Shown here: positions 1 to 64,000 of the stretch, piece after piece | Position numbering within the stretch: the stretch's first letter is position 1 | Layout of the letters: each line of letters begins with the position of its first letter | NCBI GenBank assembly: GCA_035553855.1 | Contig: DATMJO010000163.1 | Coordinates: 1,403 to 65,402 of the forward strand | Reading direction: 5' to 3' | Length of the DNA stretch: 64,000 nucleotides | From: Thermoleophilaceae bacterium | GTDB taxonomy: Bacteria; Actinomycetota; Thermoleophilia; Solirubrobacterales; Thermoleophilaceae | Position numbers and translations under genes: made by a program | Notes under the pieces: generated by a model | Told to the model about the DNA's origin: nothing | What the model saw: only the letters and a program-made list of their open reading frames with translations | Databases searched by the model: none

Positions 1-70
1 CCCGCTCGGCGGCGCGGATCCGCGCCTCGCGGTAGACCTCGTCAGGCACCGAAACCGTGATGTTCTTCAC
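1..70 (-). CDS. ribbon-helix-helix (CopG/antitoxin-like) protein, N-terminal fragment; the gene runs off the window start
   Basis: The reverse strand from GTG at 70..68 reads VKNITVSVPDEVYREARIRAAER, a typical RHH antitoxin N-terminus. It is absent from the ORF track because no stop lies inside the window. Confidence 0.45.
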   Translation of the reverse strand, partial: MKNITVSVPDEVYREARIRAAER

Positions 71-82
71 GCCGCGACAGTA

Positions 83-112
83 CCACAGGACCACAGCTAC
101 TGTGAACCACAG
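83..112. promoter_or_regulatory. candidate operator upstream of the RHH gene: three CCACAG repeats, including the palindrome CACAG-CTA-CTGTG
   Basis: CCACAG occurs at 83-88, 91-96 and 107-112. The palindrome spans 92-104. All lie 13-42 nt upstream of the RHH start codon. Confidence 0.35.
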
Positions 113-261
113 ACCGCAGCCTCCGCGTCGGACAGCAACCTCAGGGCCCGCGCATCCGACCAAACCTGACCGCGCTTGACCCGTTCGAGGTAGCGGCTGA
201 GGCTTCTGGCGCAGCTCTCGACTCCGACCCGCTCGCATGTGCGTCGTGAGGTGGCACTTGG

Positions 262-993
262 CTACCGCTCACAGAGGGAAGCGAGACGAGCCACGGCCTC
301 GGTAAACGGACCGGTTCCCGGCCTGCCCGCGGCAGCCAGGCGCGCACAACCGCGCGAGCGCGGAAGTGCCACGTCCGACCGGCCGCCCCAGCGCTCGCCC
401 ACCGATCCGCCGCCGTTCAGGACCACGAGCGGGCGCGGGCCGACCCGCGCCAGCCGCTCCGCCAGGACCGCCGCGAGCGCCGGCTCGTCGGTCTCGCCTG
501 CCACGAGCACGACCGCCGTCGCGAGCGAGGCGGCCGGCGCCGCCTGCGTGACAGGGCCCGCGTCGATCACGAGCGGCGCGAGCCCCGCCAGGGCACGCTC
601 GGCCTCCGCCGGCCCCGCCGGCCCGACGAGGCAGAGCCGCCCGCTCGCTCGCGCGTCGAGCCCGCCGCGAGTGCTCGCCGCCCGGGCCAGGCGCGCGGCG
701 GCCGCGGTTCCCAGCGGGAGCCCGGCCGGGGCGCTCTCGGCCGAGACCGCCGCGGCGCCGCCCGGATCGAGCCGCGCGAGCTCGACGCCGAGCGCGCGCG
801 CCACCGTGGTCGCGCCCGTTCTCGCCCGGAGGCCGCAGACGGCGACGACCGGCGGGACGGCCGGCCCGCATGACTGCAACGAAGGCGGCGCGGATGCCTC
901 CTGCGCAGGCTCGAGCAGGAAGGCCTCGGCCCGCGCCAGAAGGGTCGAGAGGACCGATGGCGGGGTCGCTCGCGTCGCGGCTCGCTCACTCAC
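262..993 (-). CDS. hypothetical protein with a degenerate ParA/MinD/CpaE-like P-loop (no Walker A lysine)
   Basis: The segment VVAVCGLRARTGATTVARALGVELA resembles a deviant Walker A. The start overlaps the upstream TadE-like stop (ATGA). Its composition is protein-like, unlike the R/P-rich antisense ORFs. Confidence 0.5.
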   Translation of the reverse strand: MSERAATRATPPSVLSTLLARAEAFLLEPAQEASAPPSLQSCGPAVPPVVAVCGLRARTGATTVARALGVELARLDPGGAAAVSAESAPAGLPLGTAAAARLARAASTRGGLDARASGRLCLVGPAGPAEAERALAGLAPLVIDAGPVTQAAPAASLATAVVLVAGETDEPALAAVLAERLARVGPRPLVVLNGGGSVGERWGGRSDVALPRSRGCARLAAAGRPGTGPFTEAVARLASLCER

Positions 994-1361
994 GGCGCCT
1001 CCACGTGCGCCGACTCCGAGACCTCCAGGGTGCGTGCGACTGCGTCGATCGGAGCCGGCGGGCGCATCCGGATACGCACCGTTCCGCCGGACTCGCTGAC
1101 TCGCATCCGGGCGCGTGACCAGCCAGGCACCGCGCGGCGCGCCGCGCGCTCGGCGTCGCCCCCCGCCGCCACGGCGAGCGCTCCGGCCTCGGCCGCCGCC
1201 GCCGCGAGCGACTTCGAATAGCCGACGGCGAGCAGTTGCATCAGCGCGAGCCCCACGAGGACGAGAGCCGGGAGCGCGCCGACCGCCTCGACGGTCGCCT
1301 GTCCGCGCTCACCTGCGCCGGCCGGGGGCCGACCGGCGCGCGACTGCGGCGAGGAACTCAT
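990..1361 (-). CDS. TadE/TadG-like pilus assembly (pseudopilin-like) protein
   Basis: The N-terminus GQATVEAVGALPALVLVGLALMQ matches the TadE-type G-Q-x-x-V-E motif followed by a hydrophobic helix. Confidence 0.65.
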   Translation of the reverse strand: MSSSPQSRAGRPPAGAGERGQATVEAVGALPALVLVGLALMQLLAVGYSKSLAAAAAEAGALAVAAGGDAERAARRAVPGWSRARMRVSESGGTVRIRMRPPAPIDAVARTLEVSESAHVEAP

Positions 1362-1419
1362 CGGCTGCCTCCCAGAGCGCCCGCGGCGGGCCCGCCGGCG
1401 CGCGACCGCAGCGAGGGAT

Positions 1420-1770
1420 TCATCCGCCGCCTCCCAGCGAGGCCTCGGCGGAGACGCTCACCGGCGACCGCCAGCGCGGGTGGACGAACGGCACCCGCAG
1501 GCGCACACGCACCGCTCCGTCGCGCCGCTCGACCCGCAGACCGCGCTCCATGCCCCGCGGCAACGCGCTGCGCGCCGCGGCGCGGGGGTCGCGACCGACG
1601 AGGTCGGCCCGGGCGGCCACCCGCGCCGCGTTGCCCACGAGCCAGAGCGCGTGCCCCGCGAGCGCGAGTTGCCAGACGATCAGGGCGCCCGCGATGAGCG
1701 CGGGAATCGAGGCGACGAACTCGACCGACGCCTGCCCAGCCTCCGGGCCCGTGACGCGCGTGAGGGGCAT
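1420..1770 (-). CDS. TadE-like protein
   Basis: The N-terminus GQASVEFVASIPALIAGALIVWQLAL carries the TadE signature. Confidence 0.7.
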   Translation of the reverse strand: MPLTRVTGPEAGQASVEFVASIPALIAGALIVWQLALAGHALWLVGNAARVAARADLVGRDPRAAARSALPRGMERGLRVERRDGAVRVRLRVPFVHPRWRSPVSVSAEASLGGGG

Positions 1771-1920
1771 GCGCCCGAGGATCGCGGGGAGCGCGTGAGG
1801 GCCGGGTTCCGCGCGTTACGGGCGCGCGACGGGCGGGTGACGAAGCCGTATCGCCCGGACGACTATGCAGAACAGCACGCCATGCGACCCCCAACTGCAT
1901 GGTCGCCGCCGAGGACAGGG

Positions 1921-1945
1921 TGAAACAGTGCCTGGCACTGTTTCA
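1921..1945. terminator. perfect 25-nt palindrome (12-bp arms), a hairpin just downstream of the minus-strand membrane-protein gene
   Basis: TGAAACAGTGCC-T-GGCACTGTTTCA lies 16 nt after the stop at 1961. There is no U-tract. Confidence 0.45.
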
Positions 1946-1960
1946 GCGCTCGGCCGGACC

Positions 1961-2314
1961 TCAGTACTCGCGCGAGGTCCGGTAGACCCAGAAGAGGCCG
2001 TAGGAGGCGCCGGCCAGAAGGCCGACCCACAGGAGCGCGCCGCCGCCGCCGTAGCCGAACAGGCGCGAGGCCGCCGTGAACGCCCAGAGGATCGCGGCGA
2101 ACGACCCGTAGAGCACGATTCGCTGGCGGTCGGTGAGCGACTCGAGCGTGAAGCGGTGCTCGCGGTAGAGGCGGATGCCGAGCAGCGCTATCGCCGTGAA
2201 GAACGCGATCGAGAGGGCGGCGAGGAAGACCTCGAGCCCCGCGCCCCCGCCCGGGATCAGCACGATCACGAGGGCGATCAGGGCGACGATCCCGAGGTTG
2301 CGCGCGAACGTCAC
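1961..2314 (-). CDS. small integral membrane protein (about 4 TM segments)
   Basis: The sequence has hydrophobic helices (LGIVALIALVIVLIPGG, FLAALSIAFFTAIALLGI, and others) and sits downstream of uppP on the same strand. Confidence 0.6.
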   Translation of the reverse strand: MTFARNLGIVALIALVIVLIPGGGAGLEVFLAALSIAFFTAIALLGIRLYREHRFTLESLTDRQRIVLYGSFAAILWAFTAASRLFGYGGGGALLWVGLLAGASYGLFWVYRTSREY

Positions 2315-2350
2315 GGCAGAAAGGGTAATCCGGCGCCCCGCCGGGACGCC

Positions 2351-3166
2351 CTACGAGATCGCGCCGGAGCCCACGAGCGCGAGCACGAGCGTGCCCAGCG
2401 CGACGCGGTAGACGACGAACACGGCGGTCGAGTGCGTCACGAGGAAGCGCAGCAGGAACGCGATCGACGCGTAGCCCGATACGAACGCGAGCAGCGTCGC
2501 CACGGCGACCCCCGCGACCGAGGTGTCGTGGCCGCTGACCGCGTCGGGAAGCTGGAACAGCCCGCTCAGCACGACGGCCGGGACCGACAAGAGGAACGAG
2601 AAGCGCGCCGCCGCCGCCCGCTCGAAGCCAAGGAAGAGACCGGCCGTGATCGTCGCCCCGGAGCGGGACACGCCCGGCACGAGCGCGGCCGCCTGGGCGA
2701 ACCCGATCGCGACGGCGTCGCGCAGCCCGACAGAGCGGATGTCCCGGTCGCGCTTCGACACGCGCTCCGAGAGAAGGAGCAGCAGCCCGAGCGCGATCAG
2801 GGCGATAGCGATCAGGTAGAGGTCGCGCGCGCCGTCCTCGATCTGGTCCTGGAAGGCGAGCCCGAAGATCCCGATCGGGATCGTGCCGATGATCAAATAC
2901 CAGCCGAGCCGCGCGTCCAGCTCGCCGCGGCGCGACGGGTCGCGCAGGCTCGCCGTCCACGCGACCGCGATCCGCCACAGGTCCTGGCGGAAGTAGACGA
3001 GCACCGCGAGCATCGTCCCGAGCTGCGTGACCGCGGTGAAGGCGGCGCCGGGGTCCTCCCACCCCGCGAAGGCCGGGACGATCCGGAGATGGCCGGTGCT
3101 CGAGATCGGCAGGAACTCTGTGAGCCCCTGGACGATCCCGAGGACTATCGCCTCGAGGATGGACAC
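2351..3166 (-). CDS. uppP: undecaprenyl-diphosphate phosphatase (BacA/UppP)
   Basis: The sequence MSILEAIVLGIVQGLTEFLPISSTGHL and a later PGVSRSG segment are classic UppP motifs. Confidence 0.93.
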   Translation of the reverse strand: MSILEAIVLGIVQGLTEFLPISSTGHLRIVPAFAGWEDPGAAFTAVTQLGTMLAVLVYFRQDLWRIAVAWTASLRDPSRRGELDARLGWYLIIGTIPIGIFGLAFQDQIEDGARDLYLIAIALIALGLLLLLSERVSKRDRDIRSVGLRDAVAIGFAQAAALVPGVSRSGATITAGLFLGFERAAAARFSFLLSVPAVVLSGLFQLPDAVSGHDTSVAGVAVATLLAFVSGYASIAFLLRFLVTHSTAVFVVYRVALGTLVLALVGSGAIS

Positions 3167-3178
3167 GGCCGGGGAACC

Positions 3179-3709
3179 CTAGTCGCGCTGCGCCTGCGCC
3201 TCCGCGAAGCGCCTGCGGGACGCCTCGATCTCGGCGAGCGCGTCCTCGCGGGAGTACCAGCCGTCGACCTTGACCTTCTTGCGCTCGAGGTCCTTGTAGA
3301 TCGAGAAGAAGTGGGAGATCTCGTCCCGCAACTGCTTCGAGATGTCCTCGAGCGAGTCGAGCGCGTTCCAGCCCGGGTCGTTCACGGGGACGCACAGCAC
3401 CTTGTCGTCCACCCCCATGTCGTCCTCCATCCGGAAGAGCGCGATCGGCTTCACCTCGATCAGGCAGCCTGGGAAGGTGGGCTCCGACACGCAGACCATC
3501 GCGTCGAGCGGGTCGGTGTCGAGCGACAGCGTGTCCGGGAAGAAGCCGTAGTCCGTCGGGTACACGACCGAGGAGAAGAGAAACCGGTCGAGCTTGATCC
3601 GGTGCGTCTCGTGGTCGAACTCGTACTTGTTCCGGCTCCCCTTGGGGATCTCGATGATGGCGAACAGGTCGGAGTCCGGCACGGCAACGGCGACTCTAAC
3701 CGGTACCAT
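3179..3709 (-). CDS. ppa: inorganic pyrophosphatase (family I)
   Basis: IEIPKGSRNKYEFD and YPTDYGFFPDTLSLDTDPLDAMV are the family I PPase active-site signature. Confidence 0.93.
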   Translation of the reverse strand: MVPVRVAVAVPDSDLFAIIEIPKGSRNKYEFDHETHRIKLDRFLFSSVVYPTDYGFFPDTLSLDTDPLDAMVCVSEPTFPGCLIEVKPIALFRMEDDMGVDDKVLCVPVNDPGWNALDSLEDISKQLRDEISHFFSIYKDLERKKVKVDGWYSREDALAEIEASRRRFAEAQAQRD

Positions 3710-3717
3710 CCCGGCCC

Positions 3718-3957
3718 ATGCGGACCGCCGTCCTCTCGCTGATCCTGCTCCTCGCGACCGCCGCCCCGGCGCTCGCCAAGCCGAACGGCGAGGGTCTCGC
3801 CGGCGAGACCGACGACAAGGTCGTGACCTTCTTCTCGCTCGGCGTCGTCGTCTTCTTCACGCTGGTCGTGATCCTCGGCTCGATCGCCCAGCACCTGCTG
3901 GACAAGCGCAAGCAGGAGCAGAAAGCCGCGAAGCTCCGCCAGCGCGAGGGCTGGTAG
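3718..3957 (+). CDS. small secreted/membrane-anchored protein
   Basis: It has a signal peptide (MRTAVLSLILLLATAAPALA), one TM helix and a basic tail. Confidence 0.5.
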   Translation: MRTAVLSLILLLATAAPALAKPNGEGLAGETDDKVVTFFSLGVVVFFTLVVILGSIAQHLLDKRKQEQKAAKLRQREGW

Positions 3958-3969
3958 CCCTCCACCTCC

Positions 3970-4731
3970 ATGCCCGGCCCCGTGAGCTACGAGCGCCGCG
4001 GCGCTGCGGCGGTGCTGACGATCGACCGGCCCGAGCGGCGCAACGCCGTCGACGGCGAGACGGCCGACGCGCTCGCGCAGGGCTACCGGGACTTCGTCGC
4101 AGACGACGACGCGCGCGTCCTGATCCTCACCGGCGCGGGCGGCGTCGCCTTCTGCGCGGGCGCCGACCTGAAGGCGATCGAGTCGCTCGGCCCGCGCCTC
4201 GACACCCCCGAGGGCCCGCTCGGCTTCACCCGCCTGATCTCGCCGAAGCCCACGATCGCCGCGATCGAGGGCTGGTGCCTCGCCGGCGGGCTCGAGCTTG
4301 CGCTCTGGTGCGACCTGCGGATCGCGAGCGAGGGATCGACGCTCGGCTTCCCGGAGCGCCGCTTCGGCGTCCCGCTTATCGACGGCGGCACGCAGAGGCT
4401 GCCGCGCATCGTGGGTCTCGGGCGCGCGCTCGACATCATCCTGACCGGCCGTATGATGCCCGCGGCCGAGGCGCACGCGATGGGGCTCGTCAACGAGATC
4501 GTGGCCGACCCGCTCGAGCGCTCGCTGGAGCTGGCCGAGGCACTCGCGCGCTTCCCGCAGGAGACGATGCTCGCCGACCGCCTCGCCGCGATCGAGGGCA
4601 TCGGCATGACCTTCGAGGACGGCCTCGAGCGCGAAAAGCGAAACGGCACGCCGCTGCTCGAGGTCGCCTGGAAGGGCGCCGCGCGCTTCGCCGCCGGTGA
4701 GGGGCGCGGCGGCGCCGGGGCCGGCGCCTGA
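3970..4731 (+). CDS. enoyl-CoA hydratase/isomerase (crotonase) family protein
   Basis: LTIDRPERRNAV, FCAGADLK and AAIEGWCLAGGLELALWCDLR are crotonase-fold motifs. Confidence 0.9.
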   Translation: MPGPVSYERRGAAAVLTIDRPERRNAVDGETADALAQGYRDFVADDDARVLILTGAGGVAFCAGADLKAIESLGPRLDTPEGPLGFTRLISPKPTIAAIEGWCLAGGLELALWCDLRIASEGSTLGFPERRFGVPLIDGGTQRLPRIVGLGRALDIILTGRMMPAAEAHAMGLVNEIVADPLERSLELAEALARFPQETMLADRLAAIEGIGMTFEDGLEREKRNGTPLLEVAWKGAARFAAGEGRGGAGAGA

Positions 4732-4778
4732 CGGACGAGCCCGAGATCCCGAAGGGCAGGGCGCGCCGCTCCGCAAAG

Positions 4779-6137
4779 GTGTCGGCGGCGCTCGGCGGTC
4801 AGGGCGCCCGGATCGCCGGCGCGACCGCGGCAAACCGCCTGCGCGGCTCCGACCGCTCGCAGGCGAGGCTCGAGCGCCGCCATCTCGAGGCCGCCGAGCG
4901 CATGGTCGAGCTGCTCGGCACGATGAAGGGCGCTGCCATGAAGGTCGGCCAGCTCGCCTCCTTCCTCGAGCTCGACTTCGTCCCCGACGAGTTCCGCCCG
5001 CTCTACCAGGAGAAGCTCGCGTCGCTGCGGGACTCCGCCCCGCCCATGTCCTGGAAGCAGGTGCGCGGCGTGCTCTCGGAGGACCTCGGCGAGCCGCCCG
5101 AGTCCGTCTTCGACGAGCTCTCGGAGGAGCCCGTGGCCGCCGCCTCGATCGGGCAGGTCCACCGCGGGCGCCTGCCGGACGGGCGCGAGGTCGCCGTGAA
5201 GGTCCAGTACCCGGGCGTCGCCGAGGCGATCAGGGCCGACATGCAGAACGCCGGCGCGATCGTCGCGCTCGTGAAGGCCATCTCCCCCGGCCTCGACGCG
5301 CGCGCGATCGCCCGTGAGATCCGCGAGCGCATGATGGAGGAGCTCGACTTCGAGCACGAGGCACAGGTGCAGCGCCTGTTCGCGCGCGCCTACCGCGGCC
5401 ACCCCTTCATCCACGTCCCGGAGGTCATGACCGAGCTTTCGCGCCCGCGCGTGCTCGTGTCCGGCTGGGCCGAGGGCATCCGCTTCGCCGAGATCAGGGA
5501 GCTTCCGCAGGCCGAGCGCGACCGCTTCGGCGAGATCGTGCACCGCTTCTACTACGGGTCGATCCACCACCTCGGGGTATTCAACGCCGACCCCCACCCG
5601 GGCAACTACCTGCTGCGGGACGACGGCCGCGTGGTGTTCATCGACTTCGGCGCCTCGAAGGAGCACAGGGGCGCCCAGGGCGGGCGCTTCCTGCAGATCA
5701 TCAAGGCCGCGAGCGAGCGCGACGCCGACGCCTACAAGAGTCAGCTCGTGGAGCTCGGCTACCTCAAGAGGCCCGACGGCATCGAGGCCGAGCGGCTGCT
5801 GGACACGATCTACTCGCTGGCCGGCTGGTACCTCGAGGACCGCGAGTTCACGATCGACCCCGAGTACGTGCGCGGGGTGATGGCCGCCGGGGCGGACCCG
5901 CGTGGCGGCAACCTCGACGTGATGCGCCGCGCCGCCCTCCCCGCCGAAGACCTGATGCTCCGCCGGCTGGAGGCCGGCGTCGTCGCCGTGCTCGGCCAGC
6001 TGCGGGCAACCCGCAACTGGCACCGGATCTCACGCGAGTGGTGGTTCGGCGACCCGCCCGCCACGAAGCTGGGCGAGGCCGACCGCGAGTTCTGGGAGCG
6101 GACCGGCCGCAGCAAGGCGCGCTCGCGCATTCGCTAG
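4779..6137 (+). CDS. ABC1/UbiB-family atypical kinase; the true start is possibly CTG at 4728
   Basis: AMKVGQLASF, AAASIGQVHRGRL, EVAVKVQYPG and FNADPHPGNYL are ABC1 motifs. A family-typical N-terminal segment is encoded in frame upstream of the first canonical start. Confidence 0.9.
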   Translation: MSAALGGQGARIAGATAANRLRGSDRSQARLERRHLEAAERMVELLGTMKGAAMKVGQLASFLELDFVPDEFRPLYQEKLASLRDSAPPMSWKQVRGVLSEDLGEPPESVFDELSEEPVAAASIGQVHRGRLPDGREVAVKVQYPGVAEAIRADMQNAGAIVALVKAISPGLDARAIAREIRERMMEELDFEHEAQVQRLFARAYRGHPFIHVPEVMTELSRPRVLVSGWAEGIRFAEIRELPQAERDRFGEIVHRFYYGSIHHLGVFNADPHPGNYLLRDDGRVVFIDFGASKEHRGAQGGRFLQIIKAASERDADAYKSQLVELGYLKRPDGIEAERLLDTIYSLAGWYLEDREFTIDPEYVRGVMAAGADPRGGNLDVMRRAALPAEDLMLRRLEAGVVAVLGQLRATRNWHRISREWWFGDPPATKLGEADREFWERTGRSKARSRIR

Positions 6138-6156
6138 CATTCATCGAACCAGATCG

Positions 6157-6465
6157 ATGAAGCGCCTGAACGTCATAGGTTGCGCTCTCTCGGGCACGGA
6201 GCTCGAGGCCCGCGCCCGTCTCGCGGGGCGTCTGGCTCCGGCCGTCGAATCGGTCGAGCGGCGCCCGCGCGCTGCGGAGATCGCCTTCGGCCCCGATGTG
6301 GACGAGGAGCTGGTGCTCGATCTTGCGCGCCGCGAGCGGGAGTGCTGCTCGTTCTTCGAGTTCGCCTGGAGCGCCTCCGACCGCCGCCTCGAGGTGGCGG
6401 TCCCCGAAGACCGCTTCCAGCCCTCGCTCGACGCCGTCGTCGCGGCCGTCACCGGCGATCTGTGA
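6157..6465 (+). CDS. hypothetical protein with an ECCSFF motif
   Basis: The composition is protein-like and contains RRERECCSFFEFAW (paired cysteines). I do not recognise the family with confidence. Confidence 0.5.
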   Translation: MKRLNVIGCALSGTELEARARLAGRLAPAVESVERRPRAAEIAFGPDVDEELVLDLARRERECCSFFEFAWSASDRRLEVAVPEDRFQPSLDAVVAAVTGDL

Positions 6466-6537
6466 TCCATCTCACCTAGCGCCCGTGGCGCGCGGGCGTA
6501 GGTTGCGCCCCTCAGTTCGAGGAGGGAGCTGCGAATT

Positions 6538-7317
6538 TTGACTGGTCCGGCCACCGTGGAGCACGAGCGGCTCGCGGGTCTCGAGGCGCTGTTCGATTCA
6601 CCGACGAGGGCGATCCTCGAGCGGATCGGCGTCCGCAGGGGCTGGAGCGTCGCCGCGGTCGGGGCCGGCAGGGGCTCGATCGCGCGCTGGCTCGCCGACC
6701 GCGTCGGCGTGGACGGCGAGGTCCTCGCCGTGGACTCGGACGTGAGCCTGCTGGACGGCCTGGACCGCCGCAATGCGCGGGTGGAGCGACTCGACGTCCT
6801 CACCCAGGCGCTGCCAGCCGGCAACTTCGACCTCGTCTACTCCCGCTTCGTGATGGCCGGGGCTGCGCCGCCCGCGATCGACAACATGCTCCCGGGCCTG
6901 CGGCGGGGCGGCACGCTGCTCGCGATCGCCGTGGACTGGCCCGAGGACGGCGCCGCCTGGCCGCCGAGCGAGGCGGACGTGCGCGTGACGGCCGGCATCC
7001 GCGCGCTGCTCACGGAAGCCGGCTGCGACACGCGGCTGGGCCGCAAGCTCCCGTCGCTCCTGCGCCGCGCCGGGCTCGCGCACATCCAGGCCGAGCCGAT
7101 CCAGCGCGTCTTCCAGGGCGGCTCCGAGCTGACGGCGATGTACCGCCACACGACCGAGAAGCTCCGCGCGGACCTCCTGGCTCGAGGGCACGCGGATGAG
7201 GGCGACCTCGCGGAGTGGCACGCGCGCCTCGACGACCCCGGCGTGACCTTCCTCGGCCCTCCGCTCGTCGCCGCGTGGGGCCGCGCCTGCCCGCCGGAGC
7301 CTTCCGTCAGATCCTGA
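6538..7317 (+). CDS. class I SAM-dependent methyltransferase
   Basis: A TTG start is preceded by GAGGAGGGAG. SAM motif I is AAVGAGRGSIARWLA. Confidence 0.8.
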   Translation: MTGPATVEHERLAGLEALFDSPTRAILERIGVRRGWSVAAVGAGRGSIARWLADRVGVDGEVLAVDSDVSLLDGLDRRNARVERLDVLTQALPAGNFDLVYSRFVMAGAAPPAIDNMLPGLRRGGTLLAIAVDWPEDGAAWPPSEADVRVTAGIRALLTEAGCDTRLGRKLPSLLRRAGLAHIQAEPIQRVFQGGSELTAMYRHTTEKLRADLLARGHADEGDLAEWHARLDDPGVTFLGPPLVAAWGRACPPEPSVRS

Positions 7318-8110
7318 AGACAGGCACGAGCCGCTTCTCGTGCTCGGCGTCGATCCGCGCGATCACCTCGACGTGGTCCTCGATGCCCGAGCCCCGCAGC
7401 TTCGTGGCCAGCAGCTCATCGACCTGGAACAGGCCCGAGGAGTTGTTCATGTCGATCGCTATGCGCACGGCCTTCTCCTCCCCCGCGTCGATCGTCACGC
7501 TGTCGATCGCGACCGCCGATAGCGAGTGGATGTTCGGCCGGCCCTGCTCGAACGGGACGCGCGAGCGCCCCTCCGCCATGTCGAGCGCGTCCGCGACGCG
7601 CACGATCCCGGCCTCCACCGTCATCGGGTCGCCGCGGCGGCGGTGGCCGATGATCGCGTGGAGCGACTCGGCGACGACGATCGAGCGCTCCGGCTCGTCG
7701 TAGACCCCCTCGAGCAGCTGCGGGAGCTTCGCCTGCGCCATGAACAGGCTGTAGGCCTCGTGGTCGGCGCGGTGGATCGACATGCCGGCGTCGTGGAGCA
7801 GGCACGCGCCCGCGATCGCCACCTCTGCGTCGCGGGCCTTCATACCGTGGTCGGTGACGAGCGCGGGCTCGACGCCCGCCTTCGCAAGCAGGCGGGACAG
7901 GCGCAGCGCGATGTTGAGGACGATGCGGACATGGACCCAGCCGTGGTCCGACATCCCGAGACGGGTGGCCATCACGTTCTGGGCATGCCACCAGGCCTTC
8001 ACCTGCTCGTCGCCGTTGACGGCCTCCAGAAACCGCTCGAGCCGGCGGTTGCCCCTGGTCGGCGCGTCGATCCTCATCGCTGCCACGGCCTCGGCGGGGG
8101 TCTGCGTCAC
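7307..8110 (-). CDS. HD-domain metal-dependent phosphohydrolase
   Basis: H..HV, LLHDAGM and GHRRRG segments are consistent with an HD domain. The 3' end overlaps the convergent methyltransferase by 11 nt. Confidence 0.85.
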   Translation of the reverse strand: MTQTPAEAVAAMRIDAPTRGNRRLERFLEAVNGDEQVKAWWHAQNVMATRLGMSDHGWVHVRIVLNIALRLSRLLAKAGVEPALVTDHGMKARDAEVAIAGACLLHDAGMSIHRADHEAYSLFMAQAKLPQLLEGVYDEPERSIVVAESLHAIIGHRRRGDPMTVEAGIVRVADALDMAEGRSRVPFEQGRPNIHSLSAVAIDSVTIDAGEEKAVRIAIDMNNSSGLFQVDELLATKLRGSGIEDHVEVIARIDAEHEKRLVPVFRI

Positions 8111-8127
8111 GGCCCCAGGTTGGCATA

Positions 8128-8994
8128 GTGCCCGGAGTGAGCGATGTCGCGATCGAGGTCTCGGGCCTCACCAAGAGCTACGGCGCGGTCGAGGCCGTGC
8201 GCGGGATCTCGTTCGCCGTGGGGCGCGGCGAGGTCTTCGGCCTGCTCGGCCCCAACGGCGCGGGCAAGACCACGACGGTGGAGATCCTCGAGGGCTACCG
8301 CGAGCGCACCGGCGGCGATGTGCGCGTCCTGGGCTTCGACCCCGAGCGGCGCGACCCGCGGCTCCAGGAGCGGGTCGGAATCGTGCTCCAGAGCGCCGGG
8401 TTCTATCCGCGGGCGACCGTGCGGGAGGCCGTCACGCACTTCGCCGGCGTGTACCCGCGCCCGCGCGGCGCCGAGGAGACGATCTCGCTGGTGGGCCTCG
8501 AGGAGAAGGCGGGCGCGCGCGTGAGCGATCTGTCGGGGGGCCAGCGGCGCCGCCTCGACTTGGCGCTCGCGCTGGTCGGTGATCCCGAGCTGGTCTTCCT
8601 GGACGAGCCGACCACCGGATTCGACCCGGCGGCGCGGCGGACCGCCTGGGGCGTGGTGCGCAAGCTCCGCGACCTCGGCAAGACGGTGCTCCTTACGACC
8701 CACTACCTCGACGAGGCCCAGGCGCTGTCCGACCGCGTCGCGATCGTCAAGGACGGCGTGATCGTGGCCGAGGGCCGCCCCGACGAGCTGTCCGCCACCC
8801 CCGGCCGCTACCGCGTGAGCTACGAGTCCGCCGGGCGCCGCGTGGAGCTCGAGACCGACGACCCGACGGACCTGCTCCACCGCCTCACGGGCGACGCGCT
8901 CGCCCGCGGTGAGCAGCTCCGGGGCCTGACGGTCAGCCGCCCCACCCTCGAGGAGGTCTACCTCGAGCTGACCGAGGAGGACGAGCGGACATGA
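8128..8994 (+). CDS. ABC transporter ATP-binding protein (ABC-2/DrrA-like)
   Basis: Walker A is GPNGAGKTT, the signature is LSGGQRRRL and Walker B is LVFLDEPTTGFD. Confidence 0.92.
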   Translation: MPGVSDVAIEVSGLTKSYGAVEAVRGISFAVGRGEVFGLLGPNGAGKTTTVEILEGYRERTGGDVRVLGFDPERRDPRLQERVGIVLQSAGFYPRATVREAVTHFAGVYPRPRGAEETISLVGLEEKAGARVSDLSGGQRRRLDLALALVGDPELVFLDEPTTGFDPAARRTAWGVVRKLRDLGKTVLLTTHYLDEAQALSDRVAIVKDGVIVAEGRPDELSATPGRYRVSYESAGRRVELETDDPTDLLHRLTGDALARGEQLRGLTVSRPTLEEVYLELTEEDERT

Positions 8995-9725
8995 CGACCG
9001 CCGGCCTCCTCTGGCGCCAGTTCCGCTTCGAGCGCCGCCTGTTCTGGCGCAACCCGAGCGCGGCCTTCTTCAACTTCCTGCTGCCGTTGATCCTTCTGCT
9101 GCTCGTCGCGAGCGCGTTCGCGGGCGACGCGGACGAGCTGGAGGTCCTGATCCCCGGGATCGCCGGGATGGGCGTGATGGCCACCACCTTCACCGCGCTC
9201 GCCTTCAACCTCACCTACCTGCGCGAGCAGGGCGTCCTGAAGCGGATGCGCGGGACCCCCCTCCCCGCTCCCGCCTATCTCGGCGGCCTGCTGGCGAACG
9301 CCGCCGTGAACGCGGTCGTCCAGGTGGCGCTCGTGGTGGCGATCGGCAACCTCCTCTACGACGTGCCCTGGCCGAAAGAGCTGCTCTCGCTTGCGGTGTT
9401 CACCGCGCTGGGCGTCGTCTGCTTCGGCTCGCTCGGCGTCGCCTTCTCCCACGCGATCCCGAACTTCGACTCGGCGCCCGCGTACGTCAACGCGGTCTTC
9501 CTGCCCGTGATCTTCATCTCCGGCGTCTTCTACTCGGCCGACTCGCTTCCCCCCGTGCTGGACGCGGCCGCGCAGGCGCTCCCGCTGAAGCACCTTGTCG
9601 ACGGGCTCTCCGGAGCGATCGTCGACGGCACCGGGCTGGTCGACAACGCGGCGGCGCTCGCCGCGGTCGGCGCCTGGGCGGCGGCGGGCATGCTGCTCGC
9701 CGTGCGCTACTTCCGCTGGGAGTAG
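8991..9725 (+). CDS. ABC-2 type transporter permease
   Basis: An ATGA overlap joins it to the ATPase. It has 6 hydrophobic segments and ABC-2 topology. Confidence 0.88.
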   Translation: MTTAGLLWRQFRFERRLFWRNPSAAFFNFLLPLILLLLVASAFAGDADELEVLIPGIAGMGVMATTFTALAFNLTYLREQGVLKRMRGTPLPAPAYLGGLLANAAVNAVVQVALVVAIGNLLYDVPWPKELLSLAVFTALGVVCFGSLGVAFSHAIPNFDSAPAYVNAVFLPVIFISGVFYSADSLPPVLDAAAQALPLKHLVDGLSGAIVDGTGLVDNAAALAAVGAWAAAGMLLAVRYFRWE

Positions 9726-10306
9726 AACGCCCCCGGGGCCTCGCCCTCGAAGGAGATCTCGACCTCGGCCAGGCCCGAGGCCTCCCACTCGTCGCGCAGC
9801 AGCCCCAGGATCACGCAGTCGCGCGGCTCGCCGCGATGGAGCTGCCAGCGGCGCAGGCAGCCCTCGCGGAGGAAGCCGATCCGCTCGAGCGCGGCCAGGC
9901 TCCGCTCGTTGTCGGGGCTCGCGAGCGCCGTGACGCGCTCGAGGCCCAGCTCGCGGAAGGCGAGCGCCAGCACGAGCGCCTTCGACTCGCGGTTCGCGCC
10001 GGTACCCCAGTGAGCGCGCCCGAGCCAGGTGCCGACCGTCGCCCGGCGGTCGCGTGAGGAGAAGTCCGCGAGGCCCGTCACGCCGATCGGCCGGTCGTCC
10101 GCGCCCGCGATCAGGAACTCGAGCCGCTCGCCGCGCTCGCGCTGATGGGCGAGCGAGTCGATGTAGCCGAGCGGCTCGCCTATCTCGCGGTAGGGCCCCC
10201 ACGAGAACCAGCGCGTGACCTCCGGGTCGGAGCCCAGCTCGAGCAGGGCCTCGGCGTCGGGCTCACGTGCGAGTCGCAGCGAGAGCGTAGGGCCGCGCAC
10301 CACCAT
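9707..10306 (-). CDS. GNAT N-acetyltransferase (RimJ/RimL-like)
   Basis: The internal ATG at 10306 gives MVVRGPTLSLRLAREPDAEALLEL, a typical GNAT fold. The start overlaps the upstream stop (TGATG). Confidence 0.85.
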   Translation of the reverse strand: MVVRGPTLSLRLAREPDAEALLELGSDPEVTRWFSWGPYREIGEPLGYIDSLAHQRERGERLEFLIAGADDRPIGVTGLADFSSRDRRATVGTWLGRAHWGTGANRESKALVLALAFRELGLERVTALASPDNERSLAALERIGFLREGCLRRWQLHRGEPRDCVILGLLRDEWEASGLAEVEISFEGEAPGAFYSQRK

Positions 10307-10989
10307 CAGAGCCGAAGCGACGGGCCGTGGTCGCGCAGCCAGCGCTCGCGCTCGCGGTAGGCAGGGCAGCGCGCCGCCACGAGCGCCCAGAAGCGCGCCG
10401 AGTGGTCGAGCACCTCGAGGTGGGCCACCTCGTGCTCGACCACGTAGTCGAGGATCTCGGGGGGCGCGAGCAACAGGCGGTGGTTGAAGTTCATCGCGCC
10501 CGCCTGCGAGCAGCTGGCCCAGCGCGTGCGCTGTCCTCGGATCGAGAGGCGCGTGTACGACGTTCCGGCGCGGGCGCACGCGGCATCGAGGCGGGAGGCC
10601 ACCTCGGCGCGCGCGCGGCGCCGGTACCAGCGCTCCAGCGCGTCGCGCACCGCCTCCTCCCCCGGCGCGCCGGCGAAGACGTGGAGGCTCTCGCCGGAGC
10701 GGCGCACATGCGGTCGCGTCCGGCCCGGCTCGACCCGGACGACGAGGGCCAGCCGCTCACCGAGATAGGGCGCCCAGCCGCCGTCGCGCAGTTCCGGGCG
10801 CTCGCCGCGGGCCTCCTCCATGCGCCGCAGGGTGCGCTCGATCCAGGGCCGCTTCTCGCGGACGAAGGGCTCGACCTGCCGCAGCGCCATCCGCTTCGGG
10901 ACGACGACCTCGACGCCGTCGGCGTCGACCACGATCCGGGCGCGTCGCGCCCGGTCGGAGCGGCGGATGCGGTAGGCCAGGTCGTCCAC
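10306..10989 (-). CDS. YgjP-like (DUF45/M48-type) metal-dependent hydrolase
   Basis: The HEXXH motif is VVEHEVAHLEVLDHS, with WASCS nearby. The start is taken at the GTG of VDDLAYRIRRS. Confidence 0.8.
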   Translation of the reverse strand: MDDLAYRIRRSDRARRARIVVDADGVEVVVPKRMALRQVEPFVREKRPWIERTLRRMEEARGERPELRDGGWAPYLGERLALVVRVEPGRTRPHVRRSGESLHVFAGAPGEEAVRDALERWYRRRARAEVASRLDAACARAGTSYTRLSIRGQRTRWASCSQAGAMNFNHRLLLAPPEILDYVVEHEVAHLEVLDHSARFWALVAARCPAYRERERWLRDHGPSLRL

Positions 10990-11024
10990 GGCCGGGACGA
11001 TAGGGACGCGGGCGGCGGGCCCGC

Positions 11025-11810
11025 TCAGATGATCTGCGCCACCGCGCCGCCGTCGACCGACCAGGCGGCGCCCGCCACGTTCGAGGCGAGCTCCGAGCAG
11101 AGGAAGCAGATCACCGCCGCGGCCTCCTCCTCGGTCCCCATCCGCCCGAGCGGGATCTTCGCGGCGGCGTCCGCGATCGCCTCGTCCGCCGTCGTGCCCT
11201 GCCGCTCGGCGATCTGGTCGGCCAGGCCGCCCTCCCGACGCCAGAGGGACCCGTCGAGGGGACCCGGCGCCACGGCGTTGACTAGCACGCCCCTCGCCGC
11301 CCAGGCGTCCGCGAAGGTGCGCGAGAGGGAGAGCTGCGCCGCCTTCGAGACCGAGTAGTCGGCGTAGCGCTGGGACGGCCGCTTGCCCGAGGCGCTCGTC
11401 ACGTTCACGATCCGTCCACGCCCGCGCTCGGCCATGCGCGGGGCGGCGGCCCGCATCAGGCGCATCGGGGCCATCACGTGGATCTCCCACTGGGCGTACC
11501 AGTCGGCGTCCGCCAGCTCGTCGATGGATCGGATCGTCGCGGTGCCGGCGTTGTTCACCAGCACGTCGATCCCGCCGAAGCGCCGCTCGCATTCCGCGAC
11601 GACGCGCTCCCCGGCGTCGGGCACGGTCACGTCGAGCGAGAGCCACTCGGCGCCGTCGCAGGAGGCGGCGGCCTCCGCGAGGCGCTGCTCGTCGCGCGCC
11701 ACCAGCAGCACCCTCGCCCCCTCGGCCGCGAGGGCGCGCGCGGTGGCGAGGCCGATGCCCCGGCTCGCCCCCGTCACGACGCACGCGCTTTGCTTCAGGC
11801 CGAGATCCAC
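11025..11810 (-). CDS. SDR-family oxidoreductase
   Basis: [11 protein letters not shown] (TGxxxGxG), NNAG and YSVSKAA (YxxxK) are present. The start is taken at the GTG of [10 protein letters not shown]. Confidence 0.88.
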
Positions 11811-11828
11811 GGCGAAGGAGTCTTCCGC

Positions 11829-12290
11829 ATGAAGTCGCACACCGTCTACAGGACCTTCGAGACCCGCGAACGGCGCGAGTTCGTCCGCATCACAGACGAC
11901 GTCCAGCGGGCCGTCGACGAGGCGGGGATCGCCGAGGGCATGGCACTCGTCTCGGCGATGCACATCACCGCCGGCGTCTGGATCAACGACGACGAGCCGG
12001 GCATCCAGGCCGACGCGCTCGAGTGGCTCGACAAGCTCGCGCCGCCCTCCTGGAAGGAGCCCGCCAACGACGTCGCGCGCGGCCTCTCCCCTGATCCGGG
12101 CGACTACCGCCACCATCGCGGCGGCGAGGACAACGGCGACGCCCACCTGAAGAACCTGCTGGTCCACCATCAGGTCGTGGTGCCGGTCACGGACGGCCGC
12201 CTCGACCTGGGGCCCTGGCAGGCGATCTTCTACACGGAGTTCGACGGCGGCCGGCCGAAGCGGCTCGTGATCAAAGTGCTCGGCGGGTAG
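11829..12290 (+). CDS. YjbQ/UPF0047-family (secondary thiamine-phosphate synthase) protein
   Basis: [31 protein letters not shown] and GDAHLKNLL are hallmarks of the UPF0047 family. Confidence 0.88.
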
Positions 12291-12293
12291 CGC

Positions 12294-12863
12294 TCAGCGG
12301 GGGTCGCGCCACATGGGCCACACGCACGGTCCGCCGGGCATCTCGACCTCGCCGATGACGCGGAAGCCGAAGCGCGCGTAGTAGTCGATGTTGCGCTCCT
12401 TCGACGACTCCAGGTAGGCGCCGATCTCGTCCTCGTCGCAGATCTCGAGCACCGGCTCGAGCAGCGCCGACCCGATCCCCTCCCCCTGCCGCGAAGGCTC
12501 CGTGCCCAGCACGGCCAGGTAATAGTGCGGCGGATCGGGGTGAGCGTTCTCGACGCGCTCGAGCCCCTCCATGACCGCGGGCAGGCGACGCCCGAAAGCG
12601 AACAGGAAGCGCACGGCGAGCGCGACCGTCTCCAGCGGCCCGAGGCGCCAGCGCCCGGGCTCGGCCCAGAGCGCCGCTCCCGCCAGGTCATCGGTCGTCC
12701 AGACCTCGTCCTGGCGCACCAGCCCTCTGGCCCGTGACGAGAAGAAGCCGCGCATGCGCGGAGCATCCGGGAACAGCCAGCGCATCACGGGGTCGTCCTC
12801 GAACGCCCGGGTGAGCATCGCCGCGATCGGGTCGACCTCAGCCCTCGTCGCGCGCCTGACCAT
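12294..12863 (-). CDS. GNAT N-acetyltransferase
   Basis: [25 protein letters not shown] and [11 protein letters not shown] (acetyl-CoA loop) are present. The start is taken at an internal ATG. Confidence 0.8.
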
Positions 12864-13794
12864 GTGCCTTTGGGTTGACACAGTGGGGCATCGGGTCTCC
12901 GCGAAGCCCGCTGAGCAGGTTGTCGACGGCGCGCTCGGCCATCGCCGCGCGGGCTCCGTGGGAGGCGCTCGCCACATGCGGAGCGACCACCAGCCCGGGC
13001 GCCTCGAGCAGCGGGTGGGACGCCGGCAGCGGCTCGGGGTCGGTCACGTCGAGCGCGGCGCCCGCGATCCAGCCGCCGCGCAGCGCGCGCCCGAGGGCCG
13101 CCGGATCGACCACGGGACCTCGCGCCGTGTTCACGAGGATCGCGGTGGGGCGCATCGCGCGCAACTCCGCCTCACCGATGAGCCCGCGCGTCTCTGGGGT
13201 GAGCGGGACGTGGAGCGAGACGAAGTCCGAGCGACCGCACAGCTCCGCGAGCGGCACCCCGCCCTCGCGGCCGGTGTGGATCACCTTCATCCCGAAGCCC
13301 TCCGCCCGGCGCGCCACCGCGCTGCCGATGCGGCCCATGCCGACGATCCCGAGCGTCGCTCCGTGGACGTCGTGGCCGAGGAGCAGGCCGGGCTCCCAGG
13401 TCATCCAGGCGCCGCGGCGGACGTGCGCGTCGGCCTCCACGACCCGCCGCGCGGCGGCGAGCATCAGCGCGAAGGCGAAGTCGGCCGTCGTCTCGGTCAG
13501 GACGTCGGGGGTGTGGCCGACCGGGATGCCGCGCGCGCTGGCCGCCGCGATGTCCACGTTGTCCCAGCCGACGGCGTAGTTGGAGATCGCCACGAGCCGG
13601 GGGCAGGCCTCGATCAGGTCGCGGTCGATGCGATCCGTGAGCATCGAGAGAAGCCCGTCGGCCTCCGCCGCCCGCGCCAGCAGCTGGCTGCGCTTCGGCA
13701 TCAGGCGCCCGGGCCAGACGTCCACCTCGTGCTCGGCCGCCAGCCGCTCCAGCGCCGGGCCGGGGATCGAGCGCGTTACGAAACAGCGGGCCAC
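12838..13794 (-). CDS. D-isomer-specific 2-hydroxyacid dehydrogenase (glyoxylate/hydroxypyruvate reductase-like)
   Basis: [16 protein letters not shown] (NAD site), ILVNTARG and ALDVTDPEP are present. Confidence 0.9.
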
Positions 13795-13819
13795 GGGGCG
13801 CGGAGACTATCCTCGGCCC

Positions 13820-14362
13820 GTGAGCCAGCTTGCCGTGATGGCGGTGGGGGTCGACCGCCCGGGCATCGTCGCGGCGGTCACCGAGGTGCTGCTCGATCAC
13901 GGGCTCAACATCGAGGACTCGCAGATGACGATCCTCCGTGGCCACTTCACCACGATGCTCGTCGTATCCGGCCCGCCCGCGGTGGACCCGGCCGCGCTCT
14001 CCGACGCTCTGCGGGAAGCGGGCAAGCGGGTCGGGCTCGAGTCGATCGACGTTCGCGAGCTGTCGGAGCTCGATCCCGCCCAGCCGGAGGCCACCCATGT
14101 GGTGACCGTCCACGGCGTCGACCACCCCGGGATCGTCCACGCAGTCGCCTCCGCGCTCGGCGATCGCGGCGTGAACATCACCGACCTGAACACCCGCCTT
14201 CTTCCCGGCGACGACGAGGGCGGCCCGCTGTACGTGATGATGCTCGAGGTCGCCGTTCCCGAGGCGATGGTCCCGGACGCGCTCGAGACCGCGCTCGAGA
14301 TGGTGGGCGAGACCCAGGGCGTCGAGGTCACGATCCGGCCGCTGGAGCAGGACGCGCTCTAG
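13820..14362 (+). CDS. tandem ACT-domain protein (GcvR-like)
   Basis: Two ACT-like repeats are visible: VGVDRPGIVAAVTEVLLDHGLNI and VHGVDHPGIVHAVASALGDRGVNI. Confidence 0.8.
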   Translation: MSQLAVMAVGVDRPGIVAAVTEVLLDHGLNIEDSQMTILRGHFTTMLVVSGPPAVDPAALSDALREAGKRVGLESIDVRELSELDPAQPEATHVVTVHGVDHPGIVHAVASALGDRGVNITDLNTRLLPGDDEGGPLYVMMLEVAVPEAMVPDALETALEMVGETQGVEVTIRPLEQDAL

Positions 14363-14435
14363 GTGGTCCGCCGCGTCCTGCGCTTCCCGCACTCCCGTGC
14401 TGAAGCGGGTGGCGCGGGATGCGGGACCGGATCGA

Positions 14436-15833
14436 TCACCTGGACGGGCTGCTGTTCCTCGACCGGGTCGACTCGCTCTCGGGCGAGGTCTTCCGCCGCA
14501 AGCGCGACCGCTGATCCTCGAGCACGGCCCGGGCGGCCAGGTATCCGGGCGCGCCGGTGACGGCGCCGCCGGGGTGAGCGCCGGAGCCCGCGAGGTAGAG
14601 CCCGTCGATCCCCCCGAAGCGGCGCGGGCCGTGGCGCTCCTCGAGCAGCTGGCCCGGAAGCATCTCGCCGTGGAAGATGTGGCCGCCCGTGATGCCGAAG
14701 CGCCGTTCGAGCTCTCGCGGTCCGAGCGCGAGCCGGTCCAGGATCCGATCGGGGAGCCCGGGGCACACCTCCGCGAAGCGCGCGATCGCCGCGTCGGCCG
14801 CGGCGTCGGCGTCTGCGTCCGCCGGGAAGCACTGGCAGAAGAGCGAGAGCACGTGGCGGCCGGGCGGCGCCAGCGTCGGGTCCGCCGCCGTCTGGCAGGC
14901 GGCCTCGATCCAGGGCCGTTCCGCGGGGCGGCCCGCGCGAGCATCGTGGGCGGCGCGGGACAGGTCGCCCATCGAGTAGCCGATGTCGATCGTGCCCTCC
15001 CATGGAGCGGGACCCGGCCACGCCGTGAAGTCGGGGAGCCCGTCGAGCAGCAGCATGACCTTCACCACGGGTCCGCGCTGACGCCAGCCGTTCCCGTTCC
15101 GCAGCCCGGCGAGTGACGCGGTGCGCACGGGGTCGGCATTGGAGAGCACCGCGCGCGCCCGGACCTCTGCCCCGCCCGCGACGACCACGCCGCACGCGGT
15201 TCCTTCCTCGACGAGCACCGACTCGACCGGGGAGTCGAGGCGCACGACGGCCCCGTTCGCCTCGGCGGCGGCCCTCAGGGATGCCGTGACCGACCCCATC
15301 CCTCCGCGTGCGTACCCCCAGGCGCCGGCCGGCCCTGCGGCCTCACCGAGGTCGTGGTAGAAGCCGACGAACGCGGTCCCGGGGTCCTCCGGCGCGGCCA
15401 GCGTCCCGATCAGGCCCTGCATCGCGAGCGGGACCCGCACCTGCTCGCTCGGGATCGCCGCGAGCTCGTCCGCGATCGCCCCCTCGAGGATCCCGGGCCC
15501 TACGGCATCGAGCCAGCGAGAGCGGTCGGCGGGCTCGAGCATGAGCGGCCGCGCGCGCTCCGCGGCGCGCGCCCAGCGCGTGGCGAAGGCCGCGTAGCCG
15601 TCCGCATCCTCACGGGACCAGTCGGCGGCGATCTGCTCGACCGTGCGCCTCCGGTCGGACCAGGTGACGACCTTGCGACCGTCCGGGAACGGGGCGAAGA
15701 GGTAGGGCTCGTGCACCTCGACCCTGAGGCCGTGGTCGGCCAGCCGCAGGTCGCGCATGATCTTTGCCCGCAAAAGCGACAGCGTGTACGCGCCGGGGGA
15801 GGCGCGGACCCCCGGCCACAGCTCCTCGGTCAC
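14436..15833 (-). CDS. phytoene-desaturase (CrtI)-family FAD-dependent oxidoreductase; the canonical-start model lacks its Rossmann motif
   Basis: The body and C-terminus are CrtI-like (GLYLAGSGAHPGGAVTGAPG). The dinucleotide motif DAVVIGAGHNGLVAAAYLA is encoded in frame at 15834-15950, upstream of the first ATG/GTG/TTG. Confidence 0.8.
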   Translation of the reverse strand: MTEELWPGVRASPGAYTLSLLRAKIMRDLRLADHGLRVEVHEPYLFAPFPDGRKVVTWSDRRRTVEQIAADWSREDADGYAAFATRWARAAERARPLMLEPADRSRWLDAVGPGILEGAIADELAAIPSEQVRVPLAMQGLIGTLAAPEDPGTAFVGFYHDLGEAAGPAGAWGYARGGMGSVTASLRAAAEANGAVVRLDSPVESVLVEEGTACGVVVAGGAEVRARAVLSNADPVRTASLAGLRNGNGWRQRGPVVKVMLLLDGLPDFTAWPGPAPWEGTIDIGYSMGDLSRAAHDARAGRPAERPWIEAACQTAADPTLAPPGRHVLSLFCQCFPADADADAAADAAIARFAEVCPGLPDRILDRLALGPRELERRFGITGGHIFHGEMLPGQLLEERHGPRRFGGIDGLYLAGSGAHPGGAVTGAPGYLAARAVLEDQRSRLRRKTSPESESTRSRNSSPSR

Positions 15834-16001
15834 GCAGGCGCCGCCCGCGATCTCCCTGCGCTCGTGGACCTCGACGGCGAGGCCGGCGCACGCGAGATAG
15901 GCAGCGGCGACGAGGCCGTTGTGCCCCGCTCCGATGACGACCGCGTCGAGGATGCCCGGATGATCCCGTATCGGCCGGTGACCTGGACGGTCCCGCGGCC
16001 G

Positions 16002-17051
16002 TCAGTCGCGGGCGCCGACTCCGCCGAGGATCTCGCTCACGCGCCCGGGGCCCTCGCCACCCGGCCTGAGTGGCGGCGTGTCGAGCCCAGCCCCCTCGCG
16101 GATCCCCTCCAGCAGCTCGAGCAGGGCGCTGCCCGCGTCGCGCGCCGGGCTCCAGCCGAGCTCGGCGCGAGCGCGCCCCGTATCCATCAGCGGGACCCCG
16201 AGCGCAAGATCGAGCCAGCCCTCCGGCGTCGGTGTCATGCGTAGGCGCCAGGCGGCGGCCGCGGCGCCACGCAACGCGGCCGCCGGAGTCCGGACCGGGC
16301 GCGCGCCGAGCAGGCGCCCGAGGACCTCGGGGTCGAGCACGGGATCCGCGGCGACGTTGAAGGCGCCGCGGACATCGCGGACCAGGGCGAGGCGGTATGC
16401 CTCTCCCACGTCGAGCGAATGCACGGCCTGGAAGCGGAGGCGCTCCACGTCGGGCACGAGCGGGATGAGACCCGGCCGGACGAGCTGTGACGGGAGGAAC
16501 GGCCCGGCGAAGAGGCGGCGGATCTCGCTCGCGGCCTCGCGCTTGAAGATCAATCCGGGCCGCAGTCGCACGCATCGCACGCGGGGGTGCTCGCGCTCGA
16601 AGCGGTCGAGGATCCGTTCCACCTCGGCCTTGTCGCGGCTGTAGAACGAGGTCTCGATGCCCTCCGTGGGCCAGCTCTCGTCCACGAAGCGGTCCTTCGG
16701 CCCCGGCGAGTAGGCGCCGACCGACGAGGCATGGACGAGAACGGGCACCGAGGCGGCGGCCACGGCCTCGAAGACGCGGCGGCTGCCGTCGACATTGGTC
16801 CGGCGTGTGACCTCGCGGTCACGCGAGGGCTGGATCAGCCAGGCCAGGTGCACGACCGCGTCCGCGTCCCTGAAGTGCGGCGCGAGATCGTCGCCGGCGA
16901 CATCGGCGAGCGCCCAGCCGACCTTCGGCAGCCTGATCTGCGGAAGCCGGCGGCAGACCCCGACGACCTGCTCCACCGCGGGCTCCAGGGCGAGCGCCGC
17001 GAGGACGCTCGTCCCCACGTTTCCCGAGGCCCCTGTGACGACCACCTTCAC
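16002..17051 (-). CDS. NAD-dependent epimerase/dehydratase family protein
   Basis: VKVVVTGASGNVGTS (GxxGxxG) and YSRDKAE (YxxxK) are present. The GTG start overlaps the upstream stop (GTGA). Confidence 0.85.
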   Translation of the reverse strand: MKVVVTGASGNVGTSVLAALALEPAVEQVVGVCRRLPQIRLPKVGWALADVAGDDLAPHFRDADAVVHLAWLIQPSRDREVTRRTNVDGSRRVFEAVAAASVPVLVHASSVGAYSPGPKDRFVDESWPTEGIETSFYSRDKAEVERILDRFEREHPRVRCVRLRPGLIFKREAASEIRRLFAGPFLPSQLVRPGLIPLVPDVERLRFQAVHSLDVGEAYRLALVRDVRGAFNVAADPVLDPEVLGRLLGARPVRTPAAALRGAAAAAWRLRMTPTPEGWLDLALGVPLMDTGRARAELGWSPARDAGSALLELLEGIREGAGLDTPPLRPGGEGPGRVSEILGGVGARD

Positions 17052-18031
17052 AGGGTGCCGGCGGCCTCGAGGCTGGGGACGCGAGGCAGGATCTCGCGCT
17101 CGTAGAAGCGCAGGAAGCCCTCCTGGTCGGGTCCGATCTGGTGGACGTAGACGTGGTCGAAGCCCGCGTCGGCGAAGCGCCGGATCATCTCGAGGTGGAC
17201 GCCCGGGTCGGGGCCGCACGCCACGACCTCCGCGAGCTGGTCCTCGGTGACGTCCTGGGTCGCCTGTTCGTAGTGCGCCGGCTGCGGCAGCACCTGACCG
17301 AGTTCGCCCGAGAGCGCGGCGTTCGGCCACCATTCGCGAGCCACGCGCCTGCCCTCGGCCTCGCTCTCGGCCCAGCACGCCATCACCTGGCCGTAGCGCG
17401 GCTTGCCCTCCCCGCCACAGGACGCGAACAGCTCCGGGAGCTCCGGGCTCGGGGAGACCCCGACGAAGGCGTCGCCGATCCGGCCCGCCAGCTTGGCCGC
17501 CTCCGGGCCGGACGCCGCCACGGCGATCGGAGGAGGCTCATCGGGAAGCGTGTAGATGCGCGCGTTCTCGATCGTGTAGTGGCGGCCGCGATGCGTGACG
17601 ACGCGCCCGCTCCAGAGCTCGCGAATCACCTCGACGGCCTCCTCGAGCATCTCCCGGCGGATCTCCGCGGGCGGCCAGGGATCGCCGAGGATGTGCTCGT
17701 TGAGGGCCTCCCCCGTTCCGACCCCCAGGAAGAAGCGCCCGGGCATCATCGCGGCCGAAGTCGCGGCCGCCTGAGCGATGATGGCGGGGTGGACCCGGAC
17801 CGTGGGACAGGTGACCCCTGTGCCCAGCCGGAGGCGCTCGGTCGCCTGAGCTATCCCGCCGATCACCGACCACACGAACGGGCTCTGGCCCTGGCGGTCG
17901 GTCCAGGGATGGAAGTGGTCGGAGATGAGGGCGTAGCCGAAGCCCGCCTCCTCGGCGAGCGCGGCGTTCCGGACCAGGTCGAGCGGGCGGTGCTCCTCGC
18001 TCGAGAGCGCGTAGCCGAGCTCGACGCTCAC
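17048..18031 (-). CDS. LLM-class F420-dependent oxidoreductase (G6PDH-family-like)
   Basis: ELGYALSSEEH, ISDHFHPWTDRQGQSPFVWSVIGGIAQAT and GTGEALNEH are present. A GTGA overlap joins it to the ku stop. Confidence 0.88.
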   Translation of the reverse strand: MSVELGYALSSEEHRPLDLVRNAALAEEAGFGYALISDHFHPWTDRQGQSPFVWSVIGGIAQATERLRLGTGVTCPTVRVHPAIIAQAAATSAAMMPGRFFLGVGTGEALNEHILGDPWPPAEIRREMLEEAVEVIRELWSGRVVTHRGRHYTIENARIYTLPDEPPPIAVAASGPEAAKLAGRIGDAFVGVSPSPELPELFASCGGEGKPRYGQVMACWAESEAEGRRVAREWWPNAALSGELGQVLPQPAHYEQATQDVTEDQLAEVVACGPDPGVHLEMIRRFADAGFDHVYVHQIGPDQEGFLRFYEREILPRVPSLEAAGTL

Positions 18032-18918
18032 GCCAGCGCCTCGACGAGCTCGTCCTTGGTCATGTCGGCGCGCCCGGGGATGTCCGCCTTCTTTGCCCGC
18101 TCGTACAGCTCGGCCTTCGTGAAGGCCTCCAGCGCCTCCGAGCCGCCGGCGCCGTTGCCGCCGCCGTCGAGCGAGGCCTTGAGGGCCGCCATCAGATCGG
18201 GTGCCTGCTTCGGCTTCTCGGGCCTGGGGGCGCTCTTGACCTCGCCCGTCTCGCGCTTCTCGCGGATCACCTCGCAGAGCGTGTCCCGGTAGGTGTCGTG
18301 GTATTTCTCGGGCTCGAAGCTTCCCGCCAGGCGCTCGATCAGGTCCTTGGCGAGGTCGAGCTCGGCCTTCTCGATCCGCGGGGCGTCGGGGGCGACGTCC
18401 CCCGCGTCGCGAATCTCGTCGTGGAAGTACATCTTCTCGAGCGCCAGCGCGCCGTCGCGGACGCGGAGGCAGCCCAGGTGCTGGCGATCGCGCATGACGT
18501 ACTTCGCGATCGCGGCGCGGCCCGACTCCTCCATCGCTCGCACGAGCAGCGCGTACACCTTCTCGCCCCCCTCGGCCGGGCCGAGGTGGTAGGTGCGCTC
18601 GAAGTAGACCGGGTCGATCTCCGAGACGTCCACGAAGTCCTTGATGTCGATGGTGCGGTAGCCGTCCTCCTGCGCCCGCTCGAAGTCCTCGTCGGCCATG
18701 ACCACGTACTCGCCGTTCCAGTCGAAGGCGCGCGCCACCTCGGAGTCGTCGACGGACTTGCCCTCCTCCTTGCAGTACTTCGCGTAGCCGATCGGCGAGC
18801 CGTCCTTGACGTGGACGTAGTTGAAGTGGAGCTTGTGCTCGGAGATCGCGCTGTACATGCGCACCGGCACGTTGACGAGGCCGAAGGAGATGGCGCCTGA
18901 CCAGATCGCTCGGGGCAT
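18028..18918 (-). CDS. ku: Ku DNA end-binding protein (NHEJ) with a C-terminal HeH/SAP-like tail
   Basis: MPRAIWSGAISFGLVNVPVRMYSA is the canonical bacterial Ku N-terminus. The start is taken at the internal ATG at 18918. Confidence 0.93.
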   Translation of the reverse strand: MPRAIWSGAISFGLVNVPVRMYSAISEHKLHFNYVHVKDGSPIGYAKYCKEEGKSVDDSEVARAFDWNGEYVVMADEDFERAQEDGYRTIDIKDFVDVSEIDPVYFERTYHLGPAEGGEKVYALLVRAMEESGRAAIAKYVMRDRQHLGCLRVRDGALALEKMYFHDEIRDAGDVAPDAPRIEKAELDLAKDLIERLAGSFEPEKYHDTYRDTLCEVIREKRETGEVKSAPRPEKPKQAPDLMAALKASLDGGGNGAGGSEALEAFTKAELYERAKKADIPGRADMTKDELVEALA

Positions 18919-18957
18919 GACCCCTCGCATACCCGCCCACGGCGGGGTCACACACGC

Positions 18958-20601
18958 TCAGCGCGCGGAGGCCACCTCGACCGTGACGCGCTCGCCCAGA
19001 TCGCCGTCCGACAGGCGCGCGCGCAGGACCTTCTTGTCGAACTTGCCGACGCTCGTCTTCGGCACCTCGTCGATGAAGGCGTACTCGTCCGGCACCCACC
19101 ACTTCGCGACGCGGTCCCGTAGGTGCGCGCAGAGGTCATCCGCGCTGCACGCGCAGCCCTCCCGCAGCACCACGCACGCCAGCGGGCGCTCGGTCCAGCG
19201 CTCGTCCGGCTTCGCGATCACGGCGGCCTCGACGACGTCGGGGTGCGCCATCAGCTCGTTCTCGAGGTCGACGGACGAGATCCACTCGCCGCCCGACTTG
19301 ATCACGTCCTTCGCGCGGTCGGTGATGCGCACGAACCCGCGGTCGTCGATCGCCGCGATGTCGCCCGTCCGCAGCCAGCCCGAGTCGAACTTGTCGGCGT
19401 CCGAGGGATCCTCGTAGTAGGACGACGCCACCCACGGGCCGCGAACCTGGAGCTCGCCGGTCGACTCGCCGTCCCACGCGACCTCGGCGCCGTCGTCGTC
19501 CACGAGCCGGGCCTCGACGAGCGGAACCAGCCGGCCCGCGCGCGAGCGGTAGTCCCAGTGCTCCTCCCCTTCGGCGTCCGCGGGCGGCGCCGCCACCGAG
19601 CCCAGCGGGCTCATCTCGGTCATGCCCCAGGCCTGGACGATCTTGACGCCGTGGCGCTCCTCGAATGCCTGCATGAGCGACAGCGGCACTGCGGCGCCGC
19701 CGCAGATCACCACGCGCAGGCTCGAGAGGTCGGGCTTCGCCTCGTCGGCGTAGCGCAGCATGTCCATCCAGATCGTCGGCACGCCGGCGGCGACGGTGAC
19801 CCGCTCCGACTCGATCAGCTTCGCGAGCGGCTCACCCTGGAGGAAGCGGCCCGGCATCACGAGGCTCGCCCCGGTGAAGCCGCAGGCGTACGGCAGCCCC
19901 CAGGCGTTGGCGTGGAACATCGGGACCACCGGCAGCACGCGGTCGTCCGCCCCGATCCCGAGCGTGTCGGCGAGGCACGATGCGAGCGAGTGGAGGACGT
20001 TCGAGCGGTGCGAGTAGAGGACGCCCTTCGGGTTGCCCGTGGTGCCGCTCGTGTAGCAGAGGCCAGCCGCGGTACGGTCATCGAGGTCCGGGTAGGCGAA
20101 GCCCGCGGGCGCCCCGGCGAGCAGATCCTCGTAGCGCAGCACCTCGCCCGGCAGGGCCGACGCGTCGGCGTCGCCGATCACGACCCAGTGCTCGACCGTC
20201 TCGAAGCTGCCCGCCACCTTGGCGATGAGCGGCACGAGCGAACCGTCGACCACGACGACCTTGTCCTCGGCGTGGTTCGCCACATAGGTGAGCTGCTCGG
20301 GAAAGAGCCGGATGTTCAGCGTGTGGAGCACGGCGCCCATGCAGGGCACGCCCAGGTACAGCTCGAGGTGCTGCTGGTTGTTCCACGAGAACGTGGCGAC
20401 GCGGTCGCCGGGCCCGACGCCGAGGCCGGCGAGCGCCGCGCAGAGGCGGTCGATCCGCGACCCGACCTCCGCATAGGACGCGGAGCTCACGCCGTCGCCC
20501 TCGAGCGTGACCGCGCGGCCCGCCGCCCCCACCGTCCGCATCCGCCGCAGAACCGTCTGGGTGGTCAGCGGGAAGTCGTGCTGCATCAGCCCCTCGAGCA
20601 T
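18958..20601 (-). CDS. long-chain fatty-acid--CoA ligase (AMP-binding, FadD-like)
   Basis: YTSGTTGNPKGV (AMP motif), GWLRTGD and SVGKFDKK are present. Confidence 0.92.
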   Translation of the reverse strand: MLEGLMQHDFPLTTQTVLRRMRTVGAAGRAVTLEGDGVSSASYAEVGSRIDRLCAALAGLGVGPGDRVATFSWNNQQHLELYLGVPCMGAVLHTLNIRLFPEQLTYVANHAEDKVVVVDGSLVPLIAKVAGSFETVEHWVVIGDADASALPGEVLRYEDLLAGAPAGFAYPDLDDRTAAGLCYTSGTTGNPKGVLYSHRSNVLHSLASCLADTLGIGADDRVLPVVPMFHANAWGLPYACGFTGASLVMPGRFLQGEPLAKLIESERVTVAAGVPTIWMDMLRYADEAKPDLSSLRVVICGGAAVPLSLMQAFEERHGVKIVQAWGMTEMSPLGSVAAPPADAEGEEHWDYRSRAGRLVPLVEARLVDDDGAEVAWDGESTGELQVRGPWVASSYYEDPSDADKFDSGWLRTGDIAAIDDRGFVRITDRAKDVIKSGGEWISSVDLENELMAHPDVVEAAVIAKPDERWTERPLACVVLREGCACSADDLCAHLRDRVAKWWVPDEYAFIDEVPKTSVGKFDKKVLRARLSDGDLGERVTVEVASAR

Positions 20602-20668
20602 CTTCTCTCCTCGTCGTCGCCTGGCGCGGGAGCATGACGACGCCGCTGCGAGGCGGCAACCCCGCGCG

Positions 20669-21388
20669 TCAGTCCGGGGCGCCGGCGATGCGCTGGTCGG
20701 GCCCGAACATGGGGACCAGCGTGCAGGTCTCGAACAGGCGCGAGGCGGAGCGCCCGCCGATGTGGTCGCCGAGCTTCTGCGGGTCCTCGACGTCGGCCGT
20801 GACGATGAGCGCCCTGCGCGACTGGTAGCGGCCGTTGATGACCGAGTAGAGCTGCTCGAGCACCCAGTCGCTCTGACGTGCGACCGCCGCGTCGTCGAGC
20901 ACCAGCAGCTCGACCGCCTCGAGCTGGTCCATCAGCGCGTGGACGGTCACGTTCGGGTCCGAGTAGGTCGCGTGGATCCGGCGCATGAGCTGGGGCGCGT
21001 CATAGACCGCAACGCTGCGCCCGGCGCGCATGGCCTCCTGGGCCACGAGCATCGCGAGCGTGGTCTTGCCGGTCCCGGTGGAGCCGAAGAAGAGGAGCCC
21101 GCGTCCCTCCGCGAGCCGCTCGTCGACCGCGCGGCAGTAGCGGCGCACCTCGCTGACGATCTCGCGGTCCATGTCCTTGACCGGGTGGCGGTCGAAGCCG
21201 ACGTGGCGGAAGCGCTCCGGGATCGTGCTGGACAGGCTGCGGCTGCGGGCGGCCGCGACCCGCTGGGGCCGGCAGCGGCACGGCACCGCCTCGTCCGCGT
21301 CGTCGATCAGGAAACCGGTCCCGTCGCACTCGCCCAGCGGGCACACACCCGGGACCGGACCGCGCAGGTGCGGGTTCTGTGCGAGCAC
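20669..21388 (-). CDS. DnaC/IstB-like AAA+ ATPase with an N-terminal Cys cluster
   Basis: Walker A is GSTGTGKTTLA and Walker B is LLVLDD. The N-terminus is CPLGECDGTGF..VPCRC. Confidence 0.8.
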   Translation of the reverse strand: MLAQNPHLRGPVPGVCPLGECDGTGFLIDDADEAVPCRCRPQRVAAARSRSLSSTIPERFRHVGFDRHPVKDMDREIVSEVRRYCRAVDERLAEGRGLLFFGSTGTGKTTLAMLVAQEAMRAGRSVAVYDAPQLMRRIHATYSDPNVTVHALMDQLEAVELLVLDDAAVARQSDWVLEQLYSVINGRYQSRRALIVTADVEDPQKLGDHIGGRSASRLFETCTLVPMFGPDQRIAGAPD

Positions 21389-21478
21389 CCGGCCAGTGAA
21401 GCACGCGCGCCCGACGCCGTCGCGGGCCCATGGTCGTATTTGCGGGTTTCTCCTTCGGCGCCCGCCTTGCGGCCTCGC

Positions 21479-21667
21479 TCATCCCTCTCCCTCCTCGCCG
21501 TCTGCGGCCCCGGGCGGGTCGTGGTCGGGATGCCCGGTCCCGTGCCCCTCGCCCCCGGCGCCGCCCGCGCTGCCGGAGTCGCGGTCCGCGCCGGTGTCGT
21601 CGACGACCTGCCCGGGAGGGCCCTCCTCCGGGAGCTGGTCGGACTCGGCCGGAGGCTCCTCGGACAT
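21479..21667 (-). CDS. small acidic low-complexity protein (hypothetical)
   Basis: MSEEPPAESDQLPEE... has an ATG overlapping the CsbD stop (TGATG). Only the coupling supports this call. Confidence 0.35.
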   Translation of the reverse strand: MSEEPPAESDQLPEEGPPGQVVDDTGADRDSGSAGGAGGEGHGTGHPDHDPPGAADGEEGEG

Positions 21668-21855
21668 CAGGTCTCGCGCTCCAGGTCGGCGACGCGGGCG
21701 GCCTCGTCCTCGACGCGCTCCTCGGCCCGGGCGAGGTTCTCCTTCGCCTCCCCCTTGCGCTCCTCCTTCGCACCCTCCCGCCGCAGCGAGGGGTCGTCGG
21801 CCAGGTCGCCTGCCGCCTTCTTGGCGCGGCCCGTGATCTTGTCGATGATGCTCAT
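21667..21855 (-). CDS. CsbD-family general stress protein
   Basis: MSIIDKITGRAKKAAGDLADDPSLRREGAKEERKGEAKE is a classic CsbD repeat. Confidence 0.85.
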   Translation of the reverse strand: MSIIDKITGRAKKAAGDLADDPSLRREGAKEERKGEAKENLARAEERVEDEAARVADLERET

Positions 21856-21918
21856 CTCGGCCTCCTTGTCGTAGCCGTGTACGACGGACGAGTTCCCGAT
21901 GAGCGGCAGCGGAAACCG

Positions 21919-22857
21919 TCAGGAGAGATCGAGTCCGGGTGGCGACACTCCCTCGTCGATCAGCGCCCAGATGTCCGCCGCTCGGCGCGGATCGAGGAAC
22001 ACGTGGTGCTGGCCGACGCTCTGCTTCGCGGCGAGCAGGCCCGCGACCACCAGGCGCTCGCCGATGTCGAGGGCGAGCGCCCGGTCGTTGCCCTCGAAAC
22101 CGCGTGCGAGGTGCCGGAACTCGGTGTGGTAGCCGCCCCATTTCCCCATACCCGCGAGCCGCTGCAGGATGCGCCGGGCGATCCGGCGCTCCGGGACCGG
22201 GTCGGCGTGGGGCCGCGCCGTCGCCGGCGCGCCGAGCATCGCGTCGAGCGCGTCGGCATGCTCCTCGACCGAGGCGGGGTCGGCGGGATTGCCCCCCGCG
22301 CGCGCCACCGCCTCGGCGACCGCGAGCGGTGCGGGCCTGCCGGGGGGCGCCCGCAGGTCGGCGACGCCCTCCACGAGCGGGGGCCCGACCGCCACCGCCG
22401 CCGCGCGCAGGCGGTCGATGCCGGCGACGGCCTCGGCGAACGCCTCCACCGCGAGATCGGGGAGCGGCTCCTGGGCCGGGAGCCAGAGCGTGAGATGGCC
22501 GTCGAGGCTTCCGGCCAGCATGACCGGTCCCGGGTCCGGCTGGGCGTCAGCGCCGATCGCCAGCGCGTACACGAGCGCCGCCGTGAAGAGCCAGGCACGC
22601 TCGCTCGCTCGGGCGGGATCCGCGCGCAGCCGTTCCTCCACCGGCGCGACGCCGAGCAGGCCCGGCCGCCCGTTGTGAGCAGCCTCGGCGATGACCGCGA
22701 CGACCGGTCTCTCGCGGCTGCCGGAGCGGTTGAGCTGCAGTTCCTCCGTGTCGGCTGCGAGCCGCTCGGCGAGCAGGCGGCGGAGCTGGGCGGTCGCGCC
22801 CCTGGGCGCAGATGCGCCCCCGGCCTCCGCGAGCGCGGCGCGAAAGGCGTCGTCCAC
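21919..22857 (-). CDS. hypothetical protein
   Basis: The composition is protein-like and the start GTG lies 3 nt after the amine-oxidase stop. The C-terminal GKWGGYHTEFRHLARGF segment is not confidently assignable. Confidence 0.6.
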   Translation of the reverse strand: MDDAFRAALAEAGGASAPRGATAQLRRLLAERLAADTEELQLNRSGSRERPVVAVIAEAAHNGRPGLLGVAPVEERLRADPARASERAWLFTAALVYALAIGADAQPDPGPVMLAGSLDGHLTLWLPAQEPLPDLAVEAFAEAVAGIDRLRAAAVAVGPPLVEGVADLRAPPGRPAPLAVAEAVARAGGNPADPASVEEHADALDAMLGAPATARPHADPVPERRIARRILQRLAGMGKWGGYHTEFRHLARGFEGNDRALALDIGERLVVAGLLAAKQSVGQHHVFLDPRRAADIWALIDEGVSPPGLDLS

Positions 22858-22859
22858 CG

Positions 22860-24227
22860 TCAGGCGAGCGCCGCGAGCGCCTCCGCGGCCGCATGCTCCC
22901 CGGAGCTCACCGCCCCGTCCATATAGCCGTTCCAGACGACGGCCGTTTCCGCCCCAGCCCAGTGCAGCGGTCCGATCGGCTCCCGCAGGGCACGGCCGTA
23001 GGCGGTCCAGCCGCCGGTCGAGAACGCGCAGCCGTAGCAACCCCTCGTCCATTCCTCGTCGGCCCAGTTGCGCTCGACGAAGCGCTCCGGCTTGGCCGCT
23101 CGAGGCCCGAACAGCCGCGCGAACCCGCCGACCACCGCCTCGCGCCGCACGGACGGGTCGGCCCTGCCGAGCTCGCGGGCGTGCTTGCCCTCGAGAAAGC
23201 CGAGGATCACCCCGGGAGAGCCGTCCGGGGGGGAGTTGTCGTAGGTCAGCTTCGCCGGGCCCACATCGCTCAGCGCCTGACCCGAGAGCCCCTCGGAGCG
23301 CCAGAACGGCTCGTCGTAGATCGCCATGCACTTGATCACCGAGCCCTGCGGCATCCGCTGCGTCATGCCGTCGCGATAGCCGGGGAGCGGCGGGTCATAG
23401 GCGATGCGCGCCGTGATCACCGGGGGCATCGCGAGGACCGCGCGCCGAGCCCGCACGTCGAGGCCGTCGCACTCGAGCTCGACGGCCGAGCCCGACCAGC
23501 GGATCCGCCGTACCGGCTGCTCGAGCTCGATCCTGTCCTCGCCGAGCCGCTCGGCCATCCGGATCGAGATGAGCTGCGAGCCGCCGTGGAAGCGATCCTG
23601 CTGGGCGCCGCCTTCGGTGTCCAGCAGGATGTCGAAGCCGCCGGCCGAGCGGATGTAGAAGAGCATGTGGAGCAGGGAGAGATCCTCCGGCTCTATCGCC
23701 CAGACCGCCTCGATCCCGAGCCGCAGGAGATCACGCGCTCCGCGCGTGACGAGGCCTCTGCGCATCCAGCTCGCGGCCGTCTGCCCGTCGAGGCGCTCCG
23801 CCCCGGGCGCCTCCCACGGCGCCTCCGGCGGCACCTTCCGCGCCAGGCGGCCGAGGCGCGCCTGAGCCTGGGCGATGTCGGCGAGCACGTGCGGGCCGAG
23901 CTTCGGGATCGTGCCCCGGTAGCGCCGCTTCGAGCCCGACCACTCGACGAGGTTCTCGCCCGCCGTCCACGTGGGATAGGTCTCCACTCCGAGCTCTCGC
24001 GCCAGCTCCGCAAGGCGGTCCTGCGTCGGGCCGATCCACTGGCCTCCGACCTCCACGACCTTGCCGTCGCCGATGGGCTCGTTGAGGGTGCGCCCGCCTA
24101 CGCGGTCGCGCGCCTCGACCAACACCACAGTGGCCCCTGCGGCCTCCACGGCCCTTGCCGCGGCGAGCCCTGCGAGGCCGGCGCCGACCACGGCGACGTC
24201 GGCCTCACGCGTACGGCGCTCCGTCAC
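22860..24227 (-). CDS. flavin-containing amine oxidase (MAO-like)
   Basis: DVAVVGAGLAGLAAA, RVGGRT and WAGAETA (C-terminal FAD motif) are present. The start is taken at the GTG of VTERRTREADV. Confidence 0.9.
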   Translation of the reverse strand: MTERRTREADVAVVGAGLAGLAAARAVEAAGATVVLVEARDRVGGRTLNEPIGDGKVVEVGGQWIGPTQDRLAELARELGVETYPTWTAGENLVEWSGSKRRYRGTIPKLGPHVLADIAQAQARLGRLARKVPPEAPWEAPGAERLDGQTAASWMRRGLVTRGARDLLRLGIEAVWAIEPEDLSLLHMLFYIRSAGGFDILLDTEGGAQQDRFHGGSQLISIRMAERLGEDRIELEQPVRRIRWSGSAVELECDGLDVRARRAVLAMPPVITARIAYDPPLPGYRDGMTQRMPQGSVIKCMAIYDEPFWRSEGLSGQALSDVGPAKLTYDNSPPDGSPGVILGFLEGKHARELGRADPSVRREAVVGGFARLFGPRAAKPERFVERNWADEEWTRGCYGCAFSTGGWTAYGRALREPIGPLHWAGAETAVVWNGYMDGAVSSGEHAAAEALAALA

Positions 24228-24287
24228 GGCGGTGACCCTAGTTGAATTGCGTGTTGGTCGCGCGGGATGCGCGGGAATGAGCGGTGA

Positions 24288-25100
24288 ATGGTGTCGCAGG
24301 ACGAAAATGTCGGGACGGTCGAGCTGCTCCTGGGCGACAGCCGGGATGCCGCGACCCTCAGGCTCACCGCGGGCGACCCAGGCGTCGCGGTGATCAGGCA
24401 GTTCGTCGGCGGCATGGCCGAGGCGCTCGGCATCCATCCCGCCGGGGCCGAGGACGTGAAGCTCGCAGCGACCGAGGCGGCGACGAACGCGCTCATGCAT
24501 GCGTGGCCCGACGGCGAAGTTGGCCGGATCGAGGTCGTGCTCCTGCGCGACTCGGGCGGCGTCGTCCTGACGATCTCCGACGACGGGACGGGCGTGACGG
24601 GCGAGGGGCACGACGCCGAGATCGGTTTCGGCCTGTCGCTGATCCGGGCGGTGGCCGACGACGTCGACGTGCGCGAGGCCAAGGGCGGCGGCACCCGCGT
24701 GGAGGCGCGCTTCCGCGATCTTCCCCGGGCTGAGGCCGTCACCGACAGCGGGCACTCCCCGGCGCTCCGGCGCGTGCTCGCGATGATGGCGGCGCAGTGC
24801 GGCTTCACGATGGACCGGCTCTCCGACGCCGTGCTCGTCGCCGAGACGCTCGCCGCGCACGCAGGCGCGCACAGCGTCGACGGCCGGGTGAGGGTCGCGG
24901 CGGAGGACGGCGCAGGCGATCTCCGCCTCCTGGTCGGCCCGCTCACCCGGGGCGGAGGCCAGGCCCTTCTCGACGAGAGCACGCTGCCGGCCTTCGGAGG
25001 CGTCCTCGAGCGCCTCGCGGACGGCGTGGAGGTGGATCGGGGCATCGGCCCGGCCGGTCCGTGCGAGTACCTTCGCGTGCGAATCTCCTCGCGCCGCTGA
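24288..25100 (+). CDS. anti-sigma factor serine kinase (RsbW/SpoIIAB-like HATPase) with a 120-aa C-terminal extension
   Basis: LAATEAATNALMHA (N box) and DDGTGV..GFGLSLI (G boxes) are present. It lies upstream of a STAS gene. Confidence 0.8.
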   Translation: MVSQDENVGTVELLLGDSRDAATLRLTAGDPGVAVIRQFVGGMAEALGIHPAGAEDVKLAATEAATNALMHAWPDGEVGRIEVVLLRDSGGVVLTISDDGTGVTGEGHDAEIGFGLSLIRAVADDVDVREAKGGGTRVEARFRDLPRAEAVTDSGHSPALRRVLAMMAAQCGFTMDRLSDAVLVAETLAAHAGAHSVDGRVRVAAEDGAGDLRLLVGPLTRGGGQALLDESTLPAFGGVLERLADGVEVDRGIGPAGPCEYLRVRISSRR

Positions 25101-25130
25101 CGACGCCCGGCAAAGCTACGATTCCAGCCG

Positions 25131-25457
25131 ATGGCCCTACTTGACCTGAATGTGGAGAACAGCGACCGCCGCGCGCGCGTCGAGCTCCAGGGTGAGCTCG
25201 ACATCTCGAGCGCTGCGCGGGTCGAGGAGCAGATCGAGGCACTCCAGTCGGAGGGCCTCGACCTCCTGGTCCTGGATCTGCGTGGCCTCAGCTTCATGGA
25301 CTCCACGGGGCTGCGCCTGGTCGTGAGAACCGACGAGGCGGCACGCGCCGAGGGAACCAGCTTCGTGATCGTCCGCGGGCCGGAGGCCGTCCACAGGGTG
25401 TTCGAGATCGTCGGCCTCGCGGACCGGCTCCAGTTCGCGGACGAGCCTCCGGTCTAG
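25131..25457 (+). CDS. STAS-domain anti-sigma-factor antagonist
   Basis: DLRGLSFMDSTGLRLVV carries the conserved phosphorylatable Ser in the DST motif. Confidence 0.88.
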   Translation: MALLDLNVENSDRRARVELQGELDISSAARVEEQIEALQSEGLDLLVLDLRGLSFMDSTGLRLVVRTDEAARAEGTSFVIVRGPEAVHRVFEIVGLADRLQFADEPPV

Positions 25458-28384
25458 GTAGCCAGGTCGAACTCGAACCACACCGTCGAGCCCCTCGCAT
25501 CGCCCCGTCCCGGCAGGCAGCCCCAGCGGCTCGCCAGGCGCGACACGAGCGTGAGGCCGAACCCCCCCTTCGCATCGGCGGATCGCGCCGGCCGCGACGC
25601 CGGGTCGAACCCGGGGCCCGCGTCCGAGACCTCGACCCTGAGCAGGCTCTCGTCGAGCCGGGCCACGAAGGGGATCGACCCCCGCCCCGCCGCGTCGCCG
25701 TGACGGAGGGCGTTCGTCACGACCTCGCTGACCAGCAGGCGGAGGTCATCGAGCTTGTGCTCGGGAAGGGCCCCTGCGAGATCCCCGAGCGCGGCGCGCG
25801 CCTCGGCCACCGCACCCGGCTCGGCCGGCAGACCCACCTCCACGACGGTCCCACGCTCCGCCACCGTCGCGGGGGGCGGGTCCTCGCGGGTCTCGACGCG
25901 GACGGCGAGGATCGCGGCGTCGTCGCGCAGATCGGCCGACGTGGCGGCCTCCTCGACGCGCCGCGCCAGCTCGGCGGCGCCGAGCCCCGCAGCGCGCGAT
26001 GCGACCTCCATCAGGCGGTCGTTCCCGAACAGCTCGCCGTCCACACGCGCCTCTGTCACCCCGTCGGTGTAGAGGAGCAGGGAGTCGCCGGGACCCAGGC
26101 GAACCGCCTCGGCCCGGAACTCCGGATCGGGGACGACGCCGAGCAGCGTGCCTCGAGCGCCGACCGGCTCCACCCTGCCGTCGGCGCGGACCACGTACGG
26201 CTGCGGGTGGCCGCCGCGCGCGACGACAAGGTCGGCCACGCCGTCGCCCGGCTTGAGCGCCGCGTACGCGACCGTGCAGAACTGCCGGTCGTCGCGCTGC
26301 CTGAGCAGCGCCTCGTTCAGCGTCGCGAGGATGCGGCCTGGATCGCGCTCGCGCATCGCGGCGGCACGAAGCGTGTAGCGGGCGAGCGCGGTGATCGCGG
26401 CCGCGGCCGAGCCCTTCCCGCAGACGTCACCGATGATCACCGCCCAGCTGCCGTCCGCGAGGGGGAAGAGGTCGTAGAAGTCACCCCCGACCTGGATCCC
26501 CTCCCCCGCGGCGTGGTAGCGCGCGGCGATCTCGACACCCGGGATCTCCGGCAGGTGCGGCGGCAGCAGGCTGTCCTGGAGGGTGCGGGCGATCTCGGCA
26601 CGCTCCCCGTACAGGCGCGCGTTCTGGATCGCCGTGCCCGCACGCCGGCCCACCTCCTCGGCGAGCGCCAGGTCGCGCTCGTCGAAGGAGCGGCGGTTCT
26701 CGGCGTTGACGAAGGTCATAGCGCCCAGGTTGCCGTTCCGCCCGGGGATCGGCACGATCATCGCGGAGCAGAGCCCGATCGAGCGGATCAGCTCGAGGTG
26801 AACCTCGTCATGGGCCGTGGCTTCGAGCAACTCGTCCGGGATCTCGGGGTAGAGCTCGGCGACGCCGCTCCGCGCGACCTGCGGCACGCCGATCTCGGCA
26901 TGCGGGTCCGGTGGATAGCGGCTTTGCAACTCGGCCGCGAAGGCGAGTCGCTCCGGGTCGGCGTGGGCGATCGCGACCCGCTCGACGTGCGAGTCTTCTA
27001 CGAGGTCGACGGCGCACCAGTCCGCATAGCTCGGGACAGCGAGGCGGGCGACCGCCCGGAGGGTCTCCTCGTAGTCGAGGGACGCGGCGAGCAGCCGTCC
27101 GCTCTCGGCGAGGAAGCGCTGCGAGATCTCGCCCCGCTTCAGGTCGGTTATGTCCTCGAAGATGTTGACCGCCATCGCCACGTCGTCGCCGTTGTCGGCG
27201 AGCGGCGTGCTCTTGACGATCGCCCAGCGCTCCTCCCCGGTCGCCCGGACCCGGAAGCGCAGCACCATCGGCTCGGCCGCCTCCCCCCGGAATGCCCGCC
27301 TGGCGGGCAGCCGCTCGACGGCGAGGGGGGCGCCGTCCTCGTCGAAGATCTCGAAGCGCTCGACGATCGCCGACGGCGGAGCCGAGACCACCTCGTCAAC
27401 GGTCTCGAACCCGAGCGTGCGCGCCACCGCCTCGTTCGCGTAGACGATCTCCCCGGTCCGGGTCTGAACCGTCACGCCGTCGGCGAGACTCCCGAGGATC
27501 GCATCGAGCCGGTCCCGGCTCTGGCGAACCTCGACGGCCGCATGCTTGACCTCCAGGTACTGGCCGAGCTGGACTCCCACCGTCTCGAGCTGGTCGAGCA
27601 GATCCGGATCCGTCTTGTGCGGCTCGCGCGAGAGGAACAGGACGACCGCGATGACGTCACTCCCGCTCATGGCAGGGAACGCGATCGCCGAGTGGAGGCC
27701 CGCGCGGGCAGCTTCGTCCCGCCGCACCACGATCGGGTCGCGCTGGATGTCGGCGACGACGAGCGGGCGCCCGGTGGCGAGCACCCGACCGGGGATCCCC
27801 TCGCCCATCGCAAGCGTCGCCTCAACCCGAACCGCCTCGGGCTCCCCGGCGGCGCTCCAGAACGCCGTGCGGTGCAGCTCCCCGTCCCCCCCGGGTTCCC
27901 AGAGCTCGCCGATCTCGCCCCCCACGAGCGGCCCTATCGCGGCGAGCATGCGCGGCGCAGCGTCCTCGGCGCCCGCGGCGGCGGCGACGCGGGCGACCGC
28001 GTGTTGGACTTCCAGCGCTCCGATCGCGACCTCGCGGGCCTCGCGAAGGCCGGCGGTCCAGACCGCGATCAGCGACCCTACGACCGCGATGAGCGTGCTT
28101 GCCAGGCGCTGGTCGCTCTCGAACGACGCGGTCGTCAGGCCGGTCGCGATCGCCGCCGTGACGGCGATCAGCGCGAGCGCGAGTGTTTCGGTCCTCCCCG
28201 CCCTGGCCGCCAGGAACGGTCCCACGAGGACCCCGGCGATCACGACGGTCCCGGCGACCGCGAGGTCGATCGCCGTGAAGATCGCGACCGACGCAAGGGC
28301 CGCGGCCACCCACGGGCGGACCGCTCGCGGCGGGAGCGGAGCGTGCCCGCCGATGTCGGGCCTGCGCGCCCCCATCACGGGCAC
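25454..28384 (-). CDS. multidomain sensor: TM region, GAF-PAS-GAF, PP2C (SpoIIE/RsbU) phosphatase and a C-terminal HATPase anti-sigma-kinase domain
   Basis: The PP2C motifs are GGDFYD, IGDVCGKG and LLLYTDGVTE. The C-terminal VSEVVTNALRHG..GFGLTLV is RsbW-like. The N-terminus is hydrophobic. Confidence 0.9.
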   Translation of the reverse strand: MPVMGARRPDIGGHAPLPPRAVRPWVAAALASVAIFTAIDLAVAGTVVIAGVLVGPFLAARAGRTETLALALIAVTAAIATGLTTASFESDQRLASTLIAVVGSLIAVWTAGLREAREVAIGALEVQHAVARVAAAAGAEDAAPRMLAAIGPLVGGEIGELWEPGGDGELHRTAFWSAAGEPEAVRVEATLAMGEGIPGRVLATGRPLVVADIQRDPIVVRRDEAARAGLHSAIAFPAMSGSDVIAVVLFLSREPHKTDPDLLDQLETVGVQLGQYLEVKHAAVEVRQSRDRLDAILGSLADGVTVQTRTGEIVYANEAVARTLGFETVDEVVSAPPSAIVERFEIFDEDGAPLAVERLPARRAFRGEAAEPMVLRFRVRATGEERWAIVKSTPLADNGDDVAMAVNIFEDITDLKRGEISQRFLAESGRLLAASLDYEETLRAVARLAVPSYADWCAVDLVEDSHVERVAIAHADPERLAFAAELQSRYPPDPHAEIGVPQVARSGVAELYPEIPDELLEATAHDEVHLELIRSIGLCSAMIVPIPGRNGNLGAMTFVNAENRRSFDERDLALAEEVGRRAGTAIQNARLYGERAEIARTLQDSLLPPHLPEIPGVEIAARYHAAGEGIQVGGDFYDLFPLADGSWAVIIGDVCGKGSAAAAITALARYTLRAAAMRERDPGRILATLNEALLRQRDDRQFCTVAYAALKPGDGVADLVVARGGHPQPYVVRADGRVEPVGARGTLLGVVPDPEFRAEAVRLGPGDSLLLYTDGVTEARVDGELFGNDRLMEVASRAAGLGAAELARRVEEAATSADLRDDAAILAVRVETREDPPPATVAERGTVVEVGLPAEPGAVAEARAALGDLAGALPEHKLDDLRLLVSEVVTNALRHGDAAGRGSIPFVARLDESLLRVEVSDAGPGFDPASRPARSADAKGGFGLTLVSRLASRWGCLPGRGDARGSTVWFEFDLAT

Positions 28385-28415
28385 CTTACGGCCCGCGTCC
28401 TGTCACCGCCAGGAC

Positions 28416-29246
28416 CTATGCGGCCCTGCGTGGCCGCCGCTCGGCGGCGGCCACGGTCCGGACCCGCGCGAGGGCCCGCCGCAGCAGGCGAGACACATGC
28501 ATCTGGGACACGCCGATGCGCTCGGCGATCTCCGACTGGGTGAGGTCGTCGACGAAGCGAAGCTGGACGATGAGCCGCTCCCGCTGCGGGAGGACGTCGA
28601 GCGCCGGCATGACCGTCGCGAGGTCCTCGACGAACTCGTACTGCTCGTCGTCGTCTCCGATCGACTCGGCATAGCTCTCGCGCTCGCCGTCGTCGCCGGG
28701 CCGCGGCGCGTCGAGCGAGACCGCGGCATAGGCGGTCGCCGCCTCCATCGCGTCGAGCACGTCCTCGCGGTCCATGTCGATGCGCTCGGCGATCTCCGCG
28801 GGCGAAGGCGAGCGGCCGAGCGTCGAGGAGAGGTCCTCGATCGCCCGCTTGACCTCCATCACGCGCTCCTGCATTCCGCGCGGGACGTGCGCCGCCCATC
28901 CGGTGTCACGAAAGTGGCGCTTGATCTCGCCGAGGACGGTCGGCACCGCGTAGCGCATGAAGGGCGAGCCGCGATCGATGTCGAAGCGCTCGATCGCCTT
29001 TACGAGCCCGAGCGATCCCACCTGGACGAGGTCGTCGAGCTGCTCGGACCCGCGCTGGTAGCGGCGGGCGAGTTGGCGGACGACCGGAAGCATGCGCTCG
29101 ACGAGCTCGTCGCGGGCGCGCTCGTCACCGTGGCGGTGATAGCGCTCGAGCAGTTCGAGGTCTCCACGGGCGCGCGCGTGGAGCCCGCCGGACGTGCCGA
29201 CGGCGTTCCGCTCGGCTGCAGGCGCGACGGGACTCTCGGTCTTCAT
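28416..29246 (-). CDS. RNA polymerase sigma factor, SigB/SigF (group 3) type
   Basis: DDLVQVGSLGLVKAIERFD, FMRYAVPTVLGEIKRHFRD and LTQSEIAERIGVSQMHVSRLL are present. A strong RBS (GGAGGAGG) precedes it. Confidence 0.92.
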   Translation of the reverse strand: MKTESPVAPAAERNAVGTSGGLHARARGDLELLERYHRHGDERARDELVERMLPVVRQLARRYQRGSEQLDDLVQVGSLGLVKAIERFDIDRGSPFMRYAVPTVLGEIKRHFRDTGWAAHVPRGMQERVMEVKRAIEDLSSTLGRSPSPAEIAERIDMDREDVLDAMEAATAYAAVSLDAPRPGDDGERESYAESIGDDDEQYEFVEDLATVMPALDVLPQRERLIVQLRFVDDLTQSEIAERIGVSQMHVSRLLRRALARVRTVAAAERRPRRAA

Positions 29247-29376
29247 GCGACTCCACCTCCTCCGTGTCGTGTGCCGGGCCTGGGACGCAAGCGCCGGCTG
29301 CCTCGCCGGCCCTCATGAAAGGGTTTCCCGGCGGTCCGGCGTGTCAACCGGTGGCGACCGCATGTTTGTCAGAAGT

Positions 29377-29850
29377 CTAACCGGACGGTGTGGCATCAGC
29401 ACGGTCCGTGGCGAGCCTGAAACCCAACTGCAGGAAGTCGTTGGCGGCCGACGCCGCCAGAACGCCCGTCACAACCCGCCCCGCCGGCGGCGAGACGATG
29501 CGGAGGCCGACGATCGAGAGCGCGCTCCAGGCGCCCATGCAGCGGGTGCAGGTCAAGAGCTCGCCGACGGCATACCGCAGCCGGGTGCCGCGCGGTCGCC
29601 GACCCTCCCCGGCTCGCTCCACGAAGGGCTCGCGCAGCCAGACGGCGATCCGCTCGCGCGCGACCACCTTGGCGAGGGCGAAGGTCGCGGCCGCCACGAG
29701 CGGCATGTCGCCCGGACGCAGGGCCTCCTCCACCCGCTCCGGGTGGGCGCGCGCATGGGCCCCCAGGGATCCCATCGCGACGGCGAACCCGGCGTTCAGG
29801 AGCCAGTAGTCGAAGGGCTCCGTCGGCGTGCCGCCGGTCTCGCGGGTCAC
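29377..29850 (-). CDS. DUF1360-like membrane protein
   Basis: LLTCTRCMGAWSA is the family-typical CxxC motif. A GTGA overlap joins it to the upstream HAD gene. Confidence 0.65.
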   Translation of the reverse strand: MTRETGGTPTEPFDYWLLNAGFAVAMGSLGAHARAHPERVEEALRPGDMPLVAAATFALAKVVARERIAVWLREPFVERAGEGRRPRGTRLRYAVGELLTCTRCMGAWSALSIVGLRIVSPPAGRVVTGVLAASAANDFLQLGFRLATDRADATPSG

Positions 29851-30482
29851 AGGGACTCCAGCAGCGAACGAGCCGACTCGTGGACCGAGCGCGCCCCGGC
29901 GGCGCGCAGCTCGTCCTCGCCGAACCCGCCCGTGAGCACAGCGTCGGTCGCTATCCCGGCGCGCGCGGCGGCCTCGCAGTCCCAGACCGAGTCGCCGACC
30001 ATGAACGCGCCATCACCCTCCCCCGCCTTCTCGAGGGCCGATCGCACCAGGTCGGGAGCAGGCTTCGTGGCGTCCACGTCCGCGGAGGTGGTCCAGGCGT
30101 CCGCGAGGTCCCGGGCTCCGAGGAGGTCGACGTAATGCTCGACCTCGCCTTCCTTCGCGGAGCTGGCGAGGACGACGGCATGGCCCCGCCGCTTCAGCTC
30201 GGCGATCAGCTCGCGCGCGCCGTCGAGCGGCTCGACCTCACCGATCAGCTCGGCGTAGGCCTCGCTCTCGCTCTCGCGGATCGCGTCGCCCAGATCCCGC
30301 TCGGCCTCGTCGCCTGCGAGCGCGGCGACCAGCTGGTCGCCGCCCATCCCGATGTGGCGGTGGACCCGCCACACGGGCACGACGATCCCGTGCTCCCGGA
30401 ACGCCCGATACCAGGCCAGGGCGTGCTGGTAGTTCGTGTCGACGAGCGTGCCGTCTATGTCGAGGATCGCGGTGGGGGCCAT
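29847..30482 (-). CDS. HAD-superfamily hydrolase
   Basis: ILDIDGTLVDT (DxDxT) and MVGDSVWD (motif IV) are present. Confidence 0.88.
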   Translation of the reverse strand: MAPTAILDIDGTLVDTNYQHALAWYRAFREHGIVVPVWRVHRHIGMGGDQLVAALAGDEAERDLGDAIRESESEAYAELIGEVEPLDGARELIAELKRRGHAVVLASSAKEGEVEHYVDLLGARDLADAWTTSADVDATKPAPDLVRSALEKAGEGDGAFMVGDSVWDCEAAARAGIATDAVLTGGFGEDELRAAGARSVHESARSLLESL

Positions 30483-30512
30483 GGCGATCCCCGTGCCCGT
30501 CCGGACGGAGGA

Positions 30513-31892
30513 CTAACCGCCGGACACCGCCGCCATCTCGGCGATGGCGTGCTCGAGGTCCGCGCCGAGCTCCTCGAGCTCGCCGATCGCGTCCGGGTCG
30601 GACATGAGCCCGATGGACACGCGCCCGTCGTAGCTCATCATCGCGATGGCGAGCGCGTGGCCGGGGGACAGGAACGGGACCGGCACGATCTCCCGCAGGC
30701 GGCGCCCGAGCAGGCGGAGCGCGAATTGCGGCCCGGGCACGTTCGTGACCAGCAGGTTGTGGGCGCGGCTCGAGAACGCGACCCGCGAGGCCTGCGCGAA
30801 GATCGTCGGCGGCGCGAAGTCCTGGAGGTTCGTGAGCACCTGTGCCCCGAGTGCCTGCTTCGAGTCGCGCAGCCCCCGGGTCGCCTGAGCCACGATGCTG
30901 AGCCGCTCCACGGGCCGCTCCGCATACACGGGGAGCGGCGCGATCGTCATGCGGACATGGCTCCCGAGCGGCGCCCCGTCCGGGGGGCGGACCGATACCG
31001 GCACGCCCGCCCGCAGGTCGAGCCCCTCGGTGCGGACATGCCTGCGGCGCAGCCAGCGGCGCAGCGCCCCCGCCACGCAGGCGATGTAGACATCGTTGAG
31101 GGAGCCGCCGAAGTCGTCCTTCGGCCGCTTGAGATCCTCCAGCGAGGCGCCGACCCAGTGCACACGGCGATGCGGGCCGGTCGGCACGTTGAGGGGCGTC
31201 TCGGGCGCGCGGTTGATCGCCGACCAGGCGACCTGGCCCAGCGCCTCTCCCGCCTCCGCGGCGCGCGCGAGCGATCGGCCGGGGGAGCGGACCGCCTGAA
31301 GCGCCGCGCTCGCGACGCGCTCGGGGCGGTGCAGGATGCCCTTGACGGCCTCGGCGACGAGCTGGGCCTGGGTCGGCTCGGGGCCCGGGTTCCATTCGCG
31401 CGGCTCGGGCACCACGTCCGCGCCCGCCTCGCCGGCGTCGAGGAGCACTGTGGTCAGGTCGACACCGGCGAGGCCGTCGACCACCGAGTGATGGACCTTC
31501 GAGACGAGCGCGCAGCGGCCGCCGTCCACGCCGTGGACGAGCCACATCTCCCACAGGGGCTTCGAGCGGTCGAGCCGCTGCGAGAAGACCCTGCCGGCGA
31601 GCGCGCGGAGCTGGTCGAGCGAGCCCGGTCGCGGAAGGGCGGTGGTGCGCACGTGGTAGCCGATGTTGAAGCGGGGGTCGTCCACCCAGAGCGGCCTTCC
31701 CATCTCGAAGCGGGGGAACGCGAGCTTCTGGCGGTAGCGGGGAACCAGGTGGAGCCTCGACTCCACGTGCGCCGCCAGCTCGTCATGCGCGGGCGCCCCA
31801 CCGTCGAAGAGGAGGATGCCGCCGATGTGCATGTGCGCCCCCGAGCGCTCCTGCGCCAGGAAGGAGGCGTCGCTCGGCGTCAGCCGTTCCAT
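30513..31892 (-). CDS. wax ester synthase/diacylglycerol acyltransferase (WS/DGAT)
   Basis: HHSVVDGLAG is the HHxxxDG catalytic motif. The N-terminus MERLTPSDASFL is typical. The start is taken at an internal ATG. Confidence 0.9.
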   Translation of the reverse strand: MERLTPSDASFLAQERSGAHMHIGGILLFDGGAPAHDELAAHVESRLHLVPRYRQKLAFPRFEMGRPLWVDDPRFNIGYHVRTTALPRPGSLDQLRALAGRVFSQRLDRSKPLWEMWLVHGVDGGRCALVSKVHHSVVDGLAGVDLTTVLLDAGEAGADVVPEPREWNPGPEPTQAQLVAEAVKGILHRPERVASAALQAVRSPGRSLARAAEAGEALGQVAWSAINRAPETPLNVPTGPHRRVHWVGASLEDLKRPKDDFGGSLNDVYIACVAGALRRWLRRRHVRTEGLDLRAGVPVSVRPPDGAPLGSHVRMTIAPLPVYAERPVERLSIVAQATRGLRDSKQALGAQVLTNLQDFAPPTIFAQASRVAFSSRAHNLLVTNVPGPQFALRLLGRRLREIVPVPFLSPGHALAIAMMSYDGRVSIGLMSDPDAIGELEELGADLEHAIAEMAAVSGG

Positions 31893-31938
31893 CCCGCGGC
31901 GAGCGTATCGCATCGAATCCGGTCGATATCCTTGGGGC

Positions 31939-32292
31939 ATGCCTTCGAAGCAGACCCTCGTCGACTGCTGCGTCCCGGTGGGCCATGCCCGGCTCTCCGA
32001 CGGCCAGGCGGAGGAGCTCGAGCGGCTGTTTCGCTCGGTCGCCGACCGTCACCGGCTCAAGGTGCTGAGCATCCTGGCGGACGCCGACGATGCCGTCTGC
32101 GTCTGCGCGATGGTCCCCGAGCTCGGCCTCGCGCAGCCGACCGTCTCCTACCACCTCAAGCAGCTCGCCGAGGCTGGCATAGTGGAGCGCGAGAAGCGCG
32201 GCACCTACGTCTACTACCGGCTCGCTCCGGGAGCGCTGGAGCGCCTGGGTGGCCTGCTGCGCGGGTCGGAGGCCGCCGCGGGCTCGCCCTAG
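31939..32292 (+). CDS. ArsR/SmtB-family metalloregulator
   Basis: AVCVCAMVPELGLAQPTVSYHLKQLAEAGIV is a wHTH with a CVC alpha-3 site. An additional N-terminal CC pair is present. Confidence 0.88.
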   Translation: MPSKQTLVDCCVPVGHARLSDGQAEELERLFRSVADRHRLKVLSILADADDAVCVCAMVPELGLAQPTVSYHLKQLAEAGIVEREKRGTYVYYRLAPGALERLGGLLRGSEAAAGSP

Positions 32293-32310
32293 AGCACGCC
32301 GCGCCCCGCC

Positions 32311-33150
32311 TCAGCCCGGGCGTGGGAAGTTCGACTTCATCATCGCGTCCCAGCCGCGGTCCGGGACGACCTTGCGCATCCCCAGCGTGAGCTTGGCGGA
32401 CGCCGTGACCGTGTAGCGCGTCTTCGGCCGGCGCTTCGTGATCGCCTTCTCGATGGCCTTCGCCACGGTTTCGGGTCCGCCGCCGAGCTTCGCCATCGGC
32501 CCGTCGTACGCGCTGGCCGTGACCTTCGCGACCGCGCCGTTGAACTCCGCGTAGGGACCGGTGTTCTCGGTGCCCTCGAAGCTCGCGACGGCGGCCTCGC
32601 CGAAGTTCGTGAGGATGAGGCCGGGCTCGATGATCACGACGTCCACGCCGAAGCCGGCGACCTCGAAGCGCAGGGCATCCGAGAGCGCCTCGACCGCGTG
32701 CTTCGTGGCGTGGTAGACGCCCCCGCCCGGGAAGACGAGCTTGCCGCCCATCGAGGAGACGTTGACGATCCGGCCCGCGCCCGCCTCGCGCATGCCCGGC
32801 AGCACGAGCTGGCACATCCGCATCAGGCCGAAGACATTCGTCTCGAACTGGCGGCGAACCGAGTCCATCTGCACGGTCTCGACGGCGCCGGACTGGCTGT
32901 AGCCCGCGTTGTTCACGAGCGCGCCGACCGCGCCCTCCGCCGACTCGACCGCCCCGACGGCCGCCGCCATCGACGCCTCGTCGGTCACGTCGAGCCGCAA
33001 CAGCCGGCAACCCTTCGCCTCGAGATCGGCGATGTCCTCGAGCTTGCGGGCCGTCGCGTAGACGGTGCGGCCCCGCGCCGCGAGGTGCTCCGCGGTGGCC
33101 CGCCCGATACCCGTGGAGCAGCCCGTGATGAGAACCGACTTCGACGCCAA
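32311..33150 (-). CDS. SDR-family oxidoreductase
   Basis: VLITGCSTGIG, NNAG and YHATKHA are present. The start is TTG. Confidence 0.9.
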   Translation of the reverse strand: MASKSVLITGCSTGIGRATAEHLAARGRTVYATARKLEDIADLEAKGCRLLRLDVTDEASMAAAVGAVESAEGAVGALVNNAGYSQSGAVETVQMDSVRRQFETNVFGLMRMCQLVLPGMREAGAGRIVNVSSMGGKLVFPGGGVYHATKHAVEALSDALRFEVAGFGVDVVIIEPGLILTNFGEAAVASFEGTENTGPYAEFNGAVAKVTASAYDGPMAKLGGGPETVAKAIEKAITKRRPKTRYTVTASAKLTLGMRKVVPDRGWDAMMKSNFPRPG

Positions 33151-33257
33151 TGGCTTACCTCTCCTCGACTGTGCTGAGGGTGAGCATACGCCCCATCGCC
33201 CGCCTGACCGCTCCGCGGGCGCGGCCTCGCGGCCGCGACCATCTAGGCTCCCCGGCC

Positions 33258-34292
33258 GTGAAGGCCGTCACGTTCCAGGCCCCCGGCGAGGTGCGCCTCG
33301 ACGACAAGCCCGAGCCCGAGGTGGATGGCCCGCAGCAGGCCGTCGTGCGGGTCGAGGCCACCGGCGTCTGCGGCAGCGACCTCCACATCTACCACGGTAG
33401 GGTCAAGATCGAGCCCGGCTTCACGATCGGCCACGAGTTCGTCGGAACGGTCGTGTCCGCGGGCGACGGCGTGACCACCGTGTCCGAGGGCGACCGCGTG
33501 CTCGGCTGCTTCTGCACCGCCTGCGGAACGTGCTTCTTCTGCCGCCACGGCTGGTTCCACAAGTGCGACTCGGGCGGGGTCTTCGGGCACGGCGCCACGA
33601 TGGGCTCGATCCAGGGAGCGCAGGCGGAGTACGTGCTCGTCCCGACGGCGAACCTGACGCTCAGGCGCGTCCCGGAGGGCATGCACGATGACGTCGCCCT
33701 GTTCGCGGGCGATGTCATGGGGACCGGCTACCACGCCGTCACCGAGGGCGGCATGCGCCCGGGCGACACGGTCGCGGTCTTCGGGCTCGGCCCGGTCGGC
33801 CTCTGCGCCGTCCAGGCTGCGCGCGCGGCGGGCGCCGCAAGGGTCATCGCCGTCGACTCGGTCGAGGACCGCCTCGCGGTCGCCGCGTCCTTCGGCGCGG
33901 ACGCCGTGCACCTGGAGGTCGGCGACCCCCGCGGCGCCATCAAGGCCGCCACCGACGGACGCGGCGTGGACCTCGCGATCGACGCGGTGGGGCACCCGGC
34001 CGCCCTCGACTCCGCGATCCGCGCCGCCCGCAAGCAGGGCGCCGTCGTCGCGATCGGCGTGTACGCCGAGCACGCCGACGTCCACATGGGCCTGGCCTTC
34101 ATCAAGTCGCTCACCGTGAAGGCGGGCCTCGCCAACGTGATCCGGCACGTGGACCCGGTCCTCGAGCTCCTTGCGAGCGGCGTGCTCGACCCGCGCCCGC
34201 TCGTCACCCACCACATGGGCCTCGGCGACGCCGCCGAGGCGTACGCGACATACGACCGCCGCGAGGCCCTGAAGATCGTGATGACCCCGTGA
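33258..34292 (+). CDS. zinc-dependent alcohol dehydrogenase (MDR family)
   Basis: GVCGSDLH, GHEFVG, a structural-zinc Cys cluster (CTACGTCFFC) and GLGPVGL are present. The start is taken at the GTG of VKAVTFQ. Confidence 0.9.
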   Translation: MKAVTFQAPGEVRLDDKPEPEVDGPQQAVVRVEATGVCGSDLHIYHGRVKIEPGFTIGHEFVGTVVSAGDGVTTVSEGDRVLGCFCTACGTCFFCRHGWFHKCDSGGVFGHGATMGSIQGAQAEYVLVPTANLTLRRVPEGMHDDVALFAGDVMGTGYHAVTEGGMRPGDTVAVFGLGPVGLCAVQAARAAGAARVIAVDSVEDRLAVAASFGADAVHLEVGDPRGAIKAATDGRGVDLAIDAVGHPAALDSAIRAARKQGAVVAIGVYAEHADVHMGLAFIKSLTVKAGLANVIRHVDPVLELLASGVLDPRPLVTHHMGLGDAAEAYATYDRREALKIVMTP

Positions 34293-34305
34293 GGGAGGAG
34301 GTGAC

Positions 34306-35799
34306 ATGACCACGGCCACCATCGATGGGCTCTCGGAGCCGGCGCGGGGGTTCCTCGAACGCGGCCCGGGCCGCCTGTTCATCGGCGGCGAGTGGACCGC
34401 CCCGGCGGCGGGCGGCTCGTTCGAGACGCTCGACCCCTCGACGGGCGAGCCGATCATGCAGGTCGCCCAGGCGGGCGCGGAGGACGTCGACCGCGCCGTC
34501 GAGGCGGCGCAGCAGGCCCTCGGCGGCGCCTGGTCGGAGTTGCCCGCCCATCAGCGCGGCCTGCTCATGCACCGGCTCGCGGAGCTGATCGAGGAGCACG
34601 GCGACGAGCTCGCCGAGCTCGAGGCGCTCGACAACGGCAAGCCGGTCAAGTACGCGCGGATGGTCGACGTGAGGCTCGCCATTCAGCATCTCCAGTACTA
34701 CGCCGGCTGGCCCACCAAGATCGAGGGCGAGACGATCCCCGTGTCCTGGCCCGACGCGTTCGTCTACACGCGCAAGGAGCCGGTCGGCGTCTGCGGCCAG
34801 ATCATCCCATGGAACTTCCCCCTGCTCATGGCGGCATGGAAGCTGGCCCCCGCGCTGGCCGCGGGCTGCACCGTCGTGCTGAAGCCGGCGGAGCAGACGC
34901 CGCTGACCGCGCTGCGCCTCGCGGAGCTGATCGGCGAGGCCGGCCTCCCGGCGGGCACGGTGAACGTGCTTACCGGAGACGGGTCGACGGGCGCCGCCAT
35001 CGTCGAGCACCCGGGGGTGGCCAAGATCGCCTTCACGGGCTCGACCGAGATCGGGCGCCGGATCGGCGAGACCTGCGGCCGCATGCTCAAGCGCGTCACG
35101 CTCGAGCTAGGGGGCAAGTCGCCCAACATCATCCTGCCGGACGCCGACCTGCGCGCGGCCGTCGCCGGGTCTTTTCAGGCGATCTACTACAACACCGGCC
35201 AGGCGTGCAACGCGGGCTCGCGGCTCTTCGTCCACCGCGACCAGTTCGACGAGGTCGTCTCCGGCCTGTCGGAGGCGGCCTCGAAGGCACGGGTCGGCCC
35301 CGGCCTCGAGAAGGGCGTCCAGTTCGGCCCGCTCGTCTCGAAGGAGCAGGAGGAGCGCGTCCTCGCCTACATCGAGTCGGGGCGCGAGGAGGGCGCGCGC
35401 GTCGTCTGCGGCGGCGGCGCGCCCGAGGGCGCGAACGGCGGCTACTTCGTCGCCCCGACGATCTTCACCGATGCGAGCGACGAGATGCGTATCGCGCGCG
35501 AGGAGATCTTCGGGCCGGTGCTCGTGGCGATGCCGTACGACGACCTCGATGAGGTGGCCGCGCGCGCGAACGACACCGACTACGGGCTCGTGGCCGGCGT
35601 CTGGACGCGTGATGTGGGCAACGCGCACAAGCTCGCGGCGAAGCTCAAGGCAGGCTCCGTCTACATCAACGTCTGGGGCCCGTCGGACCCGGCCGCCCCG
35701 TTCGGCGGCTACAAGGCGTCGGGCATCGGCCGCGAGATGGGCCACGCGAACCTCGACGCCTACCTCGAGCTGAAGACCGTCTGGACGAGCCTCTCCTGA
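34306..35799 (+). CDS. NAD(P)-dependent aldehyde dehydrogenase
   Basis: The RBS is GGGAGGAGG. TLELGGKSP and GQACNAGSR (catalytic Cys) are present. Confidence 0.95.
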   Translation: MTTATIDGLSEPARGFLERGPGRLFIGGEWTAPAAGGSFETLDPSTGEPIMQVAQAGAEDVDRAVEAAQQALGGAWSELPAHQRGLLMHRLAELIEEHGDELAELEALDNGKPVKYARMVDVRLAIQHLQYYAGWPTKIEGETIPVSWPDAFVYTRKEPVGVCGQIIPWNFPLLMAAWKLAPALAAGCTVVLKPAEQTPLTALRLAELIGEAGLPAGTVNVLTGDGSTGAAIVEHPGVAKIAFTGSTEIGRRIGETCGRMLKRVTLELGGKSPNIILPDADLRAAVAGSFQAIYYNTGQACNAGSRLFVHRDQFDEVVSGLSEAASKARVGPGLEKGVQFGPLVSKEQEERVLAYIESGREEGARVVCGGGAPEGANGGYFVAPTIFTDASDEMRIAREEIFGPVLVAMPYDDLDEVAARANDTDYGLVAGVWTRDVGNAHKLAAKLKAGSVYINVWGPSDPAAPFGGYKASGIGREMGHANLDAYLELKTVWTSLS

Positions 35800-35884
35800 C
35801 GCTCAGCGGTCCCGGTCGGGCGGGACCGCGCGGTGCCCAGCGGCGGAGGCCTCGCGGATGGGGCGAAGCCGTTGTGGCCGCCGC

Positions 35885-36319
35885 TCAGCCTTCCTGCGCG
35901 GCGTCTTTGCCCGACCCGAAGCGGCTTTCCTCGCCCTCGGGGAGCTGCCCGTCACGGCCGATGTAGCCGTCCTTGCCGCCGGCGACGACATAGACCGCGT
36001 CGCCGTCCCCCGCGTTGGCGACCTTGCGGACCGTGGCCGCGTCGACCCTGGCTACGGCGCCGGGGCCCAGCACGTGCTCGTCGCCGTCGTTGAAGGTCAT
36101 CCGGATCGTCCCCTGGTGGACGAAGTAGGTCTCCTCCTGGACCTCGTGGTAATGCCGGCCGGTCTCGTACCCGGGCGGGAGCACGATCGCGTTGATCCCG
36201 AACGCATCCACGCCGAGCGCCTTCCGGATCTTGCGGAAGCCGTAGCCCTCCCCCATGGCGTCGATGTGGCCGACGGCGTAGCCGTCGCCCTCGACGATGT
36301 CGCCCACCTCACCCGACAC
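35885..36319 (-). CDS. cupin-domain protein
   Basis: GRHYHEVQEETYFVHQGT..V (cupin motif 1) is present. The start could be GTG 36319 or TTG 36328. Confidence 0.8.
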   Translation of the reverse strand: MSGEVGDIVEGDGYAVGHIDAMGEGYGFRKIRKALGVDAFGINAIVLPPGYETGRHYHEVQEETYFVHQGTIRMTFNDGDEHVLGPGAVARVDAATVRKVANAGDGDAVYVVAGGKDGYIGRDGQLPEGEESRFGSGKDAAQEG

Positions 36320-36360
36320 GGTGAGCAATGTAGCGCGACCGGCGCATACGCTACGCGTCA

Positions 36361-37218
36361 GTGGAACTCCGCCCGATGAGGAGAGCGGACGCCGAGGACG
36401 CGTGGGCCGCCGGGCAGGCCGCATTCGAGGCGCGCGGCGAGCGCTGGCCCGCCTCGACCGAGCCGCCACCGCTGCGCTGGCGCCGGGGGGTGGAGCGCCT
36501 GCTCCACCTCCTCGACAGCGACCCCGGCGGCGCGTGGGTCGCCTGCGAGGGCCGGCGGATCCGCGGGATGGCCATGGCCATCGTGCGCGAGGGCATATGG
36601 GGCCTGTCGCTCTTCGCCGTGGACCCGGGCGTGCAGGGCAACGGCGTCGGGGGCGCCCTGCTCGACCGTGCGCTCGCCTACGGCCACGGGACGCGCGGGC
36701 AGATCGTGATGTCATCGCAGGATCCACGGGCCCTGCGGCTCTACTCGCGAGCGGGCTTCCGGCTGCTGCCCGCGCTTGCGGCGTTCGGCCCCGTGGACGC
36801 CGCCCGTCTCGAGCCCGAGGCACCCGTGCGACAGGGTATGAGCGGCGACTTCGAGATGGCGGCCAGAGTCGACCGTGAGATCCGTGGCGCCGCCCACGGG
36901 GACGACCTGCCGCACCTGGTCGAAGCGGGCTCGCTCCTGCATGTCGTCCCTGAGCGCGGCTATGTGGTCCACGCCGACGGCTCCCCGAGGCTGCTGGCCG
37001 CGCTCGACGAGGAGGCGGCACGCTCGTTGCTGGCGGTCGCGCTCGCCCACGCGCCGGAGGGCCTCGAGGCGGGGGTCCTGTCGCTCACGGCCGATCAGGG
37101 TTGGGCCATGGAGGTGGCCCTGGACGCCGGTCTCGCGCTCGAGACGAGCGGCCCGACCGCCGTGCGCGGGGAGCCCGGCCCCCTCGCCCCGTATCTGCCG
37201 AGCCCCGCCTTCCTCTGA
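36361..37218 (+). CDS. GNAT-family N-acetyltransferase (two-lobed)
   Basis: VDPGVQGNGVGGALLDRAL is an acetyl-CoA binding loop. Confidence 0.75.
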   Translation: MELRPMRRADAEDAWAAGQAAFEARGERWPASTEPPPLRWRRGVERLLHLLDSDPGGAWVACEGRRIRGMAMAIVREGIWGLSLFAVDPGVQGNGVGGALLDRALAYGHGTRGQIVMSSQDPRALRLYSRAGFRLLPALAAFGPVDAARLEPEAPVRQGMSGDFEMAARVDREIRGAAHGDDLPHLVEAGSLLHVVPERGYVVHADGSPRLLAALDEEAARSLLAVALAHAPEGLEAGVLSLTADQGWAMEVALDAGLALETSGPTAVRGEPGPLAPYLPSPAFL

Positions 37219-37458
37219 GGATCAGCCGGGCGCGGAACCCGCGCACCGGCCTGGAGAACGACACCTCCGAAGCGGCTCTGGACGGGCGCCGGCCACGGCG
37301 CGGATGGGGCGCTAATGCGAACGCGCCAAGTCGTCAGACACCCCGTCAGTTATTCGCGGGCCCCTCGTTCCATCTGCACCGAATGGGATCCCTCACCGCT
37401 CGTCGACCGCGAGCGATCCCGATCGGACTCGACATCTATCTGGGCAAGGAGGGTCGGC

Positions 37459-37479
37459 ATGGGCTACCGCGCTTGCTGA
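37459..37479 (+). CDS. 6-codon mini-ORF, MGYRAC*; candidate minimal precursor peptide or coupling uORF
   Basis: AAGGAGGG at 37446-37453 is followed after 5 nt by ATG GGC TAC CGC GCT TGC TGA. The stop lies 1 nt before the TTG that opens the flavoprotein ORF. Confidence 0.3.
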   Translation: MGYRAC

Positions 37480-37480
37480 T

Positions 37481-38218
37481 TTGACCGGTGCAGTTCGAAG
37501 TGCGCGAGGGCGTCCCACCGGGGCGCCCTCGTCCGTGTCGCGTACCATCGGCGCCGTGAGCGCCCTCCCCGTCGACCGGCTGCTCGTGGGAATCACGGGC
37601 ACACTCGGCATCTACGACTTCCTCTACTACGTCGAGGCGTTCCGCGGGACGGTCGCGAAGGAGATCCGAGTGATCCACACGCCCACGGCGTCGCGCTTCA
37701 TCGACCCGCAGATCGTCTCGATGATCGTGGGCTGCGAGGTCTGGACCGACTTCTGGGACGAGCGCGACGGCGTGCGGGTCCCCCACGCGGAGCTGCCCGA
37801 GTGGGCCCAGATGTTCATCGTGATCCCGGCCACCGTCAACACGCTCTCACTCGTGGCCCGCGGCGACGCCTCCGGTCTCCTCCACGCATCCGTGCTCGGC
37901 TCGCCGCGCCCGGTCGGTTTCGTCCCGAACATGAAGCAGAGCCTCTGGCGGGCTCCCGCGACGCGGCGCAACGTCGCGCAGATGCGGGAGGACGGGCACC
38001 TCGTGATGGACCTGGACGAGGGCGAGTACTTCCTCCAGCCGGTCGACAAGTCCCTGCCGCCGGACCCCGCGCCGTCGCCCGAGCAGATCGCGGCGTTCGT
38101 CCTCGAGCTCGCGCGCGCCTCGGGCATCGAGGCGGGCGAGGACGAGCTCCACCTCGCTCCGGCCGCAGAGGCGATCGAGCGGATCGACCGCGTGCGCCGC
38201 ACCTTCGGCCAGGCCTGA
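37481..38218 (+). CDS. HFCD-family flavoprotein (EpiD/MrsD/CoaC-like cysteine decarboxylase fold) with a C-terminal extension
   Basis: LLVGITGTLG, VPHAELPEWAQMFIVIPATVNTLSLVARGDASGLL (His plus a PASANT-like motif) and PNMKQSLW (PXMNXXMW-like) are present. The start could be TTG 37481, GTG 37535 or GTG 37556. Confidence 0.85.
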   Translation: MTGAVRSARGRPTGAPSSVSRTIGAVSALPVDRLLVGITGTLGIYDFLYYVEAFRGTVAKEIRVIHTPTASRFIDPQIVSMIVGCEVWTDFWDERDGVRVPHAELPEWAQMFIVIPATVNTLSLVARGDASGLLHASVLGSPRPVGFVPNMKQSLWRAPATRRNVAQMREDGHLVMDLDEGEYFLQPVDKSLPPDPAPSPEQIAAFVLELARASGIEAGEDELHLAPAAEAIERIDRVRRTFGQA

Positions 38219-38279
38219 GGCAGCGTCAGGCACAAGGCCCGGACTCAAGTTTCGGCTGCTCAGAGCCGATGTTGACAGG

Positions 38280-39725
38280 GTGTTTGATGAAGGCTCGAAC
38301 ACGGCGGGGATTCCGCGGCGGGTCCTGGCGGTGCAACTTCTCGCGCTGAGCGGCGCCGTGGCCCTCGCGGTCGAGCGCGCGGACCTCGCGAACTGGGACC
38401 TCACCCTGCTCGGAGTGCTGCTGCTCCTGGGGATCCTGAGCGACCTCTCCGGCTCGAACCTCGAGGAGCGCGAGGTCAAGATCTCAGGCAGCTTCCTCAC
38501 GCTCGTCCTGGCGATGGTCCTGCTCGGCGGCGCCCCCGCCGCTCTCGTCGGGGTCACGATCATCCTCGTCGGTTGGCTCCGCTGGCGCGAGCCGCTCGTC
38601 CACTTCGGCGCCAACATCGCGATCTACGCCTGGTTCCCGCTCCTGGGCGGCGCGCTCTTCCGGGAGCTCCGCGACGGATGGAACCTCGGCCCGGGCGACA
38701 TGTCGTTCTATCTCCTCGTCTTCATGGTGTTCATGGTGGCGCTCGCCCTGAACTTCGTTCTGGTCGCGGTTCACCTCCGGATGACCGAGGGCATCTCGGT
38801 GGGGCAGAGCCTCCGCACCATCTTCGTCCCGGTGCTTCCGTCGGAGCTCGCCGCGGCCCTGCTCGCCGTGGGGGCGACCTTCCTGTACGAGCACAGCGGC
38901 ATCGCGGTGATCGCGCTCTTCGGGATAGTGCTTGTGACCTTCCAGTACCTGCTCGGCGCCCTGCTCGTCTCCCAGGACCGCGCCCGCCAGCTCGAGCAGC
39001 GCACGGAGCAGCTCGCGACGGCACAGGCCGACCTCCTGAAGGCGCTCCTGCGCAGCCTCGACCTGCGCGACCGGATGACCGCCCGCCACAGCGCCGCCGT
39101 GGCCCGCTACGCCCGTGAGATCGCGCGCGCGGCCGGGCTTCCCGAGGAGCGCCAGCGCACCGTGCACCGGGCCGCCCTGCTACACGACATCGGCAAGTTC
39201 GTGCTGCCCGACCGCATCCTCAAGGCCAACGAGCGCCTCAGCGACGAGGATTGGGCGCTGATCAAGACCCACCCCGAGGAGGGCGCGAAGGTCGTGGCCC
39301 AGGTGGACGGCTACGAGGAGATCGCGGCCATCATCCTCGCCCACCACGAGCGGATCGACGGCCGCGGCTATCCGCGCGGGCTCGAGGGCGACGACATCCC
39401 GGTGCTCTCACGGATCATCTCGATCGCCGACACCTACGACGTCATGACGGCCCGCGACACCTATCGCGACCCGGTGCCGGCGGACGACGCGATCGCCGAG
39501 CTGCGACGCGTCTCGGGCGAGCAGCTGGACGCCTATCTGGTCGAGTCGTTCGTACGGGTCCTGCAGGGGCGCGACCTGCGCTACCTGCACGGCGAGGACG
39601 CCGACTTCGACGCCGAGCTCGAGCGCGAGCGCCGCTGGACCCCTGAGCTGGATGCCGCGACCGTCGCGGGCGCGCTCGAGGAGCGTCGGGGCTCGTCGCC
39701 GTCGCCCCTGAGCCTCCCGGCCTAA
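38280..39725 (+). CDS. membrane-anchored HD-GYP domain protein (c-di-GMP phosphodiesterase type)
   Basis: The N-terminal half is multi-TM. LLHDIGK and HHERIDGRGYPRGL form a canonical HD-GYP. Confidence 0.9.
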   Translation: MFDEGSNTAGIPRRVLAVQLLALSGAVALAVERADLANWDLTLLGVLLLLGILSDLSGSNLEEREVKISGSFLTLVLAMVLLGGAPAALVGVTIILVGWLRWREPLVHFGANIAIYAWFPLLGGALFRELRDGWNLGPGDMSFYLLVFMVFMVALALNFVLVAVHLRMTEGISVGQSLRTIFVPVLPSELAAALLAVGATFLYEHSGIAVIALFGIVLVTFQYLLGALLVSQDRARQLEQRTEQLATAQADLLKALLRSLDLRDRMTARHSAAVARYAREIARAAGLPEERQRTVHRAALLHDIGKFVLPDRILKANERLSDEDWALIKTHPEEGAKVVAQVDGYEEIAAIILAHHERIDGRGYPRGLEGDDIPVLSRIISIADTYDVMTARDTYRDPVPADDAIAELRRVSGEQLDAYLVESFVRVLQGRDLRYLHGEDADFDAELERERRWTPELDAATVAGALEERRGSSPSPLSLPA

Positions 39726-39729
39726 CCGG

Positions 39730-40011
39730 TCAGGCCGAGGCGACCGGAGCGGCGAGCGGCCCGCAATCCTCGACGTCGGCCAGCAGCGAGCCGGCGGCGT
39801 CAGGCGCGACGCGATCGCCGTCCACGAGGTCGTCCGCCAGCTCACGCAGGCGGGCGAGCGAGGCGCGTGCCTCGTCGTCGGAGTCCAGGTCCTCGGTGAA
39901 GAGCAAGGCGTCCGCAGCCTCGCGGACCGTGGCCTTCTCGTCATCGCGGAGGTAGAGCTCGCCGAGCGCCTTCACGACCCGGCCGTATGCATGTGCGCGA
40001 TCGGATGTCAT
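39730..40011 (-). CDS. small acidic hypothetical protein downstream of a sigma factor gene
   Basis: The 93-aa ORF has protein-like composition and starts 26 nt after the sigma gene stop on the same strand. Confidence 0.55.
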   Translation of the reverse strand: MTSDRAHAYGRVVKALGELYLRDDEKATVREAADALLFTEDLDSDDEARASLARLRELADDLVDGDRVAPDAAGSLLADVEDCGPLAAPVASA

Positions 40012-40037
40012 CTCGGAGATCCTCCGCTCATCGGGGG

Positions 40038-40913
40038 TTACGCCGCCTCTCGCAGGGCCGCCAGGTCCGACCGCGTCGAGAGGCGCCTGAGGGCACGTTC
40101 CTCGAGCCGCCGGACGTCACTCTCGGGCAGCTGCAGCATCCGGCCGGCCTGGCGCACGCTCTGCGGCTCGCGCCCGTGGGTGCCGAAGCGCAGCTGGATG
40201 ACGCTGCGCTCGTCCTCGGGCAGCTCGGCGACGGCACGCCAGATCGCGTGGGTCTCGAGGTTGTCGGCGACCTCCTCGTCCGGCGAGCGCTGATCCGTGG
40301 GCAGCAGGGCGCCGAGCGCGGTGTCGCCGTCCTCGCCCACGGGGGCGTCGAGGCTCGCGATGGTGCTGTCGGCGATGCGGGTCTCCAGGATCTCCTCGAC
40401 GTCGAGCTCGGTCGCGATCGCGATCTCCTCGACCGTCGGGTCGCGCCCCAGCTTCGCGGCGAGCTCGCGCTCGGCGCGGGCGATCTTGCGCGCGCGCTGG
40501 CCGACGTGCACCGGCAGGCGCACCGAACGGCCCGTGTTCGCGAGCCCGCGCTGGATCGCCTGGCGGATCCAGAGCGTCGCGTAGGTGGAGAAGCGGAAGC
40601 CCTTGCGCCAGTCGAACTTCTCGACTGCGCGGATCAGGCCGAGCATGCCCTCCTGGACGAGATCGCCCAGCGGCAGGCCCTGGCCCTGGTAGCGACGGGC
40701 GTTCGACACCACGAGCCGGAGGTTCGAGTTGATCATGCGGTCCTTGGCGTCGAGGTCGCCGCGCTCGATGCGCTGGGCGAGCGCGACCTCCTCGGCCGGC
40801 GTAAGCAGGGGGTAGCGAAGCGAGGCGTCGATGAGCAGCTGGAGGGCGTCCAGCGTGACATCGGGGTCGCGCTCGTGCACCTGGGGCTTGGGGGGGTCTT
40901 TAACTATTTCCAT
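40038..40913 (-). CDS. sigma-70 family sigma factor, group 1/2-like, lacking region 1.1
   Basis: [56 protein letters not shown] and RLPVH cover regions 2-4. Confidence 0.93.
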   Translation of the reverse strand: MEIVKDPPKPQVHERDPDVTLDALQLLIDASLRYPLLTPAEEVALAQRIERGDLDAKDRMINSNLRLVVSNARRYQGQGLPLGDLVQEGMLGLIRAVEKFDWRKGFRFSTYATLWIRQAIQRGLANTGRSVRLPVHVGQRARKIARAERELAAKLGRDPTVEEIAIATELDVEEILETRIADSTIASLDAPVGEDGDTALGALLPTDQRSPDEEVADNLETHAIWRAVAELPEDERSVIQLRFGTHGREPQSVRQAGRMLQLPESDVRRLEERALRRLSTRSDLAALREAA

Positions 40914-40968
40914 CGTGATTTCCGTCTTTCATGCGCTTTCGCGCCTATTTCCGACTTCGACAGTCTGA

Positions 40969-40988
40969 ATTGTAGCGAACAGCTGTTC
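40969..40988 (-). promoter_or_regulatory. candidate promoter -10 element (TACAAT) with an abutting perfect palindrome GAACAGCTGTTC (GAAC-N4-GTTC)
   Basis: The minus strand reads GAACAGCTGTTC-GC-TACAAT, 55 nt upstream of the ATG at 40913, in a 210-nt intergenic region of lower GC. Confidence 0.4.
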
Positions 40989-41123
40989 TGGGGGGTTCTA
41001 CGTGGCGCCCCTAAACAACGGATCAATCCGCTTACCCGGAGTGAGCAGCTTTAACGCCACTTCCCCCCATTCGGAGCGGTATTCCCCGAGTCGCGGCGCC
41101 GCGCCCGGCCCTGACACGCCCGG

Positions 41124-42176
41124 TCAGGCTGCGCGCAGGCCCTCGAGCTCACGGCACGTCGCGAGGCGCTCGAGCGCCTGGCGCTCGAGCTTGCGGACAC
41201 CCTCCGCCGATATTCCCAGGCGGCGCCCGGCTTCGCGCAGCGGGGTCGGCTCCTCGCCCTCGATGCCGAACCTGAGGCGCACGACCTCCCGGTGGCGCTC
41301 GGGCAGGTGCTCCAGGGCCCGCCGGACGGCGTCACTGCGAAGGCCGATCTCGACCTCCTCCTCGGGACCGGGGTCCTCTCCCGGGAGGAGCTCCCCCAGG
41401 GTGGTCTCCTCCTCGCCGACCGGCTTGTCGAGGCTCGTCACGACGCGGGCGGTCGAGCGCGCCTCCTCGATCTCCTCCAGCGTCAGCTCGGCCGTGGCGG
41501 CGATCTCCTCGTCGGTCGGATCCCGCCCGAGCGCCGCAGCGAGCTCGCGGCGGGCACGCTCGATCTTGCGTTCGCGCTGCCCGATGTGGACCGGGATGCG
41601 AATCGTCCGCGAGCGGTTGGCGAGCGCGCGCTGTATCGACTCGCGGACCCAGAACGTCGCGTACGTGGAGAACTTGAAGCCCTTGCGATGGTCGAACTTC
41701 TCGACCGCGCGAATCAGCCCGAGCACGCCCTCCTGGATCAGGTCGAGCAGGGGCATGTCGTGGCCCTGGTACTTCCGCGCGATCGACACCACGAGGCGGA
41801 GGTTGGCGTTCACCATGCGCTCCTTCGCCGCGAGGTCGCCGCGCTCCACGGCCTTCGACAGCTCGACCTCCTCCTCCCGGGAGAGGAGGGGATGGCGGCG
41901 GATCTCGTTCATCAGCAGCGCGAGAGCGTCGGTGGTCTGGCCCGCCAGATCGCCGTTCGAGTACGCCGTCTGCTCGACGGAGCGGCCACAATCGTCGGTG
42001 ACGTCGAGGCCGCGAGCCTCGATCTCGTCCTGAAGGTCGCGGAAGTCCGTCTCCTCGAGCCCCAGCTCGTGCACCGCGGTGCTCAGGTCGGACAGGTTCA
42101 CGCAGCCCTGCTCGCGCCCGGACTCGACGAGCTGCTCGATGCGGGGGTGGATGTCGCTGCCGGTCACGCCGCTCAC
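41124..42176 (-). CDS. sigma-70 family sigma factor, group 1-like, with a region 1.1-type N-terminus
   Basis: [19 protein letters not shown] is region 1.1-like. [56 protein letters not shown] and RIPVH are also present. Confidence 0.93.
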
Positions 42177-42218
42177 ACCGTCCGACCTACCCGCACCGCC
42201 GGGGCTGAACCGCGCCGA

Positions 42219-42596
42219 TCAGCCCTCGCCCGGAACGCAGGCCGCCACGGCCTCTTCCATCCCGTCGTAGATCGCGAAGGTGTACGAGAGCGCGGTCAGG
42301 TCGAGCAGCCGCTTCACATGCGGCGACGGCGCGACGAGCGCGAGCTTGCGCCCGGCCCGGGTCAGCCGGCGCAGGAGGTTCAACAGCAGCTTCAGGCTGG
42401 TCGAGTCGATGAAGGAAACGGAGGCGAGGTCCACGAGCACCGGGCCGTCGCCGTCGTCCACGACCTCCCTGAAGGCGCCGGCCACGATCTCGCCGACCGC
42501 CATGTCGATCTCGCCCGCGAGCGTGACCACCTGAGCGCCCGGCACGGCCGAACGCTCCACACGTGCTGGGCCCCCTGCGCCCTCCCCGTTGCGCAT
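42219..42596 (-). CDS. STAS-domain anti-sigma-factor antagonist
   Basis: VDLASVSFIDSTSLKLLLNL is present. The start is taken at an internal ATG (MRNGEGAGG). Confidence 0.85.
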   Translation of the reverse strand: MRNGEGAGGPARVERSAVPGAQVVTLAGEIDMAVGEIVAGAFREVVDDGDGPVLVDLASVSFIDSTSLKLLLNLLRRLTRAGRKLALVAPSPHVKRLLDLTALSYTFAIYDGMEEAVAACVPGEG

Positions 42597-42662
42597 CACC
42601 AGACCTACCGTACCGCCGATCCGGGTTGACCGGCGAGCGCCGCGCATAGACTGGCGGGCGGG

Positions 42663-44807
42663 TTGGCTGAGAACGACCACCCGACGGGGCAGGAGCGGCA
42701 GCACACGCTGCTCGGTCTGCCGGCCATCCAGCCGGGAATCGACCACCTCCCCGGGCGGGCCAGCGGCGTTCATCGAGCGCTCCGCCTGAGCGTCACGATC
42801 GGGCGAGAGGCATCGAACGACGTGGTCGTCGACGACCCGCTGGTTTCGCGCCGGCATGCCGAGATGCGGCGGCGTCCCGATGGCGCGTGGGAGCTCACCG
42901 ACCTCGGCACCCCCAACGGGACGTATGTGAACGGCAGGCGGATCGAGTCGCGCGTCCTGGCGGCGCTGGACGTGGTCACTATCGGCCACCACTCGTTCCG
43001 GCTCGTCGACGACGACCTCGAGGAGTATGTGGACGAGGGCCGGGTGACCTTCGAGGCCCATGGGCTGACCGTCAGGGCGCCCGGTGGAGCCGTGCTGCTC
43101 GACGACGTCAGCCTGACGCTGGACGAGAGCTCGTTCATGGCCGTGGTCGGGCCCTCCGGCTCCGGGAAATCGACCCTCCTGAACGCGCTCACCGGCTTCC
43201 GGCCCGCGCAGACCGGCCAGGTTCTCTACTCGGGGCGAGACCTGTACGCCGACTACGAGGAGCTGCGGACCCGCATCGGCTTCGTCCCCCAGGAGGACAT
43301 CGTCCACCTCCCGCTCACCGTCCGCGAGGCGCTCACCTACGCAGCCGAGCTGCGCTTCGCCGGCGACGTGCCGCCCGCGGAGCGGGACGGCCGCGTGCGC
43401 GAGGTGCTGGAGGAGCTCGGCCTCGCCCACGTGTCGGAGACCACGGTCGCGTCGCTCTCTGGCGGCCAGCGGCGGCGCGCGTGCGTCGGCCTCGAGCTGA
43501 TAGCCAAGCCTTCCCTGCTCTTCCTCGATGAACCGACCTCGGGGCTCGATCCGGGCTACGAGCGCAGCCTGATGCTGCTCCTCAGGGAGCTCGCCGACGG
43601 TGGCCGGACGGTCGTCGTGGTCACCCACAGCGTGGAGAGCCTCCGCCTCTGCGACCGCGTGCTGTTCCTGGCACCGGGCGGCCGAACCGCCTATTTCGGC
43701 CCGGCGCAGCTCGCCCCCGCTTACTTCGGCCGGGAGGACTTCCAGGAGGTCTTCCAAGACCTGGGGCAACGCAGCGACCGCGACTGGGCGGGCACGTTCG
43801 GCGCCCATCCCTACCACGACCGCTACATCCAGCGCGGGTCGGGCGAGCGCCCGCCGCCGGTGCCCGCCGACCGCCGCCGCCTCCCGTCGCTCGTGACTCC
43901 CCGCAGCTGGTTTCGCCAGTTCGGGATGCTCACGAGACGCTACGCGCGGGTGCTCGCGAGTGACCGGCGAAACCTCGCCCTCCTCATTTCCCAGCCCTTG
44001 CTGCTGGGCATCCTCATGCTGGCCGCGCTGCCAGGCGGCGAGCTCGCCCCCGCGCCTGAGGGCGAGCTACGGGTGGTCTCGCGCGCGGGGCTCGTGCTGC
44101 TCGTGGTGGTGCTCGGCGCCACCTGGCTCGGGGCGTCCAACGCGATCCGGGAGATCGTCAAGGAGCTTGCGATCCTGAAGCGTGAGCGCGCCGCGGGGCT
44201 CTCGGTCTCCGCGTACGTGTGGTCCAAGGCCGTCGTGCTCGGCGCCGTCACCGTGCTGCAGGCGGGCGCGCTGACCGGAATCGCCACCCTCGCCCAGGAT
44301 GGCCCGCGCGAGGGAAGCATGCTCGGCTGGCCGCTCGGCGAGCTCATGCTCGCCGCGGCCCTTACCGGCCTCGCGGGGATGGCACTCGGGCTTGCGATCT
44401 CGGCGCTCGCGGGATCGGTGGACCGGGCGATGACCGTGCTTCCCGTCGTTCTGATCGTCGAGATGCTGCTCGCGATGGGCGGGCTCTTTCCCGACCTGGT
44501 GGACAAGCCCGTCCTTCGGCAGGCCAAGGAGGTGGCCGGCACCCAGTGGGCCTTCGCCGCCGCCGCGTCCACCACCGACCTGGACCGCCTCCAATCCGTC
44601 GACAGGATCGCGCGCGACCTGCCGCAGGTGCGGCTCGACGACCCCCTGCCGGTGCTCCGGGCAATCTCCGATCCGGGCCCCGGCGAGCCTCGCTGGCGCC
44701 ACGACTGGCGCACATGGAGCAAAAACGCCGCCGCGCTCCTCGCCCTCACGCTTCTGGGCATCCTGGCTGCGATCGCGGCGGTCTGGCGGCGAAGGCCCGA
44801 GGTATGA
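42663..44807 (+). CDS. FHA-domain ABC transporter, fused ATPase and ABC-2 permease (Rv1747-like architecture)
   Basis: The FHA segment is TIGREASNDVVVDDPLVSRRHAEM..GTPNGTYVNG. Walker A is GPSGSGKST, with LSGGQRRR and LLFLDEPTSGLD. The C-terminus has 6 TM segments. Confidence 0.9.
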   Translation: MAENDHPTGQERQHTLLGLPAIQPGIDHLPGRASGVHRALRLSVTIGREASNDVVVDDPLVSRRHAEMRRRPDGAWELTDLGTPNGTYVNGRRIESRVLAALDVVTIGHHSFRLVDDDLEEYVDEGRVTFEAHGLTVRAPGGAVLLDDVSLTLDESSFMAVVGPSGSGKSTLLNALTGFRPAQTGQVLYSGRDLYADYEELRTRIGFVPQEDIVHLPLTVREALTYAAELRFAGDVPPAERDGRVREVLEELGLAHVSETTVASLSGGQRRRACVGLELIAKPSLLFLDEPTSGLDPGYERSLMLLLRELADGGRTVVVVTHSVESLRLCDRVLFLAPGGRTAYFGPAQLAPAYFGREDFQEVFQDLGQRSDRDWAGTFGAHPYHDRYIQRGSGERPPPVPADRRRLPSLVTPRSWFRQFGMLTRRYARVLASDRRNLALLISQPLLLGILMLAALPGGELAPAPEGELRVVSRAGLVLLVVVLGATWLGASNAIREIVKELAILKRERAAGLSVSAYVWSKAVVLGAVTVLQAGALTGIATLAQDGPREGSMLGWPLGELMLAAALTGLAGMALGLAISALAGSVDRAMTVLPVVLIVEMLLAMGGLFPDLVDKPVLRQAKEVAGTQWAFAAAASTTDLDRLQSVDRIARDLPQVRLDDPLPVLRAISDPGPGEPRWRHDWRTWSKNAAALLALTLLGILAAIAAVWRRRPEV

Positions 44808-45742
44808 GGCTCCGGGCCGGAGCGACGCTCGCCTGCCTCGCGCTGCTGCTCGCCGGCTGCGCCGAGGCGACCGACCAACAGCGGCCCCGCGTCTCGGTGG
44901 AGGCCGGGGGTGAGCGCTGGCGCGGTATCGCGTCCGGGCTCGGTGGGCCCGAGGATCCGGACTCCTCCAACGTCTGCGACCGCGGCGAGCGGCGCTGCAT
45001 CGACGAGGTCGTCCGCGAGATGCGCCGGCGCTTCGAGCTGCTTGCGGCCCGCTGCGACCACCGCGCGGCCTTCGCGTTCATGTACCTCACCGTGACCGAG
45101 GGGGTCGGCGAGACCGGCGCTCGGATCTTCGAGAACCCCCGCTACCTGAACCACCTCGACGCCGTGTTCGCGCAGCTCTACTTCGACGCCTTCGACGCCC
45201 ACGCCCGCGGCGAGCGGGAGCGCGTGCCGGTCGCGTGGCAGATCGCGCTCGATGCCGCCGAGCGCCGCCAGGTCACCGGGCTGGGGGACATGCTCCTCGG
45301 AATGAACGCCCACATCTCCCGCGATCTCCCTTTCGCGCTCGCTCGGATCGGCCTGGAGACCGCCGCGGGAGCGCCGGCGCGGCGGGACTACGATCGCGTG
45401 AACCAGCTGCTCGCGGATGTGCAGGACCCGATGCTCGCCGCGGCCTCGGACCGCCTGGACCCGTCGATCGGGAAGTTCGAGATCGCGGCGCTCGGCTTCA
45501 GCGCCGGGGATATCGCGGAACTGATCGCCACATGGCGCTCCGAGGCCTACCGCAATGCGGAGGCGCTGATCGAGGCACCGCCCGGCGCCCGGCGCGCGCT
45601 CGTGGCCGCACGCATCGAGACCAACGCGGAGAGCCGCGCTCGGATCCTGCAGGCTGCCACCTCCTACACGCTCCTGGGCGAGACCTCAGCCGCACGTGAT
45701 CGCTACTGCCAGGCCCGTCACGGCGCCGGGAGGGAGCCCTGA
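44804..45742 (+). CDS. lipoprotein of unknown function (possibly DUF5995-like)
   Basis: An ATGA overlap joins it to the transporter. The lipobox is LLLAGC. The conserved-looking LLGMNAHISRDLPFAL is present. Confidence 0.7.
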   Translation: MRLRAGATLACLALLLAGCAEATDQQRPRVSVEAGGERWRGIASGLGGPEDPDSSNVCDRGERRCIDEVVREMRRRFELLAARCDHRAAFAFMYLTVTEGVGETGARIFENPRYLNHLDAVFAQLYFDAFDAHARGERERVPVAWQIALDAAERRQVTGLGDMLLGMNAHISRDLPFALARIGLETAAGAPARRDYDRVNQLLADVQDPMLAAASDRLDPSIGKFEIAALGFSAGDIAELIATWRSEAYRNAEALIEAPPGARRALVAARIETNAESRARILQAATSYTLLGETSAARDRYCQARHGAGREP

Positions 45743-45765
45743 GCCAGGACCAGCAGCACTCCGGC

Positions 45766-47313
45766 GTGCGGCTCGCGGAACTCGTCGTCGCGCTGTCGCT
45801 CGCCACGGACCTCGGGCTCGGCCAGCCGCTGGAGCACGTGCTCCGCAGCACCGCGATCGCCCTCCGGATCGGCGAGCGCACCGGCCTCGAGCCCGAGCGC
45901 CGCTCGGCACTCTTCCACGTGGGGATGCTGTCGTTCGTCGGCTGCACGGTGGACGGCGGCGAGCTCGCCGACCTGTTCGGCGACGACATCGCGTTCCGCG
46001 CCGCCACCTACGACGTGGACACGGCGGGCATCCCGATGCTCGGCTTCCTCCTGCGCCAGGCGGCGGCGGGGGGCCCTCCGGCCCAGCGGGCCCGCGCCCT
46101 CGCCGCACTGGTCGCCACGGGCCCTGGCCGCATCCAGCGGGCGATGCTCGCCCATTGCCAGGCGACCGGCGGCCTTGCGGAGCGCTTCGGCCTGGGCGGC
46201 GAGGTGCGCCGCGCCCTCCAGCACGCGTTCGCCCGCTGGGACGGCAAGGGGCTGCCCCCGGAGGCCTCGAGGGACGCGATCGAGCCGCTCGCCCGGATCG
46301 TCCACATCGCGGAGATCACCGAGGTGGCCCACAGGTCCGGCGGCACGGAAGCTGTGGCGGAGGTCGCCCGGGAGCGCTCCGGGAGGCAGTTCGACCCGGA
46401 CCTCGCGGCCGAGCTGGCGAAAGCCGGCGACGAGCTCTTCGCCGGCCTCGATGAGCTCGACTGGCCCGCGCTGATCGAGTCGGAGCCCGGCCTGCGCGAC
46501 CGGCTTCCCGCGGACCGCCTCGACGACGCGCTCGAGGCGATCGCCGACTTCTGCGACCTGAGGAGCCTCCAGTTCGCGGGCCACTCCCGCTCGGTGGCCG
46601 ACCTCGCCTCCGCGGCGGCGCTGACGAGCGGCCTCGGTGAAGGCGAGTCCGCCACCGTCAGGCGAGCTGCGCTGCTGCAGGACCTGGGCCGGGCGGGCGT
46701 GTCGGCGACGATCTGGGACAAGCCCGGACCGCTGTCCCCGGGCGAGTGGGAGCGGGTGCGCCTCCACACGTACTTCACCGAGCGCATGCTCGCCCGGCCG
46801 CCCGTCCTCGCGGCGATCGGCGAGCTGGCGGCGGCCCACCACGAGCGCATGGACGGATCGGGCTACCACCGCGGCCTGGCCGGCTCGGCCGTGCCGGCGG
46901 CGGCGCGCCTCCTGGCGGCGGCGGACGTGCACCGTGCCGTCCAGGAGCGCCGGGCCCACCGGCCGCCGGCCGCCGCCGCGGACGCGGACAGGCTGCTGAG
47001 GTCCGAGGCGAAGGCCGGGCGCCTCGACGCAGACGCGGTCGACGCCGTGCTCGCCGCCGCGGCGGGCCGGGGCCATGCGTCGCGCCGGCGCGGTTCGGGT
47101 CCCGCCGGGCTCACCCCGAGGGAGGTCGAGGTGCTGCGCATGCTCGCCACCGGCGTCCGGAACCGGGACGTGGCCGAGGCGCTCCACATCAGCCGCAAGA
47201 CGGTCGCGACCCACGTCGAGCACATCTACGCCAAGGCCGGCGTTTCGACCCGTGCGGGCGCCGCCCTCTTCGCGATGCGCCACGGGCTCGTGGATGCCGA
47301 AAAGATCGGGTGA
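45766..47313 (+). CDS. LuxR-family regulator with two degenerate HD-GYP-like domains
   Basis: HHERMDGSGYHRGL has GYH in place of GYP, and the first copy is RWDGKGLP. The C-terminal HTH is LTPREVEVLRMLATGVRNRDVAEALHISRKTVATHVEHIYAK. Confidence 0.85.
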   Translation: MRLAELVVALSLATDLGLGQPLEHVLRSTAIALRIGERTGLEPERRSALFHVGMLSFVGCTVDGGELADLFGDDIAFRAATYDVDTAGIPMLGFLLRQAAAGGPPAQRARALAALVATGPGRIQRAMLAHCQATGGLAERFGLGGEVRRALQHAFARWDGKGLPPEASRDAIEPLARIVHIAEITEVAHRSGGTEAVAEVARERSGRQFDPDLAAELAKAGDELFAGLDELDWPALIESEPGLRDRLPADRLDDALEAIADFCDLRSLQFAGHSRSVADLASAAALTSGLGEGESATVRRAALLQDLGRAGVSATIWDKPGPLSPGEWERVRLHTYFTERMLARPPVLAAIGELAAAHHERMDGSGYHRGLAGSAVPAAARLLAAADVHRAVQERRAHRPPAAAADADRLLRSEAKAGRLDADAVDAVLAAAAGRGHASRRRGSGPAGLTPREVEVLRMLATGVRNRDVAEALHISRKTVATHVEHIYAKAGVSTRAGAALFAMRHGLVDAEKIG

Positions 47314-47377
47314 ACGCCCGATGTGCCGGCTCCTGGGGGGGCGTAGGTTGGTCGCACCCGAGTTTCAGGAGGCACCG

Positions 47378-47473
47378 ATGGCCGAGGTCATCAGAAGAGC
47401 GCTCGTCATCGCAGCGGCCGCGCAGACGCAGGTGGAGAACCTGGACCCCATCCCGGTGGAGAGCGCGTCGTGA
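47378..47473 (+). CDS. 31-codon ORF (MAEVIRRALVIAAAAQTQVENLDPIPVESAS) coupled to the downstream methyltransferase
   Basis: AGGAGG lies 5 nt before the ATG. The stop overlaps the methyltransferase GTG (GTGA). Confidence 0.35.
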   Translation: MAEVIRRALVIAAAAQTQVENLDPIPVESAS

Positions 47474-48567
47474 GCGCCCCCGCCGCGACCACGGCGGAGA
47501 CCCGCCGCGACGCGCTGACGGAGCGGCTGTTCGAGGCCACCGTCGGCGCCCTGGAGCTCCTGAGCGTGCACATCGGCTGGCGCCTCGGGCTCTACCAAGC
47601 GCTCGTCGCCGGACCGGCGACCGAAGCCGAGCTCGCGGAGCGCGCGGGAATCGACGCGCGCTACACACGCGAGTGGCTGGAGCAGCAGGCCGTGGCGGGC
47701 ATCCTCGAGGTCGACGACGCGGACGCCGACCCGGAGCTCCGCCGCTTCTCGCTGCCCGCCGGACACGAGGAGGTGCTGGCGGTGGCCGACAGCGCCGCGC
47801 ATGTCGCGCCGTTCGGGCCGATGATCGTGGGCATCGCGGGCGCGATGCCGGCCGTCATCGAGGCCTACCGCAGCGGCGAGGGGGTGCCGTACGAGCGCTA
47901 CGGGGCGGACTTCCGGGACGGGCAGGGCGCCATCAACCGCCCGGCCTTCGTGAACGAGACCGCCGCGTGGATCGCGAGCATGCCCGAGGTCGACGCGCGG
48001 CTCCGCGACGACGGCGAGCCCGCCCGCGTCGCAGACGTCGGCTGCGGGCAGGGCCACTCGACGCTGGCGATCGCGAGCGCGTACCCGCGGGCGCGGGTGG
48101 AGGGGATCGACCTCGATCCCGCGTCGATCGAGGATGCCGCCTCGCTCGCTCGCGCGGCAGGCCAGAGCGATGCCGTCGAGTTCAGGGTCGCGGACGCCTC
48201 CGAGCTCGCGGCTTCGGGCCCATACGACCTCGTCTGCATCTTCGAGGCGCTGCACGACATGTCGCGCCCCGTCGAGGTCCTCGAGGCGCTACGCGCAGCG
48301 CTCGCACCCGGCGGGAGCGTGCTGCTCGCGGACGAGCGCGTGGCGGAATCCTTCACGGCGCCGGGTGACGAGGTGGAGCGGATCATGTACGGCTGGAGCG
48401 TCACCCACTGCCTGCCCGTGTCGCTCGCGGAGCAGCCCTCCGCGGCGCTCGGAACGGCGCTGCGGCCGGGGACGGTCGCTGAGCTGGCGAAGGCGGCCGG
48501 ATTCGCGAGCTTCGAGGTCCTCGGGATCGAGAACGACTTCTTCCGCTTCTATCGCCTCGCGGGCTGA
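47470..48567 (+). CDS. class I SAM-dependent methyltransferase with an N-terminal winged-helix-like domain
   Basis: VADVGCGQGHSTLAIA is motif I. The N-terminal LGLYQALVAGPATEAELAERAGI resembles a wHTH dimerisation domain. Confidence 0.85.
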   Translation: MSAPAATTAETRRDALTERLFEATVGALELLSVHIGWRLGLYQALVAGPATEAELAERAGIDARYTREWLEQQAVAGILEVDDADADPELRRFSLPAGHEEVLAVADSAAHVAPFGPMIVGIAGAMPAVIEAYRSGEGVPYERYGADFRDGQGAINRPAFVNETAAWIASMPEVDARLRDDGEPARVADVGCGQGHSTLAIASAYPRARVEGIDLDPASIEDAASLARAAGQSDAVEFRVADASELAASGPYDLVCIFEALHDMSRPVEVLEALRAALAPGGSVLLADERVAESFTAPGDEVERIMYGWSVTHCLPVSLAEQPSAALGTALRPGTVAELAKAAGFASFEVLGIENDFFRFYRLAG

Positions 48568-49874
48568 GGCAGCCGCACCGTCACGCCGCGCTTGGGGACG
48601 AACGTCACGCCGCGCCGCACCCGGCGGTCCGGCCGGCGGCCATGGGGCTCCAGGTCGGTGCGCTCGAGGACCCGGCGGATGACCACCCGCATTTCGAACG
48701 TAGCGAAGCTCGCGCCGATGCAACGTCGCGTGCCGCCGCCGAACGGCAGCCAGGTGTAGGTGTCGGGGGCGTCGGGCCCCAGGTGGCGCTCCGGCCGGAA
48801 GGCGCGCGGCTCGGGGAAGAGGTCGCCTCGCCGGTGGATTCCCGCGATCGACGGGTTGATGTCGGTCCCCGGCGGGATCACGTGCCCGGCCACCTCGAAC
48901 GGCTCCTCCCTGACCGTGCGCCCGATGCCCGCGATCACGGGCCGCAGCCGCAGCGTCTCCTTGATCACCGCGTCGAGATAGGCGTCGTCGCCGTCGCCCA
49001 GCGACGCCCGCAGGCGGGCGAGCGCCGGCGGGTTGCGCAGCAGCAGCTCGAACGCCCACGCGAGGGCGGTCGCGGTGGTCTCATGGCCGGCCACGAGCAG
49101 GGTGACGAGCTCGTCCCGCAGCTCGCCGTCGCTCATCGGCCGCCCGTCCTCGTCGCGGGCGAGCAGGAGCATGGAGAGGACGTCCTCCCGGCCGGCGAGC
49201 CCGGGCTCCTCGCGCCGCCGCGCGATCTCGGCGTGAATCAGCTCGTCCACATGCCGGTGGTGCTCGGCGAAGTCGCCCATCCGCGCGGGGCCGAGCCGCC
49301 CGCCGGAGAGCACCATGGCGAGGAGCCGCGCGCGGCTCCCGATCGGATCGATCAGCGCGCGGAGGCCGCGCTTCAGGTCGTCCTCGAACGCGCCTTCGCC
49401 CACCCCGAACACCGCACGCATGATCACCTCGAGCGTCAGGCCCCGCATCGAGGGAAGGAGCGCGAAGGGCCTGCGCACGGGCCATGACTCGATCGCGTGG
49501 TCTGCCGCCTCGCGCATCACCTCCTCGTACGCACGCATGCGCTCACCGTGGAACGGCGGCAGGAGCAGGCGCCTCTCCCTGAGATGCTCGTCGGTGTCGA
49601 GCAGGAGCAGCGAGCGGGCGCCCACGACCGGTCGCAGGACGGCGTTGGCCTCGCCGGCCCGCAGGACGGTAGGCGGCCCGCGGAAGACCTGACGCACGGC
49701 GTCCGGGTGGAAGAGCATCACGAAGCCCGGGTCGAAAAGCGTGCGAAAGGTGACGACATCCCCGTAGCGCCGTCTGCAGCCGTCGATGAACGGGGCAGGG
49801 GCCAGCATGAAGCCGAGCGTCTGGACCACCCGCGGGAGCCGCGGGCCGGGCGGTAGCTCTGCCTGGGCGCGCAT
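48549..49874 (-). CDS. cytochrome P450
   Basis: AGHETT (I-helix), ETLR (K-helix) and FGGGTRRCIGASFA (heme Cys loop) are present. The start is taken at an internal ATG (MRAQAELPPGP). Confidence 0.93.
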   Translation of the reverse strand: MRAQAELPPGPRLPRVVQTLGFMLAPAPFIDGCRRRYGDVVTFRTLFDPGFVMLFHPDAVRQVFRGPPTVLRAGEANAVLRPVVGARSLLLLDTDEHLRERRLLLPPFHGERMRAYEEVMREAADHAIESWPVRRPFALLPSMRGLTLEVIMRAVFGVGEGAFEDDLKRGLRALIDPIGSRARLLAMVLSGGRLGPARMGDFAEHHRHVDELIHAEIARRREEPGLAGREDVLSMLLLARDEDGRPMSDGELRDELVTLLVAGHETTATALAWAFELLLRNPPALARLRASLGDGDDAYLDAVIKETLRLRPVIAGIGRTVREEPFEVAGHVIPPGTDINPSIAGIHRRGDLFPEPRAFRPERHLGPDAPDTYTWLPFGGGTRRCIGASFATFEMRVVIRRVLERTDLEPHGRRPDRRVRRGVTFVPKRGVTVRLPQPARR

Positions 49875-49926
49875 CCGCGGAGGATGACATCCGCAAGCTT
49901 TCGGCCCTCCATGCGTTGATTGGGAC

Positions 49927-51339
49927 GTGGGGAGGCGGGGACTCGTCCTGACGTTGATTCTCGGCTCGGCGCTGCTGCCGGCCGGCGCGGCCGCGCAGTC
50001 GGGCGGCGATCCCTGCCGGCCCGCGGGCCTATCCCACTCGCTATGCACGGGCGTCGAGAAGCTTGCCGAGCGGGCGTCCGCCGAGTGCCGGCGGCCCGGC
50101 GTCGCGACCGACTCCCAGTGCGCCTCGCCCGTCGGCCTGCGCGTCGACCGCGGCGCCGTCGACGCCTTCGAGGGTGGCTTCACGCATCGCGCCCTCGCCT
50201 TCCAGTCCGCCCTCGCCGACGACCTGCCCCTGTCCAACGCGCCCTGGGTCGGCACGCACAACTCCTACAACAGCCCGTCCGAGCTGCCGACCATCTCTCA
50301 CACCGACTCGAACCAGCAGCTCTCGACGACCGACCAGCTGCGGATGGGGGTGCGCAGCCTCGAGATCGACGTCCACTGGTTCCCGAGCGCGCGCGGGCCC
50401 GGCTTCGCCCCGGTCGTCTGCCACGCCCGCCCCGGCTCCGAGGGTCACGCGGGCTGCTCCACCGAGCGCCTGCTCGGCGAGGTGCTCGCCGACATCGAGG
50501 CCTGGCTCGACGCGAATCCCGGTGAGGTCATCCTCCTCTACCTCGAGGACCATCTCCAGAGCGCACCGGCCTACCAGGCGGGAGCCGCCGCGATCGACTC
50601 GACGCTGGGCCAGCGCGTCTACCGGCCGGCGACCCCGGCGGGCGGCTGCGAGTCGCTCCCGCTCGACATCGCGCGTGACGACATCCGCGCGGCGGGCAAG
50701 CAGGTCCTGATCGTCGGCCGCTGCGGCGCCGGCCCCTGGGCCGAGCGCGTCTTCGACTGGGGAGGTGCCGCCGAGCCGCACGTCGAGTCGAACTCATCCA
50801 CGTGGTCCGCTCCCTGCGGGGGCTTCACCCGGCCCACCTACGAGGCCAAGCTCGTCCGCTACTACGAGGACCGCACCTGGGTCGGCACGACACCCGCAGG
50901 CGGCAGCCTCGGCCCGTCCTCGGGGATCACCCCGCAGAAGGCCCGCGAGATGACCCTTTGCGGCGTGGACCTCACCGGCCTCGACCAGCTCCTGCCCGGC
51001 GACGGCCGCCTGGAGGCCACGGTCTGGAGCTGGGCCGACGGCGAGCCCGGGACCGGCGACTGCGCCGCGCAGCGCGCCGACGGCCGCTGGATCTCGGCCG
51101 ACTGCGCCGGCTCGCGGCCCGCGGCATGCCGCTCGACCGCCGACGGCTCGTGGAGCGTCGTGGGCCCCGCGGGCCCGAAGAGCGGCGCGGCCGCCGCCTG
51201 TGCCTCGGCGGGCAGGGTCGCGGCCGCCCCCCGCACCGGCCGCGAGAACGACCTGCTCCGCATCGCCGCCTCGGGCGCCGAGCCGTGGCTCGGCCTGTCG
51301 GGCTCCGGCGGCTCGTTCGCCGCCGACGACGCCCGCTAA
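49927..51339 (+). CDS. secreted PI-PLC X-domain-like phosphodiesterase with a C-terminal C-type-lectin-like Cys-rich module
   Basis: A signal peptide is present. WVGTHNSYN and LEIDVHW are PLC-like catalytic His motifs. The C-terminus is WSWADGEP..C..W..C..C. Confidence 0.75.
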   Translation: MGRRGLVLTLILGSALLPAGAAAQSGGDPCRPAGLSHSLCTGVEKLAERASAECRRPGVATDSQCASPVGLRVDRGAVDAFEGGFTHRALAFQSALADDLPLSNAPWVGTHNSYNSPSELPTISHTDSNQQLSTTDQLRMGVRSLEIDVHWFPSARGPGFAPVVCHARPGSEGHAGCSTERLLGEVLADIEAWLDANPGEVILLYLEDHLQSAPAYQAGAAAIDSTLGQRVYRPATPAGGCESLPLDIARDDIRAAGKQVLIVGRCGAGPWAERVFDWGGAAEPHVESNSSTWSAPCGGFTRPTYEAKLVRYYEDRTWVGTTPAGGSLGPSSGITPQKAREMTLCGVDLTGLDQLLPGDGRLEATVWSWADGEPGTGDCAAQRADGRWISADCAGSRPAACRSTADGSWSVVGPAGPKSGAAAACASAGRVAAAPRTGRENDLLRIAASGAEPWLGLSGSGGSFAADDAR

Positions 51340-51391
51340 GTGTGCTGAGTCGGAAGTTCGGCTTCAGCACGAAATAACGACTCAGCACACT
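51339..51391. terminator. bidirectional hairpin between convergent genes (perfect 14-bp stem)
   Basis: AGTGTGCTGAGTCG (51339-51352) pairs with CGACTCAGCACACT (51378-51391). The loop is AT-richer. Confidence 0.6.
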
Positions 51392-52139
51392 ACTGGTCGC
51401 CCGCCAGCTCCTTCCGGCGCATCGACCACATCTGCGAGGCGCGCTCGAGCTCGAGGGCTGCCGCCCAGGGAAGTCCCGGCGGTCCGAGCTCGGTGCGCAG
51501 CGAGCGGGCGGTGCGGCGCGCGAGCTCCGGGTCCTTGGCCGGCCGGGATGCGAGCTCGAAGGCGGTGTCGTCCACGGCGCCGTCGTCCACCGCGGCCCAG
51601 GCGAGCCCCAGCTCCGCCGCGCGCGCGCCGTCGATCCGCTCGCCGAAGAGCGCGAGCGCCGCAGCGGCCTCGCGCTGGCCCGTCCTGCCGAGCAGGACGC
51701 CGTGGCCGCCGCCGGGGTGGAGCCCGATCGGCAGGAACCCCGAGATGAGCTTCGCCTCGCTCGCCACCACGCGCAGGTCGGTGGCGAACGCGAGGTTCAT
51801 GCCGGCGCCGACCGCGCCGCCACGGATCGCCGCCACGGTCGGCGGCTCCAGCTCGCCGACGCGCTGGAAGGAGCGGTAGACCGCCCCGAGGCCGGTGTAC
51901 TCGGCGGGAGCGGACGGATCGCGGCCGGCCGCGGCAAGCGTGGCGCGGTCGCCGCCCGCGCAGAAGTAGCCGCCCTCGCCGCGGACGACGACGGCGCCCA
52001 CGGCGGCGTCGGCGTCGACCTCGTCGCACGCGGCGACGAGCGCCTCTCCCATCTCGCGCGTCAGCGCGTTGCGCCGGTCGGGCGCGTTCAGGCTGATTAC
52101 CGCGACGCCATCGCGGCGCTCAACGAGGACCTCGCTCAC
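51390..52139 (-). CDS. enoyl-CoA hydratase/isomerase family protein
   Basis: ISLNAPDRRNAL, FCAGGD and AAIRGGAVGAGMNLAFATDLR are present. The start is GTG (VSEVLVERRDG). Confidence 0.88.
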   Translation of the reverse strand: MSEVLVERRDGVAVISLNAPDRRNALTREMGEALVAACDEVDADAAVGAVVVRGEGGYFCAGGDRATLAAAGRDPSAPAEYTGLGAVYRSFQRVGELEPPTVAAIRGGAVGAGMNLAFATDLRVVASEAKLISGFLPIGLHPGGGHGVLLGRTGQREAAAALALFGERIDGARAAELGLAWAAVDDGAVDDTAFELASRPAKDPELARRTARSLRTELGPPGLPWAAALELERASQMWSMRRKELAGDQ

Positions 52140-52149
52140 GGACCGAAGC

Positions 52150-52980
52150 CTATTCAGGCCCGGCATCCGCCATGCGGCACGCCTCGACGAGGTCGGGCCG
52201 GCGCGCGCCGCGGGCGTCGAGCCCCCAGGTGAGCCCGCGCAGGGCGAGGAGTGCGGGCAGCCAGCGCGGCGCGCACACCCGCCGCGAGCGCGCCTCGACG
52301 CCGCGCGCGACCGCCGCTCCCGCGACCCCGACCGGATAGCGCTTGGCCAGCGGGCCCGGAATGCCGCTCCGTGCCTTCTGCGCCAGCGGGTGCGACGAGG
52401 CCGTGTTGGAGAGGACCGTGTCGATGAAGCCGAAGTAGCCGATGCCGACCTCGGTGCCGGTGTAGGCGAGTTCCATCCGGAGGTTGCGCGCGAACGCCTC
52501 GACCCCGGCCTTGCTCGTCGCATAGGCGGTGGACAGGGGAAGCGGCGCGACGGCGGCGAGGGAGGCGATCGCCAGGACGTACCCCCGGCGCTCGACCACG
52601 TGCGGAAGGGCCGCGCGGACGCTCCGCCAGACCCCCATCAGGTTCACCTCGAGCACCTGCTCGAAGGCGGCGGGGTCGACCCTGCGCACCGAAGCGGCGG
52701 CGCCGTTCACGCCGGCGTTCGCGACGACCGCGTCGATCCCGCCGAGGCGCTCCGCGCACTCGGCGGCCGCAGCCTCCATCGCCCGGAGATCGGTGACGTC
52801 GGCGGCGATGCCGATGGCGCGCTCGCCGATCGCTTCGGCGCGCCGCTCCACCGCCTCGCGCTCGCGATCCACCAGCGCGACCCGCCAGCCGCGGCCCGCG
52901 AGGCGCTCGCCCGCGTCGGCGCCGATCCCGCGCGCACCGCCGGTGATCAGCGCGACCTTGCCCCCTGCGGCAGCGCTCAT
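52150..52980 (-). CDS. SDR-family oxidoreductase
   Basis: ALITGGARGIG, ANAG and YATSKAG are present. An ATGA overlap joins it to the upstream gene. Confidence 0.9.
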   Translation of the reverse strand: MSAAAGGKVALITGGARGIGADAGERLAGRGWRVALVDREREAVERRAEAIGERAIGIAADVTDLRAMEAAAAECAERLGGIDAVVANAGVNGAAASVRRVDPAAFEQVLEVNLMGVWRSVRAALPHVVERRGYVLAIASLAAVAPLPLSTAYATSKAGVEAFARNLRMELAYTGTEVGIGYFGFIDTVLSNTASSHPLAQKARSGIPGPLAKRYPVGVAGAAVARGVEARSRRVCAPRWLPALLALRGLTWGLDARGARRPDLVEACRMADAGPE

Positions 52981-53417
52981 GCCGGCATCTTCGCGTCCCG
53001 GGCCAGGCGCATGCCTGCACGTGCCACGGCCGGCCAGGCGCGAGGGCGCCCTATGACCGCCGCGAGCAGCGGGAGGGGATCGAAGTAGGAGACGCGCAGC
53101 AGCGCCTTGCCGTCGTCGCCGAGCTCGAACCGGTCGACGGCGCGCCAGGCCAGCGCCCGCCCTCCGAGAGTGCAGCGCAGGGTGAACTCGATCAGCACCC
53201 CGTCGCCCGCCGCGGCGCTCCGGTCGACCGTCGCGGCCAGGTCCGGCAGGAACGCGAGGAGCGCGCGGAACGATCGCCGGCCGGCGTCCAGGCCGCGGGT
53301 GTCCGGGGTGAGCGGCTGCCGCAGCACGACGTCGGCGGCGAGCAGATCGCCGAGCGTGTCGGGGTCCGGCCTCAGCCACCACGCGGCGAACCGGTCGGCG
53401 AAGTCCTCGCCGCTCAT
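52977..53417 (-). CDS. SnoaL/NTF2-like fold protein
   Basis: Its size and pattern fit this fold (FAAWWLRPDPDTLGDLLAADVVLRQP...). It is coupled to its neighbours on both sides. Confidence 0.65.
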   Translation of the reverse strand: MSGEDFADRFAAWWLRPDPDTLGDLLAADVVLRQPLTPDTRGLDAGRRSFRALLAFLPDLAATVDRSAAAGDGVLIEFTLRCTLGGRALAWRAVDRFELGDDGKALLRVSYFDPLPLLAAVIGRPRAWPAVARAGMRLARDAKMPA

Positions 53418-54067
53418 CGCGGGGCCATCCCGCCGGCGGCCGGCGCGAAGACCCGGCGCATGCGGGCGATGTCGCCCGCGCTGCCCGAGACCCGCAGGCG
53501 GTCCCCCGCCGAGCCCCCCACAGCGGCGAGGAAGGCCGCCGCGTCCCCCTCGATCACGACGTGGGGCTCCTCGGCGGGCCCGTCGGCCACCTGAACGGCG
53601 CCGCCGCCCGTCACCGCGTGGAAGACCTCGCCGTCGAGCCGGAACTCGTACGCGCGGCGCGGCCCGCTCGCCGCGTCCGCGTCGTGAAGGGTCCTCATCG
53701 CCATCGCGATCCAGCGCGCCCTGACGGCCCGTCCCGGAGCCGGTGCGCCGAGCCGCCGGATCCCGAACCGCGCGAGGCCCTCGAGCACGGGCTCGAGCAG
53801 GCGGCCCTCGCCGGTCAGCTCGTAGACGACCGAAGCGGCGGGCGGCGGGAGCGTCCGTCGCATGACGAGCCCCTCCGACTCGAGCTCACGCAGGCGGGAG
53901 GCGAGCAGGCCCGTGCCGATCCCCGGCAGCCCTTCGAGCAGGTCGGTCCAGCGGCGCGGGCCGGGCACCAGCTCTCGCACGAGGAGGAGGGTCCAGCGCT
54001 CGCCGACCAGATCGAGCGCGACCGCGATCCCGCAGTGCTGGGTGTAGGAGCGCGGCATGGTTCCCAA
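53414..54067 (-). CDS. HxlR-type winged-helix regulator with an SCP2-like C-terminal domain
   Basis: CGIAVALDLVGERWTLLLVREL is the HxlR signature. It is divergent from the hydrolase gene. Confidence 0.8.
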   Translation of the reverse strand: MGTMPRSYTQHCGIAVALDLVGERWTLLLVRELVPGPRRWTDLLEGLPGIGTGLLASRLRELESEGLVMRRTLPPPAASVVYELTGEGRLLEPVLEGLARFGIRRLGAPAPGRAVRARWIAMAMRTLHDADAASGPRRAYEFRLDGEVFHAVTGGGAVQVADGPAEEPHVVIEGDAAAFLAAVGGSAGDRLRVSGSAGDIARMRRVFAPAAGGMAPR

Positions 54068-54124
54068 GAGTACACTCCATGCTTCATGTTCTTGAAGCTC
54101 GATGGTGGCGCGTCAGGGCAGGCG

Positions 54125-55006
54125 ATGCCCGAGGTCCCCGGCGTCCGCCATTCGCGGGTGCGGGCGGGCGAGGTCACGCTCCACGTGGCCGAGGCGGGCG
54201 AGGGCCCGCCGCTCGTGCTCCTCCACGGCTGGCCTCAGCACTGGTACCTCTGGCGCGACGTCATTCCGGTGCTCGCCGCCGACAACCGGGTGATCTGCCC
54301 CGACCTGCGCGGGTTCGGCTGGTCGGACGCCCCCCGGGCCTCCTACGACAAGGAGACCCTCGCCCGCGACGTCATCGCCCTGCTCGACGCCCTCGGGCTC
54401 GACCGGGTGCGGCTCGCGGGGCACGACTGGGGTGGGTGGACCGGCTTCCTCGTCTGCCTGCTCGCCCCCGAGCGGGTGGAGCGCTTCGTCGCGCTCAACA
54501 TCCCCCACCCCTTCACCGGCCACGGGCCCCGCGGCCTGCTCACGCTGTGGCGGTTCGCCTACCAGGTGCCGCTTGCCCTTCCGGGGCTCGGGAGCCGGAC
54601 CAGCCGCTGGCTCGCATCCTGGGACTCGGCTCGCGCGCAGCGCGCTGGCATGCCGTGGGACCCCGCGGAGACCGACACCTTCCTCGGCCAGTTCGCCGAG
54701 CCCGCCCGCGCTGAGGCGGCATCGCGGGTCTACCGCTCCTTCATCACGACCGACATGCCGCGCTCGCTGTCGAGCCGCTACCGGGCGATGCGGCTGCGCA
54801 CCCCCACCCTGATCCTGCACGGGACCGGCGACCCCGCGGTCCGGCCGGTCCACCTGGAGGGGTACGAGCCCTACGCCGACGACCTCCGGGTAGAGCTCGT
54901 CCCGAGTGCCGGCCACTTCATCGTGGACGAGCAGCCCGACCTCGTCGCCACCCGCCTGCGCTCGTTCCTCGGTGGGAGCTCTCAGGCCGGCGCCGAGACC
55001 GGGTAG
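54125..55006 (+). CDS. alpha/beta hydrolase (epoxide hydrolase/haloalkane dehalogenase-like)
   Basis: LLHGWPQHWYLW and GHDWGG (nucleophile elbow) are present. An alternative ATG lies at 54086. Confidence 0.88.
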   Translation: MPEVPGVRHSRVRAGEVTLHVAEAGEGPPLVLLHGWPQHWYLWRDVIPVLAADNRVICPDLRGFGWSDAPRASYDKETLARDVIALLDALGLDRVRLAGHDWGGWTGFLVCLLAPERVERFVALNIPHPFTGHGPRGLLTLWRFAYQVPLALPGLGSRTSRWLASWDSARAQRAGMPWDPAETDTFLGQFAEPARAEAASRVYRSFITTDMPRSLSSRYRAMRLRTPTLILHGTGDPAVRPVHLEGYEPYADDLRVELVPSAGHFIVDEQPDLVATRLRSFLGGSSQAGAETG

Positions 55007-55104
55007 CGCTCCCGCCACGCGTCGAGTCCGCCCTCGAGCGCCGCGGCCCGGAACCCCATGACGATGAGCTTCGACGCCGCACGGGCGCTCGTCTCCTCGC
55101 TCAG
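54982..55104 (-). other. in-frame continuation encoding the second half of the rhodanese domain after the TGA at 55107..55105
   Basis: LSEETSARAASKLIVMGFRAAALEGGLDAWRERYPVSAPA* matches the rhodanese C-terminal helix-strand-GGxxAW pattern. It overlaps the 3' end of the convergent hydrolase gene. Confidence 0.55.
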
Positions 55105-56562
55105 TCAGGTGCAGTAGAGCACGATGAGGCGGTCGCGCTCCTGGTCGCGCGCCCAGTCCGAGATCCGGTCGGCGGGCACGCGAACGGCGCCCGCTATTCC
55201 GTCCGGGTCGCGGCGCACGGCGGAGCGCGAGCGGACATCGACCACGACCGGCGGCTCCGGGCCCTCGAGGAGCTCCGCCAGCTCGGCGACCCCGACCCGC
55301 GGGGCGCGGTCCGGATCCGGGCGGAGCAGGCCGCCGACCGTGCTCTCGCGCTCCTCGGGGTGCACGGTCTCCTCGATCCGGCGCCCGTACCAGGCGCTGA
55401 AGGGCGTAGCCGTCGTGCCGTGCAGGAAGACCGATACGAGCACCACGAACCCGGCGAGGCCGAAAAGCTCGGACCCGTTCGGGACGCCCGCCTCCACCGC
55501 GATCAGGATCAGGAGCAGCGAGTTGAGGCCGCGCGGGCCGAACCAGGCGATGAAGGCCCGGCCGTCGCGGCTCATGTCTACGTGGCGAACCGAGAGCATC
55601 CACCCGAGGGCGAGCGGGCGGGCGATGAGCAGGGCGACCGCCGCGAGCAGCAGCCCCTCTCCCGCCGGCACGGCGCCAAGCTCGGACGACAGCACGATGC
55701 CGAACAGGACGAAGGAGACGAGCATGAGCAGCTCGGCGATCACCTCACCGAAGTCGAGGAAGCAGTCGCAGAGCGTCTTGTTGGACAGCGAGACCGCCGC
55801 CCCGGCGGCGAACGAGGCGAGAAAGCCATCGGCGCCGAAGGTCTCACCCGCGCTGAAGGCCCCCAGGACCAGCGCGATGCCGTAGAGGGCCTGCCACTCG
55901 CGGCGGACGGGCCTGCGCGCGTCCACCTCGTGCATCAGCGCCGCCCCGGCGAGGCCCACGGCGGCCCCGAGCAGCGGTCCCACGAGAACGAGCTGGATTC
56001 CGAACCAGGCCCAGTCCGCCGCGCCCCCCACGTTGCCGGCGGCGACGGCGGCCAGTACCAGGACCGGGGGGAGCACGAAGACGTCGTTCGTGCCGGCCTC
56101 GACCGTGAGGGCGCGGCGGACCGAGTTCGGGATCCGCTCGTCCCCGACGACGTCGCGCAGCACGACCGGGTCCGTGGACGCGAGCGCGGCGCCGAGCAGG
56201 AACGCCGGCACGGGGTCGAGGCCCGCCACGAGCATTGCCGTGACGGCCACGATCGCGACCACGATCGCCGCGCCCGGCCCGAGGGTGAGGGCCGGAACGA
56301 GCCACTCGCGCCGGACGTGGCGCAGGTCGAGGCTGACCGCGTCGAGGAACAGGACGAGCGCGAGCGTGGCGAACGCGACCGTGCGGAGCGCGTCGTCCTC
56401 CAGGTGGATCTCGACCGCGCCGGTCGCGCCCTCGCCCAGCACTAGCCCGAGCGTGAGGAAGATCATCGGGAACGACAGCGGGAGCCGGTCGATCACCCCG
56501 GCGAGCAGCGCGGAGACGGCGAGGACCGCGGCCCCGACCGCGAACAGCCCTACCGGGTCCAT
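55105..56562 (-). CDS. CPA1-type cation/proton (Na+/H+) antiporter fused to a rhodanese domain that is cut by a TGA
   Basis: The core is multi-TM (ATDPV, GPRG). The C-terminal VVVDVRS...DRLIVLYCT is the first half of a rhodanese fold. Confidence 0.88.
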   Translation of the reverse strand: MDPVGLFAVGAAVLAVSALLAGVIDRLPLSFPMIFLTLGLVLGEGATGAVEIHLEDDALRTVAFATLALVLFLDAVSLDLRHVRREWLVPALTLGPGAAIVVAIVAVTAMLVAGLDPVPAFLLGAALASTDPVVLRDVVGDERIPNSVRRALTVEAGTNDVFVLPPVLVLAAVAAGNVGGAADWAWFGIQLVLVGPLLGAAVGLAGAALMHEVDARRPVRREWQALYGIALVLGAFSAGETFGADGFLASFAAGAAVSLSNKTLCDCFLDFGEVIAELLMLVSFVLFGIVLSSELGAVPAGEGLLLAAVALLIARPLALGWMLSVRHVDMSRDGRAFIAWFGPRGLNSLLLILIAVEAGVPNGSELFGLAGFVVLVSVFLHGTTATPFSAWYGRRIEETVHPEERESTVGGLLRPDPDRAPRVGVAELAELLEGPEPPVVVDVRSRSAVRRDPDGIAGAVRVPADRISDWARDQERDRLIVLYCT

Positions 56563-56692
56563 CTACGGGTCGAGGTCGCGAGGTCGGTCCAGCTGAAGGT
56601 CCCGGCCTCGTGGCTCGCGCGCTCGCCCACGGCCGCCAGCCTAGCTTGCGGCGAGCGCCGGCCCGGCGTGAAAACGGGACGACGGCCGAGAC

Positions 56693-57655
56693 TCAGCCGA
56701 GGCGCACGTGCAGCCGCACGACGCTGCCCGACTCGAAGCTGCGCAGCTGGACGAGGTCGCAGACCTGGTTGACGAGCCAGAGACCGTGGCCTCCGATCTG
56801 CCCGCCGGTGGGGCACACCCGGCCGGCGAGCGGCTCGTCGATCCGGCCGGAGTCCGCGATCTCCAGCACGAGACGTCCGTCCTCGCGCCACATCCGGAGC
56901 TCACCCCCGCCGCCGCCGTAGCGCACGCTGTTGGTCGCGACCTCGTTCGCGGCCAGCACGACGTCTTCACCGCGCTGGGAATCGATGCCGGCGTTCGCGG
57001 CGTGCACGGCGACGGCGCGCCGGACGAGGTCGAGCCCGTCGATGTCGAACGCCAGCGAGAAGGGCCGGACCGCGGGCTCCGGGAGAGGCGCGGCGAAGGG
57101 CGCGGCGATCGCGCTGAGACCGGCGAAGCGGTCGCTCTCGCACGCGCCACCCTCGTCCACGACGACCGGGTGGGTCGCGCGGGCCGTCTCGACCACTTCA
57201 GGGTCGAGCGCCGCGACGTCGTATGGGCAGAGGAGGTTGAAGGCCGCGGTGTCCGCGAACGCCACGTTGAGGAGCGACTCGTGCCGGTGGCACTCGACCA
57301 TCTCCGCGTGGTCGCGGCCGGGATGGATCGGCTCGCCGATTCCCCTGATCCCGCCGTTGTGCGAATGCTCGTCCGCGAAGTCGCGCCAGGCCGGGATGAT
57401 GCGGGCGGGATTCGCGCCGACCTCGGCCATGTCGGCGAACGAGACGGCGTCCGCGTCGGAGCCCAGTTCCCCGCGGAGCATGCGGATCTTGCGCGCGGAG
57501 ACCACGACGAGCGTGGCCTCGTCGCGCTCGAGCCCGTCGCGGATGTACGGCACGGTGCCGGCGAGGAAGCCCTCGTCGCCCTCGTACATCAGGGCTCCGT
57601 GGACGAACGAGCCGGGCTCGTGGTCGTGGTCGTGAGCGCTCGCGATGGCCGTCAT
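56693..57655 (-). CDS. MEDS-domain plus HATPase (RsbW-like) anti-sigma-factor kinase
   Basis: The N-terminus HGALMYEGDEGFL...VVVS is MEDS-like. The C-terminus is ANEVATNSVRYG..GHGLWLV. An ATGA overlap joins it to the upstream gene. Confidence 0.8.
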   Translation of the reverse strand: MTAIASAHDHDHEPGSFVHGALMYEGDEGFLAGTVPYIRDGLERDEATLVVVSARKIRMLRGELGSDADAVSFADMAEVGANPARIIPAWRDFADEHSHNGGIRGIGEPIHPGRDHAEMVECHRHESLLNVAFADTAAFNLLCPYDVAALDPEVVETARATHPVVVDEGGACESDRFAGLSAIAAPFAAPLPEPAVRPFSLAFDIDGLDLVRRAVAVHAANAGIDSQRGEDVVLAANEVATNSVRYGGGGGELRMWREDGRLVLEIADSGRIDEPLAGRVCPTGGQIGGHGLWLVNQVCDLVQLRSFESGSVVRLHVRLG

Positions 57656-58569
57656 CCGTCCGCCCTCCCGTGCCCGTTCGCGCCCGAGACCACCGCGAGC
57701 TGCGGACAGTCGAGCCAGCCGCAAATGGAGAGGAGGCGACGCACGTAGTCGGGAGGGTCGAGCAGCACGAGGAACCGGCCCTGTTCGAGCTTCATCGACG
57801 CCTGGACGAGAATCCTGCAGCCCGTGAGGTCGATGAATGAAAGGCGTCGCGCATCGATCACTATGTCCTCATCGCCCGGAAGGTGCTCGGCGATGCGGGC
57901 CGCGACGTATGGCGCCGTGTCGAAGTCGATCTCGCCCGACAGCTCGACCCCGGGCACGCCATGGCGCTCGGTGACCGTCACGGGACCCCGGCTCGCCGCC
58001 GTCGCGGCGCCGTCTGCCCAGATCCGGTGGGCGTGCGCGCCGACGAGGTCGTCGAGCACGTCGTCCGGGAACACGTCGCGGTCGAACTGACACGCGCCGA
58101 CGAGGTCGGCGCCGGCGAAGATCCGCCCCAGCCCGCGCTCGTACTCCAGGACGCGGCCGAAGTCCTCGGGTGCGTCGAGCATCCAGCTCATCTCGCCCAT
58201 GACGGCCAGGGCCGAGTAGCCGTCCTGACGCGCGCGGCGGCGCTCGGCGTCGAAGGCGTCGATCTGGCGCTCGGGGTCGAAGCCACCGTCGCCGTAGGCC
58301 CCGGCGGCCGCGCCGAGCTCGAGCGCCCCGCCGTCGAGCCGTGAGGCGCTGTCGAGGCCGGCATCGTCGAGCCAGGAGCGGACCGTGCCCTCGTCCGTCG
58401 TGTGCGCGAGGTAGAGCAAGCGCGCGTCGCGCGCCCACGCGTCACGGGCGAAGCGAATCAGCGCCTCCCGATGATCGTCCTCGGACGCGGTGGTCACGCA
58501 GAAATGGTCGCCGGGAGCGACCCCTGCAAGCGCCCTGCCAGCCAGAGCCCCACCAGGCTCTCCGCACAT
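57652..58569 (-). CDS. MEDS-domain plus STAS (anti-anti-sigma) fusion protein
   Basis: The N-terminus DHFCVTTASEDDHREAL...LLYLA is MEDS-like. The C-terminal IDARRLSFIDLTGCRILV is STAS-like with Thr at the phospho-site position. Confidence 0.72.
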   Translation of the reverse strand: MCGEPGGALAGRALAGVAPGDHFCVTTASEDDHREALIRFARDAWARDARLLYLAHTTDEGTVRSWLDDAGLDSASRLDGGALELGAAAGAYGDGGFDPERQIDAFDAERRRARQDGYSALAVMGEMSWMLDAPEDFGRVLEYERGLGRIFAGADLVGACQFDRDVFPDDVLDDLVGAHAHRIWADGAATAASRGPVTVTERHGVPGVELSGEIDFDTAPYVAARIAEHLPGDEDIVIDARRLSFIDLTGCRILVQASMKLEQGRFLVLLDPPDYVRRLLSICGWLDCPQLAVVSGANGHGRADG

Positions 58570-58638
58570 CCGCAGTCTCCGATCGTCTGGACGAAGTCCC
58601 CGCAGGGAGTGTAGCCCTGCATTGCCCGGGTTCACCGT

Positions 58639-60096
58639 GTGGCTATCGTGCCCTTTCGGGTGGCTCGTACCTGGGATCTCGTGGTGATCGGCGGCGGAAG
58701 CGCCGGCCTCGTGGCGTCGCTGACCGCCGCGGGCCTCGGCGCGCGGGTCGCACTGGTCGAGCGCGACCGCCCCGGCGGGGACTGCCTGTTCACCGGCTGC
58801 ATCCCCTCGAAGGCGCTGATCGCCTCGGCCCGCCTCGCGCACGACATGCGTCACGCCGGCCGGCTCGGCCTGACGCCCGCCGATCCGGAGGTCGACTTCG
58901 CGCGGGTCATGGAGCGCGTGGGAGGCGCGATCGAGGCCGCGGGCAGGGAGGACACGCCCGAGCACCTGCGCTCCGAGGGCGTCGAGCTCGTCGAGGGCGA
59001 AGCCGCCTTCGCCCGTCCCGGGGTCGTGATCGCGGCCGGGCGGGAGCTGCGCTTTCGCGCCGCGCTCATCGCGACCGGGTCGCGCCCCGCGCTCCCCCCC
59101 GTGCCGGGGCTCGCCGATGCCGCGCCCCTCACCAACGAGGACGTGTTCGGGCTGACGGAGCTGCCGCCGCGGCTGGCTGTGCTCGGCGGGGGCCCGATCG
59201 GTGTCGAGCTGGGCCAGGCCTTCGCCCGCCTCGGTAGCCGCGTGCAGATCGTCGAGATGGCCGACCGGCTGCTGCCCCGCGAGGAGCCGGAGGCGGGCCT
59301 CCTCATCGGCGAGCGCCTGGCCGGCGAGGGCGTGGGGGTCCACACGGGCACGCGGGCCGTGCGGGTCGAGTCCGGCGTGCTGCATGGGCGCGGGCCCGCG
59401 AGCGACGTCGAGGTCCCGTTCGACCGCCTGCTAGCGGCCACCGGCAGGCGTCCGGTGACCGACGGACTCGGGCTGGAGCGCGTAGGCGTCGAGACCGACG
59501 AGCACGGCTGGATCCGCGTCGACCGGCGCCTGCGGACGACCGGCGACCACATCTATGCGGCGGGCGACGCGGTCGGCGGCCTGTTCTTCACCCACGTCGC
59601 CGGCTACCACGGGCTGCTCGCGATGGCGAACGCGCTCTTCCGCGTGCGCCAGAAGACCGAGCACGAGGCGATCCCGTGGGTCACGTTCACCGATCCGGAG
59701 GTCGCCCGCGTAGGCATGTCCGAGGCGCAGGCGCGCGCCCGTCTCGGCCGGGACCCGCTCGTCTTCCGCCACGACTTCGAGCGCTCGGACCGAGCGATCA
59801 CCGCGTCGGCCACCACCGGCTTCGCGAAGCTCGTCGCCGACCGCAGGGGCAGGCTGCTGGGCGCCACGATCTGCGGCGAGGCCGCGGGCGAGAGCATCGC
59901 CGAGGCCGCGCGGCTCGTCCGCGACGGCGGCAAGGTCGCCGAGCTGTCGCAGATGGTCCACGCATACCCGACGTTCACCGAGGCGCCGGCGCGCGCCGCC
60001 GACGACTGGTGGCGGCGGAAGTACTTCACGACGGGGGCGCGCCGCTTCTACAGGCCGCTGTTCGCGCTGATGCGGGTGCTCGACCGCCCGCGCTGA
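58639..60096 (+). CDS. pyridine nucleotide-disulfide oxidoreductase (dihydrolipoyl dehydrogenase/mercuric reductase-like)
   Basis: DLVVIGGGSAGL and GGDCLFTGCIPSK (the CxxxxC redox disulfide) are present, with a second Rossmann motif LAVLGGGPIGVE. Confidence 0.9.
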   Translation: MAIVPFRVARTWDLVVIGGGSAGLVASLTAAGLGARVALVERDRPGGDCLFTGCIPSKALIASARLAHDMRHAGRLGLTPADPEVDFARVMERVGGAIEAAGREDTPEHLRSEGVELVEGEAAFARPGVVIAAGRELRFRAALIATGSRPALPPVPGLADAAPLTNEDVFGLTELPPRLAVLGGGPIGVELGQAFARLGSRVQIVEMADRLLPREEPEAGLLIGERLAGEGVGVHTGTRAVRVESGVLHGRGPASDVEVPFDRLLAATGRRPVTDGLGLERVGVETDEHGWIRVDRRLRTTGDHIYAAGDAVGGLFFTHVAGYHGLLAMANALFRVRQKTEHEAIPWVTFTDPEVARVGMSEAQARARLGRDPLVFRHDFERSDRAITASATTGFAKLVADRRGRLLGATICGEAAGESIAEAARLVRDGGKVAELSQMVHAYPTFTEAPARAADDWWRRKYFTTGARRFYRPLFALMRVLDRPR

Positions 60097-60109
60097 CGGG
60101 CCGGGCGCC

Positions 60110-60928
60110 TCAGGCGCGCTCGGCGACCAGCAGGCTGTAGCCGAGCCTGCCTGCGGCGACCTCGGCCAGCGCCGAGCGCGACAGCTCGATGCCGAGCTCG
60201 ATCTTGTCCGCGTACTCGCCGAGCGCGAGCGCCCCGCCGATGATTCGGGCCGCGCGCAGGCGGGCCTCCGCCCGGTCGATCATCGAACGGAGCGCGTCCG
60301 AGTGGTCCTCTGTCGCGGTCACCCGCAGGCCGGCTTGCTCGAGCAGCGCCACGTAGCCGTCGAGAGGCAGGGCGTCCGCGACGCAGGCGACCTGAGAGGC
60401 GGCGTTGCGGAGGGCCTCGGGGAGATCCTCGAAGCGGGCCGTCATGTCGGTGATCGCGAGGCGCCCGCCCGGGCGCAACACCCGCGCCATCTCGCTCGCC
60501 GCGGCCTCCTTGTCCGGGAAGGTGCACATCGAGCATTCGCAGATCGCGAAGTCGAAGCCCGCGTCGGCCAGCGGGAGCGCCTCGGCGTCACCCTGGACGA
60601 ACGAGACGCGCGCGGCGAGGCCCGCGGCGTCGGCTCGCCGGCGGGCCCGCGCGACGGCCTCGCGGCCGTAGTCCACGCCAACGGCATCGACACCGGCCTC
60701 GGCGGCGAGCAGGCAGGCGGTGACGCCCGCCCCGCTCGCGATGTCGAGCGCACGCTCCCCGGCCGCCAGGCCCGCGACGGAAGCCGCCCGCAGCGTGAGG
60801 TCGCGGCCGCCCGGGTGAAGCACGTCGCCCAGGAGCCAGCGCGCCGCGTCGCTCTCGTAGGCGGTCGCGCAGCATGCCTTCGCTTCGGCTCCGGCGAGCA
60901 GCGGGCCGCGGCCCGGCGCGCCGCTCAC
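60110..60928 (-). CDS. Cys-rich class I SAM methyltransferase, ArsM-like Cys spacing
   Basis: Motif I is ALDIASGAG. Cysteines lie at KACCATAY, AICECSMC and QVACVADAL. The GTG start overlaps the radical-SAM stop (GTGA). Confidence 0.8.
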   Translation of the reverse strand: MSGAPGRGPLLAGAEAKACCATAYESDAARWLLGDVLHPGGRDLTLRAASVAGLAAGERALDIASGAGVTACLLAAEAGVDAVGVDYGREAVARARRRADAAGLAARVSFVQGDAEALPLADAGFDFAICECSMCTFPDKEAAASEMARVLRPGGRLAITDMTARFEDLPEALRNAASQVACVADALPLDGYVALLEQAGLRVTATEDHSDALRSMIDRAEARLRAARIIGGALALGEYADKIELGIELSRSALAEVAAGRLGYSLLVAERA

Positions 60929-62316
60929 TGCCTCGCCCCCGCGACCAGGCCGGCGCGCACCTGCTCGCGGTAGCCGACCGAGTTGTACGCGCAGAAGGGG
61001 ATCAGGCGGCCGTCCGGCGTGATCTCCGAGACGCAGCACTTGCGGAGCTTGCGGACGTCGAGGGTGTAGGGGTCCTGGAAGTCCTGGACGACGACCATGA
61101 AGCCCATCGCGGCCACCTCCTGCAGCTCCGGCGGCAGCCCCACGCCGCAGGCGACGCATTCCAGCCGCTCGCCCGTCGGCCCCGTGCCGCCGGCCGCCGA
61201 GGCGGAGAACAGGCCCTCGAGCGCGGCCCGCACCTCGAGGTCCGGGACCGCGCGGTTGGTGACGTAGTCGAGGTAGTCCTCCACGTCGACAAGCCGCGGG
61301 AGCGGCACGAGGTCCTCGCCGTCGTAGAGCGCGTAGGTCGCCGAGCGGCAGGTCGGTGCGCAGCAGGGGACCGCCACGAAGTCGTCCTCGCGGAACCACT
61401 CCGGCAGCTGGTCGCAGATCGCGCGGATGGCCTCGACGTTCGTCAGGCGCTCGAGCGGGTCGAAGTCGAGGAAGCGCCCGGCGTGCGTCACCGGCTGGAC
61501 GAACACGCCGTTGACCGCGGGGTGCTCGACGCCGAAGCGCACGATCGCGCCGACCTCGTCGTCGTTGACCCCGCGCTCGACCGCGGCCGCGAGCGACACG
61601 CTGACCCCGGCCGCCGCGCAGGCATCGAGCGCGGCCTGCTTCTCCCGCTGGAGCAGGCGGCCCCGGATCGCCATTTGCGTCGAGTCCTTGAATCCGTCGA
61701 ACTGGAGGTACACGTGGACGCCGAGCTCGGCGAGCGCGGGCGCGAAGCGCTTGTCACGAGCGAGGCGGATCCCGTTCGTGTTCAGCATCACGAGCTTGAT
61801 CCCGCGCTCCCTGGCGGCCGCGAGCATCGGCAGGATGTCCTTGTGGATCGAGGGCTCGCCGCCCGAGAACTGGATCGACTCGGGCTCGCCCTCGGCCTCG
61901 ACAAAGACATCGAGCATCCGCTCGACCTGCTCGAGCGTGAGCGAGAAGCCTCCATCCGAGCCGTGCGCCGGCCCGGTGCCGGACTCCGCGAAGCAGATGG
62001 GACAGTCCAGATTGCAGGCCGTGTTGACCTCGATGATCCCGAGACACGAGTGCTGCTCGTGGGCGGGGCATATGCCGCAGTCGGTCGGGCAGCCCTCGAC
62101 CTCCTCGGTCTGGAGCGCGAGCGGGCGTGAGCCCGGCTTCGAGTGCTTCTGGATCTCCTCGTAGCGCCGGGCGTCTCCGTAGACGAGCGACTCGAAGTCA
62201 CCGTGCTCGGCGCAGGTCTTGCGCATCACCACGCGGCCGTCGCGCTCGGCGACCTCGGCCGGAACCGGAACGCGGCAGTCCGGGCAGATCGATGTGGTGG
62301 TCTCGGGCAGGGTCAA
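60925..62316 (-). CDS. radical SAM enzyme with an N-terminal zinc-ribbon/rubredoxin-like module and extra Cys clusters (MJ0619/Tes-like architecture)
   Basis: CNLDCPICFA (CxxxCxxC) is present. The N-terminus has CPDC...CAEH and CPTDCGICPAHEQHSC. The C-terminus has RKCCVSEITPDGRLIPFCAYN. The start is tentatively TTG 62316. Confidence 0.82.
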   Translation of the reverse strand: MTLPETTTSICPDCRVPVPAEVAERDGRVVMRKTCAEHGDFESLVYGDARRYEEIQKHSKPGSRPLALQTEEVEGCPTDCGICPAHEQHSCLGIIEVNTACNLDCPICFAESGTGPAHGSDGGFSLTLEQVERMLDVFVEAEGEPESIQFSGGEPSIHKDILPMLAAARERGIKLVMLNTNGIRLARDKRFAPALAELGVHVYLQFDGFKDSTQMAIRGRLLQREKQAALDACAAAGVSVSLAAAVERGVNDDEVGAIVRFGVEHPAVNGVFVQPVTHAGRFLDFDPLERLTNVEAIRAICDQLPEWFREDDFVAVPCCAPTCRSATYALYDGEDLVPLPRLVDVEDYLDYVTNRAVPDLEVRAALEGLFSASAAGGTGPTGERLECVACGVGLPPELQEVAAMGFMVVVQDFQDPYTLDVRKLRKCCVSEITPDGRLIPFCAYNSVGYREQVRAGLVAGARQ

Positions 62317-62370
62317 CGGGAGCGAAGCATCCCAGGCCGCGGGGACGGGTGAGCCGGGAGAGAACCCGCG

Positions 62371-62997
62371 GTGATCCGACCTGTGCTTCCCTCCGTAGTA
62401 ACCCCGATGGCCCTCCCCCGCATCAAGCGCCGGCACCTCGAGCGGCTCGCCGACGAGGAGCTGATGCCGCTCGTGGCCCAGCAGGACACCGCCGCGTTCG
62501 ACCTCGTCTACGAGCGCCACGGCGCCGCGGCGTACTCGCTGGCCTTCCGCGTGGTCGGCAACGCGCGCGGGGCCGAGGACGTGACGCAGGAGGCGTTCAT
62601 GTCGCTCTGGCGCACGGGCGCACGCTACGACCGCGCGCGCGGCAGCGTCCGCAACTGGATCCTCTCGATCGTGCGGAATCGCGGCGTGGACATGATCCGC
62701 CGCGAGGCGAGCCAGCGGGTCGACGCCTACCGCGACCCCGATGACGTGCTCGCCACGCGGGCCTCGCCCGAGCGCACCGACGAGCAGGTCGAGGAGCGGG
62801 ACACCGCGGAGCGGCTGCGGAGCGCGGTCGGCGAGCTGCCGGACGACCAGGCACGTGTGATCGAGCTGGCCTACTTCGGCGGCTTCAGCCACTCGGAGAT
62901 CGCCGAGATGCTCGACATGCCGCTCGGCACCGTAAAGGGCCGAATGCGGCTTGCGCTCGAGAAGATGAGAGGGCAACTTGTAGGGGCCTCGCCATGA
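62371..62997 (+). CDS. ECF (group 4) sigma factor, SigK-like
   Basis: DVTQEAFMSLW (region 2) and FGGFSHSEIAEMLDMPLGTVKGRMRLAL (region 4) are present. An alternative start is ATG 62407. Confidence 0.9.
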   Translation: MIRPVLPSVVTPMALPRIKRRHLERLADEELMPLVAQQDTAAFDLVYERHGAAAYSLAFRVVGNARGAEDVTQEAFMSLWRTGARYDRARGSVRNWILSIVRNRGVDMIRREASQRVDAYRDPDDVLATRASPERTDEQVEERDTAERLRSAVGELPDDQARVIELAYFGGFSHSEIAEMLDMPLGTVKGRMRLALEKMRGQLVGASP

Positions 62998-63665
62998 CGA
63001 CCGACACCCACTCCCGCTTCGAAGGCGATCTCGCCGCGTACCTCCTCGGGGCGCTCGGCGACAGCGAGCGGCGCGACTTCGAGCGCCACCTCGACGGCTG
63101 TCCGCGCTGCCAGGAGGACCACCGCCGGCTTCAGGTCTCGGTCAAGGCACTCGGCGAAGCCGTCCCCCAGCTCGATCCCCCTGCGTCCCTCGGGCGGGCG
63201 CTCAGGCGACGCGCCCGCGCCGAGCGCCGCGGCGGAGCCGCGGCGCGGCTCCGTCCCGTCCTGCGGCCGGCCGCTGGCATGGCGGCAACGGCAGCCGTGG
63301 CGGTGGGCGTTGCCGTGCTCGTGACGGACGGCGGGGAGAGCAGCAGGGCCACGACCGTGGCGGCAGTCGCGACGCCGGCCGCTCCCCGCGCCGAGGCGAA
63401 GCTCGTCGTACACGAAGCGAGCGCCGAGCTCATCGTCGAGAGCTTGCCTCCCCCGAAGCCGGGCCGCGTCTACCAGGTGTGGATCCGTCACGGCAAGCGG
63501 ATCGTCCCCTCGACGCTCTTCACGGTCGACCGCAACGGGCGCGGCGCGGCCGCGATCCCCGGTGGCCTGGGCGCGGGCGCCGACGAGGTCATGGTGAGCG
63601 AGGAGCCCGTGCGTGGAAGCACGGTTCCCACAACGCCTCCCCGCCTGCGCGTCGCCCTCTCCTAG
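62994..63665 (+). CDS. anti-sigma factor, zf-HC2 plus RskA-like extracytoplasmic domain
   Basis: An ATGA overlap joins it to the ECF sigma gene. HLDGCPRCQ, one TM helix and a C-terminal YQVW...P RskA-type motif are present. Confidence 0.85.
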   Translation: MTTDTHSRFEGDLAAYLLGALGDSERRDFERHLDGCPRCQEDHRRLQVSVKALGEAVPQLDPPASLGRALRRRARAERRGGAAARLRPVLRPAAGMAATAAVAVGVAVLVTDGGESSRATTVAAVATPAAPRAEAKLVVHEASAELIVESLPPPKPGRVYQVWIRHGKRIVPSTLFTVDRNGRGAAAIPGGLGAGADEVMVSEEPVRGSTVPTTPPRLRVALS

Positions 63666-63760
63666 TGATCCGGCCCGGACCCGCCTGCGCATAGCAGGCA
63701 GGACCCCGACGATCCCGCGCCGCCTCCCGGCGCGGTCCACCTAGGAAAGGAACCTTCCAA

Positions 63761-64000
63761 ATGCGACGCACCATGCTCGCCGCCCTGGCCGCACTGCTCC
63801 TCATCACCGGAGCGCTCGTGACCGGTTGTGGCGACGACGACAACGATGAGACGGCTTCAACCACCGGCTCCCAGACGGAGGCCACCGCGGCTGGAACCGA
63901 TTCGGGCGCGGCTGAGCTGCGCGCCGGTCTGACTGCTCTGCTCCAGGAGCATGTCTATCTCGCCGGTACCGCCGTCGCGCAGGGTGTCGGCAACGGCCTG
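63761..64000 (+). CDS. lipoprotein, N-terminal fragment (runs off the window end)
   Basis: ATG 63761 is preceded by GGAAAGGAA. MRRTMLAALAALLLITGALVTGCGDDD carries a lipobox. It is not in the ORF track because it has no stop. Confidence 0.6.
   Translation, partial: MRRTMLAALAALLLITGALVTGCGDDDNDETASTTGSQTEATAAGTDSGAAELRAGLTALLQEHVYLAGTAVAQGVGNGL

Follow-up and report, generated by a model that had tools for sequence, protein, structure and literature searches.

The six-codon mini-ORF lying upstream of a flavoprotein gene in this Thermoleophilaceae DNA is real and conserved, and we believe that the surrounding cassette most probably serves as a translated leader that carries a terminator and acts in cis, a reading to which we would assign a probability of about one half (0.5). 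This conserved cassette, roughly 150-210 nt long, comprises predicted 5' stem-loops, a Shine-Dalgarno (SD) sequence, a 5-6-codon ORF within its own predicted hairpin and a strong GC hairpin, and heads a group of MFS, flavoprotein and HD-GYP genes in a Thermoleophilia-like lineage. In the window, by which we mean the whole 64,000-nucleotide stretch that was analysed, the features are as follows.

37385-37420, + strand: predicted 5' stem-loop, GGGATC..CGCTCG TCGAC CGCGAGC..GATCCC
37421-37445, + strand: conserved linker, GATCGGACTCGACA..., homologous by sequence alignment to GATCCGAACGACA, which precedes the SD in the related loci L082, L092 and L101
37446-37453, + strand: SD AAGGAGGG, read directly, 5 nt before the ATG (spacer TCGGC)
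37448-37486, + strand: predicted hairpin P3, enclosing the mini-ORF; the spacer between SD and start (GGUCGGCAU) pairs with the Cys-stop region (UGCUGAUU)
37459-37479, + strand: six-codon ORF ATG GGC TAC CGC GCT TGC TGA (MGYRAC*), read directly
37504-37532, + strand: 13-bp GC-rich hairpin, GCGAGGGCGUCCC acc GGGGCGCCCUCGU, terminator-like, with no clear U-tract
37543-37548, + strand: -10-like hexamer TACCAT, 7 nt before GTG 37556, a putative promoter element
37556-38218, + strand: flavoprotein of 220 aa, assigned to the LanD-type HFCD enzymes from Pfam, alignment and structure search
38280-39725, + strand: membrane-anchored HD-GYP (HD_5) protein (PF13487, E 2e-38), exact start codon uncertain

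Conservation and structure of the leader

The SD, its 5-nt spacer and the MGYRAC frame lie where the initial annotation placed them, and its accompanying observations hold as well: the intergenic DNA is lower in GC (0.61-0.64 across 37300-37499 against 0.70-0.80 in the flanks), and small hairpins lie to either side (37230-37244 and 38253-38268). With AAGGAGG occurring 8 times in the window against 3.9 expected, the SD motif alone is not rare, and it is conservation that carries the evidence for the mini-ORF beyond chance. No further SD-led six-codon ORF with Arg4 and a terminal Cys was found on either strand of 978 kb of control loci.

In L081 the ORF is identical to that of the window at 21/21 nt and positions 37386-37415 at 30/30, whereas the intergenic DNA around these blocks matches at only 11-16/30. 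Homologous ORFs of five or six codons also occur in L082, L092 and L101:

L081: identical to the window (MGYRAC), SD AAAGGAGG
L082: ATG GCT CTT CGT GCT TGC TGA (MALRAC), SD AAGGAG
L092: GTG GCC TAC CGG AAC TGC TGA (VAYRNC), SD AAGGAG
L101: ATG CCT TAT CGC AAG TGA (MPYRK*), no Cys, SD GGGGAG

Across the five lineages the SD, the start codon, the length of 5-6 codons, Tyr or Leu at position 3 and Arg4 are all kept, while the Arg codon varies synonymously (CGC/CGT/CGG), as does the Tyr codon (TAC/TAT). The expectation that regions upstream of orthologous flavoproteins would carry an SD and a short ORF ending in Cys-stop, with synonymous change, is thus borne out in the ORF itself, in its fixed length and in its Arg codons. 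An SD-led six-codon ORF with a Cys-TGA end is present in 4/4 informative flavoprotein-bearing lineages, 0.1-1.9 kb from the enzyme, and in the same 4/4 a GC hairpin lies beside the homologous SD and ORF; the count covers flavoprotein-bearing lineages with enough contig, and leaves out L088, L094 and L097, whose contigs end inside the MFS gene. Taken as a whole, the comparison of orthologs is nonetheless mixed, for against the Cys-ending ORF in all four stands L101, which keeps the cassette with neither flavoprotein nor Cys. In L082 and L092 the ORF is followed by the MFS gene and the enzyme is about 1.9 kb away. The flavoproteins of these two lineages are 65% identical, yet the 21 nt directly ahead of the ORF match completely, and in this comparison the leader is better conserved than the proteins that flank it.

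The predicted RNA structure is conserved alongside the ORF. The 5' stem-loop, which is unique within the window, matches L081 at 36/36 positions, against only about 50% for the intergenic DNA on its flanks, and it occupies the position of hairpin P2 (GGCGC..GCGCC) in L082, L092 and L101. In these three lineages P2 and a long helix, P1, precede the SD; the many invariant G-U pairs of P1 place the structure on the + strand RNA. P3 is predicted in all five lineages despite their differing sequences, with UCGGCA, ACAGCA or UCAGCA pairing with UGCUGA, CUCAG with CUGAG, or CCUCA with UGAGG, and the changes in the spacer preserve this ORF-enclosing hairpin. After the ORF comes a GC hairpin of 11-13 bp in all five (window, L081, L082, L092 and L101), again with differing sequences, and a clear U-tract follows it only in L092 (UUCUAUUC). 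In a simple promoter and terminator scan no promoter of the sigma-70 consensus type came up, and the GC hairpin went uncalled for want of a T run. Between stop codon and hairpin lie 6 to 32 nt, and no other part of the cassette is as poorly conserved as this spacer. No conserved antiterminator emerged from folds truncated before the 3' arm, the partners of the 5' arm differing in each lineage. The hairpin at 37504-37532 had been missed in the initial annotation.

The cassette is matched by no Rfam family or paper: Rfam covariance models gave no relevant match at E up to 1-5 for the leaders of the window, L081, L082, L092 and L098, and full-text literature searches returned nothing pertinent on GYRAC or on small HFCD precursors. 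L098 is the single match obtained when metagenomes were scanned for GGAGG-N4-8-ATGGGNTAYCGNGCNTGYTGA. Flanked by a GGDEF gene on one side and the gene of a sigma-54 response regulator on the other, this locus codes for MGYRAC* with four synonymous substitutions, and no flavoprotein was found near it; its fold is no better than that of shuffled sequence (z +0.75), and its homology to the cassette rests only on a shared 10-mer, TCGTCGACCG. By a rough estimate about 0.3 chance matches are to be expected per scan, and L098 is left out of the lineage counts.

The flavoprotein and its gene start

Judged from sequence and predicted fold, the enzyme is a rare LanD-type HFCD. The motifs reported at the outset (LLVGITGTLG, PH..PATVNT and PNMKQSLW) are all present, and the Pfam match to PF02441 has an E value of 3.6e-17. 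The AlphaFold model (pLDDT 77) retrieves MrsD (1p3y) as the top Foldseek match (E 1.9e-14, target-normalised TM 0.85), followed by SpaF (7cfu), EpiD and CoaBC, and the PDB sequence matches likewise favour SpaF 7cfu (2.5e-23) and MrsD (1e-22) over CoaBC (2e-14). All 16 family members compared keep the His of PHAEL, which is His77 (H102 when counted along the 245-aa ORF) and aligns with His75 of MrsD (SHVE); the PASANT-like motif is IPATVNT, in which P, A and T vary little or not at all across the family. In place of the Asn of PXMNXXMW the window and L081 carry Lys (PNMKQSLW), and while most relatives have PHMN..MW, the residue is Gly in P0011, a member from a RiPP cluster, and Ser in P0012; this Asn is therefore not conserved in the clade.

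An identity as CoaBC was considered and rejected, with TIGR00521 scoring 90.9 against a cut-off of 219.7 bits and TIGR02113 scoring 54.1 against 261.4. No CoaB domain (PF04127) occurs in the protein of the window, in its close homologues or among the neighbours, and the flavoprotein is never fused or adjacent to CoaB in the loci examined, just as had been supposed. The likeness to CoaC and CoaBC extends to the PF02441 domain and the HFCD fold; the scores far below the NCBIfam cut-offs, the missing CoaB domain and neighbour and the clamp region without Cys set the enzyme apart, as does the extreme rarity of a family that is not universal. The flavoprotein has 17 matches (5 cluster representatives) compared with 738 for the MFS orthologues; a scan of genome contigs returned almost only CoaBC genes, the best match being a Rubrobacteraceae MAG protein (43% identity) in a RiPP-like cluster, and a tblastn search of plasmids yielded relatives of less than 37% identity only. 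Distant relatives lie in RiPP clusters with Cys-ending precursors (...TLYARC* in L099, ...KCGWGC* in L096 and ...PSCWSC* in L001), and the L099 cluster also holds APH, HopA1 and ABC genes.

TTG 37481 does open a long frame ending at 38218, as annotated, but the gene does not abut the mini-ORF. Alignment with 15 homologues and with an 86%-identical orthologue beginning MSGLPVDR sets the start at GTG 37556, and the mini-ORF stop therefore lies 76 nt upstream of the gene, with the GC hairpin in between. Positions 37481-37555 are not conserved, showing an 11-nt indel and low identity against L081, and residues 1-27 of the long ORF have pLDDT below 50 in the model; the alignment, the indel and these disordered residues together rule out coupling of stop and start, a +1 frameshift and translation from TTG 37481 or from GTG 37535. 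We likewise rejected a longer precursor read in frame up to MGYRAC, the upstream frames differing among lineages through frame-shifting indels. A hexamer TA(G/C)NAT stands 6-8 nt before the start codon in 7/7 lineages, even where the intergenic space is 23 nt, which indicates that the flavoprotein mRNA is probably leaderless and tells against the earlier suggestion that the mini-ORF delivers ribosomes to a gene without an SD.

The case for a probable leader acting in cis

In the model that we favour, P3 would partly sequester the SD and start codon. Loading of a ribosome and translation of the 5-6 codons would open P3, after which the ribosome would halt 6-32 nt before the GC hairpin, and the halted ribosome would set the ratio of termination at the hairpin to read-through into the downstream genes. 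In the lineage of the window the MFS gene would have been lost, and the cassette would therefore now stand directly ahead of the flavoprotein gene, for which a leaderless promoter of its own would additionally serve. What the sequences show is the elements, their conservation, the pattern at the level of codons and a cassette that occurs without the flavoprotein; translation of the ORF, termination of transcription at the hairpin and regulatory coupling are what we infer.

An argument for this model comes from L101, a Thermoleophilaceae MAG with the synteny Opp - leader - MFS - HD-GYP - AlaRS. No flavoprotein lies within 8 kb on either side and the synteny is otherwise identical, and the full leader is retained there, heading the MFS gene. 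A leader with a Cys-less ORF in a lineage lacking the flavoprotein therefore points to a role for the cassette that is independent of the enzyme. The HD-GYP gene is adjacent in L081, L082, L088 and L101, and neither the MFS_3 gene nor the 143-aa neighbour has a homologue in the window. Between the hairpin and the MFS gene, L082 and L092 show no promoter that is conserved, and reliance of that gene on read-through is plausible in these two lineages from their sequences.

Leader peptides are known from attenuators of transporter and resistance operons, among them the six-residue MsrD leader MYLIFM and the cat, cmlA and erm leaders. The cassette resembles these in its strong SD, its ORF of 5-6 codons with a GC hairpin directly after it, its place at the 5' end of an operon beginning with an efflux-type transporter and the partial conservation of nascent-peptide residues. 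It differs in that no alternative antiterminator has been identified, that a hairpin encloses the ORF and its SD, that a large conserved helix lies upstream of the ORF and that the downstream gene in the window apparently has its own leaderless promoter. Against the leader model we must also count the lack of repeated regulatory codons in the ORF and, in the window, L081 and possibly L101, the -10-like box and leaderless start right after the hairpin, owing to which read-through may not be needed for the downstream gene. The model also leaves unexplained the invariant C-terminal Cys, which is confined to flavoprotein-bearing lineages. At the same time, it may be compatible with a Cys-ending peptide that also serves the flavoprotein.

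Other roles for the mini-ORF

The initial annotation saw in the mini-ORF and the flavoprotein a candidate minimal RiPP-like pair. Spelled out, MGYRAC, or GYRAC once Met is removed, would be the substrate, its C-terminal Cys would be oxidatively decarboxylated to an aminoenethiol by the LanD-type enzyme, and in other lineages the product would be exported by the adjacent MFS transporter. We regard this proposal as less likely than not, though the tie of the Cys codon to the flavoprotein speaks for it. In its favour are the LanD-type HFCD without CoaB and the Cys-TGA ORF in 4/4 flavoprotein-bearing lineages; against it are the gap between ORF and gene, the leader and terminator context and the Cys-less cassette of the enzyme-less L101. 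The Cys-terminated form is found with the flavoprotein in four lineages and is missing in the single lineage without it, and so far, apart from the uncertain L098, it occurs only alongside the enzyme. One evolutionary event may, however, underlie this co-occurrence, and UGCUGA doubles as a hairpin strand, so that RNA structure could constrain the Cys-stop. The small residue at position 2 (always G, A or P) would permit Met removal, as such residues do for methionine aminopeptidase. The compact loci hold no other candidate substrate gene, and the ORF is retained beside the flavoprotein, 100% identical, after the presumed loss of the MFS gene. On the other side, the ORF stands ahead of the MFS gene and 1.9 kb from the enzyme in L082 and L092, and the persistence of the cassette in L101 means that it must do more than supply a substrate.

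The enzyme itself lends the proposal some weight, being nearer to the peptidyl-Cys decarboxylases SpaF and MrsD than to CoaBC, sharing the catalytic His of MrsD and having its distant relatives in clusters with Cys-ending precursors (L099, L096 and L001). The known LanD pairs of peptidyl-cysteine decarboxylase and precursor (EpiD/EpiA, MrsD/MrsA, SpaF, TvaF and KinI) need no leader peptide and accept peptides down to four residues (PMC8549060, PMC9415263), EpiD handling peptides of 4-52 residues without one (PMC8549060). Like those systems, the present one has the HFCD fold, the catalytic His, a PASANT-like motif and a candidate peptide whose Cys immediately precedes the stop. Unlike them, it has no dehydratase, kinase/lyase or cyclase; its candidate peptide has 6 residues rather than 20-110 and no Ser or Thr, so that no AviCys ring is possible; Lys replaces the Asn of PXMNXXMW in the clade of the window, although Gly does so in P0011 of a RiPP cluster; and the genes conserved around it encode an HD-GYP protein and, in other lineages, an MFS transporter together with an orphan protein of 143 aa. 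The antepenultimate Arg also breaks the EpiD tripeptide rule (PMC8549060), albeit for a different enzyme. A conceptual parallel exists with the biarylitides, whose precursor genes, with bytA (MRYYH) paired with the P450 bytO, are the smallest known for RiPPs (bioRxiv 10.1101/2020.07.21.214643; PMC12951456): here too a gene of 5-6 codons would give the core peptide directly, beside one tailoring enzyme, but the enzyme class and chemistry are different, and the tiny ORF here also occurs without the enzyme and with the features of a leader RNA.

Serving as a substrate could be the sole function of the ORF, or an older leader ORF could have been recruited to this use, which would be compatible with the leader model. 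We think the latter version about equally probable: the (M)GYRAC, ALRAC or AYRNC peptide of a leader uORF might have been recruited, or kept, as the substrate of a LanD-type decarboxylase that works alone, and the resulting peptide of five or six residues, bearing an aminoenethiol at its C terminus, would be exported by the MFS transporter in sister lineages and perhaps be sensed by the membrane HD-GYP phosphodiesterase, whose gene is always adjacent.

That the leader is instead a structured non-coding RNA or small RNA, with functional hairpins, incidental start and stop codons and an irrelevant peptide, seems to us improbable. The ORF does lie entirely within a conserved hairpin, the window and L081 differ by no substitution, synonymous ones included, and the long helix P1 is conserved upstream in L082, L092 and L101. 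But five lineages retain an SD at 5-8 nt together with a start codon and a stop in the same frame; 9/21 nt of the ORF differ between L082 and L092 while the reading frame is kept; Arg is retained though the third position of its codon is free, at a length fixed at 5-6 codons; and Rfam offers no match. Almost no weight can be given to a coupling uORF feeding the flavoprotein start at TTG 37481, a +1 frameshift fusion or a longer precursor ending in ...MGYRAC, for although TTG 37481 lies one nt past the stop and the flavoprotein lacks an SD, the conserved start is GTG 37556, the stretch before it carries the L081 indel and is disordered in the model, the 13-bp hairpin and -10-like box intervene and upstream in-frame translations are not conserved.

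The natural contrast between lineages that have both the Cys codon and the flavoprotein and one that has neither makes the substrate question directly testable. If the cassette is a leader only, it would be an undescribed structured uORF and terminator leader, absent from Rfam, standing before the genes of a common MFS transporter family of Thermoleophilia-like Actinomycetota, and would offer a handle on the inducer of the MFS pump and of the linked HD-GYP signalling protein. If the peptide is processed, the logic of RiPPs would extend to a precursor of six codons that undergoes one tailoring step, and few known genes that code for a product would be as small as its 21 nt, stop included. A precursor gene would then have been shown to arise from a leader ORF, and peptide modification would be tied to c-di-GMP signalling.

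The six-codon reading frame and the start of the flavoprotein

Rereading the sequence confirms the initial annotation in most particulars: the Shine-Dalgarno (SD) sequence, 5-nt spacer and six-codon mini-ORF (ATG GGC TAC CGC GCT TGC TGA) are exactly as described, TTG 37481 does open the long frame ending at 38218, and GC content is indeed lower here (0.61-0.64 over 37300-37499, against 0.70-0.80 in the surroundings). The region comprises:

36361-37218, GNAT acetyltransferase, upstream neighbour of the mini-ORF region
37446-37453, SD, AAGGAGGG
37459-37479, mini-ORF, MGYRAC*
37504-37532, 13-bp GC hairpin between the mini-ORF and the flavoprotein's putative promoter
37543-37548, -10-like TACCAT
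37556-38218, flavoprotein
38280-39725, membrane protein with HD-GYP (HD_5) domain, downstream neighbour of the flavoprotein

Just past the HD-GYP gene come two back-to-back paralogues of the sigma-70 family, at 40038-40913 (-) and 41124-42176 (-).

The claim that the mini-ORF directly abuts the flavoprotein at TTG 37481 does not survive comparison with homologues. In an alignment with 15 of them, family members start 8-13 residues ahead of the LLVGxTG motif, and the N-terminus of an 86%-identical orthologue (P0002, MSGLPVDR) corresponds to GTG 37556, which places the start there, with the 13-bp hairpin intervening. The stretch 37481-37555 is poorly conserved, with an 11-nt indel relative to the related locus L081, and AlphaFold gives the residues it encodes (1-27 of the 245-aa ORF) a pLDDT below 50. 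A TA(G/C)NAT hexamer lies 6-8 nt ahead of the start codon in 7/7 flavoprotein lineages (TAGGAT in L081 and L094; TAGTAT in L082, L088, L092 and L097), and the intergenic space is just 23 nt in several loci that carry it. The actinobacterial -10 box is TANNNT, and from this and the position of the hexamer we infer that the flavoprotein mRNA is leaderless, which would account for its missing SD and make the suggested coupling uORF, delivering ribosomes to a gene without an SD, unnecessary.

A rare flavoprotein family and its distant relatives

Assignment of the protein to the HFCD family, without CoaB, holds: it matches PF02441 (E 3.6e-17), and no member of the window protein's own family is fused or adjacent to CoaB. 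The closest solved structures by sequence are two peptidyl-Cys decarboxylases, SpaF (7cfu, 2.5e-23) and MrsD (1e-22), followed by CoaBC (2.1e-14) and EpiD (1.7e-9); the predicted AlphaFold fold ranks alike, with MrsD first (target-normalised TM 0.85) and SpaF second. Its putative catalytic His falls opposite His75 of MrsD in the alignment, and PATVNT is the counterpart of the PASANT motif. Where PXMNXXMW has Asn, the window (PNMKQSLW, 37930-37953) and L081 have Lys, and the homologues P0011 and P0012 have Gly or Ser; the Asn is present in most other members and unconserved in the window clade. Identity as CoaC is rejected, as the NCBIfam CoaBC score is 90.9 against a cut-off of 219.7 bits, and the CoaC and CypD cut-offs are also far from reached. 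The enzyme belongs to the HFCD/LanD fold family, with a single altered motif residue. Proteins of its own, narrower family are very scarce, with 17 matches among 5.8 billion proteins and 5 cluster representatives at E <= 1e-30 among 1.84 billion.

More distant relatives occur in RiPP-type clusters with Cys-ending precursors:

L099, 763-6159: 110-aa precursor ...TRATLYARC* (VAATPVIASLTRATLYARC*), APH kinase, HopA1-like lyase, ABC exporter, flavoprotein P0011, SnoaL-like protein
L096, 101-4650: precursor ...RKCGWGC*
L001 (Rubrobacteraceae MAG), 3226-6552: precursor ...TTPSCWSC*

The uncharacterised L099 cluster, with its flavoprotein at 47% identity, is RiPP-like; APH, HopA1 and HFCD are known to occur together in class V lanthipeptides, thioamitides and kintamdin (PMC9415263). 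L096 and L001 represent a second cluster type, in which 75-88-aa precursors accompany a 450-490-aa protein that no Pfam family matches, a protein weakly resembling polyprenyl synthases and an HFCD flavoprotein. At a further locus (L095, 344-1934), flavoprotein P0010 (~50% identity) lies between an ABC exporter gene upstream and a PEMT/ICMT-like methyltransferase downstream; in other systems, enzymes of the latter type target C-terminal Cys carboxylates.

The cassette with and without the enzyme

L081 shares the window's gene order (cupin, GNAT, flavoprotein, HD-GYP), and its mini-ORF (21/21) and upstream 36-nt hairpin (36/36) are identical to the window's, against a background of ~50% in other intergenic DNA and ~83% in coding DNA. 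L082 and L092, where the family alignment gives flavoproteins P0009 and P0005 an identity of 55-58% with that of the window, have the order Opp ATPases, MFS_3 (+), 143-aa orphan (-), flavoprotein (+), HD-GYP (-). There, a regular-expression scan finds AAGGAG-N8-ATG GCT CTT CGT GCT TGC TGA (MALRAC*, L082) and AAGGAG-N6-GTG GCC TAC CGG AAC TGC TGA (VAYRNC*, L092), ~140-160 nt upstream of the MFS gene; the 21 nt ahead of the SD/start, GATCCGAACGACAAGGAGCTC, do not differ between the two loci and are similar to the window's GATCGGACTCGACA...AAGGAGG. The check proposed initially, on DNA upstream of orthologues, thus yields an SD-led six-codon ORF ending in Cys-TGA in 4/4 lineages whose contigs reach the region (those of L088, L094 and L097 break off within the MFS gene), although in L082 and L092 it heads the MFS gene. 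The consensus is M-[G/A]-[Y/L]-R-[A/N]-C-stop; the Arg codon varies synonymously (CGC/CGT/CGG), while length, Arg, Cys and TGA are invariant. None of 99 control sequences (978 kb, both strands) contains a further SD-led ORF of six codons with Arg as fourth and Cys as last residue, and without the SD requirement a single, unrelated match occurs in 246 kb. A longer in-frame precursor is rejected, upstream extensions of the frame being unconserved.

In every lineage the SD-start spacer is predicted to pair with the stop region (UCGGCA, ACAGCA or UCAGCA with UGCUGA; CUCAG with CUGAG), so that a hairpin of its own encloses the ORF and covers part of the SD. A 13-bp GC hairpin, its structure kept and its sequence altered among lineages, is predicted 6-32 nt after the mini-ORF, and in L092 is followed by UUCUAUUC. 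In L082, L092 and L101, blocks UGCGGGUUUCUACGG and CCGUUGAANCUUGUGCA pair as a long helix with several invariant G-U pairs and compensatory changes in its apical part, and a second hairpin, GGCGC..GCGCC, comes after it. Rfam holds no match to the cassette leader sequences.

The MFS_3 gene has 738 relatives at E <= 1e-40, several among those listed being labelled Thermoleophilaceae, and the related loci point to Thermoleophilia-like Actinomycetota. One, P0187, lies in MAG GCA_040901445.1 (L101), in shared synteny: Opp operon, leader, MFS_3, HD-GYP (convergent), AlaRS. Neither the 143-aa gene nor a flavoprotein is found at this locus. In its 290-nt leader every conserved block is retained, as is an SD, GGGGAG; the ORF, ATG CCT TAT CGC AAG TGA (MPYRK*), has five codons and no Cys, its enclosing hairpin is kept as CCUCA with UGAGG, and a predicted 11-bp GC hairpin follows. 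This intact leader indicates that the cassette exists and is maintained independently of the flavoprotein. A Cys codon has been seen only in loci that carry the enzyme, uncertain locus L098 left aside. There, a metagenome pattern scan designed to find exactly this peptide, with ~0.3 chance matches estimated per scan, returned ATG GGC TAT CGA GCG TGT TGA (MGYRAC*, four synonymous changes), with an unremarkable local fold and no flavoprotein nearby. Between a GGDEF gene and a sigma-54 response-regulator gene of L098, 950 nt apart, two nearly identical SD/start modules, GAGGGAGGGTAGCCCCATGGGC and GAGGAGGGTGGTCCCATGGGC (1462-1510 and 1657-1694), lead into mini-ORFs MGLDSARSRS* and MGYRAC*.

Several neighbours recur. 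In L101 (7985-8003), the GC hairpin is followed at once by TAGTTT, 6 nt ahead of the ATG of the MFS gene, the same layout of hairpin, -10-like box and putative leaderless start as ahead of the window flavoprotein. An orphan 142-152-aa protein without Pfam match (L082 3546-3977 (-); also L088, L092 and L097), with only 8 homologues in 5.8 billion proteins, is encoded divergently from the flavoprotein across a 23-nt gap; as it is missing from the window and from flavoprotein-less L101, it travels with the flavoprotein. A membrane-anchored HD-GYP gene adjoins the flavoprotein or MFS gene in every lineage (L081 3404-4813; L082 4687-6114; L088 2374-3747; L101 9217-10545), running in the same direction in the window clade and convergently in the others. 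Its association with the cassette is conserved, and the proteins of the window and L082 share only ~30-39% identity. Between flavoprotein stop and HD-GYP ORF, whose start codon is uncertain, 38245-38292 is conserved with L081 (TCAAGTT..GGCTGC..GCCGATGTTGACAGGGTGTT) and holds TTGACA and a small hairpin with compensatory changes. Three lineages have an Opp-type oligopeptide ABC importer operon immediately ahead of the cassette (L082 1-1731, L092 2-214, L101 1787-7711), an arrangement that may reflect synteny alone or may be connected with the uptake of peptides.

Leader peptide or substrate

As predicted from sequence, the cassette is built like a translated leader ORF with its terminator, heading an operon that begins with an efflux-type transporter. 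Given this anatomy and its persistence without the enzyme, we favour a cis-regulatory leader as its most likely primary role, at a probability of about one half; a leader role of some kind, dual use included, is probable. Deletion of the MFS gene from an L094-like order (leader, MFS, flavoprotein) could have produced the window arrangement. Against a leader stand the variable spacing, the mostly missing U-tract, the separate putative leaderless promoter after the hairpin, and the lack of a conserved antiterminator across the lineages.

A leader also leaves the invariant C-terminal Cys beside the flavoprotein unexplained. This residue adjoins an enzyme family whose only known peptide chemistry, to our knowledge, is decarboxylation of C-terminal Cys, and it is the starting point for a more tentative proposal, a minimal RiPP-like pair in which the MGYRAC-type peptide is a real flavoprotein substrate, either with no other role or, more probably, as a leader peptide that has been co-opted. 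LanD enzymes work without a leader peptide and on peptides of four residues (PMC8549060), and the biarylitides, with a five-residue precursor and one enzyme, would then offer a parallel (bioRxiv 10.1101/2020.07.21.214643; PMC12951456). At the same time, the co-occurrence of Cys and flavoprotein may represent a single evolutionary event, and UGCUGA is also under constraint from the ORF-enclosing hairpin. The cis-regulatory leader is our preferred reading. The cassette belongs to no described family, and would operate in the manner of the short leader-peptide attenuators that control transporter and resistance genes.

Follow-up and report, generated by a model that had tools for sequence, protein, structure and literature searches.

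A predicted selenocysteine codon within the rhodanese tail of an NhaP-type cation:proton antiporter

The minus-strand gene at 56562..54982 of the window, by which we mean the whole 64-kb stretch of DNA analysed here, very probably encodes a selenoprotein, predicted from its sequence to be a 526-residue CPA1/NhaP-type antiporter with a C-terminal cytoplasmic rhodanese domain carrying a C-x-U motif (Cys484-Thr-Sec486). On the comparative evidence below, the apparent premature stop in this gene is almost certainly a selenocysteine (Sec) codon. The NhaP-type antiporter ORF runs from 56562 to 55105 and its 3' end reads CTC TAC TGC ACC TGA (...LIVLYCT-TGA), after which the frame stays open for 40 codons, LSEETSARAASKLIVMGFRAAALEGGLDAWRERYPVSAPA, up to a second TGA at 54984..54982. 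A reading made from the sequence alone had noticed that these codons would complete a rhodanese domain, and translation together with a PF00581 match across the stop confirms this. The extent that we give for the full coding sequence (Table 1) is based on translation, on the Pfam domains lying across the internal TGA, and on orthologues that either are full-length with Cys at this position or have TGA there and a conserved tail.

Table 1. Positions in the window of the recoded gene, its domains and its candidate RNA elements.
Feature	Position	Strand	Remarks
Full recoded coding sequence (predicted)	54982..56562	-	526 codons + stop; ATG at 56562; Sec-UGA = codon 486; final stop TGA 54984..54982
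CPA1/NhaP-type cation:proton antiporter membrane domain, residues 16-390	55393..56517	-	PF00999
C-terminal rhodanese domain, residues 426-518	55009..55287	-	PF00581; complete only with the UGA decoded
Cys484 (TGC), first residue of the C-x-U motif	55111..55113	-	invariant in all homologues
UGA codon 486, predicted selenocysteine	55105..55107	-	Sec/Cys column; independent assembly identical
40-codon tail after the UGA	54985..55104	-	codes for the rhodanese active-site loop, the helix and the final strands (L-S-E-E-T-S-A-R-A-A...GG..AW)
Predicted bacterial SECIS	55072..55091	-	covariation; Sec-form-specific conservation; bSECIS criteria
SECIS core stem	GCGCC 55088..55084 pairs with GGCGU 55078..55074; loop CGUGC 55083..55079	-	stem nt 20-24/30-34
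SECIS lower stem	CG 55091..55090 pairs with CG 55073..55072; A55089 bulged	-	
Hairpin of the sequence-only reading, alternative fold specific to the window sequence	55066..55102	-	local MFE fold; pairs not conserved

The identity of the two domains is well supported by profile and structure comparisons. The Na_H_Exchanger family PF00999 matched residues 16-390 with 125.2 bits against a cutoff of 26.2, and the AF2 model of a Cys-form homologue that is 69% identical (P0003) aligned with PaNhaP (4cz8) at a TM-score of 0.75 and a probability of 1.00. The best NCBIfam matches of this domain were K+/H+ antiporter models, all under their cutoffs (the top one, NF003716, scored 136 bits against 355), and none of the NCBIfam K+/H+ or Na+/H+ antiporter models assigns an ion specificity at the equivalog level. 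PF00581 matched residues 426-518 with 32-36 bits (cutoff 22.2) only if the UGA was read through; since this match covers model positions 3-101 of 102, the rhodanese domain spans the stop, and according to Pfam neither the half before the UGA nor the half after it is a complete rhodanese fold. The domain also matched the BH2092 rhodanese in the PDB (3o3w) with an E-value of 1.7e-8. Among NCBIfam models the best match was NF041203, 'rhodanese_LYCAU', both for the window domain (78.0 bits alone, 68.7 within the whole protein) and for fusion domains from six phyla, 10 in number (75.8-98.6 bits), and the LYC-x-U motif is present as LYCT-U in the window and as LYCA-U, AYCT-U or AFCA-U in relatives. 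However, the window domain and all of the fusion domains missed the NF041203 cutoff of 115 bits, and the domain studied here is not a standalone protein of ~126 aa but lies at residues 419-522 in an antiporter fusion of 526 residues.

Two cysteine-related claims had been made about the active-site loop. The Cys said to lie two residues before the TGA is indeed there, as Cys484, and its column is invariant in alignments A1 and A3. The claim that the TGA itself occupies the position of the catalytic Cys stands only in part: counting back from the helix supports it, but a profile alignment to E. coli GlpE pairs Cys65 with C484 and treats T-U as a two-residue insertion. From these alignments the canonical catalytic position is ambiguous, and may be either C484 or U486.

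Comparison with relatives supports the suggestion that Sec is recoded at a Cys-equivalent site of the rhodanese loop. An orthologue alignment had been proposed to look for TGC or TGT in the TGA column; among 129 related loci with DNA, codon 486 is TGA in 119 and a Cys codon in 10 (TGC in six, TGT in four), and TAA or TAG was found in none. TGA or TGC/TGT with never another stop is, in these sequences, the classic Sec/Cys signature. Sec forms are ~12 times as numerous as Cys forms, and TGG, encoding Trp, stands in this column in L032 and L033. About 75 among the best 120 homologues end exactly at ...YCT, and the full-length ones there all read YC[TS]-C-P/L. The TGA and the tail are kept from 89% down to ~35% identity in at least nine phyla, with TGA-form hosts in Actinomycetota, Chloroflexota, Acidobacteriota, Gemmatimonadota, Binatia, a Desulfobacterota-like lineage, Planctomycetota, Armatimonadota and Neomarinimicrobiota.

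The closest relative, L083, shares 89% amino acid identity with the window protein, and in the body of the gene 166 codons differ synonymously and 55 non-synonymously. Nonetheless, L083 keeps the TGA, a 40-codon tail of equal length and end, the tail motifs and an identical hairpin region, and for these features to persist through such heavy synonymous divergence, translation of the tail must have stayed under selection. Across the family the tail follows the consensus p.EaTSARvAr.Lr..G..aaal.gG..aw and its variation is 3-periodic (entropy 0.59/0.65/1.29 by codon position). The residue after the UGA is Leu in the window and usually Pro in relatives. The length of the open frame after the TGA was rejected as a test and is uninformative, because at 73% GC the +2 frame is equally open. 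A GC3-based scan of the whole window for in-frame TGA junctions gave three more sites, at 18960, 21921 and 42221, which look like adjacent genes in the same frame.

These comparisons bear on two trivial explanations that had been raised for the stop. The first is a recent inactivating nonsense mutation from TGC to TGA, which would leave a fresh pseudogene with a decaying tail. While TGA is one substitution away from TGC, Cys forms occur among the relatives and annotation pipelines call a 485-aa product, the same codon in so many loci and phyla, its retention in L083, the coding-type constraint on the tail and the RNA-level selection on the hairpin described below refute a fresh mutation, whose probability we consider negligible; nor are the TGA loci contaminants of a single sequence, as their identities range from 35% to 89%. 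The second is a sequencing or assembly error at 55105-55107, a natural concern with a metagenome-assembled genome. This we regard as just as improbable, given that an independent assembly (L169; ENA ERZ27256743, contig k141_6085) matches the window without a difference over 1801 nt, TGA included, and that L083 and other relatives from unrelated samples have the same codon.

If the UGA is decoded as Sec, a SECIS element would be expected close behind it, and a conserved 5-bp hairpin, GCGCC-CGUGY-GGCGC, lies 16 nt past the UGA, its core embedded in the S-A-R-A-A codons of the active-site helix. Among 61 distinct sequences, 97-100% form the core pairs. Compensatory CG>UA and GC>AU changes occur in the stem, some of which alter the amino acids on both sides (A to T with A to V), and the covariation score was reached by none of 500 shuffles. 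Of 112 unique TGA forms, 107 have an intact stem, as against one of the 10 Cys forms. Synonymous sites are frozen within the hairpin: GCC is used for Ala codon 8 in all 105 sequences and Ser codon 7 is always AGY, in hosts of 48-75% GC, and the Thr codon adjoining these frozen sites uses all four codons. Judged by these patterns, the hairpin is under selection at the RNA level.

The bSECIS consensus, as quoted in PMC13188914, comprises a loop of 3-9 nt, a stem of 4-16 bp, a G in the first two loop positions, a distance of 16-37 nt from UGA to loop and a minimum free energy of -7.5 kcal/mol or lower. The window hairpin agrees with every one of these (5-nt loop CGUGC, stem of 5 bp + 2 bp, spacing of 21 nt, -8.2 to -10.7 kcal/mol), and 113 of 120 Sec forms pass on energy. 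The top pair of the window's stem is G-U instead of G-C, and an alternative fold is as stable as the SECIS fold (-8.3 versus -8.2 kcal/mol). The 71-nt region after the UGA is less stable than dinucleotide shuffles (z = +1.34), 185 of 200 of which fold at least as well. An Rfam search of the whole 64-kb window at gathering thresholds returned no family and hence no curated SECIS model.

This hairpin is not the one that the sequence-only reading had put forward. That proposal spanned 55066-55102, with an inner part starting 11 nt past the UGA and a loop CCGU; RNAfold reproduces the fold (-15.7 kcal/mol, nt 4-45), but it is not above chance and its register is not conserved. As candidates for the SECIS both of its parts were rejected: pair 16:34 of the inner register exists as A-U in the window alone, and the outer GAGC/GCUC helix is 57% paired, no different from shuffles. 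Covariation and the contrast between Sec and Cys forms instead place the conserved register at stem nt 20-24/30-34 with the loop CGUGC, so that the suggested check against a SECIS model near 55050-55110 does succeed against the published bSECIS criteria, in another register.

A conserved stop followed by a conserved hairpin might also reflect programmed termination, in which a 485-aa product is functional and the downstream 40 codons are a separate small ORF or a regulatory RNA. We give this very little credence: neither half makes a complete rhodanese fold alone, the tail lacks its own start codon and ribosome-binding site at its 5' end, Cys-form homologues translate through the same column, and the hairpin disappears exactly in those forms that have Cys for TGA, a pattern that fits a SECIS and not a terminator or an independent RNA. 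The second UGA, 40 codons downstream, has no such hairpin. Since UGA also terminates the same ORF there, recoding at codon 486 would depend on context.

Decoding of UGA as Sec would require the appropriate machinery in the source genome, and none of selA, selB, selD or tRNA-Sec was found within the 64-kb window, in which ARAGORN detected no tRNA and tblastn with E. coli SelA, SelB and SelD gave no match. Against the first 80 loci, the same tblastn queries yielded only part of a selA gene, at the edge of L016, and weak SelD-like (PurM-superfamily) matches in L050 and L053. In L022 the orthologue has a tRNA-Sec gene 4 kb away, with no adjacent sel genes in the region around that tRNA gene. Within 10 kb on either side of orthologues P0013, P0016 and P0001 there was neither Sec machinery nor a conserved functional context, and no Sec machinery was found within 10 kb of the Thermoleophilaceae-like orthologues. 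Sec use has been reported for Rubrobacter xylanophilus (PMC1794560); a search of the open-access literature found none for Thermoleophilia.

The gene could also be pictured as a relic, in a lineage that has lost its Sec machinery and in which the UGA terminates translation or is read by low-level near-cognate readthrough, leaving a truncated antiporter with half a rhodanese. The lack of Sec machinery in the window, the weakened G-U pair at the top of its stem, the Leu in place of the usual Pro and the existence of Sec-replacing lineages (the Cys forms, and the Trp forms L032 and L033) are all in its favour. However, once Sec decoding is gone, fixation of TGC or TGG, or loss of the tail, would be expected, whereas the window and L083, despite their synonymous divergence, both retain the TGA, a tail of the same length with its motifs, and the nucleotides of the hairpin. 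We believe that a relic is unlikely, albeit somewhat less so than the other alternatives to a functional Sec codon.

Based on these observations, we propose the following model for expression of the gene. SelA, SelB, SelC and SelD are inferred to be present in the source genome. UGA-486 would be decoded as selenocysteine by SelB and Sec-tRNA(Sec), directed by the short SECIS hairpin inside the S-A-R-A-A codons. At the next UGA, 40 codons on and without a hairpin, translation would end. By analogy with CPA antiporters that have C-terminal regulatory domains (KefC, SOS1, SLC9C1), the rhodanese domain is most likely a redox, persulfide or selenium-responsive switch, in which a selenenylsulfide between C484 and U486, or a perselenide or persulfide on U486, would gate K+(Na+)/H+ exchange.

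A broader proposal, which we advance tentatively and consider rather doubtful, concerns the C-x-U rhodanese with its own embedded SECIS. This unit might serve as a selenium-dependent sensor that is portable and has been attached to various membrane proteins, in the present case to NhaP-type antiporters and in L142 to a DedA/VTT-family protein, and might gate ion transport by a selenenylsulfide/perselenide switch in many soil Chloroflexota, Actinomycetota, Acidobacteriota and Gemmatimonadota. The regulatory domain would then be made according to selenium supply, and termination at the UGA would yield a tail-less transporter. Were this proposal true, it would describe a widespread selenoprotein cation:proton antiporter, a kind of which we found no report.

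Because gene callers stop at UGA, TGA-form copies are annotated as truncated antiporters of 472-490 aa. In a collection of 5.8 billion proteins every TGA-form copy found is cut at the Sec codon, the NCBI call for the source metagenome-assembled genome included, and all of these truncated copies are labelled plain cation:proton antiporters. Reading the UGA as Sec would correct a systematic annotation error that had hidden a whole regulatory domain, and would place a cation:proton antiporter among the few transport proteins predicted to contain Sec, in a family common in soil phyla with poorly charted selenoproteomes. The clean, short SECIS, with natural Sec, Cys and Trp variants as a control, makes a good model for the co-evolution of an RNA signal and an active-site peptide in the same nucleotides. 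Furthermore, the fusion has a cultured carrier, Ktedonospora formicarum SOSP1-1 (L073; NZ_BNJF01000002.1), in which the prediction is directly testable.

What is known here is the CxU rhodanese (seleno)protein family; what is new, in what we predict to be a genuine selenoprotein gene, is its fusion to an antiporter. The transporter list in the excerpted text of PMC13188914 names no Sec-containing cation:proton antiporter, and the open-access literature yielded no description of a selenoprotein rhodanese-antiporter or NhaP fusion. The NF041203 family likewise has a rhodanese fold, LYC[AT]U in its active-site loop, and Sec and Cys forms, but its members are standalone proteins of ~126 aa, whereas the domain studied here forms the C-terminal part of an antiporter with 13 helices; as the fusion domains score 76-99 bits, under the 115-bit cutoff, they form a sister subfamily and are not NF041203 members by NCBI's criterion. 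Like other bacterial SECIS elements (E. coli fdhF type; bSECISearch model), the predicted element is a hairpin in the coding region just past the UGA with an apical 5-nt loop whose second nucleotide is G and whose third is U or G. In contrast to them, its core is very short, near-invariant across phyla and locked to the S-A-R-V/A-A codons. The rhodanese domain has the same fold as the single-domain rhodaneses GlpE and PspE and the BH2092 rhodanese (PDB 3o3w, 3nhv), in which the catalytic Cys follows the central strand and precedes a loop and helix; unlike in GlpE, the loop is two residues longer, has a second chalcogen residue (Sec/Cys) at +2 and does not carry the CxxGxR signature. The membrane domain is the PF00999 domain of NhaP/CPA1 antiporters such as PaNhaP and MjNhaP1, and CPA antiporters with regulatory C-termini (NhaP2/CvrA with RCK_C, KefC with KTN, SOS1 and SLC9C1) have the same layout of a transporter followed by a cytoplasmic domain, the difference being that the domain appended here is a rhodanese with a predicted selenocysteine.

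The antiporter-rhodanese gene is interrupted by an in-frame TGA, and the suggestion of the sequence-only reading that the same frame continues as the second half of a rhodanese fold is borne out by translation and by Pfam: with the stop masked, the Rhodanese match spans the TGA, so that the stop falls inside the domain. The membrane part is a CPA1/NhaP-fold transporter (TM 0.75 between the model of its Cys-form homologue P0003 and PaNhaP), for which the best NCBIfam matches bearing on ion specificity are K+/H+ models, far under cutoff. Given that a second UGA, 40 codons on in the same mRNA, is an ordinary stop, the recoding is local and the genetic code itself has not been reassigned. Three more TGA codons in the window (18960, 21921 and 42221, all minus) are flanked on either side by open frame of high GC3, which extends for 83 to 364 codons downstream; these are most likely adjacent same-frame genes, not recoding.

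Coordinates of the antiporter-rhodanese gene, its neighbours and features in related loci (window positions or protein residues unless a locus is named)
Feature	Location	Strand	Details
Antiporter ORF up to first TGA	ATG 56562, TGA 55107..55105	minus	485 residues, end ...DRLIVLYCT
Frame continuation past TGA	to second TGA 54984..54982	minus	40 further codons, LSEETSARAASKLIVMGFRAAALEGGLDAWRERYPVSAPA
Na_H_Exchanger	residues 16-390	minus	Pfam, 125 bits, stop masked
Rhodanese domain	residues 426-518	minus	Pfam, stop masked, model positions 3-101 of 102
SECIS element, predicted	55088..55074	minus	GCGCC-CGUGC-GGCGU
SECIS with lower stem, predicted	55091..55072	minus	CG/CG lower stem around bulged A
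Alpha/beta-hydrolase gene	stop at 55004..55006	plus	PF00561 match
MEDS + HATPase_c_2 protein, anti-sigma-factor-like	56693-57724	minus	directly upstream of antiporter gene
Ktedonospora formicarum SOSP1-1	L073 (NZ_BNJF01000002.1), TGA at 11543		cultured isolate, AYCA-U-PNEETSTRAV
tRNA-SeC gene, anticodon tca	L022 9821-9918	+	~4 kb downstream of TGA-form gene, Thermoanaerobaculia genome
Partial SelA homologue, N-terminal	L016 1-366	-	cut off at contig edge; 36% identical to E. coli SelA residues 12-130

With the tail coding, the gene and the convergent alpha/beta-hydrolase gene share 25 nt at the latter's 3' end (window 54982-55006), where present gene calls leave a gap of ~100 nt rather than an overlap. 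On the other side, the MEDS + HATPase_c_2 gene is itself preceded by a MEDS + STAS gene in L169, a separate ENA assembly. Since the same MEDS gene pair lies ~9 kb from the orthologue, and not adjacent to it, on a 1.2-Mb contig (L168), a functional link to the antiporter is doubtful.

We searched ~5.8 billion proteins and compared the best 120 homologues, among which P0001, named 'cation:proton antiporter' in the database, is 100% identical. The 120 fall into two length classes. Approximately 75 are of 472-490 aa and all end at the same column in ...YCT (rarely YCS, FCT or WCT), with identities between 89% and ~54%, whereas those of 518-555 aa read on as YC[TS]-C-P/L-x-[ED]-x-T-[SA]-A-R; the stop column therefore corresponds to the second Cys of a C-x-C motif. 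At the DNA level, the family alignment served to scan the JGI metagenomes and a single genome for each GTDB species, and individual protein look-ups were added. The motif could be located in 129 loci, and the comparison of orthologues revealed the Sec/Cys pattern: the codon is TGA in 119, TGC in six, TGT in four, and TAA or TAG in none. Direct inspection of loci missed by the pattern added one Cys form (L036) and one TGA form (L061), as well as several antiporters without any rhodanese domain. In two Dehalococcoidia loci (L032 and L033, both ~11440) the column is TGG (Trp), in YC[TS]-W-HRESSS, and the usual P-x-E-A-T-S-A-R loop has degenerated; this lineage looks to have escaped Sec dependence through a one-nucleotide change, probably at the expense of the active site.

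TGA forms occur in Actinomycetota (Thermoleophilaceae, Rubrobacteraceae, Acidimicrobiia), in many orders of Chloroflexota, and in Acidobacteriota, Gemmatimonadota, Binatia, Syntrophobacteraceae, a 'delta proteobacterium', Gemmataceae, Armatimonadota and Neomarinimicrobiota. The chloroflexote forms include that of K. formicarum, which as a cultured isolate lends itself to experimental proof. Downstream of the TGA, the conserved peptide p.EaTSARvAr.Lr..G..aaal.gG..aw is encoded in frame in every case, and nucleotide variation in the tail is 3-periodic, as expected of a translated region (the three codon positions have entropies of 0.59/0.65/1.29 ahead of the hairpin and 1.12/1.03/1.65 beyond it).

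An inactivating mutation or a sequencing error had been raised as alternatives. The closest relative, L083, comes from an unrelated sequencing run and, of the 485 codons in the body, differs from the window synonymously at 166 and non-synonymously at 55, yet it keeps the TGA at the same codon, the 40-codon tail to the same second TGA with its motifs intact, and a nucleotide-identical hairpin region. In addition, L169 matches the window without a single difference for 1801 nt, TGA included. These comparisons exclude a recent nonsense mutation, an error of assembly and a pseudogene tail in decay.

For the SECIS, we aligned, without gaps, the 60 nt from the UGA (its U being nt 1) of 62 TGA forms, which share the near-invariant stretch AGCGCCCGUGUGGCGC. 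All five pairs of the stem nt 20-24/30-34 form in 97-100% of sequences, with double compensatory changes at 21:33 (CG to UA) and 22:32 (GC to AU), the latter changing an amino acid in each arm of the stem (Ala to Thr with Ala to Val); the K. formicarum stem is a compensated variant, GCACC/GGUGC. The covariation score was not equalled in any of 500 column shuffles, and slid registers were far worse. Within the stem, the synonymous sites of Sec forms are frozen across hosts of 48% to 75% G+C, Ala codon 8 being GCC in 105/105, Ser 7 always AGY and codon 10 ending in G in every case, whereas the adjacent upstream Thr codon varies freely (ACC 53, ACG 29, ACA 19, ACT 5). Given this contrast, and that in a larger set the full five-pair stem is present in 107 of 112 unique Sec forms but in only one of ten Cys forms, the stem is under RNA-level selection that is specific to TGA-carrying genes.

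The hairpin agrees in every constraint with the published bacterial SECIS model (PMC13188914), with a 5-bp stem, a variable lower stem, a UGA-to-loop spacing of 21 nt and a 5-nt loop, C-G-[U/G]-G-[U/C], in which the second nucleotide is G and the third U or G; its energy is -7.5 kcal/mol or lower in 113 of 120 Sec forms. The window element reaches -8.2 kcal/mol, or -10.7 when flanks may pair. The hairpin proposed earlier (stems 15-18/32-35 and 21-23/28-30, loop CCGU) does exist as the local minimum-energy fold and, in the window sequence alone, is equally stable at -8.3, but its register is not conserved, the 16:34 pair forming as the window's A-U pair in the window only, and it is thus not the SECIS. 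The outer GAGC/GCUC helix proposed with it pairs no better than shuffles. The region has no excess structure over shuffled sequence (z = +1.34), and no Rfam family was found in the window.

Neither the 64-kb window nor the flanks of close orthologues contain Sec machinery, and the window has no tRNA gene. Indirect support comes from elsewhere: a tRNA-SeC gene accompanies a TGA form in L022, with no sel genes adjoining it, and a partial selA lies <10 kb from a TGA-form gene in a Ktedonobacterales MAG (L016); Sec use has also been reported for Rubrobacter xylanophilus (PMC1794560). We assign a small probability to the gene being a relic whose host has lost the Sec machinery, so that UGA now terminates; the continued conservation between the window and L083 speaks against it. 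Considering the Sec/Cys column, the conserved tail and the covarying, Sec-specific hairpin, we are highly confident that this is a genuine selenoprotein gene, as first suggested, albeit with the SECIS register corrected. All database copies examined are mis-annotated, with the antiporter cut short at the TGA.

Completion of the rhodanese domain needs decoding of UGA-486 through the SECIS. Going by what is established for bacterial Sec insertion, SelB with Sec-tRNA(Sec) would bind the hairpin while the ribosome sits at the UGA. The TGA had been placed at the catalytic-Cys position. Counting back from the helix (T-S-A-R-A-A) does put U486 at the distance of E. coli GlpE Cys65, but profile alignment to GlpE pairs Cys65 with the invariant C484, leaving T485-U486 as a two-residue insertion, and the gapless alignment to BH2092, the closest solved structure, likewise puts the Cys at C484. 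Either C484 or U486 may be the primary nucleophile. In an AlphaFold2 model of P0003, a Cys form 69% identical (pLDDT 88, pTM 0.87), residues 480-483 form a strand, C484-T485-C486 lie in coil and a helix starts at P487. On this model both chalcogen residues sit two apart at the mouth of the active-site loop, a geometry that would allow a selenenylsulfide.

Among curated families, the rhodanese part scores highest (78 bits, E = 5e-22) against NCBIfam NF041203, named 'rhodanese_LYCAU, rhodanese-related (seleno)protein', with ChrE and GlpE coming next. NF041203 is also the best match for ten fusion domains from six phyla (76-99 bits), and all of these, the window domain included, are under its 115-bit cutoff. 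In L142 (108-755, +, TGA at 582), and likewise in L143, the antiporter-rhodanese gene is immediately preceded by a second selenoprotein candidate, in which the C-terminal part of a membrane protein with a DedA/VTT domain (PF09335) is joined to a rhodanese, with LYCS-U-PNEATSARVA and the same hairpin, AGCGCCCGGGUGGCGC. The Sec-rhodanese module thus appears to occur in fusions with membrane proteins of more than one kind.

In KefC, SOS1, SLC9C1 and the RCK-bearing NhaP2/CvrA a C-terminal domain regulates transport, and by analogy the rhodanese domain may do so here, perhaps by way of the C-x-U pair and its redox, persulfide or perselenide state. Reviews from 2022 and 2026 list the NF041203 kind as 'rhodanese form 2/3, CxU', a prediction that goes back to Zhang and Gladyshev (2005), and a UxU variant has been reported (PMC1976440). 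As retrieved, the 2026 review's list of Sec-containing transport proteins names the mercuric transport protein, E1-E2 ATPase, YeeE/YedE, Sao proteins and the SO_0444 efflux transporter, and a cation:proton antiporter is absent from it; our searches of open-access papers found none that connects NhaP or any other antiporter with a rhodanese selenoprotein. The gene is a new architectural variant of the known CxU rhodanese selenoprotein, widespread in soil phyla. Whereas NF041203 models a standalone protein of 126 residues, here the domain is fused to an antiporter, and since NF041203 is the best match yet below cutoff, and those searches found no such fusion, it can best be regarded as forming, in a new architecture, a sister subfamily to a selenoprotein domain already known.

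What the first reader, a model, noticed from the sequence alone, without database searches (positions are those of the whole stretch)
60110..62316. Translationally coupled radical-SAM (multi-cluster, zinc-ribbon N-terminus) plus ArsM-like Cys-rich methyltransferase
Seen in the sequence: the radical-SAM ORF has a CPDC...CAEH ribbon and a CPTDCGICPAHEQHSC cluster. It also has the CNLDCPICFA radical-SAM motif and a C-terminal KCCVSEITPDGRLIPFCAYN. Its TGA overlaps the GTG of the methyltransferase (GTGA at 60925-60928). By my residue count the methyltransferase has motif I at about residue 61 and cysteines at 19/20, 130/132/135 and 182. The spacings are about 69 aa from motif I to the central Cys and about 52 aa from there to the ACV Cys. 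These resemble the conserved Cys174/Cys224 layout of As(III) S-adenosylmethionine methyltransferases (ArsM). Established knowledge: the N-terminal rubredoxin-like site plus several Fe-S clusters is the layout of the MJ0619 / tetraether-lipid-synthase type of radical-SAM enzyme. Radical-SAM/ArsM pairs are the core of organoarsenical pathways (ArsL/ArsM for arsinothricin, ArsS/ArsM for arsenosugars). Inference: this pair may make a methylated C-metalloid or an unusual lipid or cofactor product. The radical-SAM architecture here does not look like ArsS, so the pairing may be undescribed. A divergent ECF sigma/anti-sigma pair and a convergent CxxxxC flavoprotein disulfide reductase flank it.
Basis: partly seen in the sequence, partly recalled or inferred. 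Interest (0 to 1): 0.65.

Follow-up and report, generated by a model that had tools for sequence, protein, structure and literature searches.

The report
Tes-like radical-SAM with ArsM-like methyltransferase
A radical-SAM enzyme built like the archaeal tetraether-lipid synthase is locked to a cysteine-rich, arsenite-methyltransferase-like partner in many soil bacteria; the pair is real and widely conserved, but what it makes is unknown and nothing links it to arsenic.

Summary
All quoted motifs, residue numbers and the GTGA stop/start overlap are in the sequence.

**Radical-SAM protein.** It is a full-length homologue of GDGT-MAS/Tes (PDB 7TOL, E 1.8e-75, model TM 0.84) with all four metal sites. 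It scores below the NCBIfam cut-offs for both Tes (321 vs 450) and TrsS (334 vs 490).

**Methyltransferase.** Its best match is the DVU_1556 family, the partner of TrsS, just under cut-off (147 vs 155). Cys132 and Cys182 align with the two As(III)-binding cysteines of ArsM and are conserved in 52 and 53 of 53 orthologues. It is still not an ArsM: 115 vs 263 bits, no GCG cysteine, no C-terminal domain, and an AtmM/RebM-like fold.

**Synteny.** The methyltransferase lies directly downstream in 53 loci from at least six phyla. That covers essentially every radical-SAM homologue at 41% identity or more. Many loci keep the 4-bp overlap, and fused proteins exist. Homologues at 42% identity or less pair instead with an Lgt-like membrane protein.

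**Other neighbours.** The only recurrent third gene is the flanking flavoprotein disulfide reductase (19 of 53). Other neighbours are often thiol-redox proteins. No ars genes recur.

**Verdict.** This is a sister clade of the named but uncharacterised TrsS/DVU_1556 pair. I infer it makes a methylated carbon–heteroatom (S, Se or As) bond on an alkyl substrate.

The parts
60925..62316 (-). Radical-SAM enzyme of the Tes/GDGT-MAS (HMPTM zinc-ribbon) superfamily, 463 aa, TTG start.
   Evidence: Pfam Zn_ribbon_HMPTM plus Radical_SAM. PDB 7TOL at E 1.8e-75 over the full length. AF2 model against 7TOL: E 1.3e-43, TM 0.84. NCBIfam TrsS 334 vs 490 and Tes 320.6 vs 450.
62203..62286 (-). Rubredoxin-like mononuclear iron site, C11-x2-C14-x20-C35-x2-H38.
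   Evidence: Same spacing as GDGT-MAS C9X2C12X20C33X2H36. Conserved in 48 to 52 of 53 orthologues.
62044..62091 (-). N-terminal auxiliary [4Fe-4S] motif CPTDCGICPAHEQHSC (C76, C80, C83, H86, H89, C91).
   Evidence: Aligns with GDGT-MAS C73, C77, C80 plus His. Kept in 52 of 53.
61993..62016 (-). Radical-SAM cluster motif C101-x3-C105-x2-C108.
60991..61365 (-). C-terminal auxiliary-cluster region: C318, C319, C323, the clade-specific C387/C390, and C427, C428, C442. Gln sits at the position of the labile Met439 of GDGT-MAS.
   Evidence: Alignment to 7TOL, alignments A3 and A4, conservation counts.
60925..60928 (-). GTGA overlap of the radical-SAM stop and the methyltransferase start (translational coupling). 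A GGGGGCGAGG Shine-Dalgarno-like run lies at 60931-60940.
   Evidence: The same 4-bp overlap occurs in at least 18 orthologous loci and on the M. vanbaalenii plasmid.
60110..60928 (-). Class I SAM methyltransferase, 272 aa, sister to the DVU_1556 family, with an ArsM-like cysteine pair.
   Evidence: NF045667 147.3 vs 155; PRK11873 ArsM 114.6 vs 263. AF2 pLDDT 88.9; Foldseek top hits AtmM, RebM, MitM.
60869..60874 (-). Vicinal Cys19-Cys20 on the N-terminal cap helix.
   Evidence: Kept in 50 and 52 of 53 orthologues. Helix 13-24 in the model.
60524..60541 (-). C130-E-C132-S-M-C135, immediately after strand beta-4. C132 corresponds to ArsM Cys174.
   Evidence: phmmer alignment to CrArsM 5evj: FDFAICECSMCTFPDK against FDLVISNCVINLSPDK. 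E131 53 of 53, C132 52 of 53, C135 44 of 53, C130 37 of 53.
60383..60385 (-). Cys182 (ACVADAL), corresponding to ArsM Cys224 (ECLAGAL).
   Evidence: Kept in 53 of 53 orthologues. Also present in the TrsS-linked and the fused methyltransferases.
58639..60096 (+). Convergent FAD/NAD(P)H flavoprotein disulfide reductase with the redox-active pair C49-x4-C54 (58783-58800). Probable accessory component.
   Evidence: Pyr_redox_2 plus Pyr_redox_dim. An orthologue lies within about 3 kb of the pair in 19 of 53 loci, in Actinomycetota, Chloroflexota, Acidobacteriota, Armatimonadota and Dormibacterota. In some it is in the same operon, as in L003, L009, L028, L043, L050.

Best explanation
This is a two-enzyme module, often with a dedicated disulfide reductase, that puts a methylated thiophilic heteroatom (X-CH3, where X is S, Se or As and is not determined) onto an unactivated alkyl carbon. 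It would work as a split version of methylthiotransferase chemistry. Shown: the radical-SAM protein has the complete GDGT-MAS/Tes cofactor set. It is translationally coupled, and in some lineages fused, to a class I methyltransferase. That methyltransferase has invariant Cys132 and Cys182 at the positions that bind As(III) in ArsM. Thiol-disulfide redox genes are the recurrent neighbours. Inferred: (1) 5'-dA radical abstracts H from an sp3 carbon of a hydrophobic, probably lipid, chain, as in GDGT-MAS. (2) The alkyl radical is captured either by a sulfide of the C-terminal auxiliary cluster (the intermediate demonstrated for GDGT-MAS) or by a heteroatom held by the methyltransferase cysteines. 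(3) Instead of a second alkyl radical coupling, the heteroatom is methylated by SAM on the methyltransferase. (4) The oxidised cysteines are re-reduced by the flavoprotein, or elsewhere by CcdA/thioredoxin-like, glutaredoxin-type or mycothiol-dependent partners.
For: Radical-SAM side: the protein matches 7TOL over its full length and keeps the rubredoxin, [4Fe-4S]N, radical-SAM and C-terminal cluster ligands. GDGT-MAS forms a substrate C-S(cluster) intermediate.

Methyltransferase side: C132 and C182 align with the ArsM metalloid-binding cysteines. They are kept in 52 and 53 of 53 orthologues, in the TrsS-linked methyltransferase and in the fused proteins P0311 and P0342. C132 follows strand beta-4, at the substrate site of class I methyltransferases.

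Coupling: the methyltransferase is directly downstream in 53 loci from at least six phyla, a 4-bp overlap occurs in at least 18 of them, fusions exist, and pairwise identities of the two proteins correlate (Mantel r 0.69, 0 of 2000 permutations).

Thiol-redox neighbours:
- Flavoprotein disulfide reductase in 19 of 53 loci.
- CcdA plus protein disulfide oxidoreductase in L091, L015, L017 and L054.
- DsbD_TM in L007.
- A glutaredoxin-domain protein, mycothiol S-transferase, a GRDB-like protein and DUF547 directly downstream in other loci.

Lipid theme in relatives: archaeal Tes itself; an Lgt-coupled or Lgt-fused sister clade; and a PlsY-like gene directly after the pair in six Dehalococcoidia loci.
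Against: - No substrate or product is known for any member of this clade or of TrsS/DVU_1556. Every chemical step is inferred.
- Overall, the methyltransferase resembles O-, N- and C-methyltransferases of small molecules (AtmM, RebM, MitM, TleD) more than ArsM.
- The cysteines could have another role, such as a methyl-Cys relay, Fe-S contact or regulation.
- The reductase is absent from about 60% of loci.
- No sulfur, selenium or arsenic supply genes recur.
- Many hosts are aerobic soil bacteria, so the oxygen-sensitive chemistry needs explaining.
Confidence: 0.33

Rival explanations
1. Bacterial Tes: the radical-SAM enzyme joins two lipid tails (iso-diabolic acid or brGDGT-type membrane-spanning lipids), as proposed in the literature for bacterial Tes homologues. 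The methyltransferase performs a separate lipid methylation or head-group step.
For: Full GDGT-MAS architecture. The clade is abundant in Acidobacteriota, Chloroflexota and soil Actinomycetota, the phyla proposed as brGDGT sources (PMC8941075; PMC11868695). A PlsY-like gene follows the pair in Dehalococcoidia. The radical-SAM protein is very strongly conserved (75-89% identity within classes).
Against: Tail coupling by Tes needs no methyltransferase. Archaeal Tes and the Lgt-coupled sister clade lack one. An obligatory, fused or overlapping partner with a conserved ArsM-type cysteine pair and thiol-redox neighbours is not explained. SAM-dependent SN2 methylation of a saturated chain is not feasible. 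Tes homologues were found in only 3 of 14 iso-diabolic-acid-producing Acidobacteria (PMC13159169). The sporadic and plasmid-borne occurrence in Actinomycetes suits an accessory function.
Confidence: 0.2
2. One reading: a true arsenic pathway in which the methyltransferase is a functional ArsM and the radical-SAM enzyme forms a C-As bond, for example an arsenolipid.
For: C132 and C182 match the ArsM As(III) ligands with identical spacing. The N-terminal CC resembles the N-terminal ArsM cysteines. A reductase could drive an ArsM-type disulfide cascade (inference from established ArsM mechanism). Radical-SAM/ArsM pairs make arsinothricin and arsenosugars (PMC8552651 and bioRxiv 10.1101/2024.02.01.577332, listed). 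JGI auto-names many orthologues 'arsenite methyltransferase'.
Against: Below every ArsM model: PRK11873 114.6 vs 263, AST ArsM 42-80 bits, arsenosugar ArsM 50.7 vs 400. HPGG replaces the ArsM YGCG cysteine (the ArsM motif is from my own knowledge). No ArsM C-terminal domain, and no ArsM among the top 50 structural hits. No ars genes reached 5 of the 53 loci or the top 25 Pfam families among 150 nearest neighbours. The radical-SAM protein is unrelated to ArsS or ArsL beyond the core.
Confidence: 0.12
3. Two-component radical C-methylase: the methyltransferase loads a methyl group onto one of its own cysteines, as in the RlmN/Cfr methyl-Cys mechanism. The radical-SAM partner uses it to methylate an unreactive carbon, and the resulting disulfide or cross-link is resolved by the second cysteine and a reductase.
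For: An invariant cysteine pair at the methyltransferase active site. Tight coupling and fusion imply direct hand-over. Disulfide reductase partners. MJ0619 was once classed as a radical-SAM methylase (the HMPTM name).
Against: There is no precedent for a separate class I methyltransferase acting as a methyl-Cys carrier. The pterin-methylase activity of MJ0619 could not be corroborated by the authors of the structure. RlmN-type chemistry adds to sp2 carbons.
Confidence: 0.1
4. Pterin or cofactor methylation, as in the database name 7,8-dihydro-6-hydroxymethylpterin dimethyltransferase.
For: JGI automatic names. Some superfamily members are fused to MobA-like NTP-transferase/HD domains, and the TrsS locus sits beside a molybdenum-hydroxylase-like gene.
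Against: The GDGT-MAS structure has a long hydrophobic lipid pocket, and its authors could not reproduce the pterin activity. No folate, pterin or molybdopterin genes recur around the 53 pairs.
Confidence: 0.03

Closest known systems
GDGT-MAS / tetraether lipid synthase Tes (MJ0619, PDB 7TOL; NCBIfam NF045702)
   Same: Full-length homology (E 1.8e-75; model TM 0.84, 31% identity). Identical rubredoxin motif spacing, the N-terminal CX3CX2C plus His cluster, the radical-SAM cluster and the C-terminal CC...C cluster region.
   Different: Scores 320.6 against a cut-off of 450. The host is bacterial, with no isoprenoid ether-lipid context. The labile Met439 position is Gln. There is an extra conserved C387/C390 pair. 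It has an obligatory methyltransferase partner that Tes lacks.
TrsS radical-SAM (seleno)protein plus DVU_1556-family methyltransferase (NCBIfam NF045646 and NF045667; attributed to Haft and Tolstoy 2025, mSystems, by the review read; the paper itself is not held)
   Same: Both partners are the top NCBIfam hits. A genuine TrsS (P0382, 571 bits) lies two genes from a genuine DVU_1556 methyltransferase (188.9 bits) in L006. E131-C132 and C182 are shared. The function of TrsS/DVU_1556 is also unknown.
   Different: The window proteins fall below both cut-offs (334 vs 490; 147.3 vs 155), as do all ten orthologues tested from other phyla (110-142 bits). The TrsS locus also has C_GCAxxG_C_C, an AMP-binding enzyme and NTP_transf_3-HD, and its methyltransferase is upstream and lacks the N-terminal CC. 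The window clade has the methyltransferase directly downstream and overlapping, plus a flavoprotein reductase.
ArsM, the As(III) S-adenosylmethionine methyltransferase (CrArsM 5evj, CmArsM 4fr0; PRK11873), and the ArsS/ArsM and ArsL/ArsM pairs
   Same: Class I core. C132 and C182 align with the As(III)-binding cysteines at the same 50-residue spacing. N-terminal cysteines are present. It is paired with a radical-SAM enzyme.
   Different: Fails all ArsM models. HPGG sits where ArsM has its GCG cysteine. There is no C-terminal domain. The fold neighbours are AtmM and RebM. There is no ars context. The radical-SAM partner belongs to a different family from ArsS and ArsL.
Methylthiotransferases MiaB, RimO and MtaB (mechanistic analogue only; from established knowledge)
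   Same: A radical-SAM cluster, an auxiliary cluster that carries sulfur, and a SAM-dependent methyl transfer install S-CH3 on an unactivated carbon. The GDGT-MAS paper itself compares its auxiliary cluster with those of RimO and MiaB.
   Different: No homology beyond the radical-SAM core. In those enzymes both activities lie in one polypeptide, whereas here the methyl transfer would be done by a separate class I enzyme. This is a resemblance of proposed mechanism and was not tested.
AtmM, RebM and MitM capped small-molecule methyltransferases (PDB 6uv6, 3bus, 8zc8)
   Same: Best sequence and structural neighbours of the methyltransferase as a whole (E about 1e-21, TM 0.73-0.77), including the C-terminal helical hairpin and the final GY strand.
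   Different: Those enzymes have Glu-Ser or Leu where this family has Cys132 and have no Cys182 equivalent. They are not paired with radical-SAM enzymes.
Lgt-coupled 'bacterial Tes' sister clade (Planctomycetota, Bacillota, Alphaproteobacteria, Bacteroidota)
   Same: Same superfamily and N-terminal architecture, 36-42% identity.
   Different: It has no methyltransferase. A 255-aa Lgt-like membrane protein is adjacent in 25 of 30 loci or fused (P0262, P0372). The C-terminal KCC...PFC is changed to KSC...PFD.

Membership tests
Tes / GDGT-MAS (NF045702; 7TOL) | Rubredoxin-like CX2C-X20-CX2H, N-terminal CX3CX2C(+His) cluster and CX3CX2C radical-SAM cluster | tested here: met
   C11, C14, C35, H38; C76, C80, C83, H86/H89; C101, C105, C108. 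Same spacing as published.
Tes / GDGT-MAS (NF045702; 7TOL) | [quoted passage not shown] | tested here: met
   Foldseek 7TOL E 1.3e-43, TMq 0.84; the next hit has TM below 0.4. C318, C323, C427, C428 and C442 are conserved.
Tes / GDGT-MAS (NF045702; 7TOL) | Labile Met439 ligand of the C-terminal cluster | tested here: not met
   The window and Thermoleophilia have Gln (DFQDP). Other clade members have FMD. This rests on alignment only.
Tes / GDGT-MAS (NF045702; 7TOL) | NCBIfam equivalog score of at least 450 | tested here: not met
   320.6 bits. The nearest representatives score 270-363.
Tes / GDGT-MAS (NF045702; 7TOL) | Couples two lipid tails (C-C bond) in vivo or in vitro | not testable with these tools
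   Needs lipidomics or enzymology.
TrsS (NF045646) | NCBIfam equivalog score of at least 490 | tested here: not met
   334 bits. Genuine members P0382 and P0328 score 571 and 552.
TrsS (NF045646) | Neighbourhood seen at the one genuine TrsS locus with usable flanks (L006; a single observed example, not a curated family criterion): DVU_1556 methyltransferase, C_GCAxxG_C_C, AMP-binding enzyme, NTP_transf_3-HD | tested here: not met
   Only the methyltransferase homologue is present. The window flanks are a reductase and a sigma/anti-sigma pair.
TrsS (NF045646) | Selenocysteine, or the equivalent Cys, at the family's Sec site | not tested
   The Sec position is not available: the defining paper is not held.
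DVU_1556-family methyltransferase (NF045667) | NCBIfam equivalog score of at least 155 | tested here: not met
   147.3 bits, a narrow miss. Orthologues from nine other loci score 110-142. The L006 methyltransferase scores 188.9.
DVU_1556-family methyltransferase (NF045667) | Adjacent to a Tes-like radical-SAM enzyme, with conserved HPGG, E-C (after beta-4) and the second Cys | tested here: met
ArsM (PRK11873 / NF008823) | Family model cut-off (263 bits) | tested here: not met
   114.6 bits. The other ArsM models give 42-88 bits against cut-offs of 240-575.
ArsM (PRK11873 / NF008823) | As(III)-binding cysteines (CmArsM Cys174 and Cys224) | tested here: met
   C132 and C182 align with the SNC and ECLAGAL cysteines of CrArsM 5evj. 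Kept in 52 and 53 of 53.
ArsM (PRK11873 / NF008823) | N-terminal cysteine pair (Cys44 and Cys72, the YGCG motif) needed for the first methylation | tested here: not met
   HPGG occupies the place about 20 residues before motif I. A CC at 19/20 exists, but its equivalence to Cys44 is unproven. The ArsM motif itself is from my own knowledge.
ArsM (PRK11873 / NF008823) | ArsM C-terminal domain and ArsM-like overall structure | tested here: not met
   The protein is 272 aa and ends in a helical hairpin like AtmM and RebM. No ArsM is in the Foldseek top 50.
ArsM (PRK11873 / NF008823) | Genomic association with ars genes | tested here: not met
   No ars-like cluster reaches 5 or more of the 53 loci. 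No Ars family is in the top 25 Pfam families of 150 nearest neighbours.
ArsM (PRK11873 / NF008823) | Methylates As(III) | not testable with these tools
   Biochemical assay required.
ArsS / ArsL radical-SAM C-As synthases | Membership of those radical-SAM families | tested here: not met
   Neither is among the 25 NCBIfam families shown, out of 41 hits. The top hits are TrsS, Tes and generic radical-SAM/SPASM families. The architecture is that of GDGT-MAS.
MerA mercuric reductase (for the flanking flavoprotein) | Score of at least 454, a C-terminal Cys pair and an NmerA domain | tested here: not met
   378.6 bits. There are no C-terminal cysteines in 12 aligned orthologues and no N-terminal metal-binding domain.

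The most novel reading that the evidence does not exclude
The pair is a previously unrecognised route to lipid-linked methylated heteroatom compounds. A Tes-type enzyme would activate the terminal carbon of an acyl or alkyl chain. An ArsM-like cysteine-pair methyltransferase would deliver and methylate S, Se or As on it. One possible product class is the dimethylarsinoyl fatty acids and hydrocarbons (arsenolipids), whose biosynthesis is, to my knowledge, unsolved; methylthio- or methylseleno-lipids are others. On this reading, a large share of the 'bacterial Tes homologues' now used as markers of brGDGT producers (Acidobacteriota, Chloroflexota, Actinomycetota) would do different chemistry.
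Probability: 0.1. Interest if true: 0.85.

Novelty: new variant of a known kind. Interest (0 to 1): 0.55.

Why it matters
**Bearing on lipid biomarker work.** Bacterial Tes homologues are cited as candidate brGDGT synthases and are counted in metagenomes to infer lipid producers (PMC8941075, PMC11868695). None has been tested experimentally. This analysis shows they split into at least two clades with different obligatory partners. One is methyltransferase-coupled (Actinomycetota, Chloroflexota, Acidobacteriota, Armatimonadota, Dormibacterota and some archaea). The other is Lgt-coupled (Planctomycetota, Bacillota, Proteobacteria, Bacteroidota). The simple tail-coupling model does not explain an ArsM-like, cysteine-pair methyltransferase or the thiol-redox helpers.

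**Scale.** The family is very large: thousands of metagenomic sequences, with 75-89% identity within classes. It has no assigned function.

**Tractability.** It offers a small two- or three-gene system for finding new radical-SAM chemistry. Cultured hosts exist: Kitasatospora hibisci, Streptomyces vastus, Dictyobacter alpinus, and a Mycolicibacterium vanbaalenii JOB5 plasmid.

Tried and rejected
- **Defence system.** PADLOC gave only generic viperin and mad2 core hits. Rejected.
- **RNA and transcription signals.** No riboswitch or other RNA leader: no Rfam hit in 56-64 kb. No sigma-70 promoter. The single terminator-like hit lies inside the radical-SAM gene and is at chance level.
- **MerA identity of the flavoprotein.** Rejected: no C-terminal Cys pair and below cut-off.
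- **ECF sigma/anti-sigma as part of the system.** No sigma cluster recurs in 5 or more of the 53 loci. Treated as a local neighbour.
- **Arsenic context.** Looked for by clustering all ORFs within +/-7 kb and by a Pfam census of 150 nearest-neighbour ORFs. Nothing was found. ORF calling was heuristic, and small ArsR or ArsC genes in fewer than five loci could be missed.
- **The paper that defines TrsS.** Haft and Tolstoy 2025 (PMC12013261, doi 10.1128/msystems.01417-24) is not held. A search for DVU_1556 found no paper.
- **Solibacter usitatus and Koribacter versatilis.** I tried to learn whether their Tes homologues (Zeng 2022) belong to the methyltransferase-coupled clade. Unresolved.
- **Cysteine geometry.** Model coordinates are not exposed, so the Cys-Cys and Cys-SAM distances could not be measured.
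- **Second TrsS locus.** The contig for P0328 was only 1.4 kb.

Full report
**1. Observation.** On the minus strand, an ORF from TTG 62316 to the TGA at 60925 encodes 463 aa. It carries CPDC...CAEH (C11, C14, C35, H38), CPTDCGICPAHEQHSC (C76-C91), CNLDCPICFA (C101, C105, C108) and KCCVSEITPDGRLIPFCAYN (C427, C428, C442). TTG 62316 is the only in-frame start between the zinc ribbon and the divergent sigma-factor gene.

The stop of this ORF overlaps the GTG of a 272-aa ORF (60928-60110), giving GTGA at 60928-60925. A GGGGGCGAGG run precedes it. In the second protein, motif I is at residues 61-68 and the cysteines are at 19, 20, 130, 132, 135 and 182. I checked the codons by hand.

**2. The radical-SAM protein.**
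- Pfam finds the HMPTM zinc ribbon plus Radical_SAM.
- Among solved structures, only GDGT-MAS (MJ0619, 7TOL) matches over the full length (E 1.8e-75).
- An AF2 model (pLDDT 84) matches 7TOL with E 1.3e-43 and TM 0.84. Every other hit has TM below 0.4.
- The published cofactor motifs are reproduced with the same spacing. These are the rubredoxin C9X2C12X20C33X2H36, the N-terminal cluster C73/C77/C80 plus His, CX3CX2C, and a C-terminal cluster that forms a C-S bond with the lipid.

There are two differences from GDGT-MAS. Gln replaces the labile Met439 in Thermoleophilia. An extra C387/C390 pair is conserved in the clade (52 and 44 of 53).

In NCBIfam it scores 334 on TrsS (cut-off 490) and 320.6 on Tes (cut-off 450). 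Its nearest 50%-cluster representatives behave the same way. It therefore belongs to the superfamily but to neither named family.

**3. The methyltransferase.**
- The best NCBIfam model is the DVU_1556 family (147.3 vs 155), then ArsM PRK11873 (114.6 vs 263).
- A phmmer alignment to Chlamydomonas ArsM (5evj) places C132 on the SNC cysteine and C182 on the ECLAGAL cysteine. These are the two As(III) ligands of ArsM, by established knowledge, and the 50-residue spacing is the same.
- Overall, however, the best sequence and structural neighbours are AtmM, RebM and MitM (model pLDDT 88.9). No ArsM appears in the Foldseek top 50.
- There is no ArsM C-terminal domain. An invariant HPGG occupies the place of the ArsM YGCG cysteine.

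It is ArsM-like at the active-site cysteines but is not an ArsM.

**4. Synteny.** A scan of one genome per species returned 80 loci. I added loci from metagenome look-ups. Findings from tblastn:
- A homologue of the methyltransferase lies immediately downstream on the same strand in 53 loci.
- That covers essentially every radical-SAM homologue at about 41% identity or more.
- The hosts are Actinomycetota (including Kitasatospora hibisci, Streptomyces vastus, Mycobacterium sp. SM1 and Kribbella), Chloroflexota, Acidobacteriota, Armatimonadota, Dormibacterota, a Thaumarchaeota MAG and a Heimdallarchaeota MAG.
- Exceptions are two Anaerolineae loci (L041, L048) and three truncated or partial ones (L010, L029, L057). 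L058 (Ktedonosporobacter, 42%) also lacks the methyltransferase, and I count it with the 42%-or-less homologues.
- The methyltransferase is absent from the loci at 42% identity or less, apart from the Heimdallarchaeota locus L056 (41%, paired).

Further support for coupling:
- The 4-bp overlap recurs in at least 18 loci and on a Mycolicibacterium vanbaalenii JOB5 plasmid.
- Two 50%-cluster representatives are methyltransferase-radical-SAM fusions (P0311, P0342).
- Across the 53 pairs, C19 is kept in 50, C20 in 52, HPGG in nearly all, E131 in 53, C132 in 52, C135 in 44 and C182 in 53. The radical-SAM metal ligands are kept in essentially all.
- Pairwise identities of the two proteins correlate (Mantel r 0.69, 0 of 2000 permutations). 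Shared phylogeny contributes to this value.

**5. Relation to TrsS/DVU_1556.** Two representatives are genuine TrsS (P0382 at 571 bits, P0328 at 552). In the P0382 locus, a methyltransferase two genes upstream scores 188.9 on NF045667, above cut-off. It shares E-C132 and C182. A near-TrsS protein (P0289) is also followed by a methyltransferase.

So the general pairing is already captured by NCBI curators. A 2026 review attributes TrsS to Haft and Tolstoy 2025, which I could not read. The window pair is a co-diverged sister clade. All ten methyltransferases tested from other phyla score 110-142, below cut-off. The accessory genes also differ.

**6. Neighbours.**

| Neighbour | Where |
|---|---|
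| Flavoprotein disulfide reductase, orthologous to window 58639-60096 (GGDCxxTGCxPSK, no C-terminal cysteines) | Within about 3 kb in 19 of 53 loci across five phyla; sometimes in the same operon (L003, L009, L028, L043, L050) |
| CcdA plus protein disulfide oxidoreductase | Plasmid L091, L015, L017, L054 |
| DsbD_TM | L007 |
| DUF547 | L002, L008 |
| Glutaredoxin-domain protein | L047 |
| Mycothiol S-transferase | L020 |
| GRDB-like protein | L061 |
| Glutaredoxin, deiodinase-like and AhpD-like genes | Plasmid L091 |
| Second methyltransferase | L001, L009, L031 |
| PlsY-like gene directly after the pair | Six Dehalococcoidia loci |

No ars-type family recurs. The ECF sigma/anti-sigma adjacency is not conserved.

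**7. Sister clade.** Homologues at 36-42% identity (Planctomycetota, Bacillota, Alphaproteobacteria, Bacteroidota, Cyanobacteria) lack the methyltransferase. In 25 of 30 loci they have an adjacent Lgt-like membrane protein. Lgt is fused in P0262 and P0372 and annotated as such on a Chondrinema plasmid. Their C-terminal KCC...PFC is changed to KSC...PFD. Together with archaeal Tes, this gives the superfamily a lipid theme.

**8. Mechanism (inferred).**
- Tight coupling and fusion argue that the two enzymes act on the same, probably protein-bound or reactive, intermediate.
- GDGT-MAS chemistry supplies an alkyl radical and a C-S(cluster) adduct.
- The partner supplies an ArsM-type thiolate pair positioned at a SAM methyl donor.
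- The helpers are disulfide reductants.

The most economical reading is a split methyl-heteroatom transferase. It would be analogous to MiaB and RimO but with the methyl transfer outsourced. It would install X-CH3 (X = S, Se or As) on an unactivated, probably lipid, carbon (confidence about 0.33).

Rivals:
- Genuine lipid tail coupling with an auxiliary methylation (0.2).
- A specifically arsenical pathway (0.12).
- A methyl-Cys relay for radical C-methylation (0.1).
- Pterin or cofactor methylation (0.03).

**9. Verdict.** The feature is real, conserved and non-trivial. The claim of an undescribed pairing holds only in part. A homologous pair is already named, without function, while this clade and its reductase association are not covered by existing models.

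- Novelty: new variant of a known kind.
- Interest: 0.55. It is a large family of unknown function, with plausible new radical-SAM chemistry and direct bearing on the use of bacterial Tes homologues as lipid-biomarker genes. There is no experimental handle yet.

Noticed in passing
Loci L058, L060 and L062-L087; proteins P0262 and P0372; plasmid hit H2: A sister clade of Tes-like radical-SAM enzymes (36-42% identity; Planctomycetota, Bacillota, Alphaproteobacteria, Bacteroidota, Cyanobacteria) is paired with an Lgt-like membrane protein of about 255 aa in 25 of 30 loci, or fused to it. Two C-terminal cluster cysteines are lost (KSC...PFD).
   Followed up: partly
Proteins P0331, P0304, P0354, P0341: There are other fusions in the superfamily: MobA-like NTP_transf_3 (with or without HD) N-terminal to the radical-SAM domain, and DUF5714 C-terminal to it.
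   Followed up: no
L006:1605-11762: A genuine TrsS locus contains a molybdenum-hydroxylase-like gene, a Fer4_20/CCG protein, DUF7479, a DVU_1556 methyltransferase, C_GCAxxG_C_C, TrsS, an AMP-binding enzyme and a divergent NTP_transf_3-HD. This is a different accessory set from the window clade.
   Followed up: partly
L091 (Mycolicibacterium vanbaalenii JOB5 plasmid NZ_CP126902.1, 120233-139618): A plasmid-borne copy of the pair (60% identity, 4-bp overlap) sits beside CcdA and a protein disulfide oxidoreductase. Glutaredoxin, deiodinase-like, AhpD-like and MFS genes and a second, small radical-SAM gene are nearby.
   Followed up: partly
window 61072-61080 (residues 413-415, DFQDP) and 61147-61158 (C387-C390): Thermoleophilia have Gln where GDGT-MAS has its labile Met439 cluster ligand, while most other clade members keep Met. 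A clade-specific CxxC(G) loop, absent from GDGT-MAS, is conserved (C387 in 52 of 53, C390 in 44 of 53) and falls in a low-confidence loop of the model.
   Followed up: partly
Proteins P0508-P0524: A single 90%-identity cluster of the acidobacterial-type radical-SAM protein holds proteins from MAGs labelled Acidobacteriaceae and Eremiobacterota/Baltobacteraceae. Orthologues are 80-89% identical across acidobacterial classes. This points to very strong constraint, recent transfer or binning error.
   Followed up: no
window 62371-63665 (+): A SigK-like ECF sigma factor is coupled by a 4-bp overlap to an RskA-type anti-sigma factor. The zf-HC2 region of the anti-sigma factor reads HLDGCPRC, an HxxxCxxC motif like those of redox-sensing ZAS anti-sigma factors. 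The pair is divergent from the radical-SAM gene across about 90 bp. The adjacency is not conserved in other loci.
   Followed up: partly
window 56693-58530 (-): Two adjacent genes each begin with a MEDS sensory domain. One is fused to a HATPase_c_2 anti-sigma-type kinase domain and the other to a STAS domain. This looks like a partner-switching module with MEDS inputs.
   Followed up: no
window 60094-60112: The methyltransferase and the convergent reductase stop codons are only 13 bp apart, which leaves no room for separate terminators. None was detected.
   Followed up: no
window 48549-56562: Other nearby genes are a cytochrome P450 (48549-50261), a SnoaL-like protein (52977-53417), an alpha/beta hydrolase (54101-55006) and a Na+/H+ exchanger with an unassigned C-terminal extension of about 90 aa (55105-56562).
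   Followed up: no
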